Shown here: piece by piece, positions 1-64,000 of the stretch | Position numbering within the stretch: position 1 is the stretch's first letter | Layout: every line of letters begins with the position of its first letter | Assembly (NCBI GenBank): GCA_964016885.1 | Contig: OZ024745.1 | Location: 81,902,001 to 81,966,000 of the forward strand | Length of the DNA: 64,000 bases | DNA from: Eledone cirrhosa | Taxonomy: Eukaryota | Reading direction: 5' to 3' | Position numbers and translations under genes: made by a program | Notes under the pieces: model-generated | The model's database searches: none | What the model was told of the DNA's origin: nothing | The model's input: only the letters and a program-made list of their open reading frames with translations

Positions 1-3000
1 TATTTGATTTAATCAATGCTGATATCAATCTTACAGATCACATATTAGCTGAGCCGTTAGAACATTGATAGAATGCTTTGCGGTATTTGTTCCGGTTCTC
101 TGTACTCTGAGTTCAAATCCTGCTGAAGTCAACTTTGCTATTCATCCTTTCAGGGTCAAGAAGAAAAAAAAAATACTAACCAAGCACTAGGGTCGATTCT
201 TCCTTTGTATCTCTTTCTCATTTCTCCTCTCTCACTCTCTTTCCTTACTCTCACTCTCTCTCCTTCTCTGGAAGAAATCAGGTGTGCTCAGACCTGATAA
301 GGAGATGTGCTTCATCAGGTTTTAAGATGCCTAAGAAATACCATTTGGCACCCCTATGATTCCATCAGGAGTTACAGATTCATACATGCTTATATCAATT
401 TTGTGTATAACATTTCCAGGGAACCAGCTGATGTGTACAAACTCAGGTTGTAATTAAAATCTTATACCCTGGTGTATAACCATATCTTCTGGGTAGATCT
501 ATAAATATTCATCATCATCATCATCATATCTGTTTTTCCACAATTGCATTTGCCTGTATTATCTATTTCTATAAATATTTTCATGAGAATTGTTCTGTTG
601 AATTTTGCTATTTGTTGGTTATAAACAGAGCACCAGATTGGTGGCCAGATTTCATCACAAATTCTATTCTGATAGTTTCTTCCCTCAAATATCTCGCCAT
701 AGGAATTCTTTCCCACTTTACAATTTACAAAAATTCAAAAGCAACATCAATCACCATCTCCATGTTCTCTCTGTCTTGCCCTTCTCCCCCTCTCTGTAAC
801 CACTTATATTTTAGTGACTTTATCACCTTGCTTGCAGTGAGCAAAAAAATAATAAATAAAATGTTTGACTTAGAACAATGACTTTTCTGGAAATATTTTT
901 TATACAACCTCACCCCTAGCAACACCGTCGTCTACTAGATAAGTAGTTCTCACTTTTTTTTTTTTTTTTTGCTGGCCCATCACCCATCACCCACCTCCCA
1001 CTCCAACTTTTTGCTTTCATGTAATACAGATGGTAGCTGTAATTACACAAATGTGTAATTTATTTTAAGTTTAATTCTCACCACACCAAGAAAGCTGTCA
1101 AGTCTATACTGATGATCTCTGTGTGTTAATGCATGGGACACACCCTGGTATTAATAACATATTTGGTGATGGTGGTGGGGTCATCTGTGAATTTTAAGGA
1201 CCAAGCATTAAAAAAGAAAAACAAAACAAAATCAATGTTTAAATCTATTTGCATAATCAAATTTGACAACCTGTGTATTGTTATTTCTTTATCTCTAATT
1301 CACTGATGATAATGATGTACAAATGTTTTCTCTGTTCCCTTGAAATACAATGTCTGCCCTCCCTCCCTCCCTCCGAGGCAACAAGCCCCGTCCCCTGCCC
1401 CATTCCCATTAGAAAATGTACTGGATATCTGTTCTTAAATTACTGTGAAAGTCTTTATTATAGGCAGATAATTTTTCTCATTGACTGTCAGTTTTATCTT
1501 GGTTAAGTTCACTTGGAATTTCTTTCTAAACTGATTCATCAATAAGAACCAAGCCAGATGCGCACAAACAAACCAAAACAACACCTAGCTAGAATTCTTA
1601 TAAAGATATATGAATTATTACTGCAAAAATAAACAAAGGTGTGTGTAGTGTGTGTGGTCTACACTGATATATACATCTATCACCTTCATTACAATTTTTG
1701 CTCAACACACACACACACACACATTTCTGGAGTACCAAACTACTAAATAGTAATCTTTTCATAGCCGTTCCCCCTCTGCCCCTTCCTAAGCTAGTCTTGC
1801 TGCACTAATGTCCTTGGCTCATACATATACATAGATATAACAGAGTAGCAGCTATACTGTAGACATTAACCTAATGATCTCACTCATTTCATAGACCATT
1901 ACCTGATACCATTGCCCTATACAATGCTAAGAAATGATGTATGCCTGCATACACATACTCTCACACATACATACATGCATGCACACACACGCACCCTTAG
2001 TGCCTGTTTTTGTATTTTCCACACTATAATTAGATGTTAAGAACTGAGACAATTGCACCATAGCAACTTTCTGAGCTTCCTGTAACGAAATAATTCTAAC
2101 TTTTTTTGAGATAGGATATGTTCACTTTCATTACTTTGTGATTTGTTGGCTATTAATGTAACAATAGGTAATCATATCAGATTTTATACTACATTACGTT
2201 GTTTGCTTAAGAATGCTCCTCTTTATGAAATTCTTGGCTCCAATATATATATATATATAATCACACAGTTGAGATGATTTGCTATTTTGTAATGTGTGAA
2301 GATGCTAAAAAGTGAACTTCTTTGTCTCACCATAAACCATTTCCTTTGCACTACATCCAGACTATTTTCTGTTTAGTCTTTATTTTTGTTGTTTGCTTTG
2401 TAAAAAGTGTGTAGTAGTAGAAGCAGTTCTTACTATACACTGTCTTTTGTTACTTTGTTATTGGCTAAAATCCAGTGGCAAATATCAGTCTCACTTTTGA
2501 AGTTTTGAATAATATTGAATTTTTTGTATAACACTACATCCCTTTTTTTTATGCATCTGTGTGTGCAATTGCACACACACACATCAACATTATAGAGTGA
2601 AGGTGAGTGACCTAGTGGTTAGGGGGTTGAACATACCATCATAATGTTGTGGGTTTAATTCTTGGGCCAAATTATGTGTTGTGTTCTTGACCTAAACACT
2701 TCATTTAATCTTGAAGTGAGTACCAGCAAAAGGTGGGGGTTTAACACTGTGATGGATTGATGTCCTGTCCAGGGGGGAATTTTGTATTCTTAGTTGTGTA
2801 ATGTCAACGAAACGGATAAGCACCAGCCTAATGAGACTGTGGGGTTGAGACAGACTTTAGACTTTAGTAGTGGTGGACCCAGCTAGCTTACATTTCAGTA
2901 AAGGCCGATCTCTGATTGTCATTTTATATATTTTCCATATCTACTTCTGGCTACAGCAATCATCCTGTAAAGGATGGACACAACTAACTTGAAGCCAACA

Positions 3001-3430
3001 TATCTGCAGCACTCTACCTGATGCCACTGTTTATTGTTTATTGTTGGCATCACTTGATGTTTGTGTATTGAGAAAGTATTTTATACAGATTATTAGCTAA
3101 CTGAGTTTCCCTGTAGTGTTGCTGTGCTTATCTATTCTGTATTAAGACAGAATAATGCACAGTTCCATTACTGAGATGAAGTAATTTTGCTTTCTTATTT
3201 ATTTCTTTTATCTAAAACTGGTATTTATATTATGAATACAATTCAAACTTTGAAGATCTCCATTCTGATTTGCTGAGAAGCCTCGTAAGCAACATTAGAT
3301 ATATCCTTAAAATTGTTATGTATATCATGGGTTTCAAATATACAGTCTGCAAACTACTTTTCTATGGTCTGCAGCAGAACAATTTCATGATTAAGAATGT
3401 GGTAATGTTTCCCTCATGTATGTCTATAGT

Positions 3431-3492
<62 letters not shown>

Positions 3493-3808
3493 AAGTATTT
3501 CCGTCGGAAAGGTACAGGAAAAAAGAGTGCTCTATGTAGGCTACAGAGCTTATTAGTTATGTAATAAACAACATAAGATAATTATTTCATTTACCAGTGG
3601 TTTCTTGAAGGCAGATGTTATGTCTGTCTTCAGTCGTCAGAATGAATAAATAGCATGGTGTTTTTATTAAATATGGTTTTCAAATCCATATTTAATAAAA
3701 ACACCATGTTATTTATTCATTTTGACGACTGAAGACAGACATAACATCTGCCTTCAAGAAACTACTGGTAAATGAAATAATAATCTTATGTTGTTTATTA
3801 CATAACTA
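3493..3808. mobile_element. PLE-type pLTR foldback, family 1 (arms about 3554-3676 and 3686-3808), in (TA)n
   Basis: Near-perfect inverted repeat of about 120 bp. The tail 3493-3560 is the reverse complement of 55811-55878. Confidence 0.75.
3586..3646 (-). ncRNA. Type I hammerhead ribozyme motif with intact core
   Basis: Minus strand reads UUCAUU-CUGACGA-stem II (UGAAGACAGA/UCUGCCUUCA)-GAAA-CC ACU GG-UA^-AAUGAA. The + arm copy (3716-3776) has UUGACGA instead. Confidence 0.75.
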
Positions 3809-3809
3809 T

Positions 3810-4454
3810 ATATATGTAGAAGTTATTTAATTTGTTGGGATTCCAACAAACTTAAGTTTATAACTGATACTGGAGTAAATATTCAATATATTAATAAATG
3901 GAAACTATATTTATAAAACCATAATTATTTTAGTATATATATTTCAAGAACAACCAAGCAAATCTTGGTGCGCTTTCATCAGATAAAATACAAAATTTGT
4001 CTTATAAATAGTGACATAACCATGGAAAACAACCTTGACGGTTGAAAATTCGCTGACTATCCAGCGAATTTTCAACCGTCAAGGTTGTTTTCCATGGTTA
4101 TGTCACTATTTATAAGACAAATTTTGTATTTTATCTGATGAAAGCGCACCAAGATTTGCTTGGTTGTTCTTGAAATATATATACTAAAATAATTATGGTT
4201 TTATAAATATAGTTTCCATTTATTAATATATTGAATTATATATATATATAATTCAATATATTAATAAATGGAAACTATATTTATAAAACCATAATTATTT
4301 TAGTATATATATATATATAATTCAATATATTAATAAATGGAAACTATATTTATAAAACCATAATTATTTTAGTATATATATTTCAAGGACAACCAAGCAA
4401 ATCTTGGTGCGCTTTCATCAGATAAAATACAAAATTTGTTTTATAAATAGTGAC
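3810..4454. mobile_element. PLE-type pLTR foldback, family 2: 175-bp perfect palindrome (3881-4055 / 4062-4236) plus tandem partial copies, with three hammerhead-like motifs
   Basis: The arms match across the loop ACTATC. CTGATGA...GAAA-TATATATA motifs at 4127-4191 (+), 3926-3990 (-) and 4365-4429 (-). The first stem I pair is a U-C mismatch. Confidence 0.8.
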
Positions 4455-4805
4455 CTCTGGCATCACGCAGTAATACAGAGTACCCGACCTCCCATGGGTA
4501 CAAGCTGAAGCATATAGACACTATGCCCCCACACCCTCCCACTGCAAGGTGGTCGTGGAGGTGCCACGGCAAAAAAGCACCCAGCCCACACTGTAAAGTG
4601 GACGTGTAGGCGCCACAAAAAAGCACCCAGCACTCACTGTAAATGAGGTTGGTGTTAGGAAGGGCATCCAGCTGTAGAAATCAAGCCAAATCAGTTCCTG
4701 TATGAGCAAGGCATGATCAGCCGACCAGACACTGCCCACAACAGGACAACCCGTCTAACCCATGCTACCGTGGAAGAACGGACGTAAAACGGTGATGATG
4801 ATGAT
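4455..4805 (+). mobile_element. RTE LINE 3' end
   Basis: Reverse complement of about 60541-60900, ending cggacgtaaaacgg(tga)n. Confidence 0.85.
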
Positions 4806-5281
4806 ATATATATATATATGTGTGTGTGTGTATATGGGATTTTAAAGAAAATTTGAAACAGAAAATTTGTCCCCTTACATTTTTGTACTGATTCACATAT
4901 CCCACTTAGTATCATATGTGTATTCATTTTGATGGGCAAAAAACTAAATAGCAGCTTATCAACTGTTTTGTATTATAACTGATGTAAAGAAAGCCACCAC
5001 ACCACTCCATTTTGGTCTGTTGTCTTTCCTACATAATGGCCCTTTGAGTCCATGAATTTCACATTCCTGATTTATGAAATTAAATGTTAGTGATGCTTTG
5101 AAGCAAATATTACATCACCACTTTTAACTTTAGTATTTCTATTACTCCCATTCTGTTGCAAGCATGCATTTTAAGGTCTCTGGTATAAGGATCTTAAAAC
5201 TACCAGTTCCAGCGACATTGCAAAACAGGCATGAAGCTTGCCATTCTTCTGCTGACAAAACCGTTTAATAAATAAATAAAT

Positions 5282-6190
5282 AAATAATTGTTTCTACTTT
5301 TGGCACAAGGCCAGCATTAACCAGTGTATTACTGGTACTTTATTTTATCGACCCCGTAAGGATGAAAGGCAAAGTTAACCTCGGCGGGATTTGAACTAAG
5401 ACCGTAAAGGGACGTAACTCAATGCTTCAAAGCATGGTGTCCGACTCTACCGATACTGCCAATCCAATAAATAAAATAATAAAACCTAAATAGATATTAT
5501 ATTCCTGTTGTGATTTAAAGCAAGTTTATTGTTACTATTAAACCAGAGGGCGGTAGATTGATAGTATTGGTAAAGTGCCTGACATGCTCATTCTGAATTC
5601 AAATCCTGCCAATGTTAGCTTTGCCTTTCATCCTTACAGGATCCATAGAATAAAGTACCAGTAATGCACTGGGGTTGATTTAGCCAACTTTCCCCCTTTT
5701 GTGCTTAAGTCGGAATCCATTATTAAACTAGAGTAGGGCAGTAGATTGGCAGAATTGTTAGTGTTGGACAAATAGGTAACAGTATTTTTCTGGCTCTTTA
5801 TCTTCTGGGTTCAATTCTTGCTGAGATCAACTTTACCTTTCATCCTTCCTGGAGTTGATACATGCACACACATATACATTCATGTTGATAAAATAGAATA
5901 CCAGTAAAATACTGAGGTTGGTATAATCAACTTTCCCCTTCCCTAAAATTGATGGCCTTGTGCTTTAATTAGAAATCCTTATCAAACCAGTTGGTGGTGG
6001 ATTAGCAGTATAGTTAGATGATCAGACAACTCCGGCATTTAGTTATAGCCTTTTATACTCTATCTTTGAATCTTGTCGAGGTCAGCTTTGCTTTTCATCC
6101 TTACAAAGCTGATAAAGCACCAGTAACACTTCAGTCTCGATTTAATCGACTTTCTCCTTCCTTTCAAATTGCTAGTCTTGTACCAAATAT
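5282..6190. mobile_element. Cluster of four SINE copies (one minus, three plus)
   Basis: The SINE core recurs at about 5282-5467 (-), 5547-5720, 5737-5980 and 5990-6190 (+). Confidence 0.75.
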
Positions 6191-9111
6191 AAATAACAAT
6201 TATTTATTTATTTATTTTGATTATGAAATAAATCCAATGTTGTTCATTCTAGTAAATGCTTTCTATCTAGAAACTGATGAGCTTTATGATTCAGAAATTG
6301 GTTTAAAACATGTAAACAATTCAGTGACTACATGCCTCACATCACTTTATAAATGTAACTTTTGTTTCACTATTTATATCATTTTCTAAATTTACTTATG
6401 ATACATTCTCTCTTCTATCAATCCCCTCTCCTCTCTTTTTCTGTTTTTTTTTTATTTTTTATAACATTAAATAATCAGCTTTATAGTAGAAATGGGTAAA
6501 ATAAATCTGGTGGGGTGGAAAGCAACAGTTGTTAATCAGTGGATTTATCAGTAAAGAAATGTTAATGCATTTGTTAAATTAAAATTATCCATCTGATGAT
6601 GTTGATCACTACCACCATCACCATCGCTTACATATTACTTTGAACTTTAATTAGGCTTGACCATCGCATCTTCAATTTCTTTTGTCACATTACCCTCATA
6701 TTCTCTCTTGTTATTTCAGGATTCATTAACCCTTTTATTCATATATTTCTAATGGAAGATGCTGTTTATGGTTTTCAAACAATAATAATAAAAAAGAATT
6801 TTTTGAGGATTTAATAATGTAACTAATATTCTCAGTATTAAGTTGTTAGTTGGTTTTTAGATGAATTTAAACTCTTTAAAAACAAACAGTTCACTATCGT
6901 TAACTAGGGACCGTTTCAGAATATTTACTATCAAAAGGGTAAATAATAATTGTTTCTACTTTTGGCACAAGGCCAATAATTATCACAGTACATTACTGGT
7001 ACTTTATTTTATCGACCCCGTAAGGATGAAAGGCAAAGTTAACCTCGGCGGGATTTGAACAAAAGGGTAAATAATAATTAGAGCTACCTTTAAAATTTTT
7101 CTTTGAAAGAAACTAAACATATTCTTATCAAATATACATGGAGAGGTCACTTTGCAAAGTTTTCAATTCATTTACTTAAAAAAGCAAGGACTAGGAGCAT
7201 AGCGAAATGAATTTGTACCTTTTCATATATTCATGCAGGAGATATTGATGTACGTAGGTCATCGTCATCATTTAATGTCCGTTCCTATTAGAAAGAAAAA
7301 TATATGATGGAAGATATGCAGACCCTATATTGTGATTTCAGACTTTATTAAGGCTACTATCGATTAACAGCAACAAAACTGTAATGGTATACACTTTGGT
7401 ATTCTATATTCGTTTGAAAGTAGATAAACCCCAAAGCAAATTTCATAAAATTGGTTTTTAATAAATTTTATAGTAATTTCTATATAGAGAAAAGAAAAAA
7501 AAAATCATTACAGGATTCAATGTAAAAGTAAATATTCTTTGTTTGGATTTTATCCCAGAAATCTCATTCATAGCCAGACAAAATACATTTGCATTAATTC
7601 ATCATCTGTGTGTTGGTTTCTGTAATTTTTGATGGATCAAATATAGATTATGTAGATGTGCTTCCATACAAAGAAACTATGATGTACATTTTTATTTTAT
7701 GGATTGATACAGTAATGGAGTTAATTAATTAATGATCTATTTAATTCAGCAACAGTATGTTTTAGTTAGGATTAGTTATTTAACTGAGATAGATACCATT
7801 CTTTTGTACAGGTGATCTCCCAGAGATGTTTTACAAATATTGCTGACCTCTTTCTAAAGCTATTTTAAAATATTTGTTTTAATAGAATTTTAAGGAACTA
7901 GATAGCATTTTAGTGACCATAACACATTTCTAACAATAAAAGGTAACTTGACTTGGGGATTTTGATAAAGAAACAGATTTCTCATTTCACATTCCTCTTT
8001 GGCATCACTAAAAAAAACCCTCAATTAATGAAATACTGGCCTTGTATATCACATAATAGTTAAGTTAAACTTGTATAAACCTGGCTCTACATTAAATAAT
8101 TGATGGTAACCCATAACCTTAGCTAACCAGGTCCCAATCTTTCAGCATGTTACTAGTAGTAAATTTATCTCTTTATGCATACTATTAAAGATCTGTATTT
8201 TTTCCTTTAGTCCTCTCATGTTAACATTCATCAAACTTCGTTCTGTGTTATATTAGACACCTCATTGTAACTGATTATATGTTTGAAACTGAGGTTCTGT
8301 TATTAGTGAATTGATATTGTGATATTATAGTATTGTCCTATAGCTATTCAGCAAATATATTTATATGTCCATTGTTATCTCACATACATTCACAGTTTAT
8401 AACTTGAGTCATTTATTTCGTAGTCTTCTTTAAACCCTTTATTACTAATAAAGAAATCATTTACTTTGTAGCCTTCTTTCAAATGTACTTTCATTTTCAG
8501 CATACAGTAGTGCATGTTAATACCAATTAGCAATAGTTTGCAACTGAAGTCAATTATTATTAACAAATCATATTAAGTATTAATGAAAATAGTGCAGAAG
8601 TATTTCAGACAATTGAATTTTATATCTTCAATAATAAAGCAGTGTGCGTCCCTCTGTGTGTGTGTGTGTGTATTTTCATGCAAAGTGCTCAATGCACACC
8701 TGTGTTAGAAATGTGTAAGCTTTGTCATCATTATGTTTTGGTAAACTAGATTATTTCCTCACACCTAAATGTTTCTTAGGATTCATATCAGTCACTTTTA
8801 ATCATCAATCAGTTTGACATATTTCAGATTGATTGATGAATATTGATCAATATGGTTGACTAGTCCACCACACAAAACATTTAGAAGCGAGGAAAATAAT
8901 CTTGTTTACTAACACAATTGATACATTAAAAAAAAAATGTCGGTCTGTATATTGAATTGTGCATACAATTGTCTAATTCCTCACTGTTTTCTTTGACTTA
9001 TGTTTACATGTCATTGCAATGTTCACTTCATTAATTTATGTTTTGCAACTTCAGTCATTCATGTATTGTTATTACAAATAATGTTATGTTAAACATTTGC
9101 ACTGTTTTCAG

Positions 9112-9270
9112 AGCCTTAACAGTCGAACAAATAGTGGCAGTAGTAGCCGGTGTGTCTCAACATCCGACATCCCTCCGTCCACCACAGACCGTCACAGTCG
9201 CTCTGATCGGCCAAGTTCTTATGTTGGTTTGAGTAAATCAGCACCTTCATTAGAATTAGATTATAAAAAA
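9112..9270 (+). CDS. PPP1R12A: MYPT/PPP1R12-family internal exon A (Ser-rich linker ending LELDYKK), 159 nt, phase 0/0
   Basis: Acceptor ttttcag|agc and donor aaa|gtaagt. Open frame SLNSRTNSGSSSRC...APSLELDYKK. DYKK joins LYE of the next exon, giving the MYPT coiled-coil start DY/FKKLYE. Confidence 0.85.
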
Positions 9271-9935
9271 GTAAGTATAGTTTGACATTTGCCATTATAT
9301 ATTGCTTGAAGGTGCCCGGCCTAATGGATAGGATGCTTGATGTATGATCATAATGTCATCAGTTCGATTCGTGCATTGTGTTCTTGAGCAAAAACTTTAT
9401 TTCACATTGCTCCATAATATAAGCTACTAGTCTTTACATACCAAACTGTTGCTGATCTCTTCAAGTTTGTTTAGGTAAATGTTACTGTTTATGGTGACAA
9501 AGAAAAATCACAAACACTAATATGAAACATTGAAATCCAAACACAGAACTGCTATGAATAATAATAACGTTAGAAAATCAGGTAAAATAGGAACAGAGAA
9601 AGTAGGCCAGCAGTCACTACAGCCAATTTTCTAATGCTATTATCAATGTTTCAAATTTCAAATCGTCCAAATGCCTCAGTAGATCATAAAATTGGCATTG
9701 AATGCTATCTCTTGTGAAGAGAACTGATTTGGTTTGTGAAAAGCTGTCCAACTTTTACTAGCAGAGTAAGTGAACATTATATGATACTGACGATGATAGG
9801 AATATTTAAAAAAATAATTTGTAAAGAAAAAAAAGTGTTTGTGTGTGCACATGAGTACATACATTTGCACATTTTCTATTAATTCTAATCATTTTGGTAT
9901 CATGTTTAACATCTCGTGTTTCATTTTATGAACAG

Positions 9936-10082
9936 CTTTATGAAAATGAAAAAGAAGACTCAAACAGGTTAAAGAAAGAGCTTGAACAAAACAAACGGGA
10001 ACTTTCGGAGTTGAAATTAGAACTGGAAAAGTTTCGAAGAATACATGAAGGTATTTCAATTGAATCAAACCAACAGAAAAGG
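9936..10082 (+). CDS. PPP1R12A: MYPT/PPP1R12-family exon B, C-terminal coiled coil, 147 nt, phase 0/0
   Basis: aacag|ctt...agg|gtaagt. LYENEKEDSNRLKKELEQNKRELSELKLELEKFRRIHEGISIESNQQKR resembles the MYPT1 segment LYE...LTDLKLQLEK...EKR. Confidence 0.9.
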
Positions 10083-10479
10083 GTAAGTAATTTATTGTAT
10101 TGTAATGAATATTATTCCATTTACTGTAAACACTTTCCCTGAAAATTCTCTTTATGTATTCAAACTATCTGCATGATCTCTTTGTAAACGTACTTTATCC
10201 TAAAAAATGATGTTTACTTTGTCTCGAGTTATAAACAAACTGCTATGTGTCCATAACTAGAGTTAACTTAGTTGGAGGATATCAGTCATGGTCAAGCTTG
10301 TAGAGGAATGATCTCTATGACAATGTAGTTGCATGAAATACACAGTGTAAAGTGCCCCTATGACACTGAGAGGAAATGTCAGATAGACAGACATATTTTT
10401 TTTTTGTTTTGTCTGACTTAGTTTTGTTAGTCATTCTATTTTCCTATTGTTGCAATAGGCATTAATAAAAAGGTAAATA

Positions 10480-10900
10480 ATAGGATCTTCCAAGCCAGTG
10501 CTGCCTACAGCAAGCTGCAAGAATGTGTGTGGGAATCCCAGGGAATCGGCTTCATCACCAAGCTAAAGGTCTACCATGTAGTTGTTCTGATAACCTTCTT
10601 ACATACCTACAAGGCTTGGATAGTATAGAGACCAACAGGACATCTCAACCACTTTCATTTGAGATGTCTCTTCGACATCTACTGGCAGGACTGTCTCTGT
10701 TACTGAGGTGCTTCAGAAAGCCAGCACTTCAAGTCTGTCCACTTTAGCAGAAGACTCAGGTGAGATGAGCTGGGATACATGTCAGTTCACCACACCCCAG
10801 AGCAGCTCTTCACTTGTGAAATTTATCAAAGAAAGTGTGTTGTGAGGCAAGTGAAAATATTCAAGGACTGCCCTTAAAAGACCTCGATATTGTGGGTGAC
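10480..10900 (+). mobile_element. Degraded RTE/BovB-like LINE fragment
   Basis: Remnants resembling RI.KASAA...L...VW...GI...TKLKVY and TLLY..E.W, with many disruptions. Confidence 0.5.
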
Positions 10901-12412
10901 CTCTGAAATTTCCTAGAATGATTCACAAGAGGTGCCCCAAAATCTGGAAGCAATAGAACTGCTGCTATTGAGTAGAAGCTATCAGTACCCCATGTTATGC
11001 ACTATCTCATGCATGCTCTACATACATATTAGGATTCCTAGTCTTGACACTGCATCAGCCACCACCAGACTAGACCAATCATACATGTCAATCCTGAGGC
11101 TTGGTAATCTTTGATAATTGTTTCTACTTTTGGCACAAGGCCAGCAATTACCTAGTGTATTACTGGTACTTTATTTTATCGACCCCGTAAGGATGAAAGG
11201 CAAAGTTAACCTCGGCGAAGGACAAACAGTTAACTAACTACATACTTGCTGTTACTTTTTGAGAAAATAACAGTAATTGGTTGTCTTGAAAGCCACTAAA
11301 ATGCAGATTGGGTTGTCTGAAGAAAGAGGTGATGGGTTAGGTTGTAGGTAAAGAAAGAGGTGAGGTTGAGTGGAGCAGATGCAAGAACAAGAATCAGAGA
11401 TAATGTTCATCATCACCGTTTTGCGTCTATTCTTCCACTATAGCATGGGTTAGACGGGTTGTCCTGTTGTGGCCAATGCCAGGTCAGGTGACCATGTCTT
11501 GCTCATACCAAACTGATTTTGGCTTGATTTCTACAGCTGGATGCCCTTTCTAACACCAACCTCATTTACAGTGTGGAAATATTTATTAATCCCAATATAT
11601 TTTGGATGTAATGGAAACCACAGAGAATGTCTGTCTGAGAAGACCTTTCTATGCTGTTATATGGCTAGTGTTGCAGTTGTAATTGTTTTTCAGAGCTTGT
11701 GCTGGATTTATTTAATTGGTATAAATGGTAGTTACCTTAGATTATTTGGTTTTGCCTCTTTACATTCTAAGTTCAAATTCAACAGTAAGTTAATTTTGCA
11801 GTGACCCTCCAGGACTATTAAAATAAATCCTAGTAATATACTGGAGGCACATTGGCTTAGTGGTTAGAGCATTGGCCTTGCAATCGAAAGGTTGCGAGTT
11901 CAATTCTCAGATCGAGTGATGTTGTTTCCTTGAGCAAGACACTTTATTGCTCCAGTTTACTCAGCTGTAGAAATGAGATGATAGGGACTGGGGTCCCTAT
12001 CATTCCACTGCAAAGTGGTCGTGGAGGTGCCACGGAAAAAAAGCACCCAGCACTCACTGTAAATGAGGTTGGTGTTAGGAAGGGCATCCAGCTGTAGAAA
12101 TCAAGCCAGAATCAGTTCCCGTCCCACCCTTGCAAGCAGGTAAAAGCGGACGTAAAATGATGATGATGATGATACTGATGTCACTTTATTATAACTTTCA
12201 TAGAGAAAATTCACTTTGTTTAAACAAAAAACAACAACAGTATTTTAGTATTTACTTTTTCTAAATAATTCCCAATTTCCAACATGTATACATACAGTAT
12301 CCATTTTACAGAATGAATAGAAAACTTCAGAAAAATATCTAATTTCTTAATTATTTGTTTATCTTCCATTCACTGTCTTCAATATTTAGTATTTACTTTA
12401 CTTTGTTGACAG

Positions 12413-12463
12413 GAAAAACGGGCTTTGGAGAGGAAATTGTCTGAACTTGAGTCTACAGTTTCC
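12413..12463 (+). CDS. PPP1R12A: MYPT/PPP1R12-family exon C, 51 nt, phase 0/0
   Basis: ttgacag|gaa...tcc|gtaagt. EKRALERKLSELESTVS matches the MYPT motif ERRALERRISEMEEE. Confidence 0.9.
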
Positions 12464-12959
12464 GTAAGTAGAAATAACATATTTTGTTTTGTAATTCAAT
12501 ATGATGTTCATGAAATTGAACAAACAATTACCTAATTTGTTACGATGTTCATAATGTTGAAAAACAATTAGCTAATTTGTTTGTAATGTTGAAAAAACAA
12601 TTAACTCATATTTGGGGAGGGTCATGTCCTAATATTGAAAAAATAGTAAAATTCAGTTTAGTTTTGTTTTCACTTCAGTATATATTTCTATTTCTATAAA
12701 TAATCTAGCTGGCAATCAAATATATATATATATATTTATGTTTTTAGCTGTTAGTCAGTCAATGATAAACATTGATTGCCAGCTAAATTATTTATAGAAA
12801 TATAAAAATATACTGAAGCGAAAACCAAACCAAACAGTGAGTGTGTTTTACTATTTTTTTTTGGCAATATTAGGACAACACAACACTACCCAAATATAAC
12901 ACTATCTAACTCAGCACACAATTTCATATGAAAAGCCTTGCAAAACAAATACATCGCCA

Positions 12960-13300
12960 AATTAGCTAATAAGTTTTTATGATGCCATAATGCTGTAAAA
13001 ACAGTTGGCTAATAATTTGTTCTGACGTCCATAATGTTGAACAAAAAATTAGCTAATAATTTATGAAAACAATTAGCTAATAATTTCTTTTGGAAACAAT
13101 TAGCTAATGATTTGTTATGGAAACAACTAGCTAATAATTTTGTTATGGAAACAACTAGCTAATAATTTCTTAGCTAATCATTTTTTATGAAAACAATTAG
13201 CTAATAATTTGTTTTGATGCCCATAATGCTGTAAAAACAATTAACTGATAATTTGTTTTGATATCCATAATGTTGAAAAAAACAATTGGCTAACTTGTTA
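12960..13300 (+). repeat. Degenerate tandem repeat built on AAACAATTAGCTAATAATTTGTT (also 12520-12605)
   Basis: About ten imperfect copies visible. Confidence 0.75.
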
Positions 13301-16300
13301 CAATGTTTTTGACAAAAATGTATTTATAGAAATCTATTTTATATTTTTTATGCTCACTATTTTAAAACTTTTTCTTCAGAGCCTTTCATCATCATCATTT
13401 TCTACCTACTTTGCATGCTGGCGTGGGTTGGATTGGTTATCACTGCCAGAGACTAGTTAGGTCAGAGAACCATGTCTTGCTTGTACATTCCGGTTTTCAC
13501 ATGGTTTCTATGGCTGGATACCATTCTTAATAGTCATATAAACCGTACTGAAAACAGAACTTACAAGTGAAATGTGATTCTTTGGACCTTGTCAATCCAT
13601 ACTACCCAAGCCAGCTTATCGTAGTATTTGTAGTATTAGTGTTGTTGATGCTGCATTTTGATAAATACAATAGTTTACATCCCTCTTTCTGAATTACTGT
13701 TATTTCTTTTTTAAAAGTTAACTTTTGAGTAACGAAAATTGTTCAGAATTTTCTTTAGGTTTTTTTAATGTCATACTTTCCTAAAGCTATTATAGTTTAG
13801 TGTTAAAGGTCAGTATATGACTACAATCAGGAGGAGTTTTGAATTAAATTAACCCTTTTACGACTGTATTTCTAATATAGTACATTGTCTAGATGTTTCA
13901 ATTAATTTTGAAAATAATGAAAAAATTGATAGCATTTAGTGAAATAATTATCTTTTCATTACTAAGCTGCAAATAAAAAGTTCTTACATAAAATTAAAGT
14001 GGAAGGTTTGAATTTAAATATGAATATTATAATATTAGAGTTTGAGAGAGATTACGCTACTGTTTCTCGCAAATCAAAGAAGCTTATAGACACACCCTCC
14101 CCATTATCCCTTGAAGGAAGTTACAACTGATGGGAGTGATTGTCTGAGAATCCAATTGAAGATCGATCAGACTTGATACATGTCAATATTTTTTATTGTA
14201 GTTGGTAGTACAATTTTTTTGTTTTAATCCTCTTGATTGACTTCATTAAAGCTTATGGAGCACTCATATCTCTGGTGCATTACAATGAAAAAAATAACCT
14301 TTTTACATTGGTGTATTTCTTCAAAGAGATGGATCATTTTGGCTTAAGAAACTACAGTATATTTTCTAATCAGAAGGTAGGATGGGGGTGGGCATTGATA
14401 TGTTGAGCAAGCCCTATGTGTTTCATAGTTGCAAAGTGTCAGTGATGTGGTGTTCAGGGGTGGGAGGTGTTGGTATTTCTGCAACACCAAGGAAACCACT
14501 CTTGAAATAAATAGAAATTTTAATGCAAACATAAATTTAACAAAACTTCTGGCAACAGATTTAGTAAATAAAATAAATCATAATAATAGTAATTTTTTTT
14601 TATTGGCCACAAGGACCCCAAGATATTGGGGACGATACAAGAGCAAAAGAAATTAACAGGGCAGGGTTTATATTGAGTAAAGGAAAGGGGGACATCACTG
14701 AAGAAAAAACAATAGGGATAACAATAATGGAATTTATAATAAATATATATAACAATAGAAAATAATAACAATAACAAATGTCAACAATGACCATTTCCCC
14801 CAATAGTTGTGAGGCAAACTGCACTTTAGGGTAATTCCAGGGAGAACCCTTCACAAAACCCTGGGTTATTCTGTTGCCTCACAGGCATTAAAAGTGACCT
14901 CTCTCTCTTTCCTTCCTCCTGTTTAGAAAAGTATAGTTAGTTTGCCCATTCAGCCTCATCAATTTCGCTGCTCTCACTCATCTGTCATAAAACACACTAG
15001 AAGGCAGCATGTCCCTTTCTACTCTCACCTTCCTCCTCAATAATAATGATAATAATAACTAAGGTACATTTATTTTAATGTAAGAAAAGAACATTTCCTG
15101 ACTAGTTTTCTAAGAAATATTTGAAGACCAAAAGAGAAAAACAAATCTCTATGCCAAGATTAAATGAAATAATAAACTGACAACTTATTTGTCAGAGTTG
15201 ATAGTGTTATGAAATTTAGATATATTGGTTATGTTAGATTTTACTAAGTGCCTGCTGACATATGTTAGATAATACAAGATGAAGCCTGCATCAAATGTAG
15301 TTATTGTTGGTTACCATTTTTTGATCATTTCAGATTAAAGTGATTTAAAAAAAAAAAAAAATGAAATTTCTTACTAACTTTTACATTTCATCTAAGATGT
15401 TTATTTTAGAATAAGTATTTTTATTTACTTCTGCTATCTTGTCAGATAAATGAAGTATTTTATCTCCATCAGTTTTGCTATCTTTTAAAAACCTCAACTT
15501 TACAACTTAACACTTTTTGTATCAAATTCAGTCATGGAATTTATTTGTTGGGATTTGCAGAAACTATTTGGTTTGAAAATAATGAATATTTAGAAAATAA
15601 AATACATTCTGCCATCCCTATTACAGTATATTTATTTCATTTCTGTTAACTGCTCCTTTGTTGTTGTTGTTTTGTTTCCTTTTTTTCCAGTAAGTATTAG
15701 GTTATGGTTTATATAAAACATTGTGAGATATGTAATAAATAATAGTGTTGGGAAAGTATAATATAAAGATGGAACTGAGGTAAAAAGCATTACAAAACAA
15801 AACAATGTTTTTACTTTATATATTGTAAGGTAAAGATATACTTTTTAATTGAAAAAAGAGAGAAAAAAAGCTCTTTACCTTGCAATGTATAGAGTAAAAA
15901 CATTTTGTTTTGTTTTGTCATCTTTTTTTAATTCTATTTCTTATGTATTAGGTTAGTTGTAAATTCTATGTATTAATGGTGTATACATTATCAAAGTTTT
16001 CTCTGTTAAATCTGACTAAATGTTTGTTTATAATTTCTGAAACAGCAACAATTTATTTCCTTCTTTTCTTTCCATGACAGTGATTGTTCCAAATTGTATA
16101 AAATTTAAAATGTTTTTTTTGTTGTTTTTTTGAAATATACAGATAGAAGAGAGTATTTTAAGAAACTCCATTAGTCTATTTGATTTGATCATTTACAATG
16201 AATGTAATTTTCACAAGTTATTGTGAACAAATCGGTATCATATCTTGAATTAACTACTGATTCTATAATATTTTATTTTCTTTAGTAGAAATGGCAGTGT

Positions 16301-17391
16301 ATTTTTCCTTTTTCATACTTGGTTCTGTTTCACGTTTATATTTTCTTTATATCTCAATGCATTATCCATTGTATATCAACTATTATTCTTGTTTCCCTTC
16401 TTCATCCTCACTATATTTGACAAAATTCAAATCTTTGTTTCATTCATACTTATTTTTTAAAGCTGATCATAAATTTTGTATGATTTCGCAACTAGCAATA
16501 ATTAGCTAATTATTATATATAAATCCTCAAAATGTTTTGATAAAACATTTTATTTAATTTTAATTAGAACATTTAAAAAAAAGTATTTTTGTTTTTAATC
16601 AAATTACTTTGTCTGGGCGGTGGTTTTTTCTCATATATAACTGATACACTAAATATTTCAAAAAACTTATCTTTGGTGATTGGTCAAGAAGAAATGAAAT
16701 TATTCTGGTAGTTTTTAAAACTATTTCTTGCCTGAAATCAAAAATAAAGTTAACCACTTTTTTCATGTCCGCTGTAGCAATATCTTCTCTCATCTTGGCT
16801 ATCAAACTTCTGTTAAAATTAACAGAGTTGTGAACATTGCTTTCCTTTGCATGGGTAGTCTAAACTTATTTTGTCTGAAGTGAATCCATATAGTTTTTCC
16901 TAATAATACTCCTGACCATACAAGTTTTCATTTTAATTGCTCAAAATAATTAGCACGATGTTTGCATGGTAGCAGTCTGATAATCTTGCCTCAGAAGCCT
17001 GAAGATAGGTCATTCTAACGTGTAACTTCATTAGTCAATTATTTCAAAGTAAATATAATTATTCCATAGTCTTCAAGTTTCTGAGTGCACTGTGTGAACT
17101 TAATCCAAAGATAAACAATTAACTGGCTCCTTACTTTTTCTTATATTTAATACATTTACAACAAATTTATTTCTATTCAATAATAACTTTACCTTTTCTA
17201 TTTCTATCCTCAGTATTTTGTGATAATTATAGCAGGAATTTAGTGTAGAAGACAGAGCTGGGCAGAATGCATTTCAATTTGGTGCCTTGTGTTTTTGAGT
17301 TTAAATTCTATCAATATCAAAATTACCTTTAAATTCCCACTAAAGTCAACTTGGCCTAAAAAAAATAAAGTACCAGACTAGTACTGGAGTC

Positions 17392-17424
<33 letters not shown>

Positions 17425-18018
17425 AGAAGAAGAAATATGATGTACCCAGTCTTGGAGAGGGATGGGCTCTGCCAGCGTTAACATACCCAAGAAATGTCTC
17501 ATGTCAATACAGTGCCCCTACAACTCTACCAGGAGTTATGGGACCATACCTATCTGAGTAGCTACAATAAGATACTGATGTTACTACACATAAATGTTCC
17601 ATACTTTTAGTTGTGAAACAGGTCTTGTCTGTTTAACATAGAAAATACGTGTATTCTTATCCAAATTATAATTGTCATCAGAGTATTTCCCCTCCTGGAT
17701 TTGTTTTCTGTTTATCCTGCTTTGTGTAAGGGCTGTTCATATTTAATTGATGTATAATCACAACATTGCTCCATCTGACATTGGAGGCATATCATTAACT
17801 AGGTTACAAGCAACCTATATTATGTCATGGCAAGGCTGGCAAGAGGCAGCAAAAAAATCAGAGTTAATACCACAAGGCACCTAATTTTACACTAACCATT
17901 TCACCAATCTGCTGCCCCGGACTTTTATTTCATCAATCCCTAAAGAATGAGAAGCAAAGTTAACTTCAGTGGCATATGGACTTGAGGCTCAAAAACCCAA
18001 AACACTGCATGACATTCT

Positions 18019-18159
18019 CAGGGCCGTCTTAACAGCATTATAGGCCCCCGGGTAAAGCAGAGCACTGGGGCCCCTACCTACACAACCACTCACAGGAATA
18101 AAAATACAAATGGGCCCCCGGGCAACTGCCCAGTGTGCCCATGCGTTAAGACGGCCCTG
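18019..18159. mobile_element. hAT-type MITE, 141 bp
   Basis: 15-bp perfect TIR CAGGGCCGTCTTAAC and 8-bp TSD GACATTCT (18011-18018 / 18160-18167). Inserted in a SINE. Confidence 0.9.
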
Positions 18160-20348
18160 GACATTCTATCCAATGCTCTCTGTCAATTCACTACCTTGAA
18201 ATTAAGTTTTCTTCCAAAAAAAATATATAAAAAAGAAATTATTTTAATGACATGAATGAAACTCGTTAATGACACAGTTTGTTATTCAAGCAACTCTTGA
18301 CCTCAATTTACTGACATGTATATATTCTCCAATTTTCAATAGCCAATAAAGCCCACTAGTTATGCTGAACATATCAATAATTTGTTATTGCTTCACTTAA
18401 AATAGCCTATCTATCTATCCATCCATCTATCTACCCAGCTATCTATCTACCCATCTCTCTAGCTATCTCATATATAGTTTACTTTTATGATAAACTTTAA
18501 TCCCCTGGTAATTATATTTGTTACAGTGACTTGTCAGAATTTGAATGAAATATTTTCTGGAATGTACTGAGAATGTACTGAAAAAGCACAATATTATGTC
18601 TTCAAGCATTTTATTCTACATCCTTTAAAATAATTCAAAGGTTTTTTAATTCATATCAAAGCAAAACTATCTTATTGCACAGTTATAACAGAGGTTTCAG
18701 TTTTGACTCCTTAATCACTTTCTCCACATTAAAAAAGAAAAGAATAACATACAATATATCTTTAAATGATATCTCTCTCTAAAGGTGGTCATTGAAACAC
18801 ATTAACACATGTTATTATATGTTGTGTTAACTCAATGAATTAATATCTTGAACATAATTAACATTGGATTTAGGTTTTATGTTCAGTATATTTTATTTCA
18901 CACACTCATGATGTTGCTGTTCTTGAGGTGGTGCTATTACATTAGACATGACCTGGGCCAGTATTGACTGAAACCTAGTGCATATGATACATCACATCTA
19001 CTTCTTATAAAGTGGAATACATACAAAATGTTTGATTGTTATCAAGAAAATTTATAATTATACTACAATTTATCAAATGGGATAACTTTTTTCATTCTTT
19101 TTTTAGACCTTTATTTCTGTTTTTGCTCATTATTAAGATTTATGTGTATACTTATTAAATCTTTTTTAAAAGTATAGTTACATATTGCAATGTCTTTTAG
19201 AGCATTATCATTCCCATTAAAAGAAAGGTTCTTTCATTGACAATGATAGCATTGAACATATTTAAATTTTGTAGTCCAGGATTGGTGTGCCATGCATACC
19301 AGGATTAATGGATATATGAGCAATCATACCAACTGGGAAATCTGATTTTGATAAATTTTGATTACTGACACATGGAAATACTTACATATAAACATTATAT
19401 TCTAACAATTTATTTTTAGGATATTATGTAAATAACATACAGGATGAAATGTGTAAGTAACTTTAGAGAAATAACTATTTACTGGTACAATGTTGGGTTA
19501 GAACACAAGACCTTGTGACTGGAAAATGAACTTTTTATTGTGCCAACATGACTAAGATAGGAAATATATAAAAGAGTTTATAAATACGTCTATACATAAT
19601 CAACAATAACTCACGACTGACTCAGTTGAACATGTTGAAACAAGTGCAGCCAAGGTCAAAACCAACACACCTATATACATCAAGGTGCTGTGTTACCATG
19701 TCATGCATAGGAAATCAGTATCCTTAATTTTTGTCAAAAAAGTAAGGATATTTGTGTGTCAATTTTAACAAGTCATAACTTTAGAACCATGGAAAGATAA
19801 AGGAATTAGATTTCCTCCTGGACACTACCCTTCTTACCATCTCTAGCTTACATATAATTAAAACTATTTTAATTATGTCAGACCAAATATGATTTTACTA
19901 AAACTAGCTTAGATAAGCCATTTAAAAATTATATGATTTTAGTTCAAAATCTTTAAAAACAAGGAATCTTTATTTTTGCTCCCCCAACGAAAATAATTTT
20001 TATTAATTATAGTGGCATTTCACATTGCAGCATTAATTTGACTTCAGAAGAAGCGGTGGGGATCAGCTCGCTTAAATTGTTATGCTGTATAATTACCTTA
20101 ATCTGAATAATTTTCAAGCTAAAACTGTATGCTCTTCATTCTGTGCTCTGGTAGTTAGACATTAGAATAAGAGGAAATATAATAAGGCCAAAACAAGGCT
20201 AGGGTTGTCAAAATTGCTACCAAAAATCAGATTCCATCCTTGCTTATCTCAATTTTTTAGTCAATTTAAATTTCAGAGTTTTCTTCCTTCCTTCTTTTGA
20301 GAAGAATTTTTTTCTCATTGCAACTTAAATTACATTTTGGCCATTGTG

Positions 20349-20413
<65 letters not shown>

Positions 20414-20418
<5 letters not shown>

Positions 20419-20853
20419 ATAAATTAACGGAGCCATAGACTCTCGTTATTCCCTGTCAATAATGTGCTCAAAGGAAAAGGAATCCTGAGCTCTTTAAAAT
20501 ACAATATGTTGAAAAGGTAACACACGAGAGAGAGTGTGCCATCAATAAAACAGGGAAAACCACCAGTGTATGGAATCTATAGTCTATAATTAAAATGTTG
20601 TCTGGAATGTATAGTCTTGCATGCGCTGATGAACCATAGGCTATTCTATTTCAGTCAACAATTTCCTGGCGAAACAGATCTTTTGGGATTTGTACGCGTG
20701 TGTTATATAGTTATAGAGGTGCGTATATACATTTTAATTTATATTTTTAATTAACCCTGCCTTCCATAGATTATAGATTCCATACACTGGTGATTTTCCC
20801 TGTTTTATTGATGGCACACTCTCTCTCTCTAGTGTGTTACCTTTCAACATATT
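20414..20853. mobile_element. PLE-type pLTR foldback, family 3, between (TA)n tracts (arms about 20503-20587 and 20766-20853)
   Basis: Inverted repeat encloses a hammerhead motif. Its left end is related to 42410-42572. Confidence 0.75.
20620..20700 (+). ncRNA. Type I hammerhead ribozyme with a full stem III, on the sense strand of the MYPT intron
   Basis: CAUGCG-CUGAUGA-A CCA...UGG C-GAAA-CAGAUC uuuugg GAUUUG-UA^-CGCGUG. Predicted cut after GUA at 20694. The first stem II pair is an A-C mismatch. Confidence 0.8.
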
Positions 20854-21490
20854 ATATATATATATATATATAATGTTTGGGAGAGGGAAGTTTCACTTTA
20901 AATTATTTTTAATTAAAACAAAAAAAATATTATTCATTATCAAATGTTACATATGTTTTGCAAGATGATCTACTCTAGGTCTTCATCAATATGATAGAGC
21001 TGACTCCAGTATTGATCTGCTCATCAGATGTGTAGAATTGAATCAAATTATTTCCACATCAGCATTACTAAATAACCTTCGCACACACATACAAAATATA
21101 TAAGTATTATATTCTACTTCTAAATTCAATCATTTTTTTTCTAAATCAAGAATTTTGCAAGTGTCTGCATTTCCAAAATAAATATATAGATACAAATGAT
21201 GATACACATATACCCATATACTTAATAGTTACACTCTTGGAACTAAGGGCAAGTAGTTTTAATCTGCTACACTTAATTTTATATCAAATGATGAATAAAG
21301 TTTGTATTAGTTTTCCTTCTGAAGTACTTTTACTTCTATCTAATAATAAGGCCAGTAGATAACCCCTATCCCCTGTGTGTGGAGTCTGATTTTTCTTATT
21401 TGTTTATCCTTGCTTTATGTATGTTTTTTCTCTCCTCATCCTCCCTGTTTGTTTTGCCTTCCCTTGTTACAGCTTGTTTATTCTTTCCAG

Positions 21491-21577
21491 CAACATGAAA
21501 AGTTAAAAGTGGAGAACGCAAAAGTTAAGGAAGAAAATAGAGCTTTGGCTCGGGTCATCTCCAAACTCTCCAGATAG
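21491..21577 (+). CDS. PPP1R12A: Alternative stop-containing exon D1: variant leucine zipper QHEKLKVENAKVKEENRALARVISKLSR*
   Basis: Long polypyrimidine tract and ttccag|caa acceptor, phase 0. Encodes 28 aa + TAG with the RVISKLS C-terminal signature. A second in-frame acceptor would start the exon at 21473. Confidence 0.85.
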   Translation, partial: QHEKLKVENAKVKEENRALARVISKLSR

Positions 21578-24200
21578 GTAAATTCAGTGTGTCTCGAGAT
21601 AACATCAACCTTTCCAGTTGATTGTGAATCCCAGCATGATAACAAACCAGTTCTTCTTTATTATTATTATTATTAAATGGCTCTCTTCAGTTTCAGTCTC
21701 TAGTACAACTGACAACCAGCATGGTACTTTGACTTATGCTTAGTGTTCCTTGTTTGGTTTATCTCTCTCTCGACTTTAATCATATTCTTATCGAATGTTC
21801 CGGCGATACTTAACAGCTTCTGTGATTCTCAGATTGCTCTGTGTCTTTCTTTTTTTTTTTTTATTCTGTTTACAACCCCCCTGGTGCATTTATCCCGACA
21901 TATCATTTCTTTCATCTCTATCAATTTCTCTTTAGATGTATTTATAACATACTGTAGCCTAATCAACTAGAGTTGATATAAATTTTATTTACTATTGGAA
22001 GTATTGAATAACTGGTTATATATTTAAATATTTCACATTTACTGTATATATATATGACTAGGAAACAAAACACTCAATATTCAGCCATTGGCCCCAACAA
22101 TAAATCTCACCCTTTCTTTTTTAATCCCAGATCTTTGTCTTTCCTTTCTGATTGATACTTGAGACTATTGCTACGATTTCAATCTAATTAATCTGATTTA
22201 ATCCTAATTATGCTCTGTGGTGATTAGCCAAATCACTTTACATTCTGAGTTCAAATCATGCCAAGGTTGACTTTACTTTTTATATCTCCAGGCTTGATAA
22301 AATAAGTACCAGTTAAGTACTGGAACTAATATAATCAACTTTTCCTGCCCTCAAAATGTTTGCTTTGTGACAATTTTAGAAATCATTACTTATTTATTTC
22401 TCATCCTCACATGCAGTATATTCCTCATCTAGGTGTCAAAAGAGGCCTGACAGCTGCAAACTTCCATTTCCACTTTGTCTATATTTGATATAAGATTCCA
22501 TTTTAATTTGGTTTAATGTGGAATTACAAATAGAACTTCATTTAATAATATTTTAATAACTTAACTCCCATGCTAGATACAGTCATCAAATTGGTAATGT
22601 TCTGATTTCAATTTAACGGATTGCAAGTTTATATTTTCCCTTAACATTCATTTCTAGTCCTATAGAAGTAAGCTATAGCATAAGGGGTGTTGTGTAATCA
22701 AAACTGGAATACCATCATCATCATCAATCTGCCTGTCTATATTGACATGTGCTGAATGGTTGTCATGGTTTCAGTTAATTCTTTTCAGGATTACTTCACT
22801 CTTAGATGGGTCACTGACCAGATCTCCTTTGTATGTTCAATATTTGGCATGATTTCTTCAGCTAGATGTCCTTCTTATCACCAACCACTTTATAGAGTGT
22901 TGACAGCATCCCCACTCGAAAAGTTGACTTGCTCCTGGTGAAACTAACGAGTCTTTACATTGTCTCAGTTAATTTGTTCCTTTCTTTTCAACGCAACTCT
23001 GTTTGTGGCAGAAAGATTGCTAAAAAAGGGCCAGGGTGATAAGGAGATGGTGAGAGATAGTGATAGGATAGAATGCAGGTGATGGATGTCAGTAGGTCAT
23101 TGGGGTGGGGGAGGAAATAGCTGAGAAAGAAATAGACAGATGGGATAGAATAAGGGTTATGGATATCAATGAGTAATAATAGATAAGGGAGGAAGACAGA
23201 AAGATAGTGATGAATATGCCCGAATCTCTTATAAATTTAATATTGCATCTCACTAGATCTTCAACAACTTGTGAAATGTATGTCTGTTACAAAGTTCCTC
23301 CATTCCTACCATTTTGATTCAGATGAGTAAGTAGCCAATAGTATATTTTAGTCTCAAAGTAAAATTAATCAGTTTGAATGTTAAATGCTATCAACTGTAA
23401 AAGTCTGATCTCCCACAATATATCCTGTATATTTATTTATTGCAAATGAACTCCAATTCAAATGATAAAATGTGAAGACATTTTCATTTCCTGTTATAAT
23501 TGTTATGTCTGTAATGAAGGAAACTACTTAACCCAACTTTTTTGTTTCTGGAGGAAAGATAAATGAAACAAAACATGGAAATAAGATTTTGTACGTCTAA
23601 TTAAGGACTCGTTAAGTTGCTGCCACTTCCACTCAAGATATTATAACTGATTACTTCTAATTGGGTCTTAGACCATTGGCATATGGTTCTAACATTGGTT
23701 ATGTAAGCCACTTAATAACTTTTTTTTTAACAATCTGCTATTATAATTCAAGGAGAATCATGAATTTTATTTAAAGCCCCCCCCCCCCCCCCCCCCCCCC
23801 GATAAGATAAGAAGGAAAATTTAGTTATATGAATCAGTGAGGTCATTGTATCCTTACATATGGCCATGAGTTTAAACCCTTTGTTCTTACTCAAATATAT
23901 TCCTTAAATCTACACGTCTGATATAGTACCAGTGTGACTGCTATCTCATTAATTAAATCACTGAAATTTACTATAAAATCTTTATGCTTCAGAAATTGTT
24001 TATGCAAATATTTAAATTTCAAACAGAAAACCTTAAAGTATGAATATATATGGCTTTCAATAAGAATAGTTTAGCTGGATGCTGCAAAATGTTCAATACT
24101 GTTTTGAACACATACCCAAGTGAAATTTTATACCAAAAACGTTTACCTTGTGAGACTAAGATATTACTGCTGTATTAACAATTGACCCTTTAGCAATTGA

Positions 24201-24400
24201 CCCTTTAGCAATTAAACCAGCCATATCTGGTCAGAATTATCTCACCTCTTTCTGTTCAAACTGACCATAACCGACCACTCACACTGACATTAAGGTATTG
24301 TTCTCAAAATAAATATCATCATCAAAATCTCAGTTTCCATATTAAGTAAGATAAAGCCGTTACCATGAAAATATAACAGTGTAATGTAAATGCTAAAGGG
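24201..24400. mobile_element. piggyBac-like MITE
   Basis: TIR CCCTTTAGCA...TGCTAAAGGG flanked by TTGA/TTAA. Related CCCTTT..AAAGGG elements occur near 6730-6940, 13853 and 56060. Confidence 0.55.
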
Positions 24401-25059
24401 TTAAATTATATTGTAGCAGTGCCCTTCTTCCACAGGATATGGACTTAGCTAAACTCATGAACTCCTATAGAAATTTTGGCAGTGCAGACCTCCATAGTTT
24501 GTCTGGCTTTGATTTTTATTTGTTGTCTTTAAAGCTATGAGAACTTCTATATGAAGATAGCAACGATTAAAAACATAGCTAGTTGCAGTGGCAGTGCCAT
24601 AAATGACAGAAGAGTTTAATGCACAAACAGACAGTAAATTAAACAGTTTTTAGCTATTACACTCTCAACAAACATATTTTACATTTAGGATTATTCTTAA
24701 AGTAAAGTGGTTTGGAAATTCTTACTTTTTTTATTTTCTAATCAACTTTGTCTCCCTGAATATAGTGGAGCCATTGGTGCATCACCAATCTTGATAAAAT
24801 AAAGCAGTTTCTAAGGACAATTCTTAAGATCCTCTTTCTCCTAATATAATGCCGATCATCTTTGTTGGTGTCACTTGTAAAAAGATGATTCCATAGTTGT
24901 ATAAGATATAGAAGTCAAATTTATATTGATATAACAATATTTAGGATCTTATATTTCCCACATTTTTTTAATTAGACACATGGAAGATCTGTGTCATATT
25001 GGTCTTTGAAGGGTTAGCACTGGTTTAATAGCAAAATCATTTATATACAAATGACCTAG

Positions 25060-25905
25060 TTCTCATAGCTGAATCAGCAGCGAAACTAGAGAAGAAATTC
25101 TAGGCTTAAAAGCAAAATTTGGAATGTAAAGGCCTCAAAGTCAACTAAAATCCTAGTAAGTAGGAAATATGGCAGGACCCCGATCTTGTCAGGGAAATGA
25201 CCATACTCAATATGCAAAAAAGGAGCTGGTAGGAATTCCATACTGTGTTTGAAATGTATACTATGGATATACAAGTGTTGTAGTGGGATCTTGCAGAGGT
25301 TAAGAAAGAATGTAGACTTGGTATGTAACATGCACAGGAGCAGTAAACAGCAAGAGCTTACATCAAGCAGGTTCTATCAGATGCTCAGATGGCCCCTTGG
25401 AAATAGTTGACAGCTTCTAGTATCTAGGGGATTTAATTAGCAGTGAAGTATAGTAGTTAGAGTGAGAACCTGGTGGAAAATATTCAAAGAACTGCTACCC
25501 CTGCTGATTACAAAGAGTTTCTCCCTCAGAATGAAAGGCAAATTGTATGGTGCTTGTGTGTGAACTGTCATGCTGCATGGAAATGTGAATTGGGCCTTGA
25601 ATGCAGAGGATCTGCAAAGATTGGAAAGAAATGAGGTGAACACGGTCTGATGGGTGTGTAATAGCAGCATCCATGAAAGATACAGCATCATTGAACTGAG
25701 AGAAAAGCTTAGTATAAGAAAGACAATACAATATACAAGAAAGAAAACTGTACTGGTATGCTCATGGAGGATGACAGCTGCATAAAGAAGTGCAGGGTAC
25801 TCAAAATATCAGCAAGACATGGTCATCTGTCAGTCTAGCCACAGACCATAACCTGTCTAACCACAATAAGCATGGAAAATAGATGTTATAAGGTGATGAT
25901 GATGA
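25060..25905 (+). mobile_element. Older degraded RTE LINE 3' fragment
   Basis: Similar to the reverse complement of about 53570-54330. Ends in (tga)n. Confidence 0.75.
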
Positions 25906-28900
25906 TATATATATATTTACCACTTAAATATATCCCTAAAAGCTGTGCCTCAGCAGGTTGAGATGATATTGTTAATTCAATTCTTGAAAATTAATGACTG
26001 CAGAGAAAAAATGTAGGTGAGGAAAAATTCTACAGGACCTCTTGTCTAATTACTTGAAACCTGTGAGAATTTTGTGTATTATGGGTGTTTGTCTATGATA
26101 ATGCTGGTGAAGTTAGGTATTGGATAAAACATATTCCAGCACATTTTTAGACTTCAAAAATTTGCCATGAATGTGACTTTCATAGTCTTATGAAAAATAT
26201 TCTATACTCCCCTATGACACAAATTTAAGCAAGTCCAGAGTTATCGGTGTGATCTAGAAAAACATTGTTTTATGTCCAATTTCCATGCTGGCTGGATAGT
26301 TCATTACACTCTGAGACCAGGCAGGTTGGATGACCATGTCTCATACATTTGCATGGTTTCTATGGCTGGATGCCCTTCCTAACACCAACCACTTTACAGA
26401 GTAGACTGGTTGTACTTTGACATCAAGACTACCTCCCACTTCACTGTGTTGACTGGGTGCATTTTAATGTGACATTACGGCTACTATACAAATAAAATAC
26501 AGCTCAAATTAGTTACTTCATATCCCTGCCTCCTTCTGTGAGTTATTTATATAAAGTTGAAGCTTAAGATTTTTTGTTGGTCAGCATCTTCTTTAGATAT
26601 ATAGTTTAAACTACTCCTATCTGGGAATTAAAACCAGATTGGTAATTCAGTTAAGATCTCACTACATTGTGCTTGTTATTTTGAATCTTGCCTTTTTTGT
26701 TTATTTTCTGCTGCTAGCTGTTGTTTCATTTCCCATGATCCATGCTGTTATTATTTAATCTAATAGAGTTCAAATCCCACCAAGGTTAACTTTGCCTTTC
26801 ATCCTTACGGGGTCAATAAAATAAAGTACCAGTCACACACTGGGATCGATTTAATCGACCCCGCCCCATTGCTGGCCTTGTGCCTATATAAGAAACCATT
26901 AAGCTTCTAGTGGTTGTGTCACCCACTATGTTCTTGGCCTATTGTCATCATGTCAGTAATTTATTAACTATTGTTGGATTAGAATTTTTTTGTTTAACAC
27001 ATATTTACTGTTTCATTTCTTTACACACATATATAGTTTATTACAATATAACGTATTGTGGATAATGTATAAGTGAAATGTTAGGTGCAAATGTTTCCAT
27101 TTTAAGTCTTTAATTAGTACTGCTTTCAGTTATTATCAGATATTTCATTTCTTGCATGTTTTATTTTTTAATTTTTTATTTCTTTTGAGATGATCACATA
27201 GCAGTTTGTCTAGGGTATAAATTAACTTTAATAAAGTATTATTTCTAATAAGTAAATCATATGTAGAGAAAACTAACATTAAAGCAACTGCAGTAGTTGT
27301 AGAATTTATAGCAAAAACTTAACAGCAGTTATCTTAGTCTGTTTAACTAACAACAATAATATTATTCTTTTAAACTTCAAGGTAAGCAATCTAAGATTAC
27401 AAATTTCGTGCGAATACAGAAAATATTGGTAAAATTTAATTTAGCAATTCTAAAATAATTGTTTATCAAAATGATATGAGAAAAATTGAATATCTAGAAA
27501 AATGTTGTTTTCTGAAAAGTTAAAGGCAATTTTTCTCATATCGTTTTGATTGAAATTTTCTTATTAGATAAACATATAGTGAGACATAGTTTTGTGTGTC
27601 AGTTCACGCCACATTTTTTTCAAGTGAGGCACATTTTATTTCCAATTAAGAATATTGTAACATCCATTAACCTTGGCTCCATGCTTCAATAAGAAACTCC
27701 TATATTGAGAGGAAAATAAAGAGAATCAATCTCAAAATAGCGCATTCATTTATAACATTTTATGAGTCTTACAGATAGGTATAAAATACTCTTTGACTAA
27801 TGCTTATGTGGTATTGGTTGGACTCACTCCTATGACCCAGTTCCTCAATCATCATCTTTGCTGTTGCAAGGACCTTGGTCTGGAGCCCCCCACCCCACTC
27901 CCCAGCATCGCCCACATACCAGACATTCAAATCCAGGTCAGCTCCCATCTTGGTGGCACCATCAATGCCCAGTGCAAAAACAATGTCTGAGTGGGTCAGC
28001 TCCTGTGGCAGATAGGAGGAAATGGTCACCAAAGGACAGGTAGAAGGGCTCTCAATAGGCTTGCCAAGCAGAGTGGTAAAACTGAGGGCCCTCCCCTTTA
28101 CTGAGCAGAGGATGACATCCCGACTGATGGAATTCTTGTGATCTAGCTTGAGGATAGCCTTGGGGGTTTCAGAAGTTGGTAAATGCTCTGGTGGCATGGG
28201 TGGCAACCTCATAGCCCAGCTTGGTACCCACCCCTAGCTGAATAAAGAAAAATTTGGTGGACAGGCTGCCTGAAATCGAAGACAGACATGCTTTTGCAGT
28301 ATGCACCCAACTGCTATGGGGCAGGGGTCAAATGCTTGTTTACGAAAAGATAGTATAACAAAGGGAAATATCTCTGTGTAGATGTAAATTTGAAAAGAAG
28401 AGTAGGTGTACTTGTGTTAGTATGTGTGCACTAAAGCTCATGTATGGTATTGTTTGGTGGTATGTAATATTGAAATGTTAATATTAAGTTATGGAGTTGA
28501 GTAGTATACAAGGTGTACTGTATTATGTAAGTTTGGAAAAAGAGAAAATGAGAGTGAGAGATGTCTGAATGTGGGGTTGTAATCACTAAATATAGAGCCA
28601 TCAATATGTAAACATAGAGGTAGATGTATATATACACATATCTAAGGGGATAGTTTTTCAAGAGGAACTTCACTGAAGTATCATCGGCGGTGACACACTT
28701 TCCAATGGCTGACAAATGAAGCATCAATAACATCACCTTGCTTTGTGGAAACTCTGAGTACTTAGGAAGGTATATGCCAGTTTGTGATGTGTTTTATATA
28801 ATAGAGTAGATATAGATATGTGCAAAAAGTTAAGAAAGTAAAGTAACAAAGGAGAATGATGCAAGGCAATGGAGATATATTTTAGTTTAATGCCTGATAT

Positions 28901-29265
28901 AGTAGGAAAAGAGTCTTAATGTTGTGTGTGTGTGTATATATATATATATAGTCACTAATGACCATGGTTTTGCATCTAGAGAGTTTCCCTCTGAGCTACT
29001 AGCCTGGACAAGGTTTGTTTGTGGAAGACCAGCAGTCGGCCATGCATTCCAGTCTCCCTCCTCCATGCCACCAATGTTGTCCAATGGAAAGGCAACAGCT
29101 GATACAGCTTGGCACGAGTGACGTCACAACACATTTCTACAGTTGAGTGAATTGGAACAACGTGAAATAAAGTTTTTTGTTCAAGAGCACAACACATCAA
29201 TCAGTCTGAGAATCAAACTCACAACTTCTCTAAGCCCAATGCTCTAAGCAGTAAGCCATGCACCT

Positions 29266-29269
<4 letters not shown>

Positions 29270-29344
<75 letters not shown>

Positions 29345-29358
29345 TATATATATATAAT

Positions 29359-29432
<74 letters not shown>
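29270..29432. repeat. Long (TA)n microsatellite (others near 3450, 20350, 30951, 37545, 44552, 62008)
   Basis: Directly visible. Confidence 0.95.
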
Positions 29433-29434
<2 letters not shown>

Positions 29435-29776
29435 GGAGGCACGTGGCTTAGTGGTTAGAGCATTAGCCTTACAATCGAAAGGTTATGAGTTCAATTCTCA
29501 GACCGGGTGATGTGTTGTGTCCTTGAGCAAGACACTTTATTTATTTCACATTGCTCCAGTTTACTCAGCTGTAGAAATGAGATGATAGGACTAGGGTCCC
29601 TATCATTCCACTGCAAAGTGGACGTGTAGGTGCCACGGCAAAAAAGCACCCAGCACTCACTGTAAATGAGGTTGGTGTTAGGAAGGGCATCCAGCTGTAG
29701 AAATCAAGCCAGAATCAGTTCCCGTCCCACCCTTGCAAGCAGGGAAAAAGCGGACGTAAAATGAAATGATGAATGA
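29435..29776 (+). mobile_element. tRNA-derived SINE with RTE-derived tail (another copy at about 11842-12175)
   Basis: A box TGGCTTAGTGG and B box GTTCAATTC. The 3' part is shared with the RTE 3' UTR and ends (TGA)n. Confidence 0.8.
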
Positions 29777-29784
29777 TATACATA

Positions 29785-30432
29785 TACAGGATGCGGACGG
29801 CATCTGAGGACACATGTATTTTTAGTCATTATTTTATGCAACTAATTTTTTTTATTGAACTTCCATTTCAGAAAATAACTATGCTTACTAATGAAATGAA
29901 AAGGCATGTTGTGGTTGTGGCTTTGAAGGCTAAGCATTGGGATTTAGAAATTTCTCTTTTTCTGAAAGTTGTAAGATCTTTTGTCCACAAGATTCGGTGC
30001 GAGTTAGAGAAAGATGGAAGCGTATTACATGTATCAAAACGTAAAAAACATTCCAAACACTCTGATTCTATCGGGACACCTGAATTTATTCAGGAAGTTA
30101 AGCAAAACATTGATGACAATGCAGGAAAATCGAGGTCAATTGCAAAAAATGTTGGTGTGTCAGAAAAAACAATCAGAAATGTTATGCATGAAGACATCAG
30201 ATACAAATCTTACGTGATGAGGAGAGGTCGATTCATGTTAGAAAAAACAAAAGAAAAGCATTTAATCAGAAAGAGTTTTAAACAAACATAAAATCTATCA
30301 GAAGATGGTGTGATTTGGTTTTTCTCAAATGAGAAAATCTTTGACCAGGACCACAAGGCTCAAATGACACAAGAATGGACGGGCGACAATTTGCATGATC
30401 GCATGACCCCCAACATTTGGCCTCCTAATTCC
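29785..30432 (+). mobile_element. Tc1/mariner (maT/DD37D-like) transposon relic, internally deleted
   Basis: TACAGG left end. HTH region SIAKNVGVSEKTIRNVMHEDIRYKSY; WFFSNEKIF (normally FSDEK); WPPNS motif cut off at the foldback. Confidence 0.8.
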
Positions 30433-30774
30433 CATCAGATAAAATACAAAGTTTGTTTTATAAATATTGACATATCCAGGAAGAAGATCTTAACGTTTCA
30501 AGTTTTTCCTGGATAGTCTTGAACCGTTAAGATCTTCTTCCTGGATATGTCAATATTTATAAAACAAACTTTGTATTTTATCTGATGAGAGCATACCAAA
30601 GTTTTGGCACCCTTGAAATATATATATAATAGAATAAATATGGTTTTATAAATATAGTTTCCATTTATTTAATATCATTGATATTATACTCCAGAAAACT
30701 TGTCGAGTGCTTCGAATCAGTTATAAACATATATATTTGTTGAATTAACCAACAAATTAAATATCCCTTTTGCT

Positions 30775-30775
<1 letters not shown>
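30433..30775. mobile_element. PLE-type pLTR foldback, family 2, at the point where the mariner relic breaks off
   Basis: Arms 30433-30502 and 30519-30587. Similar to 3810-4236. Confidence 0.75.
30574..30636 (+). ncRNA. Minimal hammerhead motif with palindromic (UA)n stem III
   Basis: UAUUUUAU-CUGAUGA-GAG..CCAA/UUGG..CUU-GAAA-UAUAUAUA-UA^-AUAGAAUA. Confidence 0.7.
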
Positions 30776-30817
<42 letters not shown>

Positions 30818-30847
30818 TAAGAAAATGCGAAGTCCTTTATTGATAAT

Positions 30848-30919
30848 GCTGTGATACATATTTCAATGGGGACTGGCCACACGTTCCGTGTACCCAGTGC
30901 CATGACACCATCAGACAGC
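30848..30919 (-). ncRNA. Degenerate hammerhead-like motif (fourth family)
   Basis: Minus strand reads GCUGU-CUGAUGG(ugucaugg...)-long stem II (ACUGG/CCAGU, CACG/CGUG)-GAAA-UAUGUA-UC^-ACAGC. Core A9 is altered. Confidence 0.5.
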
Positions 30920-30948
30920 TTCTTATATAAGGTTACGTTCCCGAGGCA

Positions 30949-31002
<54 letters not shown>

Positions 31003-33722
31003 TGATTGTCTTGTCTTTTGAAGCCTTTACAGTATGTGAAAACACTTACATATATTGTTGTCCATTTATTTTTTCAGGGCTTAAATATGTTCTAAAAGCT
31101 GTGTTTAGTTTAAGTATATTGTTTGACAATACATTCTGATCAATTCAATATAATGTTGTTGTTGAACGGTTGATTGGCAATATCGGTATAGCTTCAGACA
31201 GCATGCTTTGCGGTATGGTTACATCTCTTTTCGTCCTGAGTTCAAATCCTCCAGAGGTTAGCTTACAGAGTATCCTTACAGGGTCGATAAAATAAAGTAC
31301 CAGTCAATTTAATCGACTTTCCCTTCCCTCCAAATTATTGGCCTTATGCATAAATCAGAAACCATCATCATTATTATTATTTCTGCAAGGACGGTGGATT
31401 GGCAGAGTTGTTAGTGTCGAATAAATGCTCAGAAGTATTTATCTTGACTCTTTACAACCTGGCGATCAATAAAATAGAGTACTAATGATATACTGTCAAT
31501 GCCCCCACCCCCTCATTCATGCTCCAATCCTATGTGAGAAACCATTGTTATTCTGGTGGTGGTGGTAGAAGGGGGGGGGGGGTTAAATAAGATATGTTTT
31601 AAATTATAACATCATTATCTTTTATGCCGAAGCTGAAATGAAAATCATTTTTCCTTTCAAAATTTGTATCTCAACATTTCCATGGTTAGAAACAGTGATA
31701 ATTGGGATATCATGGATACAGTTATACCTCCTCTTATGTCATACTATGCTTACTTGGACAATTAATGATGGGTTGGATGTTGCTTGCTTCACATCACAGC
31801 TGTAGCTGGTGGTGTCAGACAAAAGGGTCAGTGAAAGGTCAGGTGGCATCACAATTATCCCATATCAAGGTGGTATGCCCCTTCATCTAGTCTGTGACCA
31901 CTTCCTTTTTCTCGTAACTTTACGAATTCGGCATCAGCCCCAAGCTCCATTGCTTGACATGCTTAAGATTGCTTGGCTGACAAAGTACCAGGCACTCTCC
32001 AATAGATTTCTTGTGGTGGAAAGAAGAAAAAGATGAGAAGATGAAGGAAAAATAAAATGGGGAAGAAAAGAAGGAAAACATGTCATTTAGGGTTGGCTCC
32101 TGAATCACCTCCCTACTTTGATCAGGATAGAGATGACCATTTGCAAGAATAAGCCCTGTGGATGGACTCTTTCAGGACATCTCTCTTGCTATTCACTGGG
32201 GTAATGTTTTTACCATTCTGTCCACTGGGACCATGAAGCAATAGCTATCTCATATAAAAATACAGCATGACATTATTTGGTAAATGATATCTGTATAGAA
32301 ATGAATGAATATAATTTATTAAAATATACTGAGGAGTTCTGTGGTGTCAACAATCCATGCTATTTGCATTCCTTTCTGATAAATGTTGAGGGAAAGTTGT
32401 GTTTACAAATCATATTATAATCCAATCATTTTTGTCTATAGAGAGAAGACAGAATTGGTAGATTGTGGTTTTAAGAGGTTACACTTCTTACATTTTGAGT
32501 TCAAATCCCACTAATGTTTAATTTGGCTTTCACATATCTGAGGTCATTAAAATAAGTACCAGTTAAGTTTTGGAGTTGGCACAATTGACTATATTCTTAA
32601 AAGCAATTCTCCCAGCCTGGCCACAATTCAAAGACTGAAGCCAATACAAGAATGAACTGTTTGTTGTCATTAAAAGGATAAGCAATTTATTTGTTTACTA
32701 ATTACTGTTGTAATATCAAATTTACTTTAGTTGAAGAAATTGTTAGAATTTTATTTTTTGTTTTATAGCCTTCATTTCTCTCTTTCTCCACAATACATAC
32801 ATATATACATTGTCTTGTAACTCCTGATAGGAGTGTCATATTGACATACAGCATTTCTAGGGCATTTTAAAACCTGGCAGAGCCCATCCCTTTCCAGGTT
32901 TGAATACAGCAGTTTTCTTCAAGAGAAGGATAGAGAGAATGGAAGTGAGAAAGAGACATAGCGGAAGAATCAACCCTAGTACTAGACTGGTACTCCTTTT
33001 TTTAATTTAAAAAAAAAAAATATTATATTGACCTCAAATGGATGAAAGACAAAGTTAACTTCAGCGGGAATTGACCCAGAGATGAGAGAGCCGAAACGAA
33101 CGCAGCAAAGTCTTCTATCAGCCATTCTAACAACTCTGTTAATTTGCCACCTCTTTCTCAACAATACATACTCTTAATTCTTTCCATTTCCCTCTATTAT
33201 TGATATTAAATATATTTAACAAGGTTAGGATTACAATTTATCTAAAATTCGTCATGTAAAAATCACATTTTTGTCCTTGTTATCTTTAATTTTAATAACT
33301 ATATTCTTGCATTCATTATTTCTACTACAACCCCGTTTTCTCTCTCATCCTCTCTCACATAAACACATAGACACACACAATCCCGTTATGAATGTTTTTT
33401 TTCTTTCTTATTTGTACTTCTGTGTCTGAATGTCATTATAACTCTCAAGTGTTCTTATAGCAGAAGAAACACAAGTTCATCTTGACTAACTAAACAACTA
33501 ACTTGTATATGTTATTTCTGTTGCTATTTTCACCAATCTGTAACAACCAGAATGTGTCTCATTAATTGTGACATTAGCTTTAACAACTAACAATACATCT
33601 GTCTTCCCCCTTCTTTCATCGTATATCACATGTAGTGAGATTTACTGTCACCATCATTTTTTCTGCAAAACTACATGTCTACTAACAACTATTTATCTAC
33701 CATCATGCTAACCAACAAATCT

Positions 33723-34248
33723 ATCAAAGGAACAAGTGTACTACAATCTGATGACAACAACCCTTCGACCTCTCATTCACATCAAAGGAACAAGTGTACT
33801 ACAATCTCATGACAACAACCCTTCGACCTCTCATTCACATCAAAGGAACAAGTGTACTACAATCTGATGACAACAACCCTTCGACCTCTCATTCACATCA
33901 AAGGAACAAGTGTACTACAATCTCATGACAACAACCCTTCGACCTCTCATTCACATCAAAGGAACAAGTGTACTACAATCTCATGACAACAACCCTTCGA
34001 CCTCTCATTCACATCAAAGGAACAAGTGTACTACAATCTCATGACAACAACCCTTCGACCTCTCATTCACATCAAAGGAACAAGTGTACTACAATCTCAT
34101 GACAACAACCCTTCGACCTCTCATTCACATCAAAGGAACAAGTGTACTACAATCTCATGACAACAACCCTTCGACCTCTCATTCACATCAAAGGAACAAG
34201 TGTACTACAATCTCATGACAACAACCCTTCGACCTCTCATTCACATCA
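33723..34248. repeat. Minisatellite, 58-bp unit x9, nearly identical
   Basis: Unit ATCAAAGGAACAAGTGTACTACAATCT(C/G)ATGACAACAACCCTTCGACCTCTCATTCAC. Confidence 0.95.
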
Positions 34249-35949
34249 GAAACTTGGAAGCATTCCTCTGCTTATTAATTAATTTATTTATTTAATCAAT
34301 TTAAACATCCGTATACAGCTAGTAAGCCATGGTAGGCTAGGGGAGGTATCTGGTACCCCTTTCAGTTAAGAAACAAAAACAAGATAGACAGATAAAAAAG
34401 GGGAAGGGCAAAAGAAGCAGAAATAAGATTTAAAAAGTGAAAAAACATATTGCTTTTTCATTAATTACTAAATTAAATTTAAAAAGGTTAGAACAATTTT
34501 AGTTACACTTTTATTTATTTGCACTTTATATATATATATATATTAATATCATACTTTAGAAACACTGAGGAGTTATGAAATTCATAGAAAATGTAGGAAG
34601 CTCCGACACAGAAAATAACTGTAAACACAGTCAATTGTTATAAATAACAACTCGGGAAATCTTTCAGAAAGATATGAATTTTGATTCTGCATAGCAGCTG
34701 CCGGCCACTTTTTCCCGTCTAAAAGGGATCTTTACTCAATTTTCCAAGCTATTATTTATAGCAACCAACTGTGTTTACATTTATTTTCTGCATCTGAATG
34801 TCCTACATGTTCCCTACATCTATATAAGTTTATTGTTTGATAATTCAACCTTCAGAGCATGGATGGATAGACCAGTAGCCACTTGGTAGGTTGTTCATAT
34901 CTTAATCCTGTTACTTTATTTCTAACAGGGTCAGTCCGCCTAGTAGCAAATGGTTAGCAGACTGAAGAAGGGAACAGTTCATGAATGAATGTTTTTGTTA
35001 ATTGGGAGTGCTGAGTTCAACTTCATGTGTGGATATAGTTTGGAGAAAAATGAATTCTGCTTAGCCAACCCTCTCTCTCATATAAATATTTCATTTGAAG
35101 ACAAGTATCAGAGGTGTCCCTTTTACGTAGTGCTTCATAGCACTTATCATAACTAGGTGATTGATTGTCTTTTGAAGTAATTATACTATTATCACTCAAT
35201 ATTGTTTGTTAACTAAGGGTTAAACAGTTTCACAAAGCTTGACTATATGCTTTATAGCATTTCATTGGGTAAACTGAAGTATTATCATTGGATCCATCTT
35301 AGCACGTCATCCATTTGAAGTGAATAAAGTGACAATAATATACTACTTAAAAAAGAGTTTCTGCTGAGTGAGAATGAATGAGCTTTTATGATTGACTTAT
35401 GGTCCATTAAAGTAGGGCTTGTATTTTCTGAAATTTTGGTACAATTTTCCTAATGCTATTTGCACTTATTGAAACTGAGCTGCTCTCAGTTTCATTAAGT
35501 GTTGACATTGTTGAATAATGTAGTAGTTTTATGTGTGATGGTATATTTATACATCACTGATTCTCTCTTTGGGACTTGCAGTTTCCACTGGCTAATGTAA
35601 AAAAATATATACTAAAATGATACTCAATGTCCTTGTTTTAGTAATAATTTCTGGCTGTTAGAATTGCATATATGCCCCCCCCCCCCCCCTTTTTTTTTAA
35701 TACTCAGATGCAATATATTTTGGAGATTTATTGTATATTTTTATCTGCTGTTTTTATTTTTTAAACCCCATGCAATAAATATTTTATTGGTTCATGTGAA
35801 ATAAATAAATAAAGATATTGTTTTATATATTTTGTATCATAGGAAGAATTCAACATTGAAGAGAATTAAAAATTGTTGGGTAATGGAGTAAGTTTCTTAA
35901 TTAATCATTGATATTTTTAATATATTTAAATTTATTTTCATTTTTGCAG

Positions 35950-36036
35950 GAAATGGATAATCTACGATCTATAAATGCACGCCTGAAAGAAGAGAATGGA
36001 GCTTTAATAAGAGTGGTCAGCAAACTCTCCAAGTAG
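35950..36036 (+). CDS. PPP1R12A: Terminal exon D2: canonical leucine zipper EMDNLRSINARLKEENGALIRVVSKLSK*
   Basis: tttttgcag|gaa acceptor, phase 0. Encodes 28 aa + TAG, close to the MYPT1 C-terminus LKDENGALIRVISKLSK. Too short to appear in the ORF track. Confidence 0.92.
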   Translation, partial: EMDNLRSINARLKEENGALIRVVSKLSK

Positions 36037-37538
36037 TCACAACTGCTTTATTATTACATTTTTTTACACACACACACACACAATATACACATAAGCACAT
36101 TACTTATGCCCCCTTTAATTTCTTATTCTCCTCCTCCCTCTTCTCTATTTACTTATTACTCTACTCCCATTCCCATAGTTCATACCACATCATAATCATC
36201 ATGATCATCGTCATCATTGTCTTCAGCACCATCATAAATATCATGGTCAGGTTCCCCCCCAAATCCAGACATTTGTATCAAAATCTAAACTTTCTGCTTA
36301 CACTGGATTCTGTTCTTGTCTTCCAAACTATAGTTCTTGCATATAACCACCATGCCAACCTTGTTGCAGCTGCTTGGCTCTTGTTGAATACCTATTTTGC
36401 ATGCCAACATACACATACACAAAAAAAAAAAAATGTCTTTTCCTCGTGTTGATTCATAAATAAATTTCAAAGCTACATGCATACTCTGCATCATTCATTT
36501 GTTCCACATTTAAAAGCAAGAAAATAAAAGAATAACAACTTGAAGAACAAAAATAACTCTATACGTTTTATCCCAGTGTGTTGTGTTTGAAATGGATAAC
36601 ACACTGTAGACTATTTGTATTCATATAAAGGCTATAGGCATCCTAGCACAAAATCAAGTGAAGTAACCCCTGAGACAAAAACATATCTAAAGATGTTGGT
36701 AAGCTATATTTACATGGGCAGCATCAGCTTAGCTAAGTCATTTTATCCTGTATTATATATATATATATGTATAAGGGATAACAAAATATTGTTATAGGTA
36801 ATCCAGTTAGAGGTTGTGAATAATTCTTATGGATCGTTTTAGCGTACGGCTTTGTTTGACTCAACAAGAGGTTTACGTAGATGGCGAGTTTATGATTTAA
36901 CTATGTAAGTTTATCTTGGAGTAATAAAATTGAAAAAGTGAAGAATAACATGGTCAACAGTACAAAAAAGGTGAATTTATTTACAGTCTAACAATTGTTT
37001 CTCTGATTGAGTTGTCTAAAAATTGCTGAACACTAGAAGCATGTGTATGTGTATATATATATATATAAGGATTATACCAGCTTTAAACTAGTAAGACCAT
37101 TATTCAGCACTCAATACTCAATACTTTGGATAGTAGAGTGATGACTGAGCTCTTGCCATTTTGAAAGCAAATTCCAGACTCTGGAATTTGCTATCGAAAT
37201 GGCACGACTCAGCCATTGCCCATGTAGCAAATGGGCCCTACATTTATCGAGAGGAGAAACAGCATGAGTAAATGGCAGATACTGTGATGAAAAAGGAATA
37301 AAAAGTAAAACACATATTAATATGAAATAAAGAAAAACAAAAATAGAGTAGAGAATGTAGAGTAGAACATTAAACATAGTTCATAACTCTTTTATAAATG
37401 ATTTTTATTTCTGCCTGTATATAAAAATGAGGAAGGTAATATGTGAGTGAGAGAAAGTATAAAGCTAGTGATAAAAAGGTGGAGCTAATAAGTCCTCATA
37501 GAAAAGAATAGTGAATGGCTAATGTGTGTGTGTGTGTG

Positions 37539-37587
<49 letters not shown>

Positions 37588-40289
37588 TATAAATAGTACA
37601 AATGTGTTGTTTATTTCAAGCACACTCAGATATAAAAGGTATAGAGTTGCATGTCTAATCCTTTTATATTCGTTTTTCGAGTTGTTGTCCCCACCCCCTG
37701 CTTTTAAATAGAGAATGAATGAATAATAGAGAACATGTATGTAGTTTGAAAATGTATTTATGAATCAACTCAGGGAAAACATTGTTTCTCTTTTGTTTTG
37801 TTTTTTTCTCTCCCTATTTTGGATTTTTTATCAGAATTTGTCCTCTGGAATTATTAGAAAGACAGAGAACTATCTTTGAAAAAATCAATTTGGTAAGTTA
37901 TGGAATAATAAAAAGAGAGGACTATTTCATGTACATTATAGAATATATTTGCACTTTTTTTTGTATTAATGTGTATGATGTATTTTACATGCACAGATAG
38001 TGATGAACTGGCAGCCATTAGAGCAATGATAAAATGCCTTGCAGTATTTGATCTGACTCTTGTGTTCTGAGCTCAAATCCCACCTAGGTCAACTTTGCCT
38101 TTCCTCCTTTTGGGATCAATAAAATAAAGTATTAGTCTAGAATGGTAGAGGGGTGGAATCAATAGAATGTTGCCCATCTAGTATTTGTTATTCTGGTGTT
38201 TTGAGTTGAAATCCTGCTGTGGCCTTACTTGGGTAGTAGGCATAATCCACCTCCACCACCCAGTTTAACCCCCACCACTAACCTTTTAGTTCTTTTTTTT
38301 AAGTCTACTCTGTTGCAAGCATTTAGGCCAGGTCTCCAGTTTCATGATACTCTCCTTTCACTAGGTTTGTTGACCCCTCCCTCTCTCATTAAAAATGTAA
38401 AAAAAATAATAAAAAATACAACTTCATATTAAGATTATTTACTAAGATTATTGAAAAATTAGAAATTTGAAAAAAAATTAAGCCTACTAATTGTTAATTT
38501 TTTACTTTTACTACACTTGTTTAAAGAATACCTAATACTTTTCAAAGCCTGGCATTATGGTTTTATATAGATTTTATTTTCCTTGCAATGATATTTAGTT
38601 AGATGCTAAGAGGAATCTGTGTGAATGTAACTGAAGCAAAATAAGGGACTTCTTGACAATCATATTAACATGACTAGGGCTAACATTTGTTTAATTCCTT
38701 CTCTGTTGAGTTATGTGTAGCTTTTGTTTTATCACTGGAAAGAGAAGTTATATTTTAGTATTACCAAATACACATACACTTTCTGTCTTTTTCTTTCTTC
38801 CAAATACATACAATCACACACATATTCTTTCTCAAAGATACACACTTTCTTGCTGTCTTTCTTCCAAATATACACATTTTCTCCCCAACACACACAATCT
38901 CTTTCCCAAATACATACACACTCTCCCTCTTTCCTTCTCACTACCACACATTCTCTCTATCTCTTTCTTTCTCAATTCTTTATTTGTTTCTACAGTGTAT
39001 CTTTCATCATTCTGCCAGTAACTTGTACCCACCACTAAATCAGATTTTATTCAGAGAAAAGAAATTGCTGCTGCTTTAAAAAAAACAACCCTTTTAGTAT
39101 TTTTGATAAAAATACAAACTGCAGTACACAATTGTGGAAATGAGTAGTCAGTCCCCCCCCCCTCCCTCCAACACACACACATTTTATACATGGAGTGTCT
39201 GTGATCCAAATGCCAGGAAGACTATAAATCAAAGTGGTACTTGATGAGATAAGATACAGTGTGGGTATATTAGGTAAAAGTCTGACTGAGTGTTCTGCAG
39301 TTTCAGCTTGTAACCTCTCCTATTTCCTTGAAGCTTTGAGAGGTTACTCTGAAATGTCTGACCTCACGGTTGGACCATAACCTTATTAATACACACAGAT
39401 AGGAGTGTGTTTAGAGAACTAGAAAAACCAAAAATAAGCCCTGTAGAAATAGATTTAGTACACATCTACATTCTATCTAGTGTTGCGGCCTTATTGCTTT
39501 GTTTTATTAATCTATTAAGGGATGTATTCCATCTGTTAAGAAATAGACAGTATGAAAACTATAGAAATAATATCCTAGTTTATCTTCGCACCCCTACATG
39601 TATGAATACATTTTCAAATCATATATATATACGCACACAAGTTAGGTGATTTTTCTTTCATATTCTCCGAAAAAAATTTAACAACAATTTATTTTTTTTA
39701 TCAAGTAATCATCATCATCCTCATTATTATTATTTTTTTTCTTGGAGTCTGTCATTGATGTTATTTAACTGGGAAATTTGTTCAAATGAACATCAAGCCA
39801 CTACCTGTAGCCTCAGATATTCAGGGCATATCGGAGGGTTCTTGCTGTTCCCAGCAAGCCTGCCTTTTGAAGTGTTAAAAAAAAGGGGCTGGACTAACGT
39901 TGTTATTATTATTATTATTATTATTTATTTGATAATGATATTTAATTGTGAGCCTTTTTACTCTGAGTTCAAATCCTGCCAGAGTCAACTTTGCCTTTCA
40001 TTCTTCCAATGTTTGCTGAAGAATAGACTAATAATATATACTAAATCAACTCAAATGACTATGTCCTTTCCTTAAAAATTAACCAACCAATATAATTATT
40101 TATTTTTTTATTTGTAAGTTATTTTATTTCCATTCTTTCTCTCTCTCTCTTGTTCTCCCCACCCTCTCTCTCTCTCTTGTTCTCCCCACCCCTCTCTCTG
40201 TCGTCGTCCCCCCTCTCATTCTCTCCCCCTCTCACTTATTGTGTATGTATAGTTGCAGTCCAGTTTAGTAGGTTGGCTACAGGTTAAAT

Positions 40290-40495
40290 TGCAGTGTGTG
40301 TATACAAAAGGGTGTATAGCTACAGTGTGTGTATACAAACGTATGTATAGCTACAGTGTGTGTGTGTGTGTATACAAACGTATGTATAGCTGCAGTGTGT
40401 GTCTATACAAACGTATGTATAGCTACAGTGTGTGTGTATACAAACATATGTATAGTTGCAGTGTGTGTGTGTATACAAACGTATATAGCTACAAT
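40290..40495 (+). repeat. Tandem repeat of about 30 bp, (GT)nATACAAACGTATGTATAGCTACA, about six copies
   Basis: Directly visible. Confidence 0.85.
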
Positions 40496-41584
40496 CCAAA
40501 TTAGCAGATTGGCTGAAAGTTAAATCGCAATGTTTGCATACAAATGTGTAAATGGATACATCTTAAATTCTGTTAAAGTAACCATTTCTCAGGTTATATC
40601 ATCTAGATTCTATCATCTTGCATGTTGATTCTTTGTTTTTTGTTTTTTTTTCTTCTTTTGCCATTTTTTCCTCTATATCTTTTTTTTTTTTTTTTTTTTT
40701 TAAATCAACCTGTGACACTTAGTGTACATAATGAATATTTGAGGTGAGCCAAACAATTAATGGTGCTATCCTGACTTACCAGTTTTTCCATAATCTTCAG
40801 CTTACATAATCTTCAGCTGCATAGATATTTCTATATCAAGGGAGTGAATGGAGCTACTTTGATTCTGAGGGTCAATATATCCAACTATTGAATCAACTGA
40901 ACAGTCTCATGGATTATATATAATTTAAGTGGCTAAGTATTCCTACACACACGCGCACACGCACAAAGATTACAGTAACGCAATATGTCAAGACTGGCTC
41001 AGTGAATTCCAGGTACGACCCATATGGGTTCCTATAGTTTACATCTAGCCTGTTTCACTCTAAGCTTGGGTTCATTCGATATATACCCGAAAGGACTTAC
41101 ATCGTGTGCTTGAGTACTTAGCAATCTGTGTAATTTCAAGAGCCTGTTTGTGTAATTATGTTTGTACACACCCACGTTTGTGGCTGTGAAATCAATGCAA
41201 ATTATAAAGATGTGTGTTTAGTAACTGGCATATATATATATAAATGAAGAGCAAGAGAATATATTTAGAAATCTAAAAATAAATGTTTATGCTTTAATGT
41301 TTTTACTGATAAAATATTTGCTGCACAGACAAAAGTGTAAATAATCAAAATTGGAAAGGATTCTATTTTTCTAGGTAGCCCGAGAAAGCTTCACTGGTGG
41401 TCCCTGGTCTGTAAAGCAGGACAGAGGAAGATTAACCATACTTATTCTTTCTATCTATGCTCATACATAAACACAAATGCTCTTCAAGATAATTGACAGT
41501 GTATATATGTATTTACATACAAACATAATTGTATGTAGGTATGTATACGTGCTGCACACACACATTCATTATTTTGATATCAAA

Positions 41585-41765
41585 GGGCGGTGGATTGGCA
41601 GTATCGGTGGAGGGTCGGACGCCATGCTTTCCAGCATAGTTACGTCCCTTTACGATCTGAGTTCAAATCCCGCCGAGGTTGACTTTGCCTTTCATCCTTA
41701 CGGGTTCGATAAAATAAAGTACCAGTAATGCACTGGGTAATTGCTGCCTAAAGTAGAAACAATTA
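41585..41765 (+). mobile_element. Abundant tRNA-derived SINE with a Meta-like core (representative copy)
   Basis: GAGTTCAAATCC B box and core GACTTTGCCTTTCATCCTTACGGG..CGATAAAATAAAGTACCAG. Many other copies in both orientations (near 50, 6950, 11120, 22230, 26770, 31170, 33000, 38010, 48200, 57000). Confidence 0.8.
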
Positions 41766-43319
41766 TTTTGATATCATTTGGAGAGTTATATTGTTACCTG
41801 TCTTTACTTTCATCAAAATCTGAGTGTTTCATCTAATCTTAGATTTAAAATTGGTTGATTAGTTTACTAAATAATATAGTATAAGGTTATAATAGATTTT
41901 CTATGAACAATGTAATAGTTGTATTACTTTTTGGTTACATTATAAATGTATAATGCTGCTGCTGTGTGTGTGTTTACACGCACACACACTCGCACACAGT
42001 GTTTGCATACATATATGTAAGAATCAGAGAAAGCTTGTTTAGGCTGAGGTAAGCCATCAGCATCGCTTTTACAGTTTTCCTTGCTGGCGTGGGTTGGGTG
42101 GGACTTTTTGAGGCAATGCTTAACAGCTAGATGCTCTTCTTAACACCAGCCATTTCATTTGCTTCTTTGGATACAGGGATATGGTGCACCTAGTCTAAAC
42201 TGGCCAAGGGGATACACACATGTATGTATATATATATATATATATATATATACTAACACACACACACAAGTATGCATTTATATATATATATATATATATA
42301 TACAAATGTGTGTGTATATGTATATATAAAAATGTGTGTGTGTGTATATATACATGCGTGTATGTGTATATATGCACATATATATATGCCTAAATATATT
42401 GAAAAAAACAGTTAAAGACTCGCGTTAATCCCCTGTAATTTTATGAGCTCAAGGAATAAATTACTGGACTCTCAATAATATAGTATATAGAGAAAAAAAC
42501 GGGTTATATTTTTATTTACATAAATGAAAACATAACCCCTTTTTGTGTTTGCTTCTCTATATACTGTATTATATATTGTATATATGCGTATATTTATATA
42601 TATATATATATATATCATCATCATGGAAGATAGACATTAAACGATGATGATATATATATATATATATATACATACATATATACATATATATATATGAATT
42701 ACGATACAAAGAATTCCCACATTAAAATATATTTGTTGTATATTGACTTACATTTGTAATGTTTGATATACATTATAAACACATTTTAAAGTGAAACTTC
42801 ATTATATCATACTTCATATATACACTTTGTTATATCATTGAGTGCTCACATTGGTGCCATCTCCAGTAATCAACTAAATTACTGAATAACAAGAAAAATC
42901 AAAGGAAAAAAGAGTGTTCCATGTATAATACAGAGCTATTTAATTAGGAAGTTAACTACTCCACTATATCATAGACATTTGATTAATATTATCTAGGGTC
43001 CTGAAACATTTGGTATTGTTGTGTTGTTTACTTCCTAATTAAATATATATATGTGTGTGTGTGCGTGTGCATATATATACATACACACACGTGTGCGCGC
43101 AGACATATGGAAATAGAATTAGGAGCTTTCACCAAAAATTGGCTATAGAAAGTAGTCTAATATTAAGGCATATGAACTCCCATAACTGAAAACATGTGCA
43201 TTAGCATGTATGGGAATTGAACTCACACCTCTTATTTTCATATGCCCTAATATTCTATTTTTAATTGCCACCATATCCTTATTCACATGTGCTTTCATAT
43301 ATATACATACATATATAGC

Positions 43320-44045
43320 ACTTGGTAGCAAACCTATCTAGTGCATGTTGGTGATCACCTTCTGACGAGTTAAGTAATACCATATCGCCTGTAAATTCCA
43401 GCCAGTTGATCTTACACCCGCCAATCATGATATCACTTCCATTCCGACTGCGCATGTCAATCCTGTCAATGAAGATTATGAACAGAAGTGATGACAGTAC
43501 GCACTCTTGGTGGAGTCTGACACCGACATTGAATGGTTTCGACTTAACACCATTTATCCGAATACAAATATTAGGGCATTCATATAGAGACATGAGGGCT
43601 GCAAAAAGCTGTCCATCAATCCCATATTCCTGCAGAATGTTTCATGACAGGTTCCTTTTAAAGAAGCCTGCACAGTGCACACTATATGTGAGTGTGCTTT
43701 CACTGAAGTATGTGGAGAAGTTCAAGTATCTTGAGACTGTGTTCATGAGTGATGGAAGGCAAGAGGGTAAAATAAGTGCATTTGCTAATCAGAAGTGAGG
43801 TAGGTGTAAAAGCCAAACTCACTATCTTCAATTCAGTATTCAAGCCAACCCATTCCTGTGGGTAATGACAGAAAGAATATGGTCGGGAATACAAGTGATT
43901 GAAATGGGGCTTCTCTGAAGGGGTCTAACATTACTTGATAGCGCGCTTAGCTCAGAGTCCAGAAAGTCACTACTTCAAATTGAGAAATCACAATATTATA
44001 GACATTTAGTTAGAATGTCTCAGGAAAGAATTGGTTGACAGACTT
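43320..44045. mobile_element. RTE-type LINE fragment with 5' inversion
   Basis: The minus segment encodes RT (FNVGVRLHQECVLSSLLF...LEFTGDMVLL). The adjacent plus segment from about 43640 continues with VEKFKYL. Confidence 0.7.
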
Positions 44046-44547
44046 CTTCTTTGTTTGCTGCTTCTCTGAGGCCTTGTATTATGGTTGGATGACCCTACTG
44101 TTGCTAACCAAATTAGTTACATCTGTGTGTGTGTGTGTATCAACAAGATGCTTCATTTTTAATATTTTAGCTTAAGGCTTTTTACTTAAAAATACTGTCT
44201 TATTGCAGAAATGTTTTTTTTTATACAGACTCTAAAATGTTATGTAACAAAACTTTTAAAGCTCCTCTCTACATATGTAACAGTTGGGTGATTTATTTTT
44301 GAAAAATTTATTATCAGTTATAAAGTACAAGGAAATTTATTGTTAGATCTCTTACTGAAGATATGCAATAATTTGTGTGTGTGTTTGTGATATTCTTGTT
44401 GGCCATTATATTGGTATTCTATATAGCAAACTCCCAGGAAAATACTAGGAAATATTTCAAGGTTTGGATGTGTGATAACTTTGTTCTACAAAATAACTGA
44501 ACAGTATTGTTGAACAGTGTTTCAACTTTGCTGAAACACTCATAAAT

Positions 44548-44588
<41 letters not shown>

Positions 44589-45103
44589 GCACTTCTGTAA
44601 ATATTCGATTGCTGTGTAAATATTGTACATTTTTTCTATGGGGTCTAATTTATTATGTTGCTGTGTTTCTTACCCCTTATGCCTATCAAATGTGTTTGTC
44701 TACTCATCAACTTCTTGATCTCATTTGTTTGTTTTCCTTTTCAATTATTTAAAAAAAAAAGATTCAGTTACTATTATAAGGTTTCTGATTGTTTTTCTGA
44801 ATATATCTGAATTAAAATTACATTTTCTGCCAACGATTTGTAGCCTTAATAATTACCATCAACAGACTACTTGGAACTTTAAAACGCAAATAAAAAGAAA
44901 TTTTAAAGTTTTCTTGTTTTCTGTTTTTGATAATTGGTATCTTTCGGGAAACCTGCAGATGTTCCATTTTGGTATGGAGATCATTAGTACCAAGGTATAT
45001 TGCATTCGTCATAGTTTAGATCAAAATTTGTTGAACATTACTTTAGAAACATTTCTAAAATTGTTAAAGGTGTTAATTTTCTACATTTTATTGGTCACTT
45101 GCT

Positions 45104-46352
45104 CCTCTGGTGACATGTTGGATCAGAGGTTTGCATAATACACTTCATACTATTCTTCTCTACCATTATCGGCATTTACAGGATCTTCTGACTGTGCTCA
45201 CATTGTCTAAATGACTAATTTACACGTAGTATTGCCTCTTACTGCTGGAAATGACTTTTCTTTTTTAAATTAGTATTTTTCTCACTCGTAAATATGGTTG
45301 CAGTTTTCTACAGTAAGCTTTGTGTGAATCAGTCATTTTTACTTTAGTGAATACCTATTTCTTGTTAGTTTACTTCATTGTACATTCTGCATGATATGTT
45401 GACTCATAGTTCCCTACTGTATACTCAATGACAGTTGGGAACTTTGATTCCTATATCGTGAGTATGTTTGACAATCTAAGGTGACATGTTGGACCTTAGA
45501 GCTGTATACTAATGAAAAAAGTGTTTTTTGCTCACAACCAAACAAGAAACTCAAGACTTTTATTGAAGATGAGCATGAACAAATCTATTGAGCTTATTTT
45601 TTTTAATGTTTTCAATCATGTACAAATAGATGGTCTCTTAATTTATGTCTATACATTTCAATATGCTATGTTCATTAATAGAAGTCTTGCTTGATTTCTT
45701 GCTTTTGTCAGCAAATCCACTCCATTTAGGCCTTATTGTTGAAAGTATTATGTAGTTGATAATTTGTCTTCCCAGAAAATGTGAGGAAGGCTTTCTTTCA
45801 GATAAATGTTTGGGAACCTTACAAATGCTATGAGGGTTGTTGTATTTGTGCGCATATTTGTATAATGGGTCAGCAAGAGTGTAGACCCTATATATAGAAA
45901 TGTACACATATCCAACACTCTTTCTCACTGAACCAAGTTCGATAAAAAAGTTACACATCCACATGAAATATCTGTCCATTTGCTTCATTACTTTTAAAAA
46001 CAGAGCTCTACGCTACCAATCTATAGCTGAATTTAATATTATTTCCTGGTTTTATGATAAATTCAGAGAACCTTTAATAGAATATTTTTTTAGAATGCTA
46101 GATATTATTAATGATATATTTAACCATAAGGTTTTGTTTTGTAGCAGTGGCATGAACACATTAATGTCAAGTTTCTGTGCACAAAAAGGCCTATTCTGTG
46201 CTAGACTGTTGCTGAAAGCTTTAGATATATGAAATATCCTATTAATTTAATCCATTTTTAGATATGCAGGGAAACACCAAGTCTCTATTGCTTTCAGTTA
46301 TTGAAACTGTAGCTCTGGTAAGGTTTTCTTAGGTGACATGTTGGACCTAAGA
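45104..46352 (+). promoter_or_regulatory. Three copies of a conserved stem-loop (45104-45129, 45475-45500, 46327-46352), putative cis-regulatory RNA element
   Basis: Invariant 10-nt loop GACATGTTGG closed by 8-bp stems of differing sequence: CCTCTGGT/ATCAGAGG, TCTAAGGT/ACCTTAGA, TCTTAGGT/ACCTAAGA. Confidence 0.6.
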
Positions 46353-48199
46353 TTTGCACAGTTTTGCTTCTCTTTAATGCCTTCAAAAATGTTCAGATCA
46401 GCTTTTGCTTTAAATTATCATATATTTGTAAAAACTATATTGAAAATATAAGAATTTTATTAAAGTTGACAGAAACTCTACTTCCAGCTTCATTTATTTA
46501 TTTATTTATTTTCTTTTAGAAAAATAAACTGAAAAGTGTGGGAATTGTTGAAAATATTGTGTGTATACCTACCTCAATGTCAGTTTCTAACGGTGATTAT
46601 CATCTTGCTGTAAAGGGACCAACCAGGAACTTATGTGAAACTCAATTGAAATAAAGCTCTTTTCAGCATATCAATCTCAAGCATGTCTTATTTCATAACA
46701 CATGCTTGAGATTTTAACAAATAGCTTTACCCACAAACTATTATTGTGTCAACTGATTTTTTTCTCAACTTATAACAGTTGCTTCTTATTATGCTTTTCT
46801 AAGAAGTTATAAAACTAAACCCACCAGAATAATGAGTGGCATTGTTGCAGTTTCTTTAATATATCTTCTGACGTCTAGGTGAAACTTAATCTTCTCTTAT
46901 AAGATATAATATATTGCTATAAATTATCAACTTGAATTCACTCTCATTATTATGTTGAACAAATATTTAAAACCAGCGAAAACATTCCCAAATTATTTAC
47001 TTCAATCACTGATTTTGACTGACTACTATTAAACATCTCTCTTAACTAGTGAATGGACTAACTTATTTGGAATGAATTTTCTAAATGTTTAGTTTCAGTC
47101 AGCATTATATAGTATTTAACATAAGATGACTCTGATTATTATAAACTTCTTTTAATAGTAATTTTCTTATCGATAGTGGCTATATTAGATTTTATATATA
47201 TATATACACACAAGGTGTGTAAATAAAGATACTAAGGTAAATGCACTGGACTGCAATTTAAACAATAATCTAATTTCCAGAACAAACTCACTCATCTGAA
47301 GTGATATAAAATAAATTAAATAAAATAAAAGAATGCTGGATAGTAAATATATAAAAACAAATTACATTCATTATTTGAATTATCTCGTTTTACGAAAAAA
47401 TGAGAAAGAAACAACCAAAGTATTTTCCAATCAATTTGTAAATTAGATGTCTAGTGGGTGACTGTAATTCTAATGCGTAGTCAGTATATCAAGTATAGTT
47501 CAGCTGTAGGGCTCTGTGTCTAAAGTAATGATCATAAAGAATTTTTCTTGCTCATTTCTGTATAATATTATATCTTATTTTTGGCTAAGGTAACAATAGG
47601 AATTATGGAAAAACTGGTACTTTATTGTTAGTCTTTGAGATTTTTTTTTTTATAAATCCCATGTAAGTCATTTTCACTACTGCTAAATCAATTTGTTGAT
47701 GTCTGCATAATTTCTTCTCCATTTAGTTATGTTTTGTCAGCTAATTACAGTTGATGAGGGCAGGAAGAGCACCAGTGCTATGACTACTCTGTAACTATGA
47801 CATTCTACACCCATTTGAAAAATAAAAAAAAGAACGACATTTATAAAAAAAAAATAAAAAAAAGTGCACGCATGTTACTTGAGGCATTGAGTTTCTGACG
47901 TCAATGTCAAATCTCCTAATAACTGTAAAACTGTAGAATATTAGTGGAAATATAATTTTAGTAATGAATAAATTGTTTGTTCACTTAACACTGTTTTATG
48001 TTTTCTCTATTATATTTTCTATTCAGTATTGTGAGTTATTTGTGTGAGACCCACAAAATATGATATTGTGATTAACAGGTATCAACTATTTGAGGAAAAA
48101 AAAAACACAAGGAGCAAATTAGGTGAAATGACTTAAACAGGAATTTAAACCACATTACAAACACAGTTGTATAGGAGTTTATCACCATTTTGAAGTGAC

Positions 48200-48850
48200 A
48201 ACTTGGCAGAGATGTTAGGGCATTGGATAGAATGCTCTGCAGTATTCGTTCTGGTTCTGTGTGCTCTGAGTTCAAGCCCTGTGGAAATGTCAACCATGCC
48301 TTTCATCCTTTCGAGGTCGAGGAAAAAAAAAAGTACCAGTCAAGTACGGGTTGATTCTTCTGCTTTCTTTACTCTGATAGAAATTAGACTACGGCCATCA
48401 AGAGAATAAATAAATAAATAAATAAATGGATGAATGAATTTGTTCATACTGAGCGTGGTAATAATTGTTTCTACTTTTGGCACAAGGCCAGCAATTACCC
48501 AGTGCATTACTGGTACTTTATTTTATCGACCCCATAAGGATGAAAGGCAAAGTTAACCTCGGCGGGATTTGAACTCAGAATGGCAAGGGCCGTAACTATG
48601 CGTCAAAGAATGGTGTACGACCCTCTACCGATACTGCCAATCCACCGAGTGTGATAATAATAATTGTTTCTACTTTTGGCACCAGGGCGGCAATTAGCTA
48701 GTGCATTACTGGTACTTTATTTTATCGACCCCGTAAGGATAAAAGGCAAAGTTAACCTCAACGGGATTGAACTCAGACAGTAAAGGGACGCAATTATGCT
48801 AGAAAGCATGGCATCCAACCCTCTACCGATACTGCCAATTCACCACCCTT
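48200..48850. mobile_element. Cluster of three SINE copies (one plus, two tandem minus)
   Basis: Same core sequence as 41585-41765. Confidence 0.8.
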
Positions 48851-50009
48851 ATAATAATATATAACCACCACAATAACAATAATAACTATAGTAATAATGG
48901 AAGTGAGTATACATGTATATATACATACATACACACATGGCTTTATGCGCACACACATGCATACATATATGTCATCATCACTGTTTAACGTCCATTTTTT
49001 CCATGATGGCATGGGTTAGACGAGTTATCCTGTTGTGAGCAATGCCAGGTCAGGTGACTGTCTTGCTCATACAGAATTGATTTTGGAATCTATCATCAAA
49101 ATGGACACAGGGGATGCAGTCATGGAGTTGCTTCCCATGCAGTCCATGTCTGCTAGCAGAGTCAATTTTTCCAGGGCAGGAACTCGAGGCTTGGTTGATT
49201 CCCCTGATGCAGTGGCAATCATTGTTGTTATCAGGGTTGGCAAAGTTGGTACTAACTGCGGGAGTAGAACTGCTGCCGTATGTGTTGGCCTGGTTCTTAC
49301 TGCGAACCCATTTATGGTTGGTAGGATGATAAGTGTTGTCCTGGTCCATTTTTAGTGGTCATGATGGTTACCTTCAACATGAACGTTGTTTTTGGTAGGA
49401 TTGATAGATATGTAAAATCTTGACCGTTTTGTGTTGCAGTCAGGATTTTACATATCTCTGTACCCCCTTGGCATCTCGCTATGCATTGAGTACTCCCATG
49501 ATTAGTGGTCTTCTTGGTGTCAACACCGCACTTCTCTCTCTGTATATATACATGTAAAAGGTAAATCGAAATACCAAAACAAAAAACAGAGTACAGGAAA
49601 GAAATATATTATTTTAACGCTTGAAATAGGAGGAAGAATTACATACATATATTATTATTACTTTCAAAGTAAAGGGTGTCATGAATGCTACACAATCAAA
49701 CATGTCTTGTCTCTAAAAACAGCTCAAGATAGAATTCAGAGAATAAAATCGAGCCTTAATCATTATAAGAAAGTAAATGAAATATATTCATATACATATA
49801 AGTGTGCATTAAGATATATCAAAGCTTAAGACTATATACTTGAGTATGTTACATATATTGAGATTCATCCTGTACCTTAGATTTCGTAAATAATTCTCTT
49901 ATTTCTTCAGAGTCATATTCACATTAGTAAACAAAGTAAAAAATGCAAGTTTATCTTCAATTTCAGTTGCTATTCCATTACGTTGTTTTTCAATTTCTCT
50001 AACGACTGG

Positions 50010-51334
50010 GCTTGATTGACGGCCACCCAGCCCTCTTTCTGTTGAGGAACTGGTTCGCCGTGCCAAAGCTCCTCTATACCCTTCACAGCGCTCCGTGCTA
50101 CACTCACACATCTCTCCTCGCTGACCTCGATACTTGTATCCGAGAAGCAGCCGAGGAGATATGCAGCGTCAAGTTTGACGACATTGGATGGCAACAGGCC
50201 ACTTTACCTGTCAGGTATGGCGGTCTTGGCCTCCGATGCCCGATCTCACTGGCTTTGCCGGCGTATCTTTCGTCGGTAACCTCGTCAGCAGGGTTCTTCT
50301 AAATACAGAGAACGTGAGGCCACCTGTGGGACCGGCTGGGACTCAACCCAGTAGACGTTCCTCCTCCTTCTCTCTCCCTGTTGACGTCAAGTCCCCTCAA
50401 AGCGCTTGGGATGCCATTCAGTGCAGTCTGGCCTCAGACAGGCTCACGCATCAGCTCGACCAGCACCGCCTTGCCTGTTTTCGTGCGGCCTCCAAACCCC
50501 AAGGTGGTGCCTGGCTCCATGCCCTGCCCTCCTTCTCCACTGGCACGCAGCTAGACAATAATAGCCTGCACATTGGCGTTTCCTTCAGGCTCGGCCTGCG
50601 GATCTGCAAGCCACACCAATGTCGCTGCGGATCCACCGTGGACCCTTTCGGCCTCCACCCGCTTTCCTGTCACCACAGTGCCGGCCGCCTTCCACGCCAT
50701 GCTGCTCTCAACGTGGTCATAAATCATGGCTTGGATGCTGCAGGCTTCCCTTCCCAGCTCGAAACGGTGGGGCTGGACCGAGGGGACGGCAACGGCAAAA
50801 GACCAGATGGCATGACCATCTTCCCGTTCCGTGGTGGTAAGCCTCTCATCTGGGATGCCACCTGCACCAACACTTTCTGCAGCCGCAACCTGGTGCAGTC
50901 TGCGATTAACCCGGGTTCTGCTGCACGTCGGGCTGAGGAGGCTAAACTCCTCAAATACCGGTTGCTCTCCAACAGGTTTGCAGTTGTACCCCTGGCAGTG
51001 GAGACTTCTGGACTCCTTACCCTAGGGCTACCTCCCAACTCACCACCATAGGAGCTGTACAGCTGTAGGTGTGAGCCCTGCGAGTTGTAGTGGCTTTTCC
51101 AGCGCGTCTCCCTTGCTGTCCTCCGGGGAAACGTCTTCTCCATTCTGACCACCGGGGCTGTGGCGGAGCCCTATCGCGTATCATTCCATATTTAGTTGTG
51201 GTCGACGTGTGTGTGTTTGTATATATCGCTTCTGTTTTCATTCAGCATCATGTCATTCTTCGTTGCTTTTCTCTACTAATGAATTATATTTGGAAAAATA
51301 AACGTCTGCTTTTGTTTGTCACGATAAAAAAAAA
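50010..51334 (+). mobile_element. CRE-clade-like non-LTR retrotransposon (RT C-terminus, CCHC finger, restriction-like endonuclease), 5'-truncated
   Basis: WQQATLPVRYGGLGLR; GAWLHALP; CRCG..DPFGLHPLSC...RH; KRPDG; VPLAVETSG. GC-rich with frameshifts. AATAAA followed by a short poly(A) at 51326-51334. Confidence 0.8.
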
Positions 51335-51353
51335 GTATGTGTGTATATATATT

Positions 51354-52024
51354 TCTATATATCTAAAATAGAGAATGTCTGTCTGTCTGACTCCCTAAAA
51401 CTCGAGAACCACCCAACCGATTTTTTTCAAACTCTACACATGTAATACTTAGTGTCGTGTGAGTGTTTTGAGCAAAAAATGTTTCAAATTTTCAATGCCC
51501 TAGGCCGTATTAGGCGCCAGTAACGATCTCTCTCTGTCTTTTTAGATAGATACATAGCTATGATGCTGCGTCCTTATAATATCTGCATTACGACATTATC
51601 TCTGTGTGTGTGTATATATATAGTGTGTGTGTACATATATATATAATGTGTAACGTTTTTCGAAATATTTACTTCTGCATTCACAGATTGATTTTTTTAG
51701 TTTCAGAAGATCCAGTTAAGGGTATAAGCAGCGATTCTTTGCTTAAACTTTAATCTGTTATTTTAATATATAATTATATATTCGTGTACAGATATTTTTG
51801 CATACATAATAACAAAATATAAACAAACGTATTTATTTCACAAGGCTCGACAGCAGTAAGAACAAAAAAGAGAAAATTATTTGACTATTCACCCAAGGTG
51901 ACTTCACTTTTTATTAGGACTTCTGCATCAATTGGTGAACATAGGACAAAACTGTTTCAGAAAGGAGGAATAAACATGCCAATCTATGTTTAGAATCCCA
52001 AGTAATGCTGGGCCATTCTGCTAG
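51354..52024 (+). mobile_element. Non-autonomous Helitron-like element
   Basis: 5' TCTATATATCTAAAA and (GTCT)n. 3' hairpin CCCAAGTAATGCTGGG then CTAG|T. Confidence 0.65.
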
Positions 52025-52520
52025 TTATATATATATATGTCAGTGTATATTTTTTTTAATATATTTACTTCCTTGTCCGTATTCCTTATCTCTAATTTCT
52101 TTATAAGTATACACACACATAAATTTGCATGGAACATTGTGTGCATGTTATAAATGCGTTTATATGTATGTACGTATTATTTTTTATATGTATGTCAGTT
52201 TATATATTGTGTGTATGTGTATGTGTGTGAATGTGTATATATATGTATGTACATGTGTATATATATGTAATTGCGTGTGTATGCATGTGTGTATATATAT
52301 ATATACACACTTATGCATGTGTGTTTGTATGTATGTGCATGTATGTGTATATATATATATATATGTGTATATATATGCATATATGTGTATGTATGTTTAT
52401 ATATGTATGTGTATATTTATGTATATACATATATATATAGATATGTTTGTGTATATATACATATGTATGTATATGTGAGTGTATCTATATATGTGTGTTT
52501 GTGTGAGTGTATATATATAT

Positions 52521-55210
52521 ATCATCATCATCACTGTTTTACGTCCGTTCTTCCACACTAGCATGGGTTAGACGGGTTTCCTGTTGTGGGCAGTAGCCGG
52601 TCGGCTGATCTTGTCTTGCTCATACGGGAACTGATTCTGGCTTGATTTCTATAGCTGGATGCCCTTCCTAACACCAACCTTATTTAGAGTGAGTGCTGGG
52701 TGCTTTTTTTCCGTGGCGCCTACACGTCTACTTTACAGTGTGGGCTGGGTGCTTTTTTGCCGTGGCACCTCCACGACCACAGTGGGCGCACATTGTCTAA
52801 ATGCTTCAGCTTCGGCTTGTACCCATTGGGGGTCGGGTCTTCTGTATTACTGCGTGACGCCAGAGGTCACGGTTGTGTGTCATCACCTTTGAGAGGTGTA
52901 ATTGGGTAAGGTCGGCTTTTATCACCTCATCCCAGGTCTTCTTGGGTCTCTCCACTTCGCGGCTTCCATCAACTTTTTAGCAGTATTAGTTGTAGATGCT
53001 ATCGCCACTTTAGCAGGGTGGTAGAATCAGTGGTCGTCACTTTAACAGGGTAGATGATTGAAGGTCGTTAGTTGCCAGTGTGGTAAGTGATAGTATCCTC
53101 GTTGGATTATCTTGTTGACATAGACGTGAGGGAAGGTCCCTCGATCTATTTACCATCTATTTACAATATTCCTTTCGTCAGGTCGCCAATTCCAGCAGCA
53201 TGGATTAAAGATGTTATTGAGACATGAGTAACATAATAACGACTTCAACCGCAGTAATTAGAGATGAAATGTTTGTTTATTTATATGGTTGAAGTTACAG
53301 ATAAAAAGAGGTTACAATAGGGAATGTGCCATTGCACCGTTAAGCCGGCGAGGCTAGGGGTGCAATATCTCACTGCTACATTATGCGTGTTGCTGGCTCG
53401 AAGTTTCTGGTACAAGTGTGAGATTCTTCAAATCTTCGCGGGGAATTTCTTCCTCAGGGCGCGTAGGGATACATCCTCTTCTACTGGCGCTGATTGGCTG
53501 AACTGAGCCAAATCACGCACAGAGAATGTATGTGAGCCCGCGGAATGTAGGTTACTACAACTTCTAGTGCTCTGCACCCTTTTTATGCAGCTGTCACCCT
53601 TCATATGCATCACATGTCCATACCAAGGCAACCTCCTCTCCTGCACACAGCATTTGATTCCTCTTATGCTCAGTCTCTCTCTCAATTCGTTTATGCTTTG
53701 CTGTTCGCGTATATTACTATTACACATCCATCGGAGCATGCAGGCTTTGTTTCTTTCTAATCTACGCAAGTCTTCTACAGACAGCGCCAAGGTCTCACTA
53801 CCATGTAACACTGCTGTTCGTATACATACATCATAGTCTGCCCTTCATTTTGAGGGAAAAGCCTTTAGCAGCTAGCAGTGGCAGTAGCTCCCTGAACTTC
53901 TTCCATCCCGTTCTTACCCTAGTTATTATACTTTCCAAACACCCACCTTCGCTGCTAATTCGGTCACCTATGTAGCAGAAGTTGTCTACTGTTTCTACAG
54001 AGCCCTCCCAGATTTTGATGGTGCTTGTTTCCTGTGGCTGTTTGCTGCTTGCTGTCCCAGCGCAGCTGCTACATGTGAAGCCTACATTCTTAGTTAAGCT
54101 TCCCGAGATCCCACTACATCTCTTGTGTACCCATTGTTTGCATTTGGGGCAGAGGATGCAGTTCCTACCTACTGAACAAGGCCATTTCCCTGAGGGGATC
54201 TGGGTTCTGTTTTCTTGTCTACTTACAAGGACCTTAGTCTTTGAGACCCTTTCTTACTAGTCCCTGCTTCCATGTTTGGAATTTCTTCTCTAGTTCTACC
54301 ATAGATTCAGCTTTAAGTGCGAGGTCATCTGTATACAGGAGTTCCCATGGGCATTCCAGTCTTAAAGTCCTCCGTTATTGCCTGCAAAACTATGATGAAC
54401 AGGAGAGGGCTAAGAACAGAGCCCTGGTGGACACCAACCTGTATGCTAAATACCATGCTATAGTCATTGCTAATCCTATCTTAGCTGACTGCTTCCCTAT
54501 ACATGGCTTGTACAGCTTTCACAAGCCATTCATCTACTCCTAGTTTTCTAAGAGCCCACCGGATTATAGCACGGGGAACTCTGTCAAAGGCTTTCTCAAG
54601 ATCGACGAATGCCAGGTAGAGCGGCTTACTTTTAGCTAGGTGCTTTTCCTGTAGCTGCCTCACAAGGAAGAGGGCATCAGTGGGGCCTTTTCCTGGCACA
54701 AACCCAAATTGCATCTCATCTAGTTTCACCCGGTCCCTAATCAACTGTGCTATAACTCTTTCTGTTACTTTCATGACCTGGTCCATCAGTTTTATACCTC
54801 TATAGTTTCCTCTATCTAGTGCATCACCTTTACCCTTGTGGCAGTTGACAATGATGCTGCTGCACCAATCTTTTGGTATGATACCTTCTAGTATTACCTG
54901 GTTAACAATACATGTGGTTATGGTGTGACCTACTGACCCAGATGCCTTCAGCATCTTGGCAGCTATACCCGATGGACCGGTTGCCTTCCCCATCTTCATA
55001 TCTTTGATTGCCTTACTTACTATGCTGCTGCTGACTTGTACTGCTGGCCTCACTATAGGGTCTACTTGGGGTAGGGTCTCTTCCTCCCATGCATTCTCCT
55101 CATTTAGTAATCTTTCATAATGGCTCTTCCACACATCTTTCTTCTCAACACTTGTGAGGGCAAGCTCACCTTTATCATTCCGGATACACTTCTCTCCAAT
55201 GACATCACAA
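52521..55210 (-). mobile_element. RTE-clade LINE, 5'-truncated and disrupted, with (TGA)n tail
   Basis: RT motifs NYRGIKLM, QFGFVPGKG and AFVDLEKAFDRVPR. C-terminal LHGSET...RRL.WYGHV. Interrupted at 52976-53559. Confidence 0.9.
52976..53559. mobile_element. Probable solo LTR (584 bp) nested in the RTE LINE
   Basis: Flanked by an ACTT duplication (52972-52975 / 53560-53563). Ends are T(T)TAGCAG...TTACTACA, i.e. TG..CA with one change. The uninterrupted RTE copy near 61005 reads ccatcaacttctagtgc. Confidence 0.6.
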
Positions 55211-55710
55211 TTCTCTCTATATATATTTCTAGTTTCATCCTCTTATGTAATTATTTGTTTTTTTGTCCAACACTGTGTTTATGTATAAGTTGCGCGAGTG
55301 CGCAAACGACGTGTGTTCGTAGTTAAACCTTACTATATTTATCTGATTTTTTTTTTTTTTTTGCCTGTCTGGTTATTTGGATACTTACATCCTAAATTGC
55401 GTTTATGTTTGTATCTTTTATATGTGTATGTATGTATGTGATTGTATGTGTGCGTATGTGTATATATATATATGTGTGTGCGTGTGTGTGTATGTATGTA
55501 TATGTGTGTGCATGTATGTATGTTTATGTGTATGTATGTGTGTGAGTATAAGTATATGTGTGGGCAGATGCTTATATATGTATTATTTTTTCCCCATAAC
55601 CTTACGTTCTATTTTTCCCGTTATTTTATTTTATATTATATATCAGCCTCGCTTTCAATTGTTTTAGCCTTTGTTTTTAAATTCATATCTTATGTCCATA
55701 TTAAATAAAA

Positions 55711-55783
55711 TTTCATTCTGATGAGTGATTTCAGATGTCTATGTCGAGCTCATCTGTCTTCGTGAAACCTCTGGTAAATGGAA
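55711..55783 (+). ncRNA. Type I hammerhead motif, family 1, within a pLTR-like repeat extending to about 55878
   Basis: UUUCAUU-CUGAUGA-stem II (CAGAUG/CAUCUG)-GAAA-CC UCU GG-UA^-AAUGGAA. Confidence 0.75.
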
Positions 55784-57583
55784 TAATTGTCTTATGTTGT
55801 TTATTATATCACTAAACAACTCTGTAGCTTACATAGAGCACTCTCCTTTCCTTTACCCTTCCTATGGAAATACTTAATATATATAATGTATGTACACACA
55901 GACAATTCCTGGCTTATGAACAAGTTCCATTTTGGAAAGACACTGGCTATTCTTTTCAAATAATTTTGAAAATAGTGAAGAATTAAAAGAATTTAGTAAT
56001 GCAGCTAAACTTTACTTAACAAAAAATTTGACGAGTACTAGGTAGTTGATATCAAAAGGGATAAACAGTTTGGAAATTCTTTGTTGAGCTGAAATATCAC
56101 TAAAAATGCAAAATATTTTGATGTGTGTTGCAAAGTAGTCTACTTATTTGTTCTTACTCTTGTATGTTTAGCAGAAGTTGGTTGTTAACCAGGGTTTTGC
56201 TATGTAAAGGAAGTTAGACTCACTAAATCATCATGTGACAAAAAAAAAAAAACAAGCTTTATCAAAAATACTGGTATAAATGCTTCTCATCAGTAGGAAA
56301 ATATATATAAGCAAAATCATGGACATGTTATTGATGCTCAAATTTTCCATCATGGTGATCATCTGAAATATATAAAAAATATTAGTTTTCATTATAATCT
56401 TGGTCATATCTGGAATGAATATATTATAATATATTATTTGGAATCTCTTGGTTCTAACAGAGAAAATAACCTTAAAACACTTGGTGTATGTGTCTGTATA
56501 TATATATGTATATACAGACTGAAAAAACATATACACATGTGTATACAAATGATACAACCAGTAGTCTCTATCGTTAAAATTTTCCATGAATTATGACCTC
56601 ATAAGAAGCTAGCTGAAGTTATAAAGGTGTTGGCTGTAAATTTCATCTCATATGAAATATATATTAGATTTATCAATACAGATAAAGGATGTTACAGATG
56701 CTTTTGAAAAGTATGCATTTCTCATGCAGAATTGAATTATGTGAGCTGCACGAAAACATGCAATTGGTGAAGTTTGTGTGTAAACTTGATCTACATTATT
56801 GTTGACTCTATATGGCTGTTCAAGGCTGGCGTTATTAGTCATCATATTGATAGACAAAACATTGACTGTAAGATGTTTATGACATAAGACAATGCAATGA
56901 CCTTTCGTTAGTAGGCTGCAATTCTATTACATTTCTAAAAAATATTCAAAGAATTAATGGTTTCTGACATAGTCACAACTCAAGAAATTTTGAGCAGGAA
57001 GGGAAGTCGATTATACGACCCCAGAAGGATAAAAGGCAAAGTTGACTGTGGCAGGATTTGAACTTGTAGTGACCTATACGTTCCTAGGGCTCATAGAAAC
57101 TCAACACATAAAGGGCTGTAACTATATCCTGCAAAACATGGTGTCTGATGCTCTACCAATTCTGGCAATCCACCATATTTTATTCAAAGAAATAATTGTT
57201 TCTGCTTTTGGCACAAGGCCAGCAATTACCCAGTGCATTACTAGTACTTTATTTTATCGACCCCATAAGGATGAAAGGCAAAGTTAACCTCAGCGGGATT
57301 TGAACTCAGATCATAAAGGGAGGTAACTCTATGCTTCAAAGCATGGCGTCCGACCCTCTACCGATACTGCCAATCCACAAAAGGAACTTCTTTATCTTTT
57401 CTTCAATCTAGTAGAATCCAAGTTTTCATTGGAACCAAGAAAGGAGTCTTTACATGGTGATTCAACCTGCTAGAGAAAGCAGCCAAATCTCTCTCAAATT
57501 ACGCCTACTATCTTAAATAAAGAATGGTATATATATATATATATAATATATAAGAACAAAAGATGGTTAAAAGAGTTCCATGT

Positions 57584-57652
57584 ATTTTATTATGCGCATT
57601 TCAAAAACAAATATCATCATGCAATAATATTTGTGTTTTCATCAGATAAAAC
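57584..57652 (-). ncRNA. Minimal type I hammerhead ribozyme in the PLE pLTR
   Basis: Minus strand reads GUUUUAU-CUGAUGA-stem II (ACAAAUAUU/GAUAUUUGU)-GAAA-UGCGCA (palindromic stem III)-UA^-AUAAAAU. Confidence 0.85.
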
Positions 57653-58581
57653 AGGAAGACATGATATGAAGGTTAAAAAAAAAACACTTGTGGATAGTGC
57701 AGTTTTAAATCAACATATGAAAAGTAGTTTTAGATTGATGTGTGATATTGGCAAAAATATTTTATTTTGAGGGGGGTGGGGTGGAAAGGATGAAAAAGAG
57801 GAGGAGATGAGAGTAAAAAGTGGAGAGGGAGGAGTATAATGAGGAAGGATGAGATAGGAGGAGAGATGGGTGATAGAGAGAGAGAGATAGCTTTTATAAC
57901 TGAGAAAAATATATTGTTTTACATAGAGAGGTTGAAAACCGTTGGAAGATAATGTATAAATTAAAAGAATTTGAAAATTAACGAAGAGAAAAATAATGTA
58001 AAGTTAAGGTTTGTATATTGAAGGGTTTAATAATATGTGCGATGAAAAGAAAATGTTAATATGTATTAAGAATAATATTTAAGGGTTTAATAATATGTGC
58101 GATGGAAAGAAAAAGTTAATATGTATTAAGAATAATATTTAAGGGTTTAATAATATGTGCGATGGAAAGAAAATGTTGATATGTATTATTAAAGTAAGGA
58201 TATGTTGTGAGATGAGCATGAATAAGTTAGATGAAAGGGAGAAAAAAATAATGAATTGAGGATGAATAATCTAACGTCAAAAAAATGTTTATGTTTATGA
58301 AGGATTTTTACAAGGTGATATAGAGTAAGAATGTATTGTATTATGTAATAATTGTTTCTATGTTAGGCAACAGTGAGAAAAGGTACAGATTAGGGGTTAG
58401 ACATTAAAAGAAAAAGAGAAGAAAGGGAAGTGATAAATATGAGTGATATAGAATGAGTAACAAGTATTATATAATGTATAATAAATAACTTTGAAATAAG
58501 GTAGAAAGATGGGTATATTTTTAAAGAAGTATATATATATGCCTTTGAGAAAAAGATTCTAAATTGATAAAGTTTTGGATA

Positions 58582-60262
58582 TTAGCTGTATACTTTGTGG
58601 AATGTTTTGTGGAATTTATGCAAGCAGATAGAGAACAAGTCAGTGCGTCTATTTATTATAGAATCTAAATTAGATATAATGGTAAATTTTTCATTTAGAC
58701 AGAGATTGCAAATCTTGGATAGAGAACTGTTCAAGTATGGAGACGCAGAAGAAACCTTCTTCCAAAAGATGCTATATTTAATATTTTTGTCTTTCAAGGA
58801 CCATATGAGTTCTGAGAGAGCCGTGTTGGTTCTTTTAAGTTTGTATTTAAAAGACGAATGATGGTTATAAAGACGAGCTTTAAAGGAGGTGGAAGTGGAG
58901 CCAAAATAGGTGAAGGAATTGGTGTCAGTTATAACTTTACATTCGTAAATTAAGTTTTTATCAAGACAATGGTTGTTGAGAGGACATTTATTTTTAACAG
59001 GGCAATTGCAATTGCGATTAGAGAGATTATTAACGAGTGACCTAGTGTTATCTATAGAAGGAATTGGATTGGAGAAGTTATTTGCGATAGGAATAATAGT
59101 TTCTTGATTTAGAATGGGATTAAGAACATTTAGCAAAGTTGTGTTTGACGTTGTATTTGGGTTTGCAGAAATTAGCCTAGAGTTTACAATGACGTCGGGA
59201 GTACTATTACTATTATTATGATATTCAGTGTTGGAAGGAAGAGATTTAGTATTTAGTATTTTATTGTTGTGTTTAGAGATAATGTTGGAAATGTTGGAGG
59301 ATGTTGAATAGGAAAATTTTATAGTGTGTTTGTTAAATATTTTACTATAGATATGTGAGGGAGGGAAGCATTTATTTAAGGCACTAAAGAATAATTTAGG
59401 AATATTATTATTAATAGAGATGGAGAAAGGAGCATTATACCAGATTATGTTTTTGTATCTAGGTCTTTAAAGTTATTGGAATGATCATGATTAATTATTC
59501 TACTGTAAGATCTTCTAGAATTTGTTTCTTTACTATATTTGATTTTATCAGGATAGCCGGCTTTAGAAAGCGCGTTGTTATAGTAATTGGCGTTAGCATC
59601 AATGATGTTTTTATTAGAAGATAGGTTAGATATTCTTTTTCCAATATTACTAACTATAGCATTCTTGATATTAGTAGGATGGTTAGATTTAAAGTTAACA
59701 TAATTTAGGTTCTCGTTGTTTTTATGGTAAGGGTAATATAGGCCAGTGTCAAGATTAAGAGATACATCCAAGAAATTAGCTAGTTTGATGCTGTTATCAA
59801 ATTCAATTTTTAGGTTATGTTGGTTAAAGAGATTACGTATATTGTTCTTAATAATATTAAGGTTAACTATGTTGCAATTTAAGATAGTAAAGAGTCCATC
59901 GTCACGATAAATTCCACCGTGAAGTTGAGGAATTTTCCGACTCAAAGAGTTCAAAATAAAGATACCAATTAAATCTGTCAATTGGGATGAATCGGATGCT
60001 CCCATTGTGATGTCGAAATTGTTAGAGGTATCGGCTCTGGTCCAATATTCATTGTTGAACTCTAGGATGGTTTTACGTGCGGTGAGAATGATGTGAAGTT
60101 CATCTGTGGTGATGTCAGAATATTTAAGTGCGAAAGATAGAGCATTATTGAGAAGTGAAGGCGAAATAGAAGAATAGTAGCTGGCAATATCAAATTGAAC
60201 AAATTTTAGTTTGTTTTTATTATTCAATTTGTTGAACCAGCCAATCCCTTCAGAAGTACCAA
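58582..60262 (-). pseudogene. Disrupted PLE RT-GIY-YIG ORF with two frameshifts (near 59460 and 59360)
   Basis: The linker segments KNIIWYNAPFS and HIYSKIFNKHTIKFSYS lie in different frames. The N-terminus is replaced by the inverted pLTR copy. Confidence 0.8.
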
Positions 60263-60540
60263 ACCATTCTATATCACTCATATTTATCACTTCCCTTTCT
60301 TCTCTTTTTCTTTTAATGTCTAACCCCTAATCTGTACCTTTTCTCACTGTTGCCTAACATAGAAACAATTATTACATAATACAATACATTCTTACTCTAT
60401 ATCACCTTGTAAAAATCCTTCGTAAACATAAACATTTTTTTGACGTTAGATTATTCATCCTCAATTCATTATTTTTTTCTCCCTTTCATCTAACTTATTC
60501 ATGCTCATCTCAATATATCCTTACTTAAATTACCTGTTGT

Positions 60541-61270
60541 TCATCATCATCATCATCATCACCGTTTTACGTCCGTTCTTCCACGCTAGCATGGGTTAGA
60601 CGGGTTGTCCTGTTGTGGGCAGTGTCTGGTCGGCTGACCATGCCTTGCTCATACAGGAACTGATCTGGCTTGATTTCTACAGCTGGATGCCCTTCCTAAC
60701 ACCAACCTCATTTACAGTGAGTGCTGGGTGCTTTTTCGTGGCGCCTACACGTCCACTTTACAGTGTGGGCTGGGTGCTTTTTTTTTTGCCGTGGCACCTC
60801 CACGACCACCTTGCGGTGGGGGGGTGGGGGGGCATATTGTTTATATGCTTCAGCATGTACCCATGGGAGGTCGGGTACCCTGTATTACTGCGTGACGCCA
60901 GAAGTCACGGTCGTGTGTCATTGACTTTGAGAGGTGTAGTTGGGTAAGGTCGGCTTTTATCACCTCATCCCAAGTCATCTTGGGTCTCCCCACTCCGCGG
61001 TTTCCATCAACTTCTAGTGCTCTGCACCTTTTTATGCAGCTGTCATCCTTCATACGCATCACATGTCCATACCAGCGTAACTGCCTCTCCTGCACGCAGC
61101 ATTTGATTCCTCTTATGCTCAGTCTCTCTCTCAATTCCTTTATGCTTTGTCGTTCACGTATATTACTGTTACACATCCATCGGAGCATGCAGGCTTCGTT
61201 TCTCTCTAATCTACGTAAGTCTTCCACCTTCAGCGCCCAGGTCTCACTACCATGCAACATCGCTGTTCTT
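60541..61270 (-). mobile_element. RTE LINE 3' fragment inserted into the PLE inverted pLTR
   Basis: ORF LHGSETWALK...RQLRWYGHVMRM...RGVGRPKMTW, followed by the 3' UTR and (TGA)n tail. Confidence 0.9.
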
Positions 61271-61810
61271 TTTAATAATACATATCAACATTTTCTTTCC
61301 ATCGCACATATTATTAAACCCTTAAATATTATTCTTAATACATATTAACTTTTTCTTTCCATCGCACATATTATTAAACCCTTAAATATTATTCTTAATA
61401 CATATTAACATTTTCTTTTCATCGCACATATTATTAAACCCTTCAATATACAAACCTTAACTTTGCATTATTTTTCTCTTCGTTAATTTTCAAATTCTTT
61501 TAATTTATACATTATCTTCCAACGGCTTTCAACCTCTCTATGTAAAACAATATATTTTTCTCAGTTATAAAAGCTATCTCTCTCTCTCTATCACCCATCT
61601 CTCCTCCTATCTCATCCTTCCTCATTATATTCCTCCTTCTCCACTTTTTACTCTCATCTCCTCCTCTTTTTCATCTTTTCCACCCCACCCCCTCAAAATA
61701 AAATATTTTTCCCAATATCACACATCAATCTAAAATTACTTTTCATATGTTGATTTAAAACTGCACTATCCACAAGTGTTTTTTTTTTAACCTTCATATC
61801 ATGTCTTCCT

Positions 61811-61879
61811 GGTTTATCTAATGAAAACACAAATATTATTGCATGATGATATTTGTTTTTGAAATGCGCATAATAAAAT
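61811..61879 (+). ncRNA. Hammerhead copy in the inverted pLTR with core mutation CUAAUGA (G5A), probably inactive
   Basis: Same motif as 57584-57652 but with G>A at 61820 (plus one stem I change). Confidence 0.75.
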
Positions 61880-62003
61880 ACATGGAACTCTTTTAACCAT
61901 CTTTTGTTCTTATATATTATGTATACTCCAGTCCTACAAACTGTAGAGTGCTTCTTATCTGATATCTGCATTGCTTTATTGTACTACAATAAAACTCACC
62001 TCC

Positions 62004-62041
<38 letters not shown>

Positions 62042-62045
<4 letters not shown>

Positions 62046-63402
62046 GACAGGGGGGAAGAAAAAATGGTTTCACTTGTGCTTTCAACAAATTTATTTTCTT
62101 CACAAAATCCAAAAAGAATTTTTCTTAAAAATAATTATTTTATAAATTAAGTTGTTGGTTAGGTCTTAGGAGTTGTTGGTTAACATAGGAGGTATTGTTT
62201 CGTTTTTAGAAAGACCTTTCACGCTGAGGTGCGCTTGTCAAACTGATGTGTATGTGGTGTGTTGTTCTATATATAGGGATTTAACATGTCTGTGGTGTGG
62301 TGGGGGTTTCTTTTCTCCCCCTTTTAATAAGTGCATGGGTGTAGGTGTGTTGAAAAAGTGTTCATAGCAGTAATGAGTTGAGACGGTGAGTAGGGTTGGG
62401 TGGGGAGAAATGTAGCAAGTGCCCCGGTCATTCTCGAAAAATTCCTTTATTCAGGGGAAAAAGCTTTTCGCATGGCTTTTGTGTTGAGAATGGTCACAGG
62501 CAAATCGCACCTGTCAAGTTTGTGAATAATTATTTTTTTCTTCTTTTTTTCCTGAAGAATTTTTCGACGTCCATCCCAAAGTTAGTCCTTTGTTCAACAC
62601 ACACATATGTGGGCATATACGTACATACATGTGTATGTGTATGTGTATGTATATATATATATATATACCCATGTGGAGGTATGAGTACATATTCGTGTGT
62701 GTTTTTATATGTGTCTCTATATGTTTTTGTGTATGTATGTGGATGTATTTGTGCATGGGTGTGTGATTGATGGTGTGTGCCTATATATTCCTACATATGC
62801 CCGTGTGTGTATGTACGTATATGCCCACATATGTGTGTGTTGAACAAAGGACTAACTTTGGGATGGACGTCGAAAAATTCTTCAGGAAAAAAAGAAGAAA
62901 AAAATTATTATTCACAAACTTGACAGGTGCGATTTGCCTGTGACCATTCTCAACACAAAAGCAATGCTAAAAGCTTTTTCCCCTGAATAAAGGAATTTTT
63001 CGAGAATGACCGGGGCAGGCCGCACTTGCTACATTTCTCCCCACCCAACCCTACTCACCGTCTCAACTCATTACTGCTATGAACACTTTTTCAACACACC
63101 TACACCCATGCACTTATTAAAAGGGGGAGAAAAGAAACCCCCACCACACCACAGACATGTTAAATCCCTATATATAGACCAACACACCACATACACATCA
63201 GTTTGACAAGCGCACCTCAGCGTGAAAGGTCTTTCTAAAAACGAAACAATACCTCCTACGTTAACCAAGAACTCCTAAGACCTAACCAACAACTTAATTT
63301 ATAAAATAATTTTTTTTAAGAAAAATTCTTTTTGGATTTTGTGAAGAAAATAAATTTGTTGAAAGCACAAGTGAAGCCATTTTTTCTTCGCCCCTGTCTT
63401 AA
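62042..63402. mobile_element. Large foldback element with arms of about 590 bp (62042-62629 / 62808-63402) and a (TG/TA)-rich spacer
   Basis: Near-identical reverse-complement arms beginning next to (TA)n. No convincing ORF. Confidence 0.85.
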
Positions 63403-64000
63403 CATACCTAACTGTACCAAGGATTACACACATTTTCCAATATATATATAACTATGTATGTAGTCTTTGAGATACAAGATGATGATCAAGACTGGACTAT
63501 AATAGTGATCAGTCAGAGTTGACTTAAAACTAAACAATATCAAAAATCTTACTTTCTACTTCTTACGATTTTTCTTTACCAGTTCACAGTCTGGATAGTT
63601 CAAGGCATGTTCATGCATAGGTTTATCATGTACATTCCAGTTATTCAATGCTCCATCACAATAGTAACAAATAGTACGGTCATCAGGACCTGGAAAGAAG
63701 TTCATTGAAAATATGAAACCAATACATTTCTATAATGATATCTTCTAAATTACTACCCATGAACATACTCATGTGGTTTCAGGTTTGATCTCACAGTATA
63801 ATTTCTGAAGCAAGTCAGATTAAACTATGATAGATTCAACTTAAGTGACAATATCATAGTTAAGTAGCCCAACAAAAGTCTTAAATAACAATATCGTAGT
63901 TAGGCAGCTCAACAAAAGTCTTAAGTCACAACATCTATTTGTATATGCACAACAATTTATGTACATATTTTGTTTATCCCATATCGAACTTTAAAAAAAA

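Follow-up and report, generated by a model that had tools for sequence, protein, structure and literature searches.

In the 64,000-nucleotide window analyzed here (Eledone cirrhosa, contig OZ024745.1, positions 81,902,001 to 81,966,000), a MYPT gene carries two homologous leucine-zipper exons, D1 and D2, and in our reading D1 is probably an old duplicate of the zipper exon in the genome's single MYPT gene, most likely spliced as a cassette, whose use is predicted to change the binding partners of the protein without removing the zipper. Both isoforms are already in RefSeq, by automatic annotation only, and what is gained here is the mechanism, the age, and a functional hypothesis, not the gene.

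Table 1. Features of the 3' end of the MYPT gene, in window coordinates (slashes mark exon borders).
Feature	Position (strand)	Details
Constitutive MYPT exon ahead of C-terminal coiled coil (…SLELDYKK)	9112..9270 (+)	tblastn 87% to O. bimaculoides residues 937-990
Constitutive coiled-coil exon (LYENEKED…QQKR)	9936..10082 (+)	147 nt, phase 0; PF15898 positions 2-42
Shared donor exon EKRALERKLSELESTVS, TCC/GTAAGT	12413..12463 (+)	51 nt; D1/D2 fork
C/U-rich tract and D1 acceptor	21371..21490 (+)	77% pyrimidine over 118 nt
D1	21491-21577 (+)	87 nt, R-type zipper (ENRAL) and own TAG; most likely cassette
5' splice site TAG/GTAAAT right after D1 stop	21578..21583 (+)	7/9 match to donor consensus
Two GCATG words, candidate Rbfox-type inclusion enhancers (weak, post hoc)	21634..21723 (+)	at 21634 and 21719
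D2	35950-36036 (+)	last coding exon, canonical G-type zipper (ENGAL)
Start of 3' UTR	36037..36650 (+)	AATAAA at 36459, 36523

As originally predicted, D1 and D2 are both 87-nt exons in phase 0 with the donor 12463/GTAAGT, each behind an AG acceptor, and they encode QHEKLKVENAKVKEENRALARVISKLSR and EMDNLRSINARLKEENGALIRVVSKLSK, respectively, followed by a stop. They are identical at 15 of 28 amino acids and 51 of 87 nucleotides, the codon being kept in only 7 of the 15 identical residues, and the heptad pattern is L-V-L-L in D1 and L-L-L-L in D2, again as first described. Their mutual ungapped score is 73; when the window is read in six frames, the runner-up reaches 30-35, on a background with a mean of -30 and an sd of 11. 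The resemblance is therefore not due to chance. Both exceed the 32.4-bit cut-off of Pfam PF15898 (PRKG1_interact), D1 with 36.0 bits and D2 with 41.2 bits, and a PF15898 search of the genome gave no matches besides these two exons and the gene's own coiled-coil exon, so that D1 and D2 belong to the only MYPT tail of the genome; no third zipper copy was found in the window or the genome. A PDB search gave no match to the MYPT zipper (best hit Par-4, E 0.077), and the ESM Atlas returned only PF15898.

By homology, the gene is MYPT/PPP1R12 (Mbs), with both the PRKG1_interact tail and N-terminal ankyrin repeats. Residues 82-936 of O. bimaculoides isoform X1 map in order to the + strand up to 200 kb upstream, with ankyrin exons at 86-93% except for one at 63%, and the orthologues contain the Pfam ankyrin families. 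The PP1-binding RVxF motif expected ahead of the ankyrins is present in the orthologue as KRVNF, and residues 1-81 had no match in the 200 kb upstream of the window. An ankyrin tree computed in quick mode (59 of 66 rows kept) served only to choose proteins for naming. The exon ahead of the coiled coil is joined to its downstream neighbour in the contigs from all four sequencing runs used (X7, X11, X18, and X24), none of which is recorded as RNA but whose own contigs proved spliced, and the coiled-coil exon, 80-84% identical to three Octopus species, is likewise spliced in all four; run X24 contains 0.99 of the words of 35950-36650.

The residues that distinguish the two zippers were tabulated by position for 58 distinct R-type and 86 distinct G-type peptides. 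The fixed D1-type changes are G17>R (heptad b), I20>T/S/A (heptad e), and K at position 4, and the net charge is +4 for the R-type versus +2 for the G-type. R17 is paired with T/S/A20 in 56 of the 58 R-type peptides (57 counting a K..T form), K4 accompanies the pair in 90%, and a protein from Logan only (P0283, 92 aa) ends in an R..V type of uncertain affinity. The L12>V replacement, which had been put forward as the key change, does not have that role: it occurs only in octopods, and L12 is retained in 93% of R-type peptides. It is possible, although we think it doubtful, that the swap mainly tunes MYPT self-association or stability, or weakens the zipper to a functional LZ-minus state, rather than affecting partner choice; the hydrophobic I20 sits next to the core at heptad e, where T, S, or A would be expected to lower coiled-coil stability, and the octopod L12>V also weakens a core position. 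What speaks against this is that N9, N16, and R21, together with the core residues L19 and L26, are kept in 98-100% of R-type peptides and that R17 is 98% fixed at an exposed b-position, over a span of more than 500 My, which suggests selection for a specific contact and not for loss.

The manner in which D1 is spliced is suggested by its flanks and by the run contigs. The tract ahead of D1 exceeds in pyrimidine content all 118-nt segments taken every 20 nt between 12464 and 35900, and the acceptor is preceded, at a distance of 18 nt, by another in-frame AG. Donor sites of the 7/9 type, such as the one at the D1 stop, number 10 in 23.5 kb of intron, and there is none after the D2 stop. Two or more GCATG words occur in 1.8% of 200-nt windows; counts of TGCATG, CTAAC, and YGCY near the exons gave nothing notable. 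In run X7, from a related species, record 22 (depth 58.6) has 52 letters past 10081, which equals 1+51, and it therefore ends at the shared donor 12463. Record 23 is 147 nt long at a depth of 29.5, about half that of the shared exons; its letters 31 to 118 lie on 21491-21578 and are followed by 29 more, which fits 30+87+30 with the first G of D2 shared, and of its four differences from the window the two listed are both synonymous. This length and depth, judged by the geometry of contigs from a single run, most likely represent the shape of an inclusion/skip bubble.

The two exons had been described as alternative terminal exons, and it is conceivable, though quite unlikely, that both are last exons, used alternatively and with separate 3' UTRs and poly(A) sites, given that D1 has its own stop, that an ATTAAA lies at 21672, 95 nt past it, and that a depth-2 contig of run X11 aligns to 21575-21734. 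That contig, however, may be pre-mRNA or DNA, and a strong donor sits at the D1 stop, exactly where the X7 contig, with its bubble length of 147 nt, exits the window. Moreover, the X7 depth in the bin 21516-21962 is 4.15 and record 23 alone gives 63 x 29.5 / 447 = 4.16, so there is no read-through cover behind D1 in this run. An own 3' UTR with poly(A) site and the lack of onward splicing, which would define an alternative-last-exon pair, were not found (one run, X7), although D1 may serve as a last exon to a minor extent. D1 is thus most likely a stop-carrying cassette with acceptor and donor, spliced to D2, and not a second last exon, and the paths with and without it would rejoin at D2. The notion that an exon duplication gave the gene two interchangeable zipper C-termini stands, both being in use (X7 contig and isoform pairs) and both conserved.

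Isoforms of the same length that differ only in their last 28 residues occur in Sinanodonta, Ylistrum, Pomacea, O. bimaculoides, O. sinensis, and Priapulus, and both zipper ends are also present in two species of Patella, in Lingula, and in Eriocheir. By sequence, the D1 and D2 of the window are orthologous to the RefSeq/GenBank PPP1R12A isoform pairs (O. bimaculoides, O. sinensis, Pomacea, Ylistrum, and Priapulus X1/X2; Eriocheir X4/X5), many of these isoform names being gene-model predictions. The claim that this lineage evolved the switch independently is not supported, given the pairing of both types in bivalves, gastropods, Lingula, Priapulus, and Eriocheir. In a tree of 28 columns with no starred branch, the 10 D1 rows are split off together by a single branch (SH-aLRT 92), and because D1 copies of different phyla group together, the duplication appears to predate the protostome split. 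The order of the exons, D1 and then D2, is fixed by Gryllus models and protein P0166, in which an R-type beginning runs on into a G-type end. We found no description of the mechanism, age, or function of the pair in the literature; two papers of Dippold and Fisher 2014 and Shichi 2010 may already cover the C-terminal end of MYPT2 or the pair seen in invertebrates.

That R-type exons were instead duplicated several times and converged, the octopus copy being lineage-specific, seems very improbable. The R..V end of P0283 indicates that G>R can recur, and the branch with support 92 on 28 columns is not starred. Against convergence stand the linkage of positions 17, 20, and 4, the occurrence of the R-type in a chiton, in bivalves, gastropods, and octopods, in a brachiopod and a priapulid, and in crustaceans and insects, and the fact that identity is higher within type than across types in all 42 comparisons between species (means of 20.1 and 20.1 versus 16.2 of 28). 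It is hardly credible that D1 is mere noise, has decayed, or acts as a poison exon by way of mRNA decay. This reading could draw on the lack of D1 coding cover in the contigs of X24 (the sole spliced run that matches the window exactly), X11, and X18, but contigs drop rare forms, so that such a gap is no proof of absence, and the reading conflicts with the half depth of D1 in X7, with its stop at the last junction, and with its conservation in relatives (28/28 in O. bimaculoides X2, 27/28 in O. sinensis and O. vulgaris, and 26/28 in Argonauta), better than that of the constitutive exon upstream. Neither a lack of D1 reads nor decay or absence in relatives, which the original prediction had named as contrary evidence, was thus encountered, and D2 is 28/28 in three Octopus species.

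In the proposed cassette mechanism, skipping of D1 would yield the canonical G-type zipper from D2, and its inclusion would yield the R-type zipper and a stop, with D2 then becoming 3' UTR. As D1 would join D2, both mRNAs would share one 3' UTR, and because the D1 stop sits at the last junction, the included form would be expected to escape junction-dependent NMD, for which the 50-nt rule is established. Inclusion may be regulated by tissue; it is at about half depth in one of four runs, with no coding cover in three of four, and species differ between runs. The hydrophobic core of D1 would still coil, and its altered flanking surface may change the affinity for PKG-I or other zipper partners. 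The view that the gene exchanges its zipper rather than deleting it holds for D1, which scores above the zipper-domain cut-off, but it is incomplete for the gene as a whole, in that 28.5 kb upstream of the window there is an intact counterpart of a zipper-less end annotated in O. bimaculoides (isoform X8).

One of the closest comparators is the E24 exon behind LZ+/LZ- switching in vertebrate MYPT1 (PPP1R12A), which belongs to the same gene family and is similarly a small 3'-proximal cassette that alters the zipper. The MYPT1 zipper is needed for PKG interaction (PMC13755552, PMC5087845, PMC9367544), and E24, of 31 (or 13) nt, shifts the frame so that the zipper is lost, the normal stop lying two exons on, in E26. 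In contrast, D1 has 87 nt, not a 31-nt frame shift, and is in frame with its own stop; it is a paralogue of the last exon, located directly before D2, and its inclusion supplies another zipper and so keeps the domain that E24 inclusion removes. Because in exon numbering the E24 stop falls in E26 and D1 directly precedes the last exon, the two cassettes would occupy different introns. An E24-like insert between 10082 and 12413 was sought in X7 and rejected, as record 22 has exactly 52 letters there. D1 and D2 also resemble the alternative first exons of PKG-I alpha/beta, in which one gene holds two homologous zipper exons and the products have isoform-specific partners, but there the choice is made at the 5' end and the zippers belong to the kinase, whereas D1 and D2 belong to its substrate.

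Vertebrate MYPT2 (PPP1R12B) gives rise to heart-specific variants by alternative splicing, as stated in a review (PMC13755552). A bird protein named MYPT2 (P0286) and amphioxus and crinoid proteins have G-type ends, and no R-type exon of PPP1R12B was seen among the best 120 of 974 matches or the best 150 of 515. The heart-specific MYPT2 splice variants M20/M21, reportedly described by Arimura in 2001, are said to differ at the C-terminus, one having an R-type second zipper. The genome encodes both PKG-Ialpha-like and PKG-Ibeta-like zippers, the latter with a net charge of -4, and PKG-Ibeta binds basic clusters of IRAG1 via acidic zipper residues (PMC10298018). A bolder proposal, which we regard as improbable, is that a zipper-swap cassette of bilaterian age survives as the alternative end of vertebrate MYPT2 and rewires cGMP signalling, the R-type (+4) pairing with the acidic PKG-Ibeta-like zipper and the G-type with PKG-Ialpha. 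A complex prediction for two D1 tails (O. bimaculoides 1036-1083) and two PKG-Ibeta-like zippers (score 0.07, mark 0.34) spoke neither for nor against pairing. If the proposal were true, the NO sensitivity of muscle in invertebrates would be set by a splicing code made up of two MYPT and two PKG zippers, which would long predate the LZ+/LZ- exon of vertebrates.

Zipper splicing of myosin phosphatase has been studied as a feature of vertebrate smooth muscle. If the cassette reading is correct, there would be an older switch that swaps the zipper and does not remove it, kept from priapulids and crabs to octopuses, and studies of invertebrate MYPT/Mbs would have pooled two isoforms whose partner surfaces differ. 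The idea of a partner change would be easily testable, with one 87-nt exon, two diagnostic residues, and PKG-I zippers of both types encoded in one genome.

The D1/D2 pair is a real, conserved and spliced feature of the MYPT gene. Both exons lie where the original prediction placed them, each 87 nt long behind an AG acceptor and matching the 12463 donor in phase; they are identical at 15 of 28 residues and 51 of 87 bases, and within the window they score 73 against each other versus 30-35 for the next best. D1 (R-type, ENRAL) and D2 (G-type, ENGAL) both pass the cut-off of the Pfam PRKG1_interact profile, for which the genome search found one zipper-tail locus. The nearest proteins to the coiled-coil exon are Octopus PPP1R12A (80-84% identity), which places the animal among the octopods, and the remainder of the gene, including the ankyrin exons, lies in order within 200 kb upstream, a stretch in which residues 1-81 were not found.

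Positions of exons and other features
Feature	Position	Remarks
Shared donor exon	12413-12463	51 nt
D1	21491-21577	R-type
Second AG before D1	21470-21490	18 nt upstream of acceptor; would add six in-frame residues; unused in X7 contig
D2	35950-36036	G-type
Internal GT sites in D2	36013-36021	
58-bp tandem repeat	33723-34248	9.1 copies, 99% match; in D1-D2 intron
Likely transposon remnants	29773-30288; 50003-51048	
High-copy repeats	near 11114-11217, 11850-11950, 22236-22340	
X8-like exon	L011:1548-1718 = G000:C5:81873548	28.5 kb upstream of window; 82% identity to O. bimaculoides X8 end
PKG-Ialpha-like zipper exon	L005:1456-1755 = G000:C3:219029277	GT donor follows
PKG-Ibeta-like zipper exon	L004:1456-1748 = G000:C3:219089619	GT donor follows

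Among 23 Octopus protein ends, 4 are D1, 18 are D2 and one is an early exit from D2, and isoforms X1 and X2 are the same except for their final 28 residues in both O. bimaculoides and O. sinensis. The D1 peptide is identical at 28/28 residues in O. bimaculoides, 27/28 in O. vulgaris and O. sinensis and 26/28 in Argonauta, and is better conserved than the constitutive exon upstream. The O. vulgaris model P0021, which exits D2 after …ALIRV, at the place of the window's internal GT sites, is possibly an artefact. Four of the 24 sequencing runs listed were compared with 9000-22400, and all four contain spliced contigs. Run X24 shows no differences from the window, and a fraction of 0.99 of the words from D2 and its UTR is present in it; no D1 coding cover was seen in the X24, X11 and X18 contigs over that stretch. 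In run X7, contig depth, a rough measure, is 29.5 for D1 versus 58.6 for the shared exons, and both listed differences in its D1 contig (two of four in all) are synonymous.

The most likely reading of D1 is a cassette with a stop of its own, spliced on to an inferred partner, D2, because a donor follows its stop, the X7 contig is bubble-shaped and that contig explains the depth behind D1. The exon ends in TAG/GTAAAT, a 7/9 donor match shared by only 10 sites in the 23.5-kb intron, and no donor was found behind D2. The shared X7 contig runs 52 letters past 10081 and therefore ends at the 12463 donor. The X7 D1 contig (147 nt) aligns by letters 31-118 to 21491-21578 with 29 letters remaining, a geometry of 30+87+30 in which the last matched G is the first base of D2, and it corresponds to the inclusion arm of a bubble in an assembly with word length 31; the bin behind D1 has a depth of 4.15, compared with 4.16 expected from this contig alone. 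Stops at the last exon junction escape junction-dependent decay, as the D1 stop would. Given an ATTAAA 95 nt downstream of the stop and a depth-2 contig behind D1 in X11, D1 may also have a minor use as a last exon. Candidate control elements are the strongly pyrimidine-rich tract ahead of D1 and, downstream of the exon, a pair of GCATG words, a post hoc observation with a chance of about 2%. Elsewhere in the window, we take the transposon-remnant frame at 29773-30288 to be mariner-like and that at 50003-51048 LINE-like, by resemblance; the mariner-like frame has a weak HTH_29 match and the LINE-like frame no Pfam match.

The pair proved not to be the octopus-lineage invention originally proposed; it is most likely a zipper-swap cassette of long standing in protostomes, with R- and G-type ends in other protostome phyla. 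The D1-region search gave 37 matches, with R-type ends in Mytilus, Ylistrum, Sinanodonta, Potamilus, Patella and Pomacea among others, and cluster look-ups supplied G-type partners in Sinanodonta, Ylistrum, Pomacea and a second Patella species. The best 120 of 974 matches in a second search added 113: 108 with ENRALTRV, three with ENKALTRV (Lingula) and two with a G-type end (Gryllus). Both ends are present in Priapulus, Lingula and Eriocheir, and the chiton Liolophura has an R-type end. Pattern classing divided the best 150 of 515 profile matches into 76 GI, 45 RT, 12 AI, 5 RS, 8 other and 4 unmatched. Same-type identity exceeded cross-type identity in 42/42 comparisons over ten species pairs, pairs among the three octopods being left out, and in a quick tree of 28 columns a single branch (SH-aLRT 92) set all ten D1 rows apart from the rest, with amphioxus, crinoid and bird MYPT2 rows grouping with D2. 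The simplest reading of these sequences is one duplication before the Lophotrochozoa/Ecdysozoa split. The matches listed included no R-type end from a deuterostome. One heart-specific vertebrate MYPT2 variant may have such an end. Individual lineages show further variation: in the Gryllus models P0074 and P0075 and in protein P0166 the first 21-22 R-type residues are joined to the G-type exon as a tandem double zipper, which may be an isoform or a prediction artefact; in Priapulus (P0076/P0311) the G-type copy has diverged (AEKSALVRII) and the R-type is conserved; and arthropod R-type ends (P0077-P0165) are extended at the C-terminus by differing lengths, the Daphnia extensions being long and rich in serine.

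Heart-specific MYPT2 variants are known (PMC13755552), and vertebrate MYPT1 E24 is described in PMC9367544 as a 31- or 13-nt frame-shifting cassette with the normal stop in E26; D1 lacks the features that define E24. A search of mainly open-access literature found no paper on the invertebrate zipper pair, which databases already list as isoforms but which has apparently not been studied.

The gene can likely drop its zipper as well, judging from the X8-like exon, which is in phase 0 with a good acceptor and open for 56 codons. The O. bimaculoides X8 isoform has a hydrophobic tail at its end and neither coiled coil nor zipper; the X8-like exon encodes a hydrophobic 19-mer (mean hydropathy 2.2), so that a membrane-anchored MYPT is possible. 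Eriocheir isoforms X12 and X13 are also zipper-less, with ends that are not hydrophobic.

In a set of distinct peptides, 58 of the R-type and 86 of the G-type, residue 17 is R in 98% of the former versus G (87%) or A (12%) in the latter, position 20 is T/S/A in 98% versus I in 97%, and position 4 is K in 90% of R-types; net charge is +4.0 versus +2.2. L12>V is rejected as the key change, since L12 is kept in 93% of R-types. N9, N16, L19, R21 and L26 are retained in both, such that the two types have the zipper core in common and differ at the b and e flanks, and we infer that the R-type is probably a coiled coil with an altered binding surface.

The MYPT1 zipper is described as required for PKG-Ialpha interaction (PMC13755552, PMC5087845, PMC9367544). 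Two PKG zipper exons lie on the same strand of this genome at a distance of 60 kb and are likely alternative first exons of a single PKG-I gene. One, of net charge -1, has the Ialpha zipper 1ZXA as its best match (E 8e-5); the other, of net charge -4, is very close to its best match, the solved zipper 3NMD (E 2.6e-21), which we take to be the PKG-Ibeta zipper. Because PKG Ibeta-IRAG1 binding involves acidic zipper residues and basic clusters (PMC10298018) and D1 is the more basic end, we hypothesize that D1 may favor other partners than D2.

Follow-up and report, generated by a model that had tools for sequence, protein, structure and literature searches.

The window studied here is a stretch of 64,000 nt from Eledone cirrhosa (contig OZ024745.1, positions 81,902,001 to 81,966,000, forward strand), and it contains three copies of a short hairpin with one loop and different stems. 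The locus raises the question of whether these copies act as RNA and, if so, in which transcript and with which partner. A sequence-only reading of the window had described three 8-bp stems followed by UUUGCA, GCUGUA or UUUGCA, and all three were found at these positions on the + strand (Table 1). The loop GACAUGUUGG is exact in each of them (starts 45112, 45483, and 46335, all +), and every copy minus its GG is a near-perfect 24-bp palindrome.

The same reading held that the stems differ yet stay paired. Both bases differ at stem pairs 1, 4, and 5, copy 1 has a G-U at pair 7, and every change in the stems keeps pairing, giving 24/24 paired stem cells (equally high in 9/500 shuffles). When the same number of substitutions was placed at random, all pairs were kept with P=0.055 for copy 2 vs 3 and P=0.0011 for copy 1 vs 3, and the loop was spared with P=0.37 and P=0.017, respectively. 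The product of these four P values gives a joint probability of ~4e-7 for the substitution pattern. The individual 46-nt copies have a modest stability when folded alone (z -1.7 to -1.8), and stem pair probabilities are 0.5-0.97 when they are folded in a 326-nt context. Extended lower stems below the 8-bp helix gave no gain over shuffled flanks (28-33% of shuffles were as good). The hairpin signal is one of covariation rather than stability. The flanks had been called unrelated, which holds for five of six comparisons of 150-nt flanks (at control level); the downstream flanks of copies 2 and 3 rank in the top 2%. Two donor-like sites lie within the array, at 45313 and 45458, and the latter is a GTGAGT site 17 nt upstream of copy 2.

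Table 1. Features of the hairpin array, of its surroundings and of related loci. Positions are those of the window unless a contig is given.
Feature	Position	Strand	Remarks
MYPT1 alternative leucine-zipper exon A	about 21491..21579	+	PF15898, E 1e-8; GT donor directly after stop
MYPT1/PPP1R12A leucine-zipper exon B with stop codon	35950..36036	+	PF15898, E 1e-9
T-rich block holding the array	44170..47325	+	without detected repeats
Acceptor-like sites at block start	44170, 44208, 44228	+
Hairpin copy 1	45104..45133	+	8-bp stem 45104-45129 (one G-U), loop 45112-45121, tail UUUG
Copy 1 loop palindrome	45112-45119	+
Hairpin copy 2	45475..45504	+	8-bp stem 45475-45500, loop 45483-45492, tail GCUG
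Hairpin copy 3	46327..46356	+	8-bp stem 46327-46352, loop 46335-46344, tail UUUG
AATAAA after copy 3	46523, 46650, 47222, 47310, 47319	+
Short BIR-domain (IAP-like) gene	56328-63699, also L008:2893-3201	-	transcribed towards MYPT1; last exon placed by eye
Lone ubiquilin-intron hairpin	L064:3939-3968; octopus contig C6 near 63486441	sense strand	exact loop, 10-bp AU/GU stem

The hairpin is rare in the octopus genome (3.0 Gb). Its 15-mer core occurs exactly seven times, and the stem is formed in three of these, all of them window copies. Three genome patterns, which asked for the loop with either U or C, for U-A as its closing pair and for a seventh position able to pair, returned 96, 94, and 16 rows. 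Among these 206 listed loop sites all seven pairs were present, as judged by eye, in just four, namely the three from the window and a site within an intron of ubiquilin, so that the concern of the earlier reading that the motif might be a fragment of a high-copy repeat does not apply. The ubiquilin-intron hairpin lies ~90 nt past a donor, lacks the tail and scores 18 bits. By an estimate of P=0.002 per site over roughly 400 sites, ~0.8 full stems are expected by chance, and this hairpin is within the chance range. A search of the window and of 200 kb of DNA around it with the hairpin model gave no extra copy, and other candidates in the octopus genome reached at most 20 bits vs 45-55 bits for the true copies. 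The bins 44401-48000 had no BLAST match to the other stretches in a small sample of the octopus genome. A 61-bp satellite on octopus contig C10 (40838883-40840165; 19 rows) has the same loop with an inverted 4-bp inner stem, and this match is probably due to chance. A transposon terminal hairpin (LINE/SINE tail or Helitron end) was rejected: many dispersed copies with shared flanks would be expected, and three of the seven core matches have the stem. The Rfam search suggested earlier gave no match over the copies at E up to 10, bar one sub-threshold snoRNA match (E 6.3). Viral contigs had 13 matches to a 16-mer, none with a full stem, and no match to the refined pattern.

A second array was found when a metagenome collection was scanned with a 24-base pattern, which returned a single contig, L040 (Ga0307383_10011067, 2671 nt), a match that taken by itself might be fortuitous. 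It has 48% GC and a longest open frame of 136 codons, and it showed no Rfam match above threshold, no MYPT1 exon and no other DNA similarity to the octopus genome. All five copies of the 12-mer core in L040 lie on one strand, where 0.0004 are expected per strand, and four of the five lay outside the query that found the contig. Three of them have full 8-bp stems of different sequence, and a 1x1 internal loop interrupts the stems of the other two; the loop variant GACAUGUCGG (U8C) is present in two copies. Window copy 3 and one L040 copy have 24 identical nt in common. Two variant motifs, UACGGUCGGA, at 1822-1831 and 1742-1751 (-) of the contig have the 3' half of the loop in common with the family, and the self-pairing of their inner six bases is weak (-5.6). 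The contig also contains a ~100-nt hairpin (856-960) and several hairpins of the GACCUU...AAGGUC type with variable loops, and there are 14 TGACCT words in its 2.7 kb.

The three window copies and the three full-stem L040 copies were combined in a six-copy alignment, from which the two imperfect L040 copies were excluded. All 48 stem cells are paired and double changes are found at six of the eight pairs, which strengthens the covariation argued for from the window copies. In the shuffle test 0/500 reached the observed value on four of five measures and 31/500 on the fifth, slid controls were 13-54% paired, and RNAalifold recovered the same structure unaided from the aligned copies. The consensus is an 8-bp stem closed by U-A, a loop GACAUGUYGG and an NYUG tail. 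Nine of the ten loop positions are invariant over eight copies from two sources, and the stem terminates at pair 8 in 6/6 full copies. The tail is found at +1 in six of eight copies, comprising all six full ones and neither imperfect one. The proposal that a G-U pair, which would be A-C on the other strand, favors a + strand RNA also held across copies: oppositions inside the stems are G-U in five cases and A-C in none (sign test about 0.03). This 5:0 bias favors a single strand in the array orientation, for which RNA is the simplest candidate. The first proposal of a multi-copy stem-loop under selection on the + strand is supported by the window and strengthened by the five further copies on L040. 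We consider it a real hairpin family that occurs in same-strand multi-copy arrays, is apparently undescribed, and likely acts as RNA.

We infer that the window array is transcribed, and the nearest gene on the same strand is MYPT1, whose exon B stop at 36036 is 9.07 kb upstream of copy 1. The exon upstream of the MYPT1 C-terminus matched 22 octopod PPP1R12A-type proteins at 78-85% identity, and the C-termini of these proteins correspond to exon B in 16 cases, to exon A in five and to another sequence in one. The 9 kb between the exon B stop and the array contain repeats and a reverse-transcriptase relic, and AATAAA is already present at 36459-37326, all of which speaks against a MYPT1 UTR. None of 69 + strand frames tested in 36179-46229 matched Pfam. 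A search for hidden coding exons in 72 frames (65 of the 103 listed and seven others) gave one Pfam match, the reverse-transcriptase relic at 43279-43638 (-). From its sequence, the T-rich block may represent a distal 3' UTR or a terminal exon. The host of the array is probably the MYPT1 3' UTR; a separate non-coding RNA is a distinctly less probable host, and any other host would be rather surprising. The proximal MYPT1 3' region also has an inverted repeat whose 12-bp arms match perfectly around a single central nt (37164-37188). The BIR gene on the minus strand was rejected as host: the putative last exon of this gene ends around 56330, an AATAAA is located near 55630, where the gene appears to end, and LINE-type DNA follows before the array. 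Large apparent inverted duplications, as assembled, surround a LINE and a GIY-YIG/Penelope-like stretch at 57500-63400.

Loop bases 2-7 form a perfect palindrome, and bases 1-8 (GACAUGUY) lengthen it with a G-U or G-C pair on either side, so that self-pairing gives six Watson-Crick pairs plus these two end pairs in all eight copies. Loop-loop pairing is predicted because of this self-complementarity, with a loop self-duplex of -8.6 (U form), -11.2 (U with C) or -13.8 kcal/mol (C form). Among 30 single loop substitutions U8C is the only one that strengthens self-pairing, and it is also the only loop variant seen. A comparable palindrome was found in 1.2-3.4% of control random 10-mers. The hexamer alone is AU-centred and weak (-4.6 kcal/mol; two of six bases are G or C). 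The GG 3' of the palindrome is invariant in 8/8 copies, and an extended duplex is predicted to be favorable by -10 to -14 kcal/mol against two hairpins. The Roquin-like CA-UGU-UG triloop that had been suggested for the loop was not borne out, as its 2-bp helix is predicted to be less stable than the open loop, has a pair probability of about 0.3, and is broken by U8C in two of five L040 copies.

The best reading of these data, which we put forward tentatively, is a multivalent kissing-loop array that would also be read by a protein. Hairpins repeated in same-strand arrays would act as RNA, likely in a long MYPT1 3' UTR, where their self-complementary loops would pair with each other and a protein would likely read the loop or tail. 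Pairing would be open to all combinations of copies, on the same transcript or on separate ones, and since there are three to five copies the RNA would be multivalent. The resulting RNA dimers or clusters might serve transport or translational control. That an undescribed RNA family in the octopus and an unrelated organism represents a natural multivalent kissing-loop array in a cellular transcript is, as a whole, rather doubtful. The palindrome is a post hoc observation that was noticed after several other ideas, and position 8 (U/C) is a CpG/TpG site and therefore likely to vary under any model. The hexamer is identical in the octopus and L040 copies, where pure self-pairing would permit other palindromes. 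The prior for kissing is also low because few cellular RNAs are known to homodimerise (PMC9104694).

The fixed stem length and the NYUG tail point to a protein reader, and because of this and the caveats on the palindrome the kissing-loop array is held to be about as probable as plain docking. In the latter case the hairpins would be monomeric and would each dock the same RNA-binding protein or RNA enzyme, which recognises the open loop and the NYUG tail by sequence; repetition of the copies would serve avidity, as in the TFRC IREs or MAT2A hairpins, and the palindrome would be incidental. This is possible to almost the same degree. It is how repeated UTR hairpins are most commonly known to work, and it agrees with a loop fixed at 9/10 positions in the copies from both sources and with the fixed stem length and tail. 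The palindrome must, however, then be a 1-3% coincidence, with the U8C variant in addition. Known readers also fit poorly: the YGAC and GACR words preferred by Bicc1 are present in 8/8 copies (PMC8249388), but its GACN1-3GAC motif is found in 0/8 and the RBM39 motif in 3/8, and IRE, METTL16, and U1A words are absent from all loops.

The remaining explanations would have the copies act on processing, act as DNA or not act at all. A role in pre-mRNA processing, in which the hairpins would steer how an alternative terminal exon is spliced or where its 3' end is set, or a place in a separate ncRNA processed from the block, would agree with the acceptor-like sites at the block start (44170-44228), a cluster of three from among the best nine in 36000-45200, with the GTGAGT site before copy 2, with the lone hairpin on the sense strand of the ubiquilin intron, and with MYPT1 exon A, which ends in a stop and a donor so that a downstream exon is needed. 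The acceptor score is, however, ad hoc, with 20 for the best new site vs 23 for the real exon B acceptor, and the peptide from these acceptors ends none of the 22 octopod MYPT1 isoforms. On L040 the copies keep no constant position relative to splice-like sites, and the ubiquilin copy is what chance would give. We consider such a role very unlikely. Fractionally less probable again is a DNA-level element, in which a transcription factor would bind the palindrome or single-stranded DNA would form the hairpin. Dimeric DNA-binding sites typically have palindromic cores and the minus strand folds too, but duplex binding needs no covarying arms, no single orientation (3/3 and 5/5), no G-U excess of 5:0 and no one-sided tail, and there is no adjacent second half-site of the kind present in p53 elements. 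Least probable of all is that a transposon end or a local duplication left the copies behind as a neutral relic, with stems mended by template switching. DNA-level correction of quasi-palindromes is possible, but the full stem is found in so few (4/206) of the genome loop matches, the flanks are unrelated, and the same motif and tail recur in a contig that cannot be aligned; the neutral relic is already largely refuted.

Searching the literature with the loop 10-mer gave an HIPK2 siRNA as the sole match, and the 14-mer gave none. A topic search found no description of the hairpin, which may nevertheless be recorded in supplements, in subscription papers or in structure catalogues of vertebrates or flies. 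Two such catalogues make no mention of PPP1R12 in their main text. Few structured cis-elements of animal mRNAs have been curated, mainly from vertebrates and flies. The model is sharp (26 nt plus tail) and strong covariation is seen in both sources, which should make a reader or partner of the hairpin directly findable. Should the wider reading of a multivalent family in both organisms be true, a MYPT1 mRNA with 3-5 identical self-complementary loops would cross-link into RNA-scaffolded granules and localise myosin-phosphatase synthesis. Kissing loops would make the array a naturally occurring counterpart, in several copies, of the lone oskar palindrome and a test case for the reach of sequence-specific RNA-RNA pairing in organising cellular mRNAs (PMC13549266), while a protein reader would make it a new regulatory pair of the IRE/MAT2A type.

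Several known elements were compared with the family. The U11 snRNA 3' stem-loop was rejected as a model for a mimic, as the two U11 genes in the octopus genome (C4:182848605 and C1:365616724) have a different loop. By inspection an H/ACA reading fails on the lack of ACA in the L040 tails, and a miRNA reading on the conserved part being the loop and not an arm. The Roquin CDE requires a 6-8 bp stem beneath a YRN triloop (PMC6294493); the family likewise has UGU in the loop, but such a stem under the triloop is absent and the inner A-U pair is broken in 2/5 L040 copies. The Bicc1 site in the Dand5 3' UTR has YGAC/GACR at the stem-loop junction as in 8/8 copies here, a five-base match that is weak, and the Bicc1 element was rejected on its bipartite consensus (PMC8249388, PMC12439600, bioRxiv 2022.07.22.501140). 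The single-stranded N(G/U)NUUUG site of RBM39 lies partly inside the stem in the copies that have it and was rejected as well; RRM1 of RBM39 is described as having no loop preference (PMC10477243).

The family resembles the MAT2A and TFRC arrays in having several dispersed invariant-loop hairpins with covarying stems, and differs from them in its loop sequences and in having no Rfam match and no bulged C. Dispersed hairpins with invariant loops, covarying stems, and unrelated flanks are typical of both the MAT2A 3' UTR hairpins bound by METTL16 and the TFRC IRE array. Both systems are named in bioRxiv 10.64898/2026.10.24.761493. The IRE has a CAGWGH loop and a bulged C, and the MAT2A/METTL16 hairpins have a UACAGA-containing loop. 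The latter was rejected here, with UACAGA in the loop of 0/8 copies, and the earlier judgement that the hairpin is not an IRE stands, as no loop of the eight copies matches (one match sits in a stem) and Rfam gave no hit.

Kissing loops require a self-complementary apical loop of at least 6 nt, which is present in 8/8 copies; a GC-rich hexamer is absent, and only the 8-mer reaches the range of HIV DIS and oskar (-7.2 and -10.4 vs -7.9 and -10.7 kcal/mol for their hexamers, same model). Most unpaired loop bases of HIV DIS are 5' of the palindrome, whereas those of the octopus and L040 hairpins are 3' of it, a placement of the GG unlike HIV DIS. In HIV-1 DIS the palindrome has conserved purines beside it, and kissing can lead on to an extended duplex (PMC7357161). 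Like DIS, the family has a short stem and a palindrome in a loop of similar size, and its invariant purines may correspond to those of DIS; DIS is, however, a single-copy viral element with a GC-rich hexamer and without sequence similarity to the family. In oskar a loop palindrome and proteins together drive dimerisation and granule assembly (PMC11567897; PMC13549266). As in oskar SL2b/OES, the self-complementary apical loop belongs to a hairpin in a presumed animal transcript and protein cofactors would be expected. The oskar element is, however, one 67-nt stem-loop with a GC-rich hexamer, while here 3-5 dispersed 26-nt hairpins have an AU-centred hexamer with G-Y pairs, a fixed stem and a tail, and dimerisation is a prediction. 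By sequence the family belongs to none of these systems, and it may well work like oskar SL2b and HIV DIS or like the MAT2A/IRE arrays.
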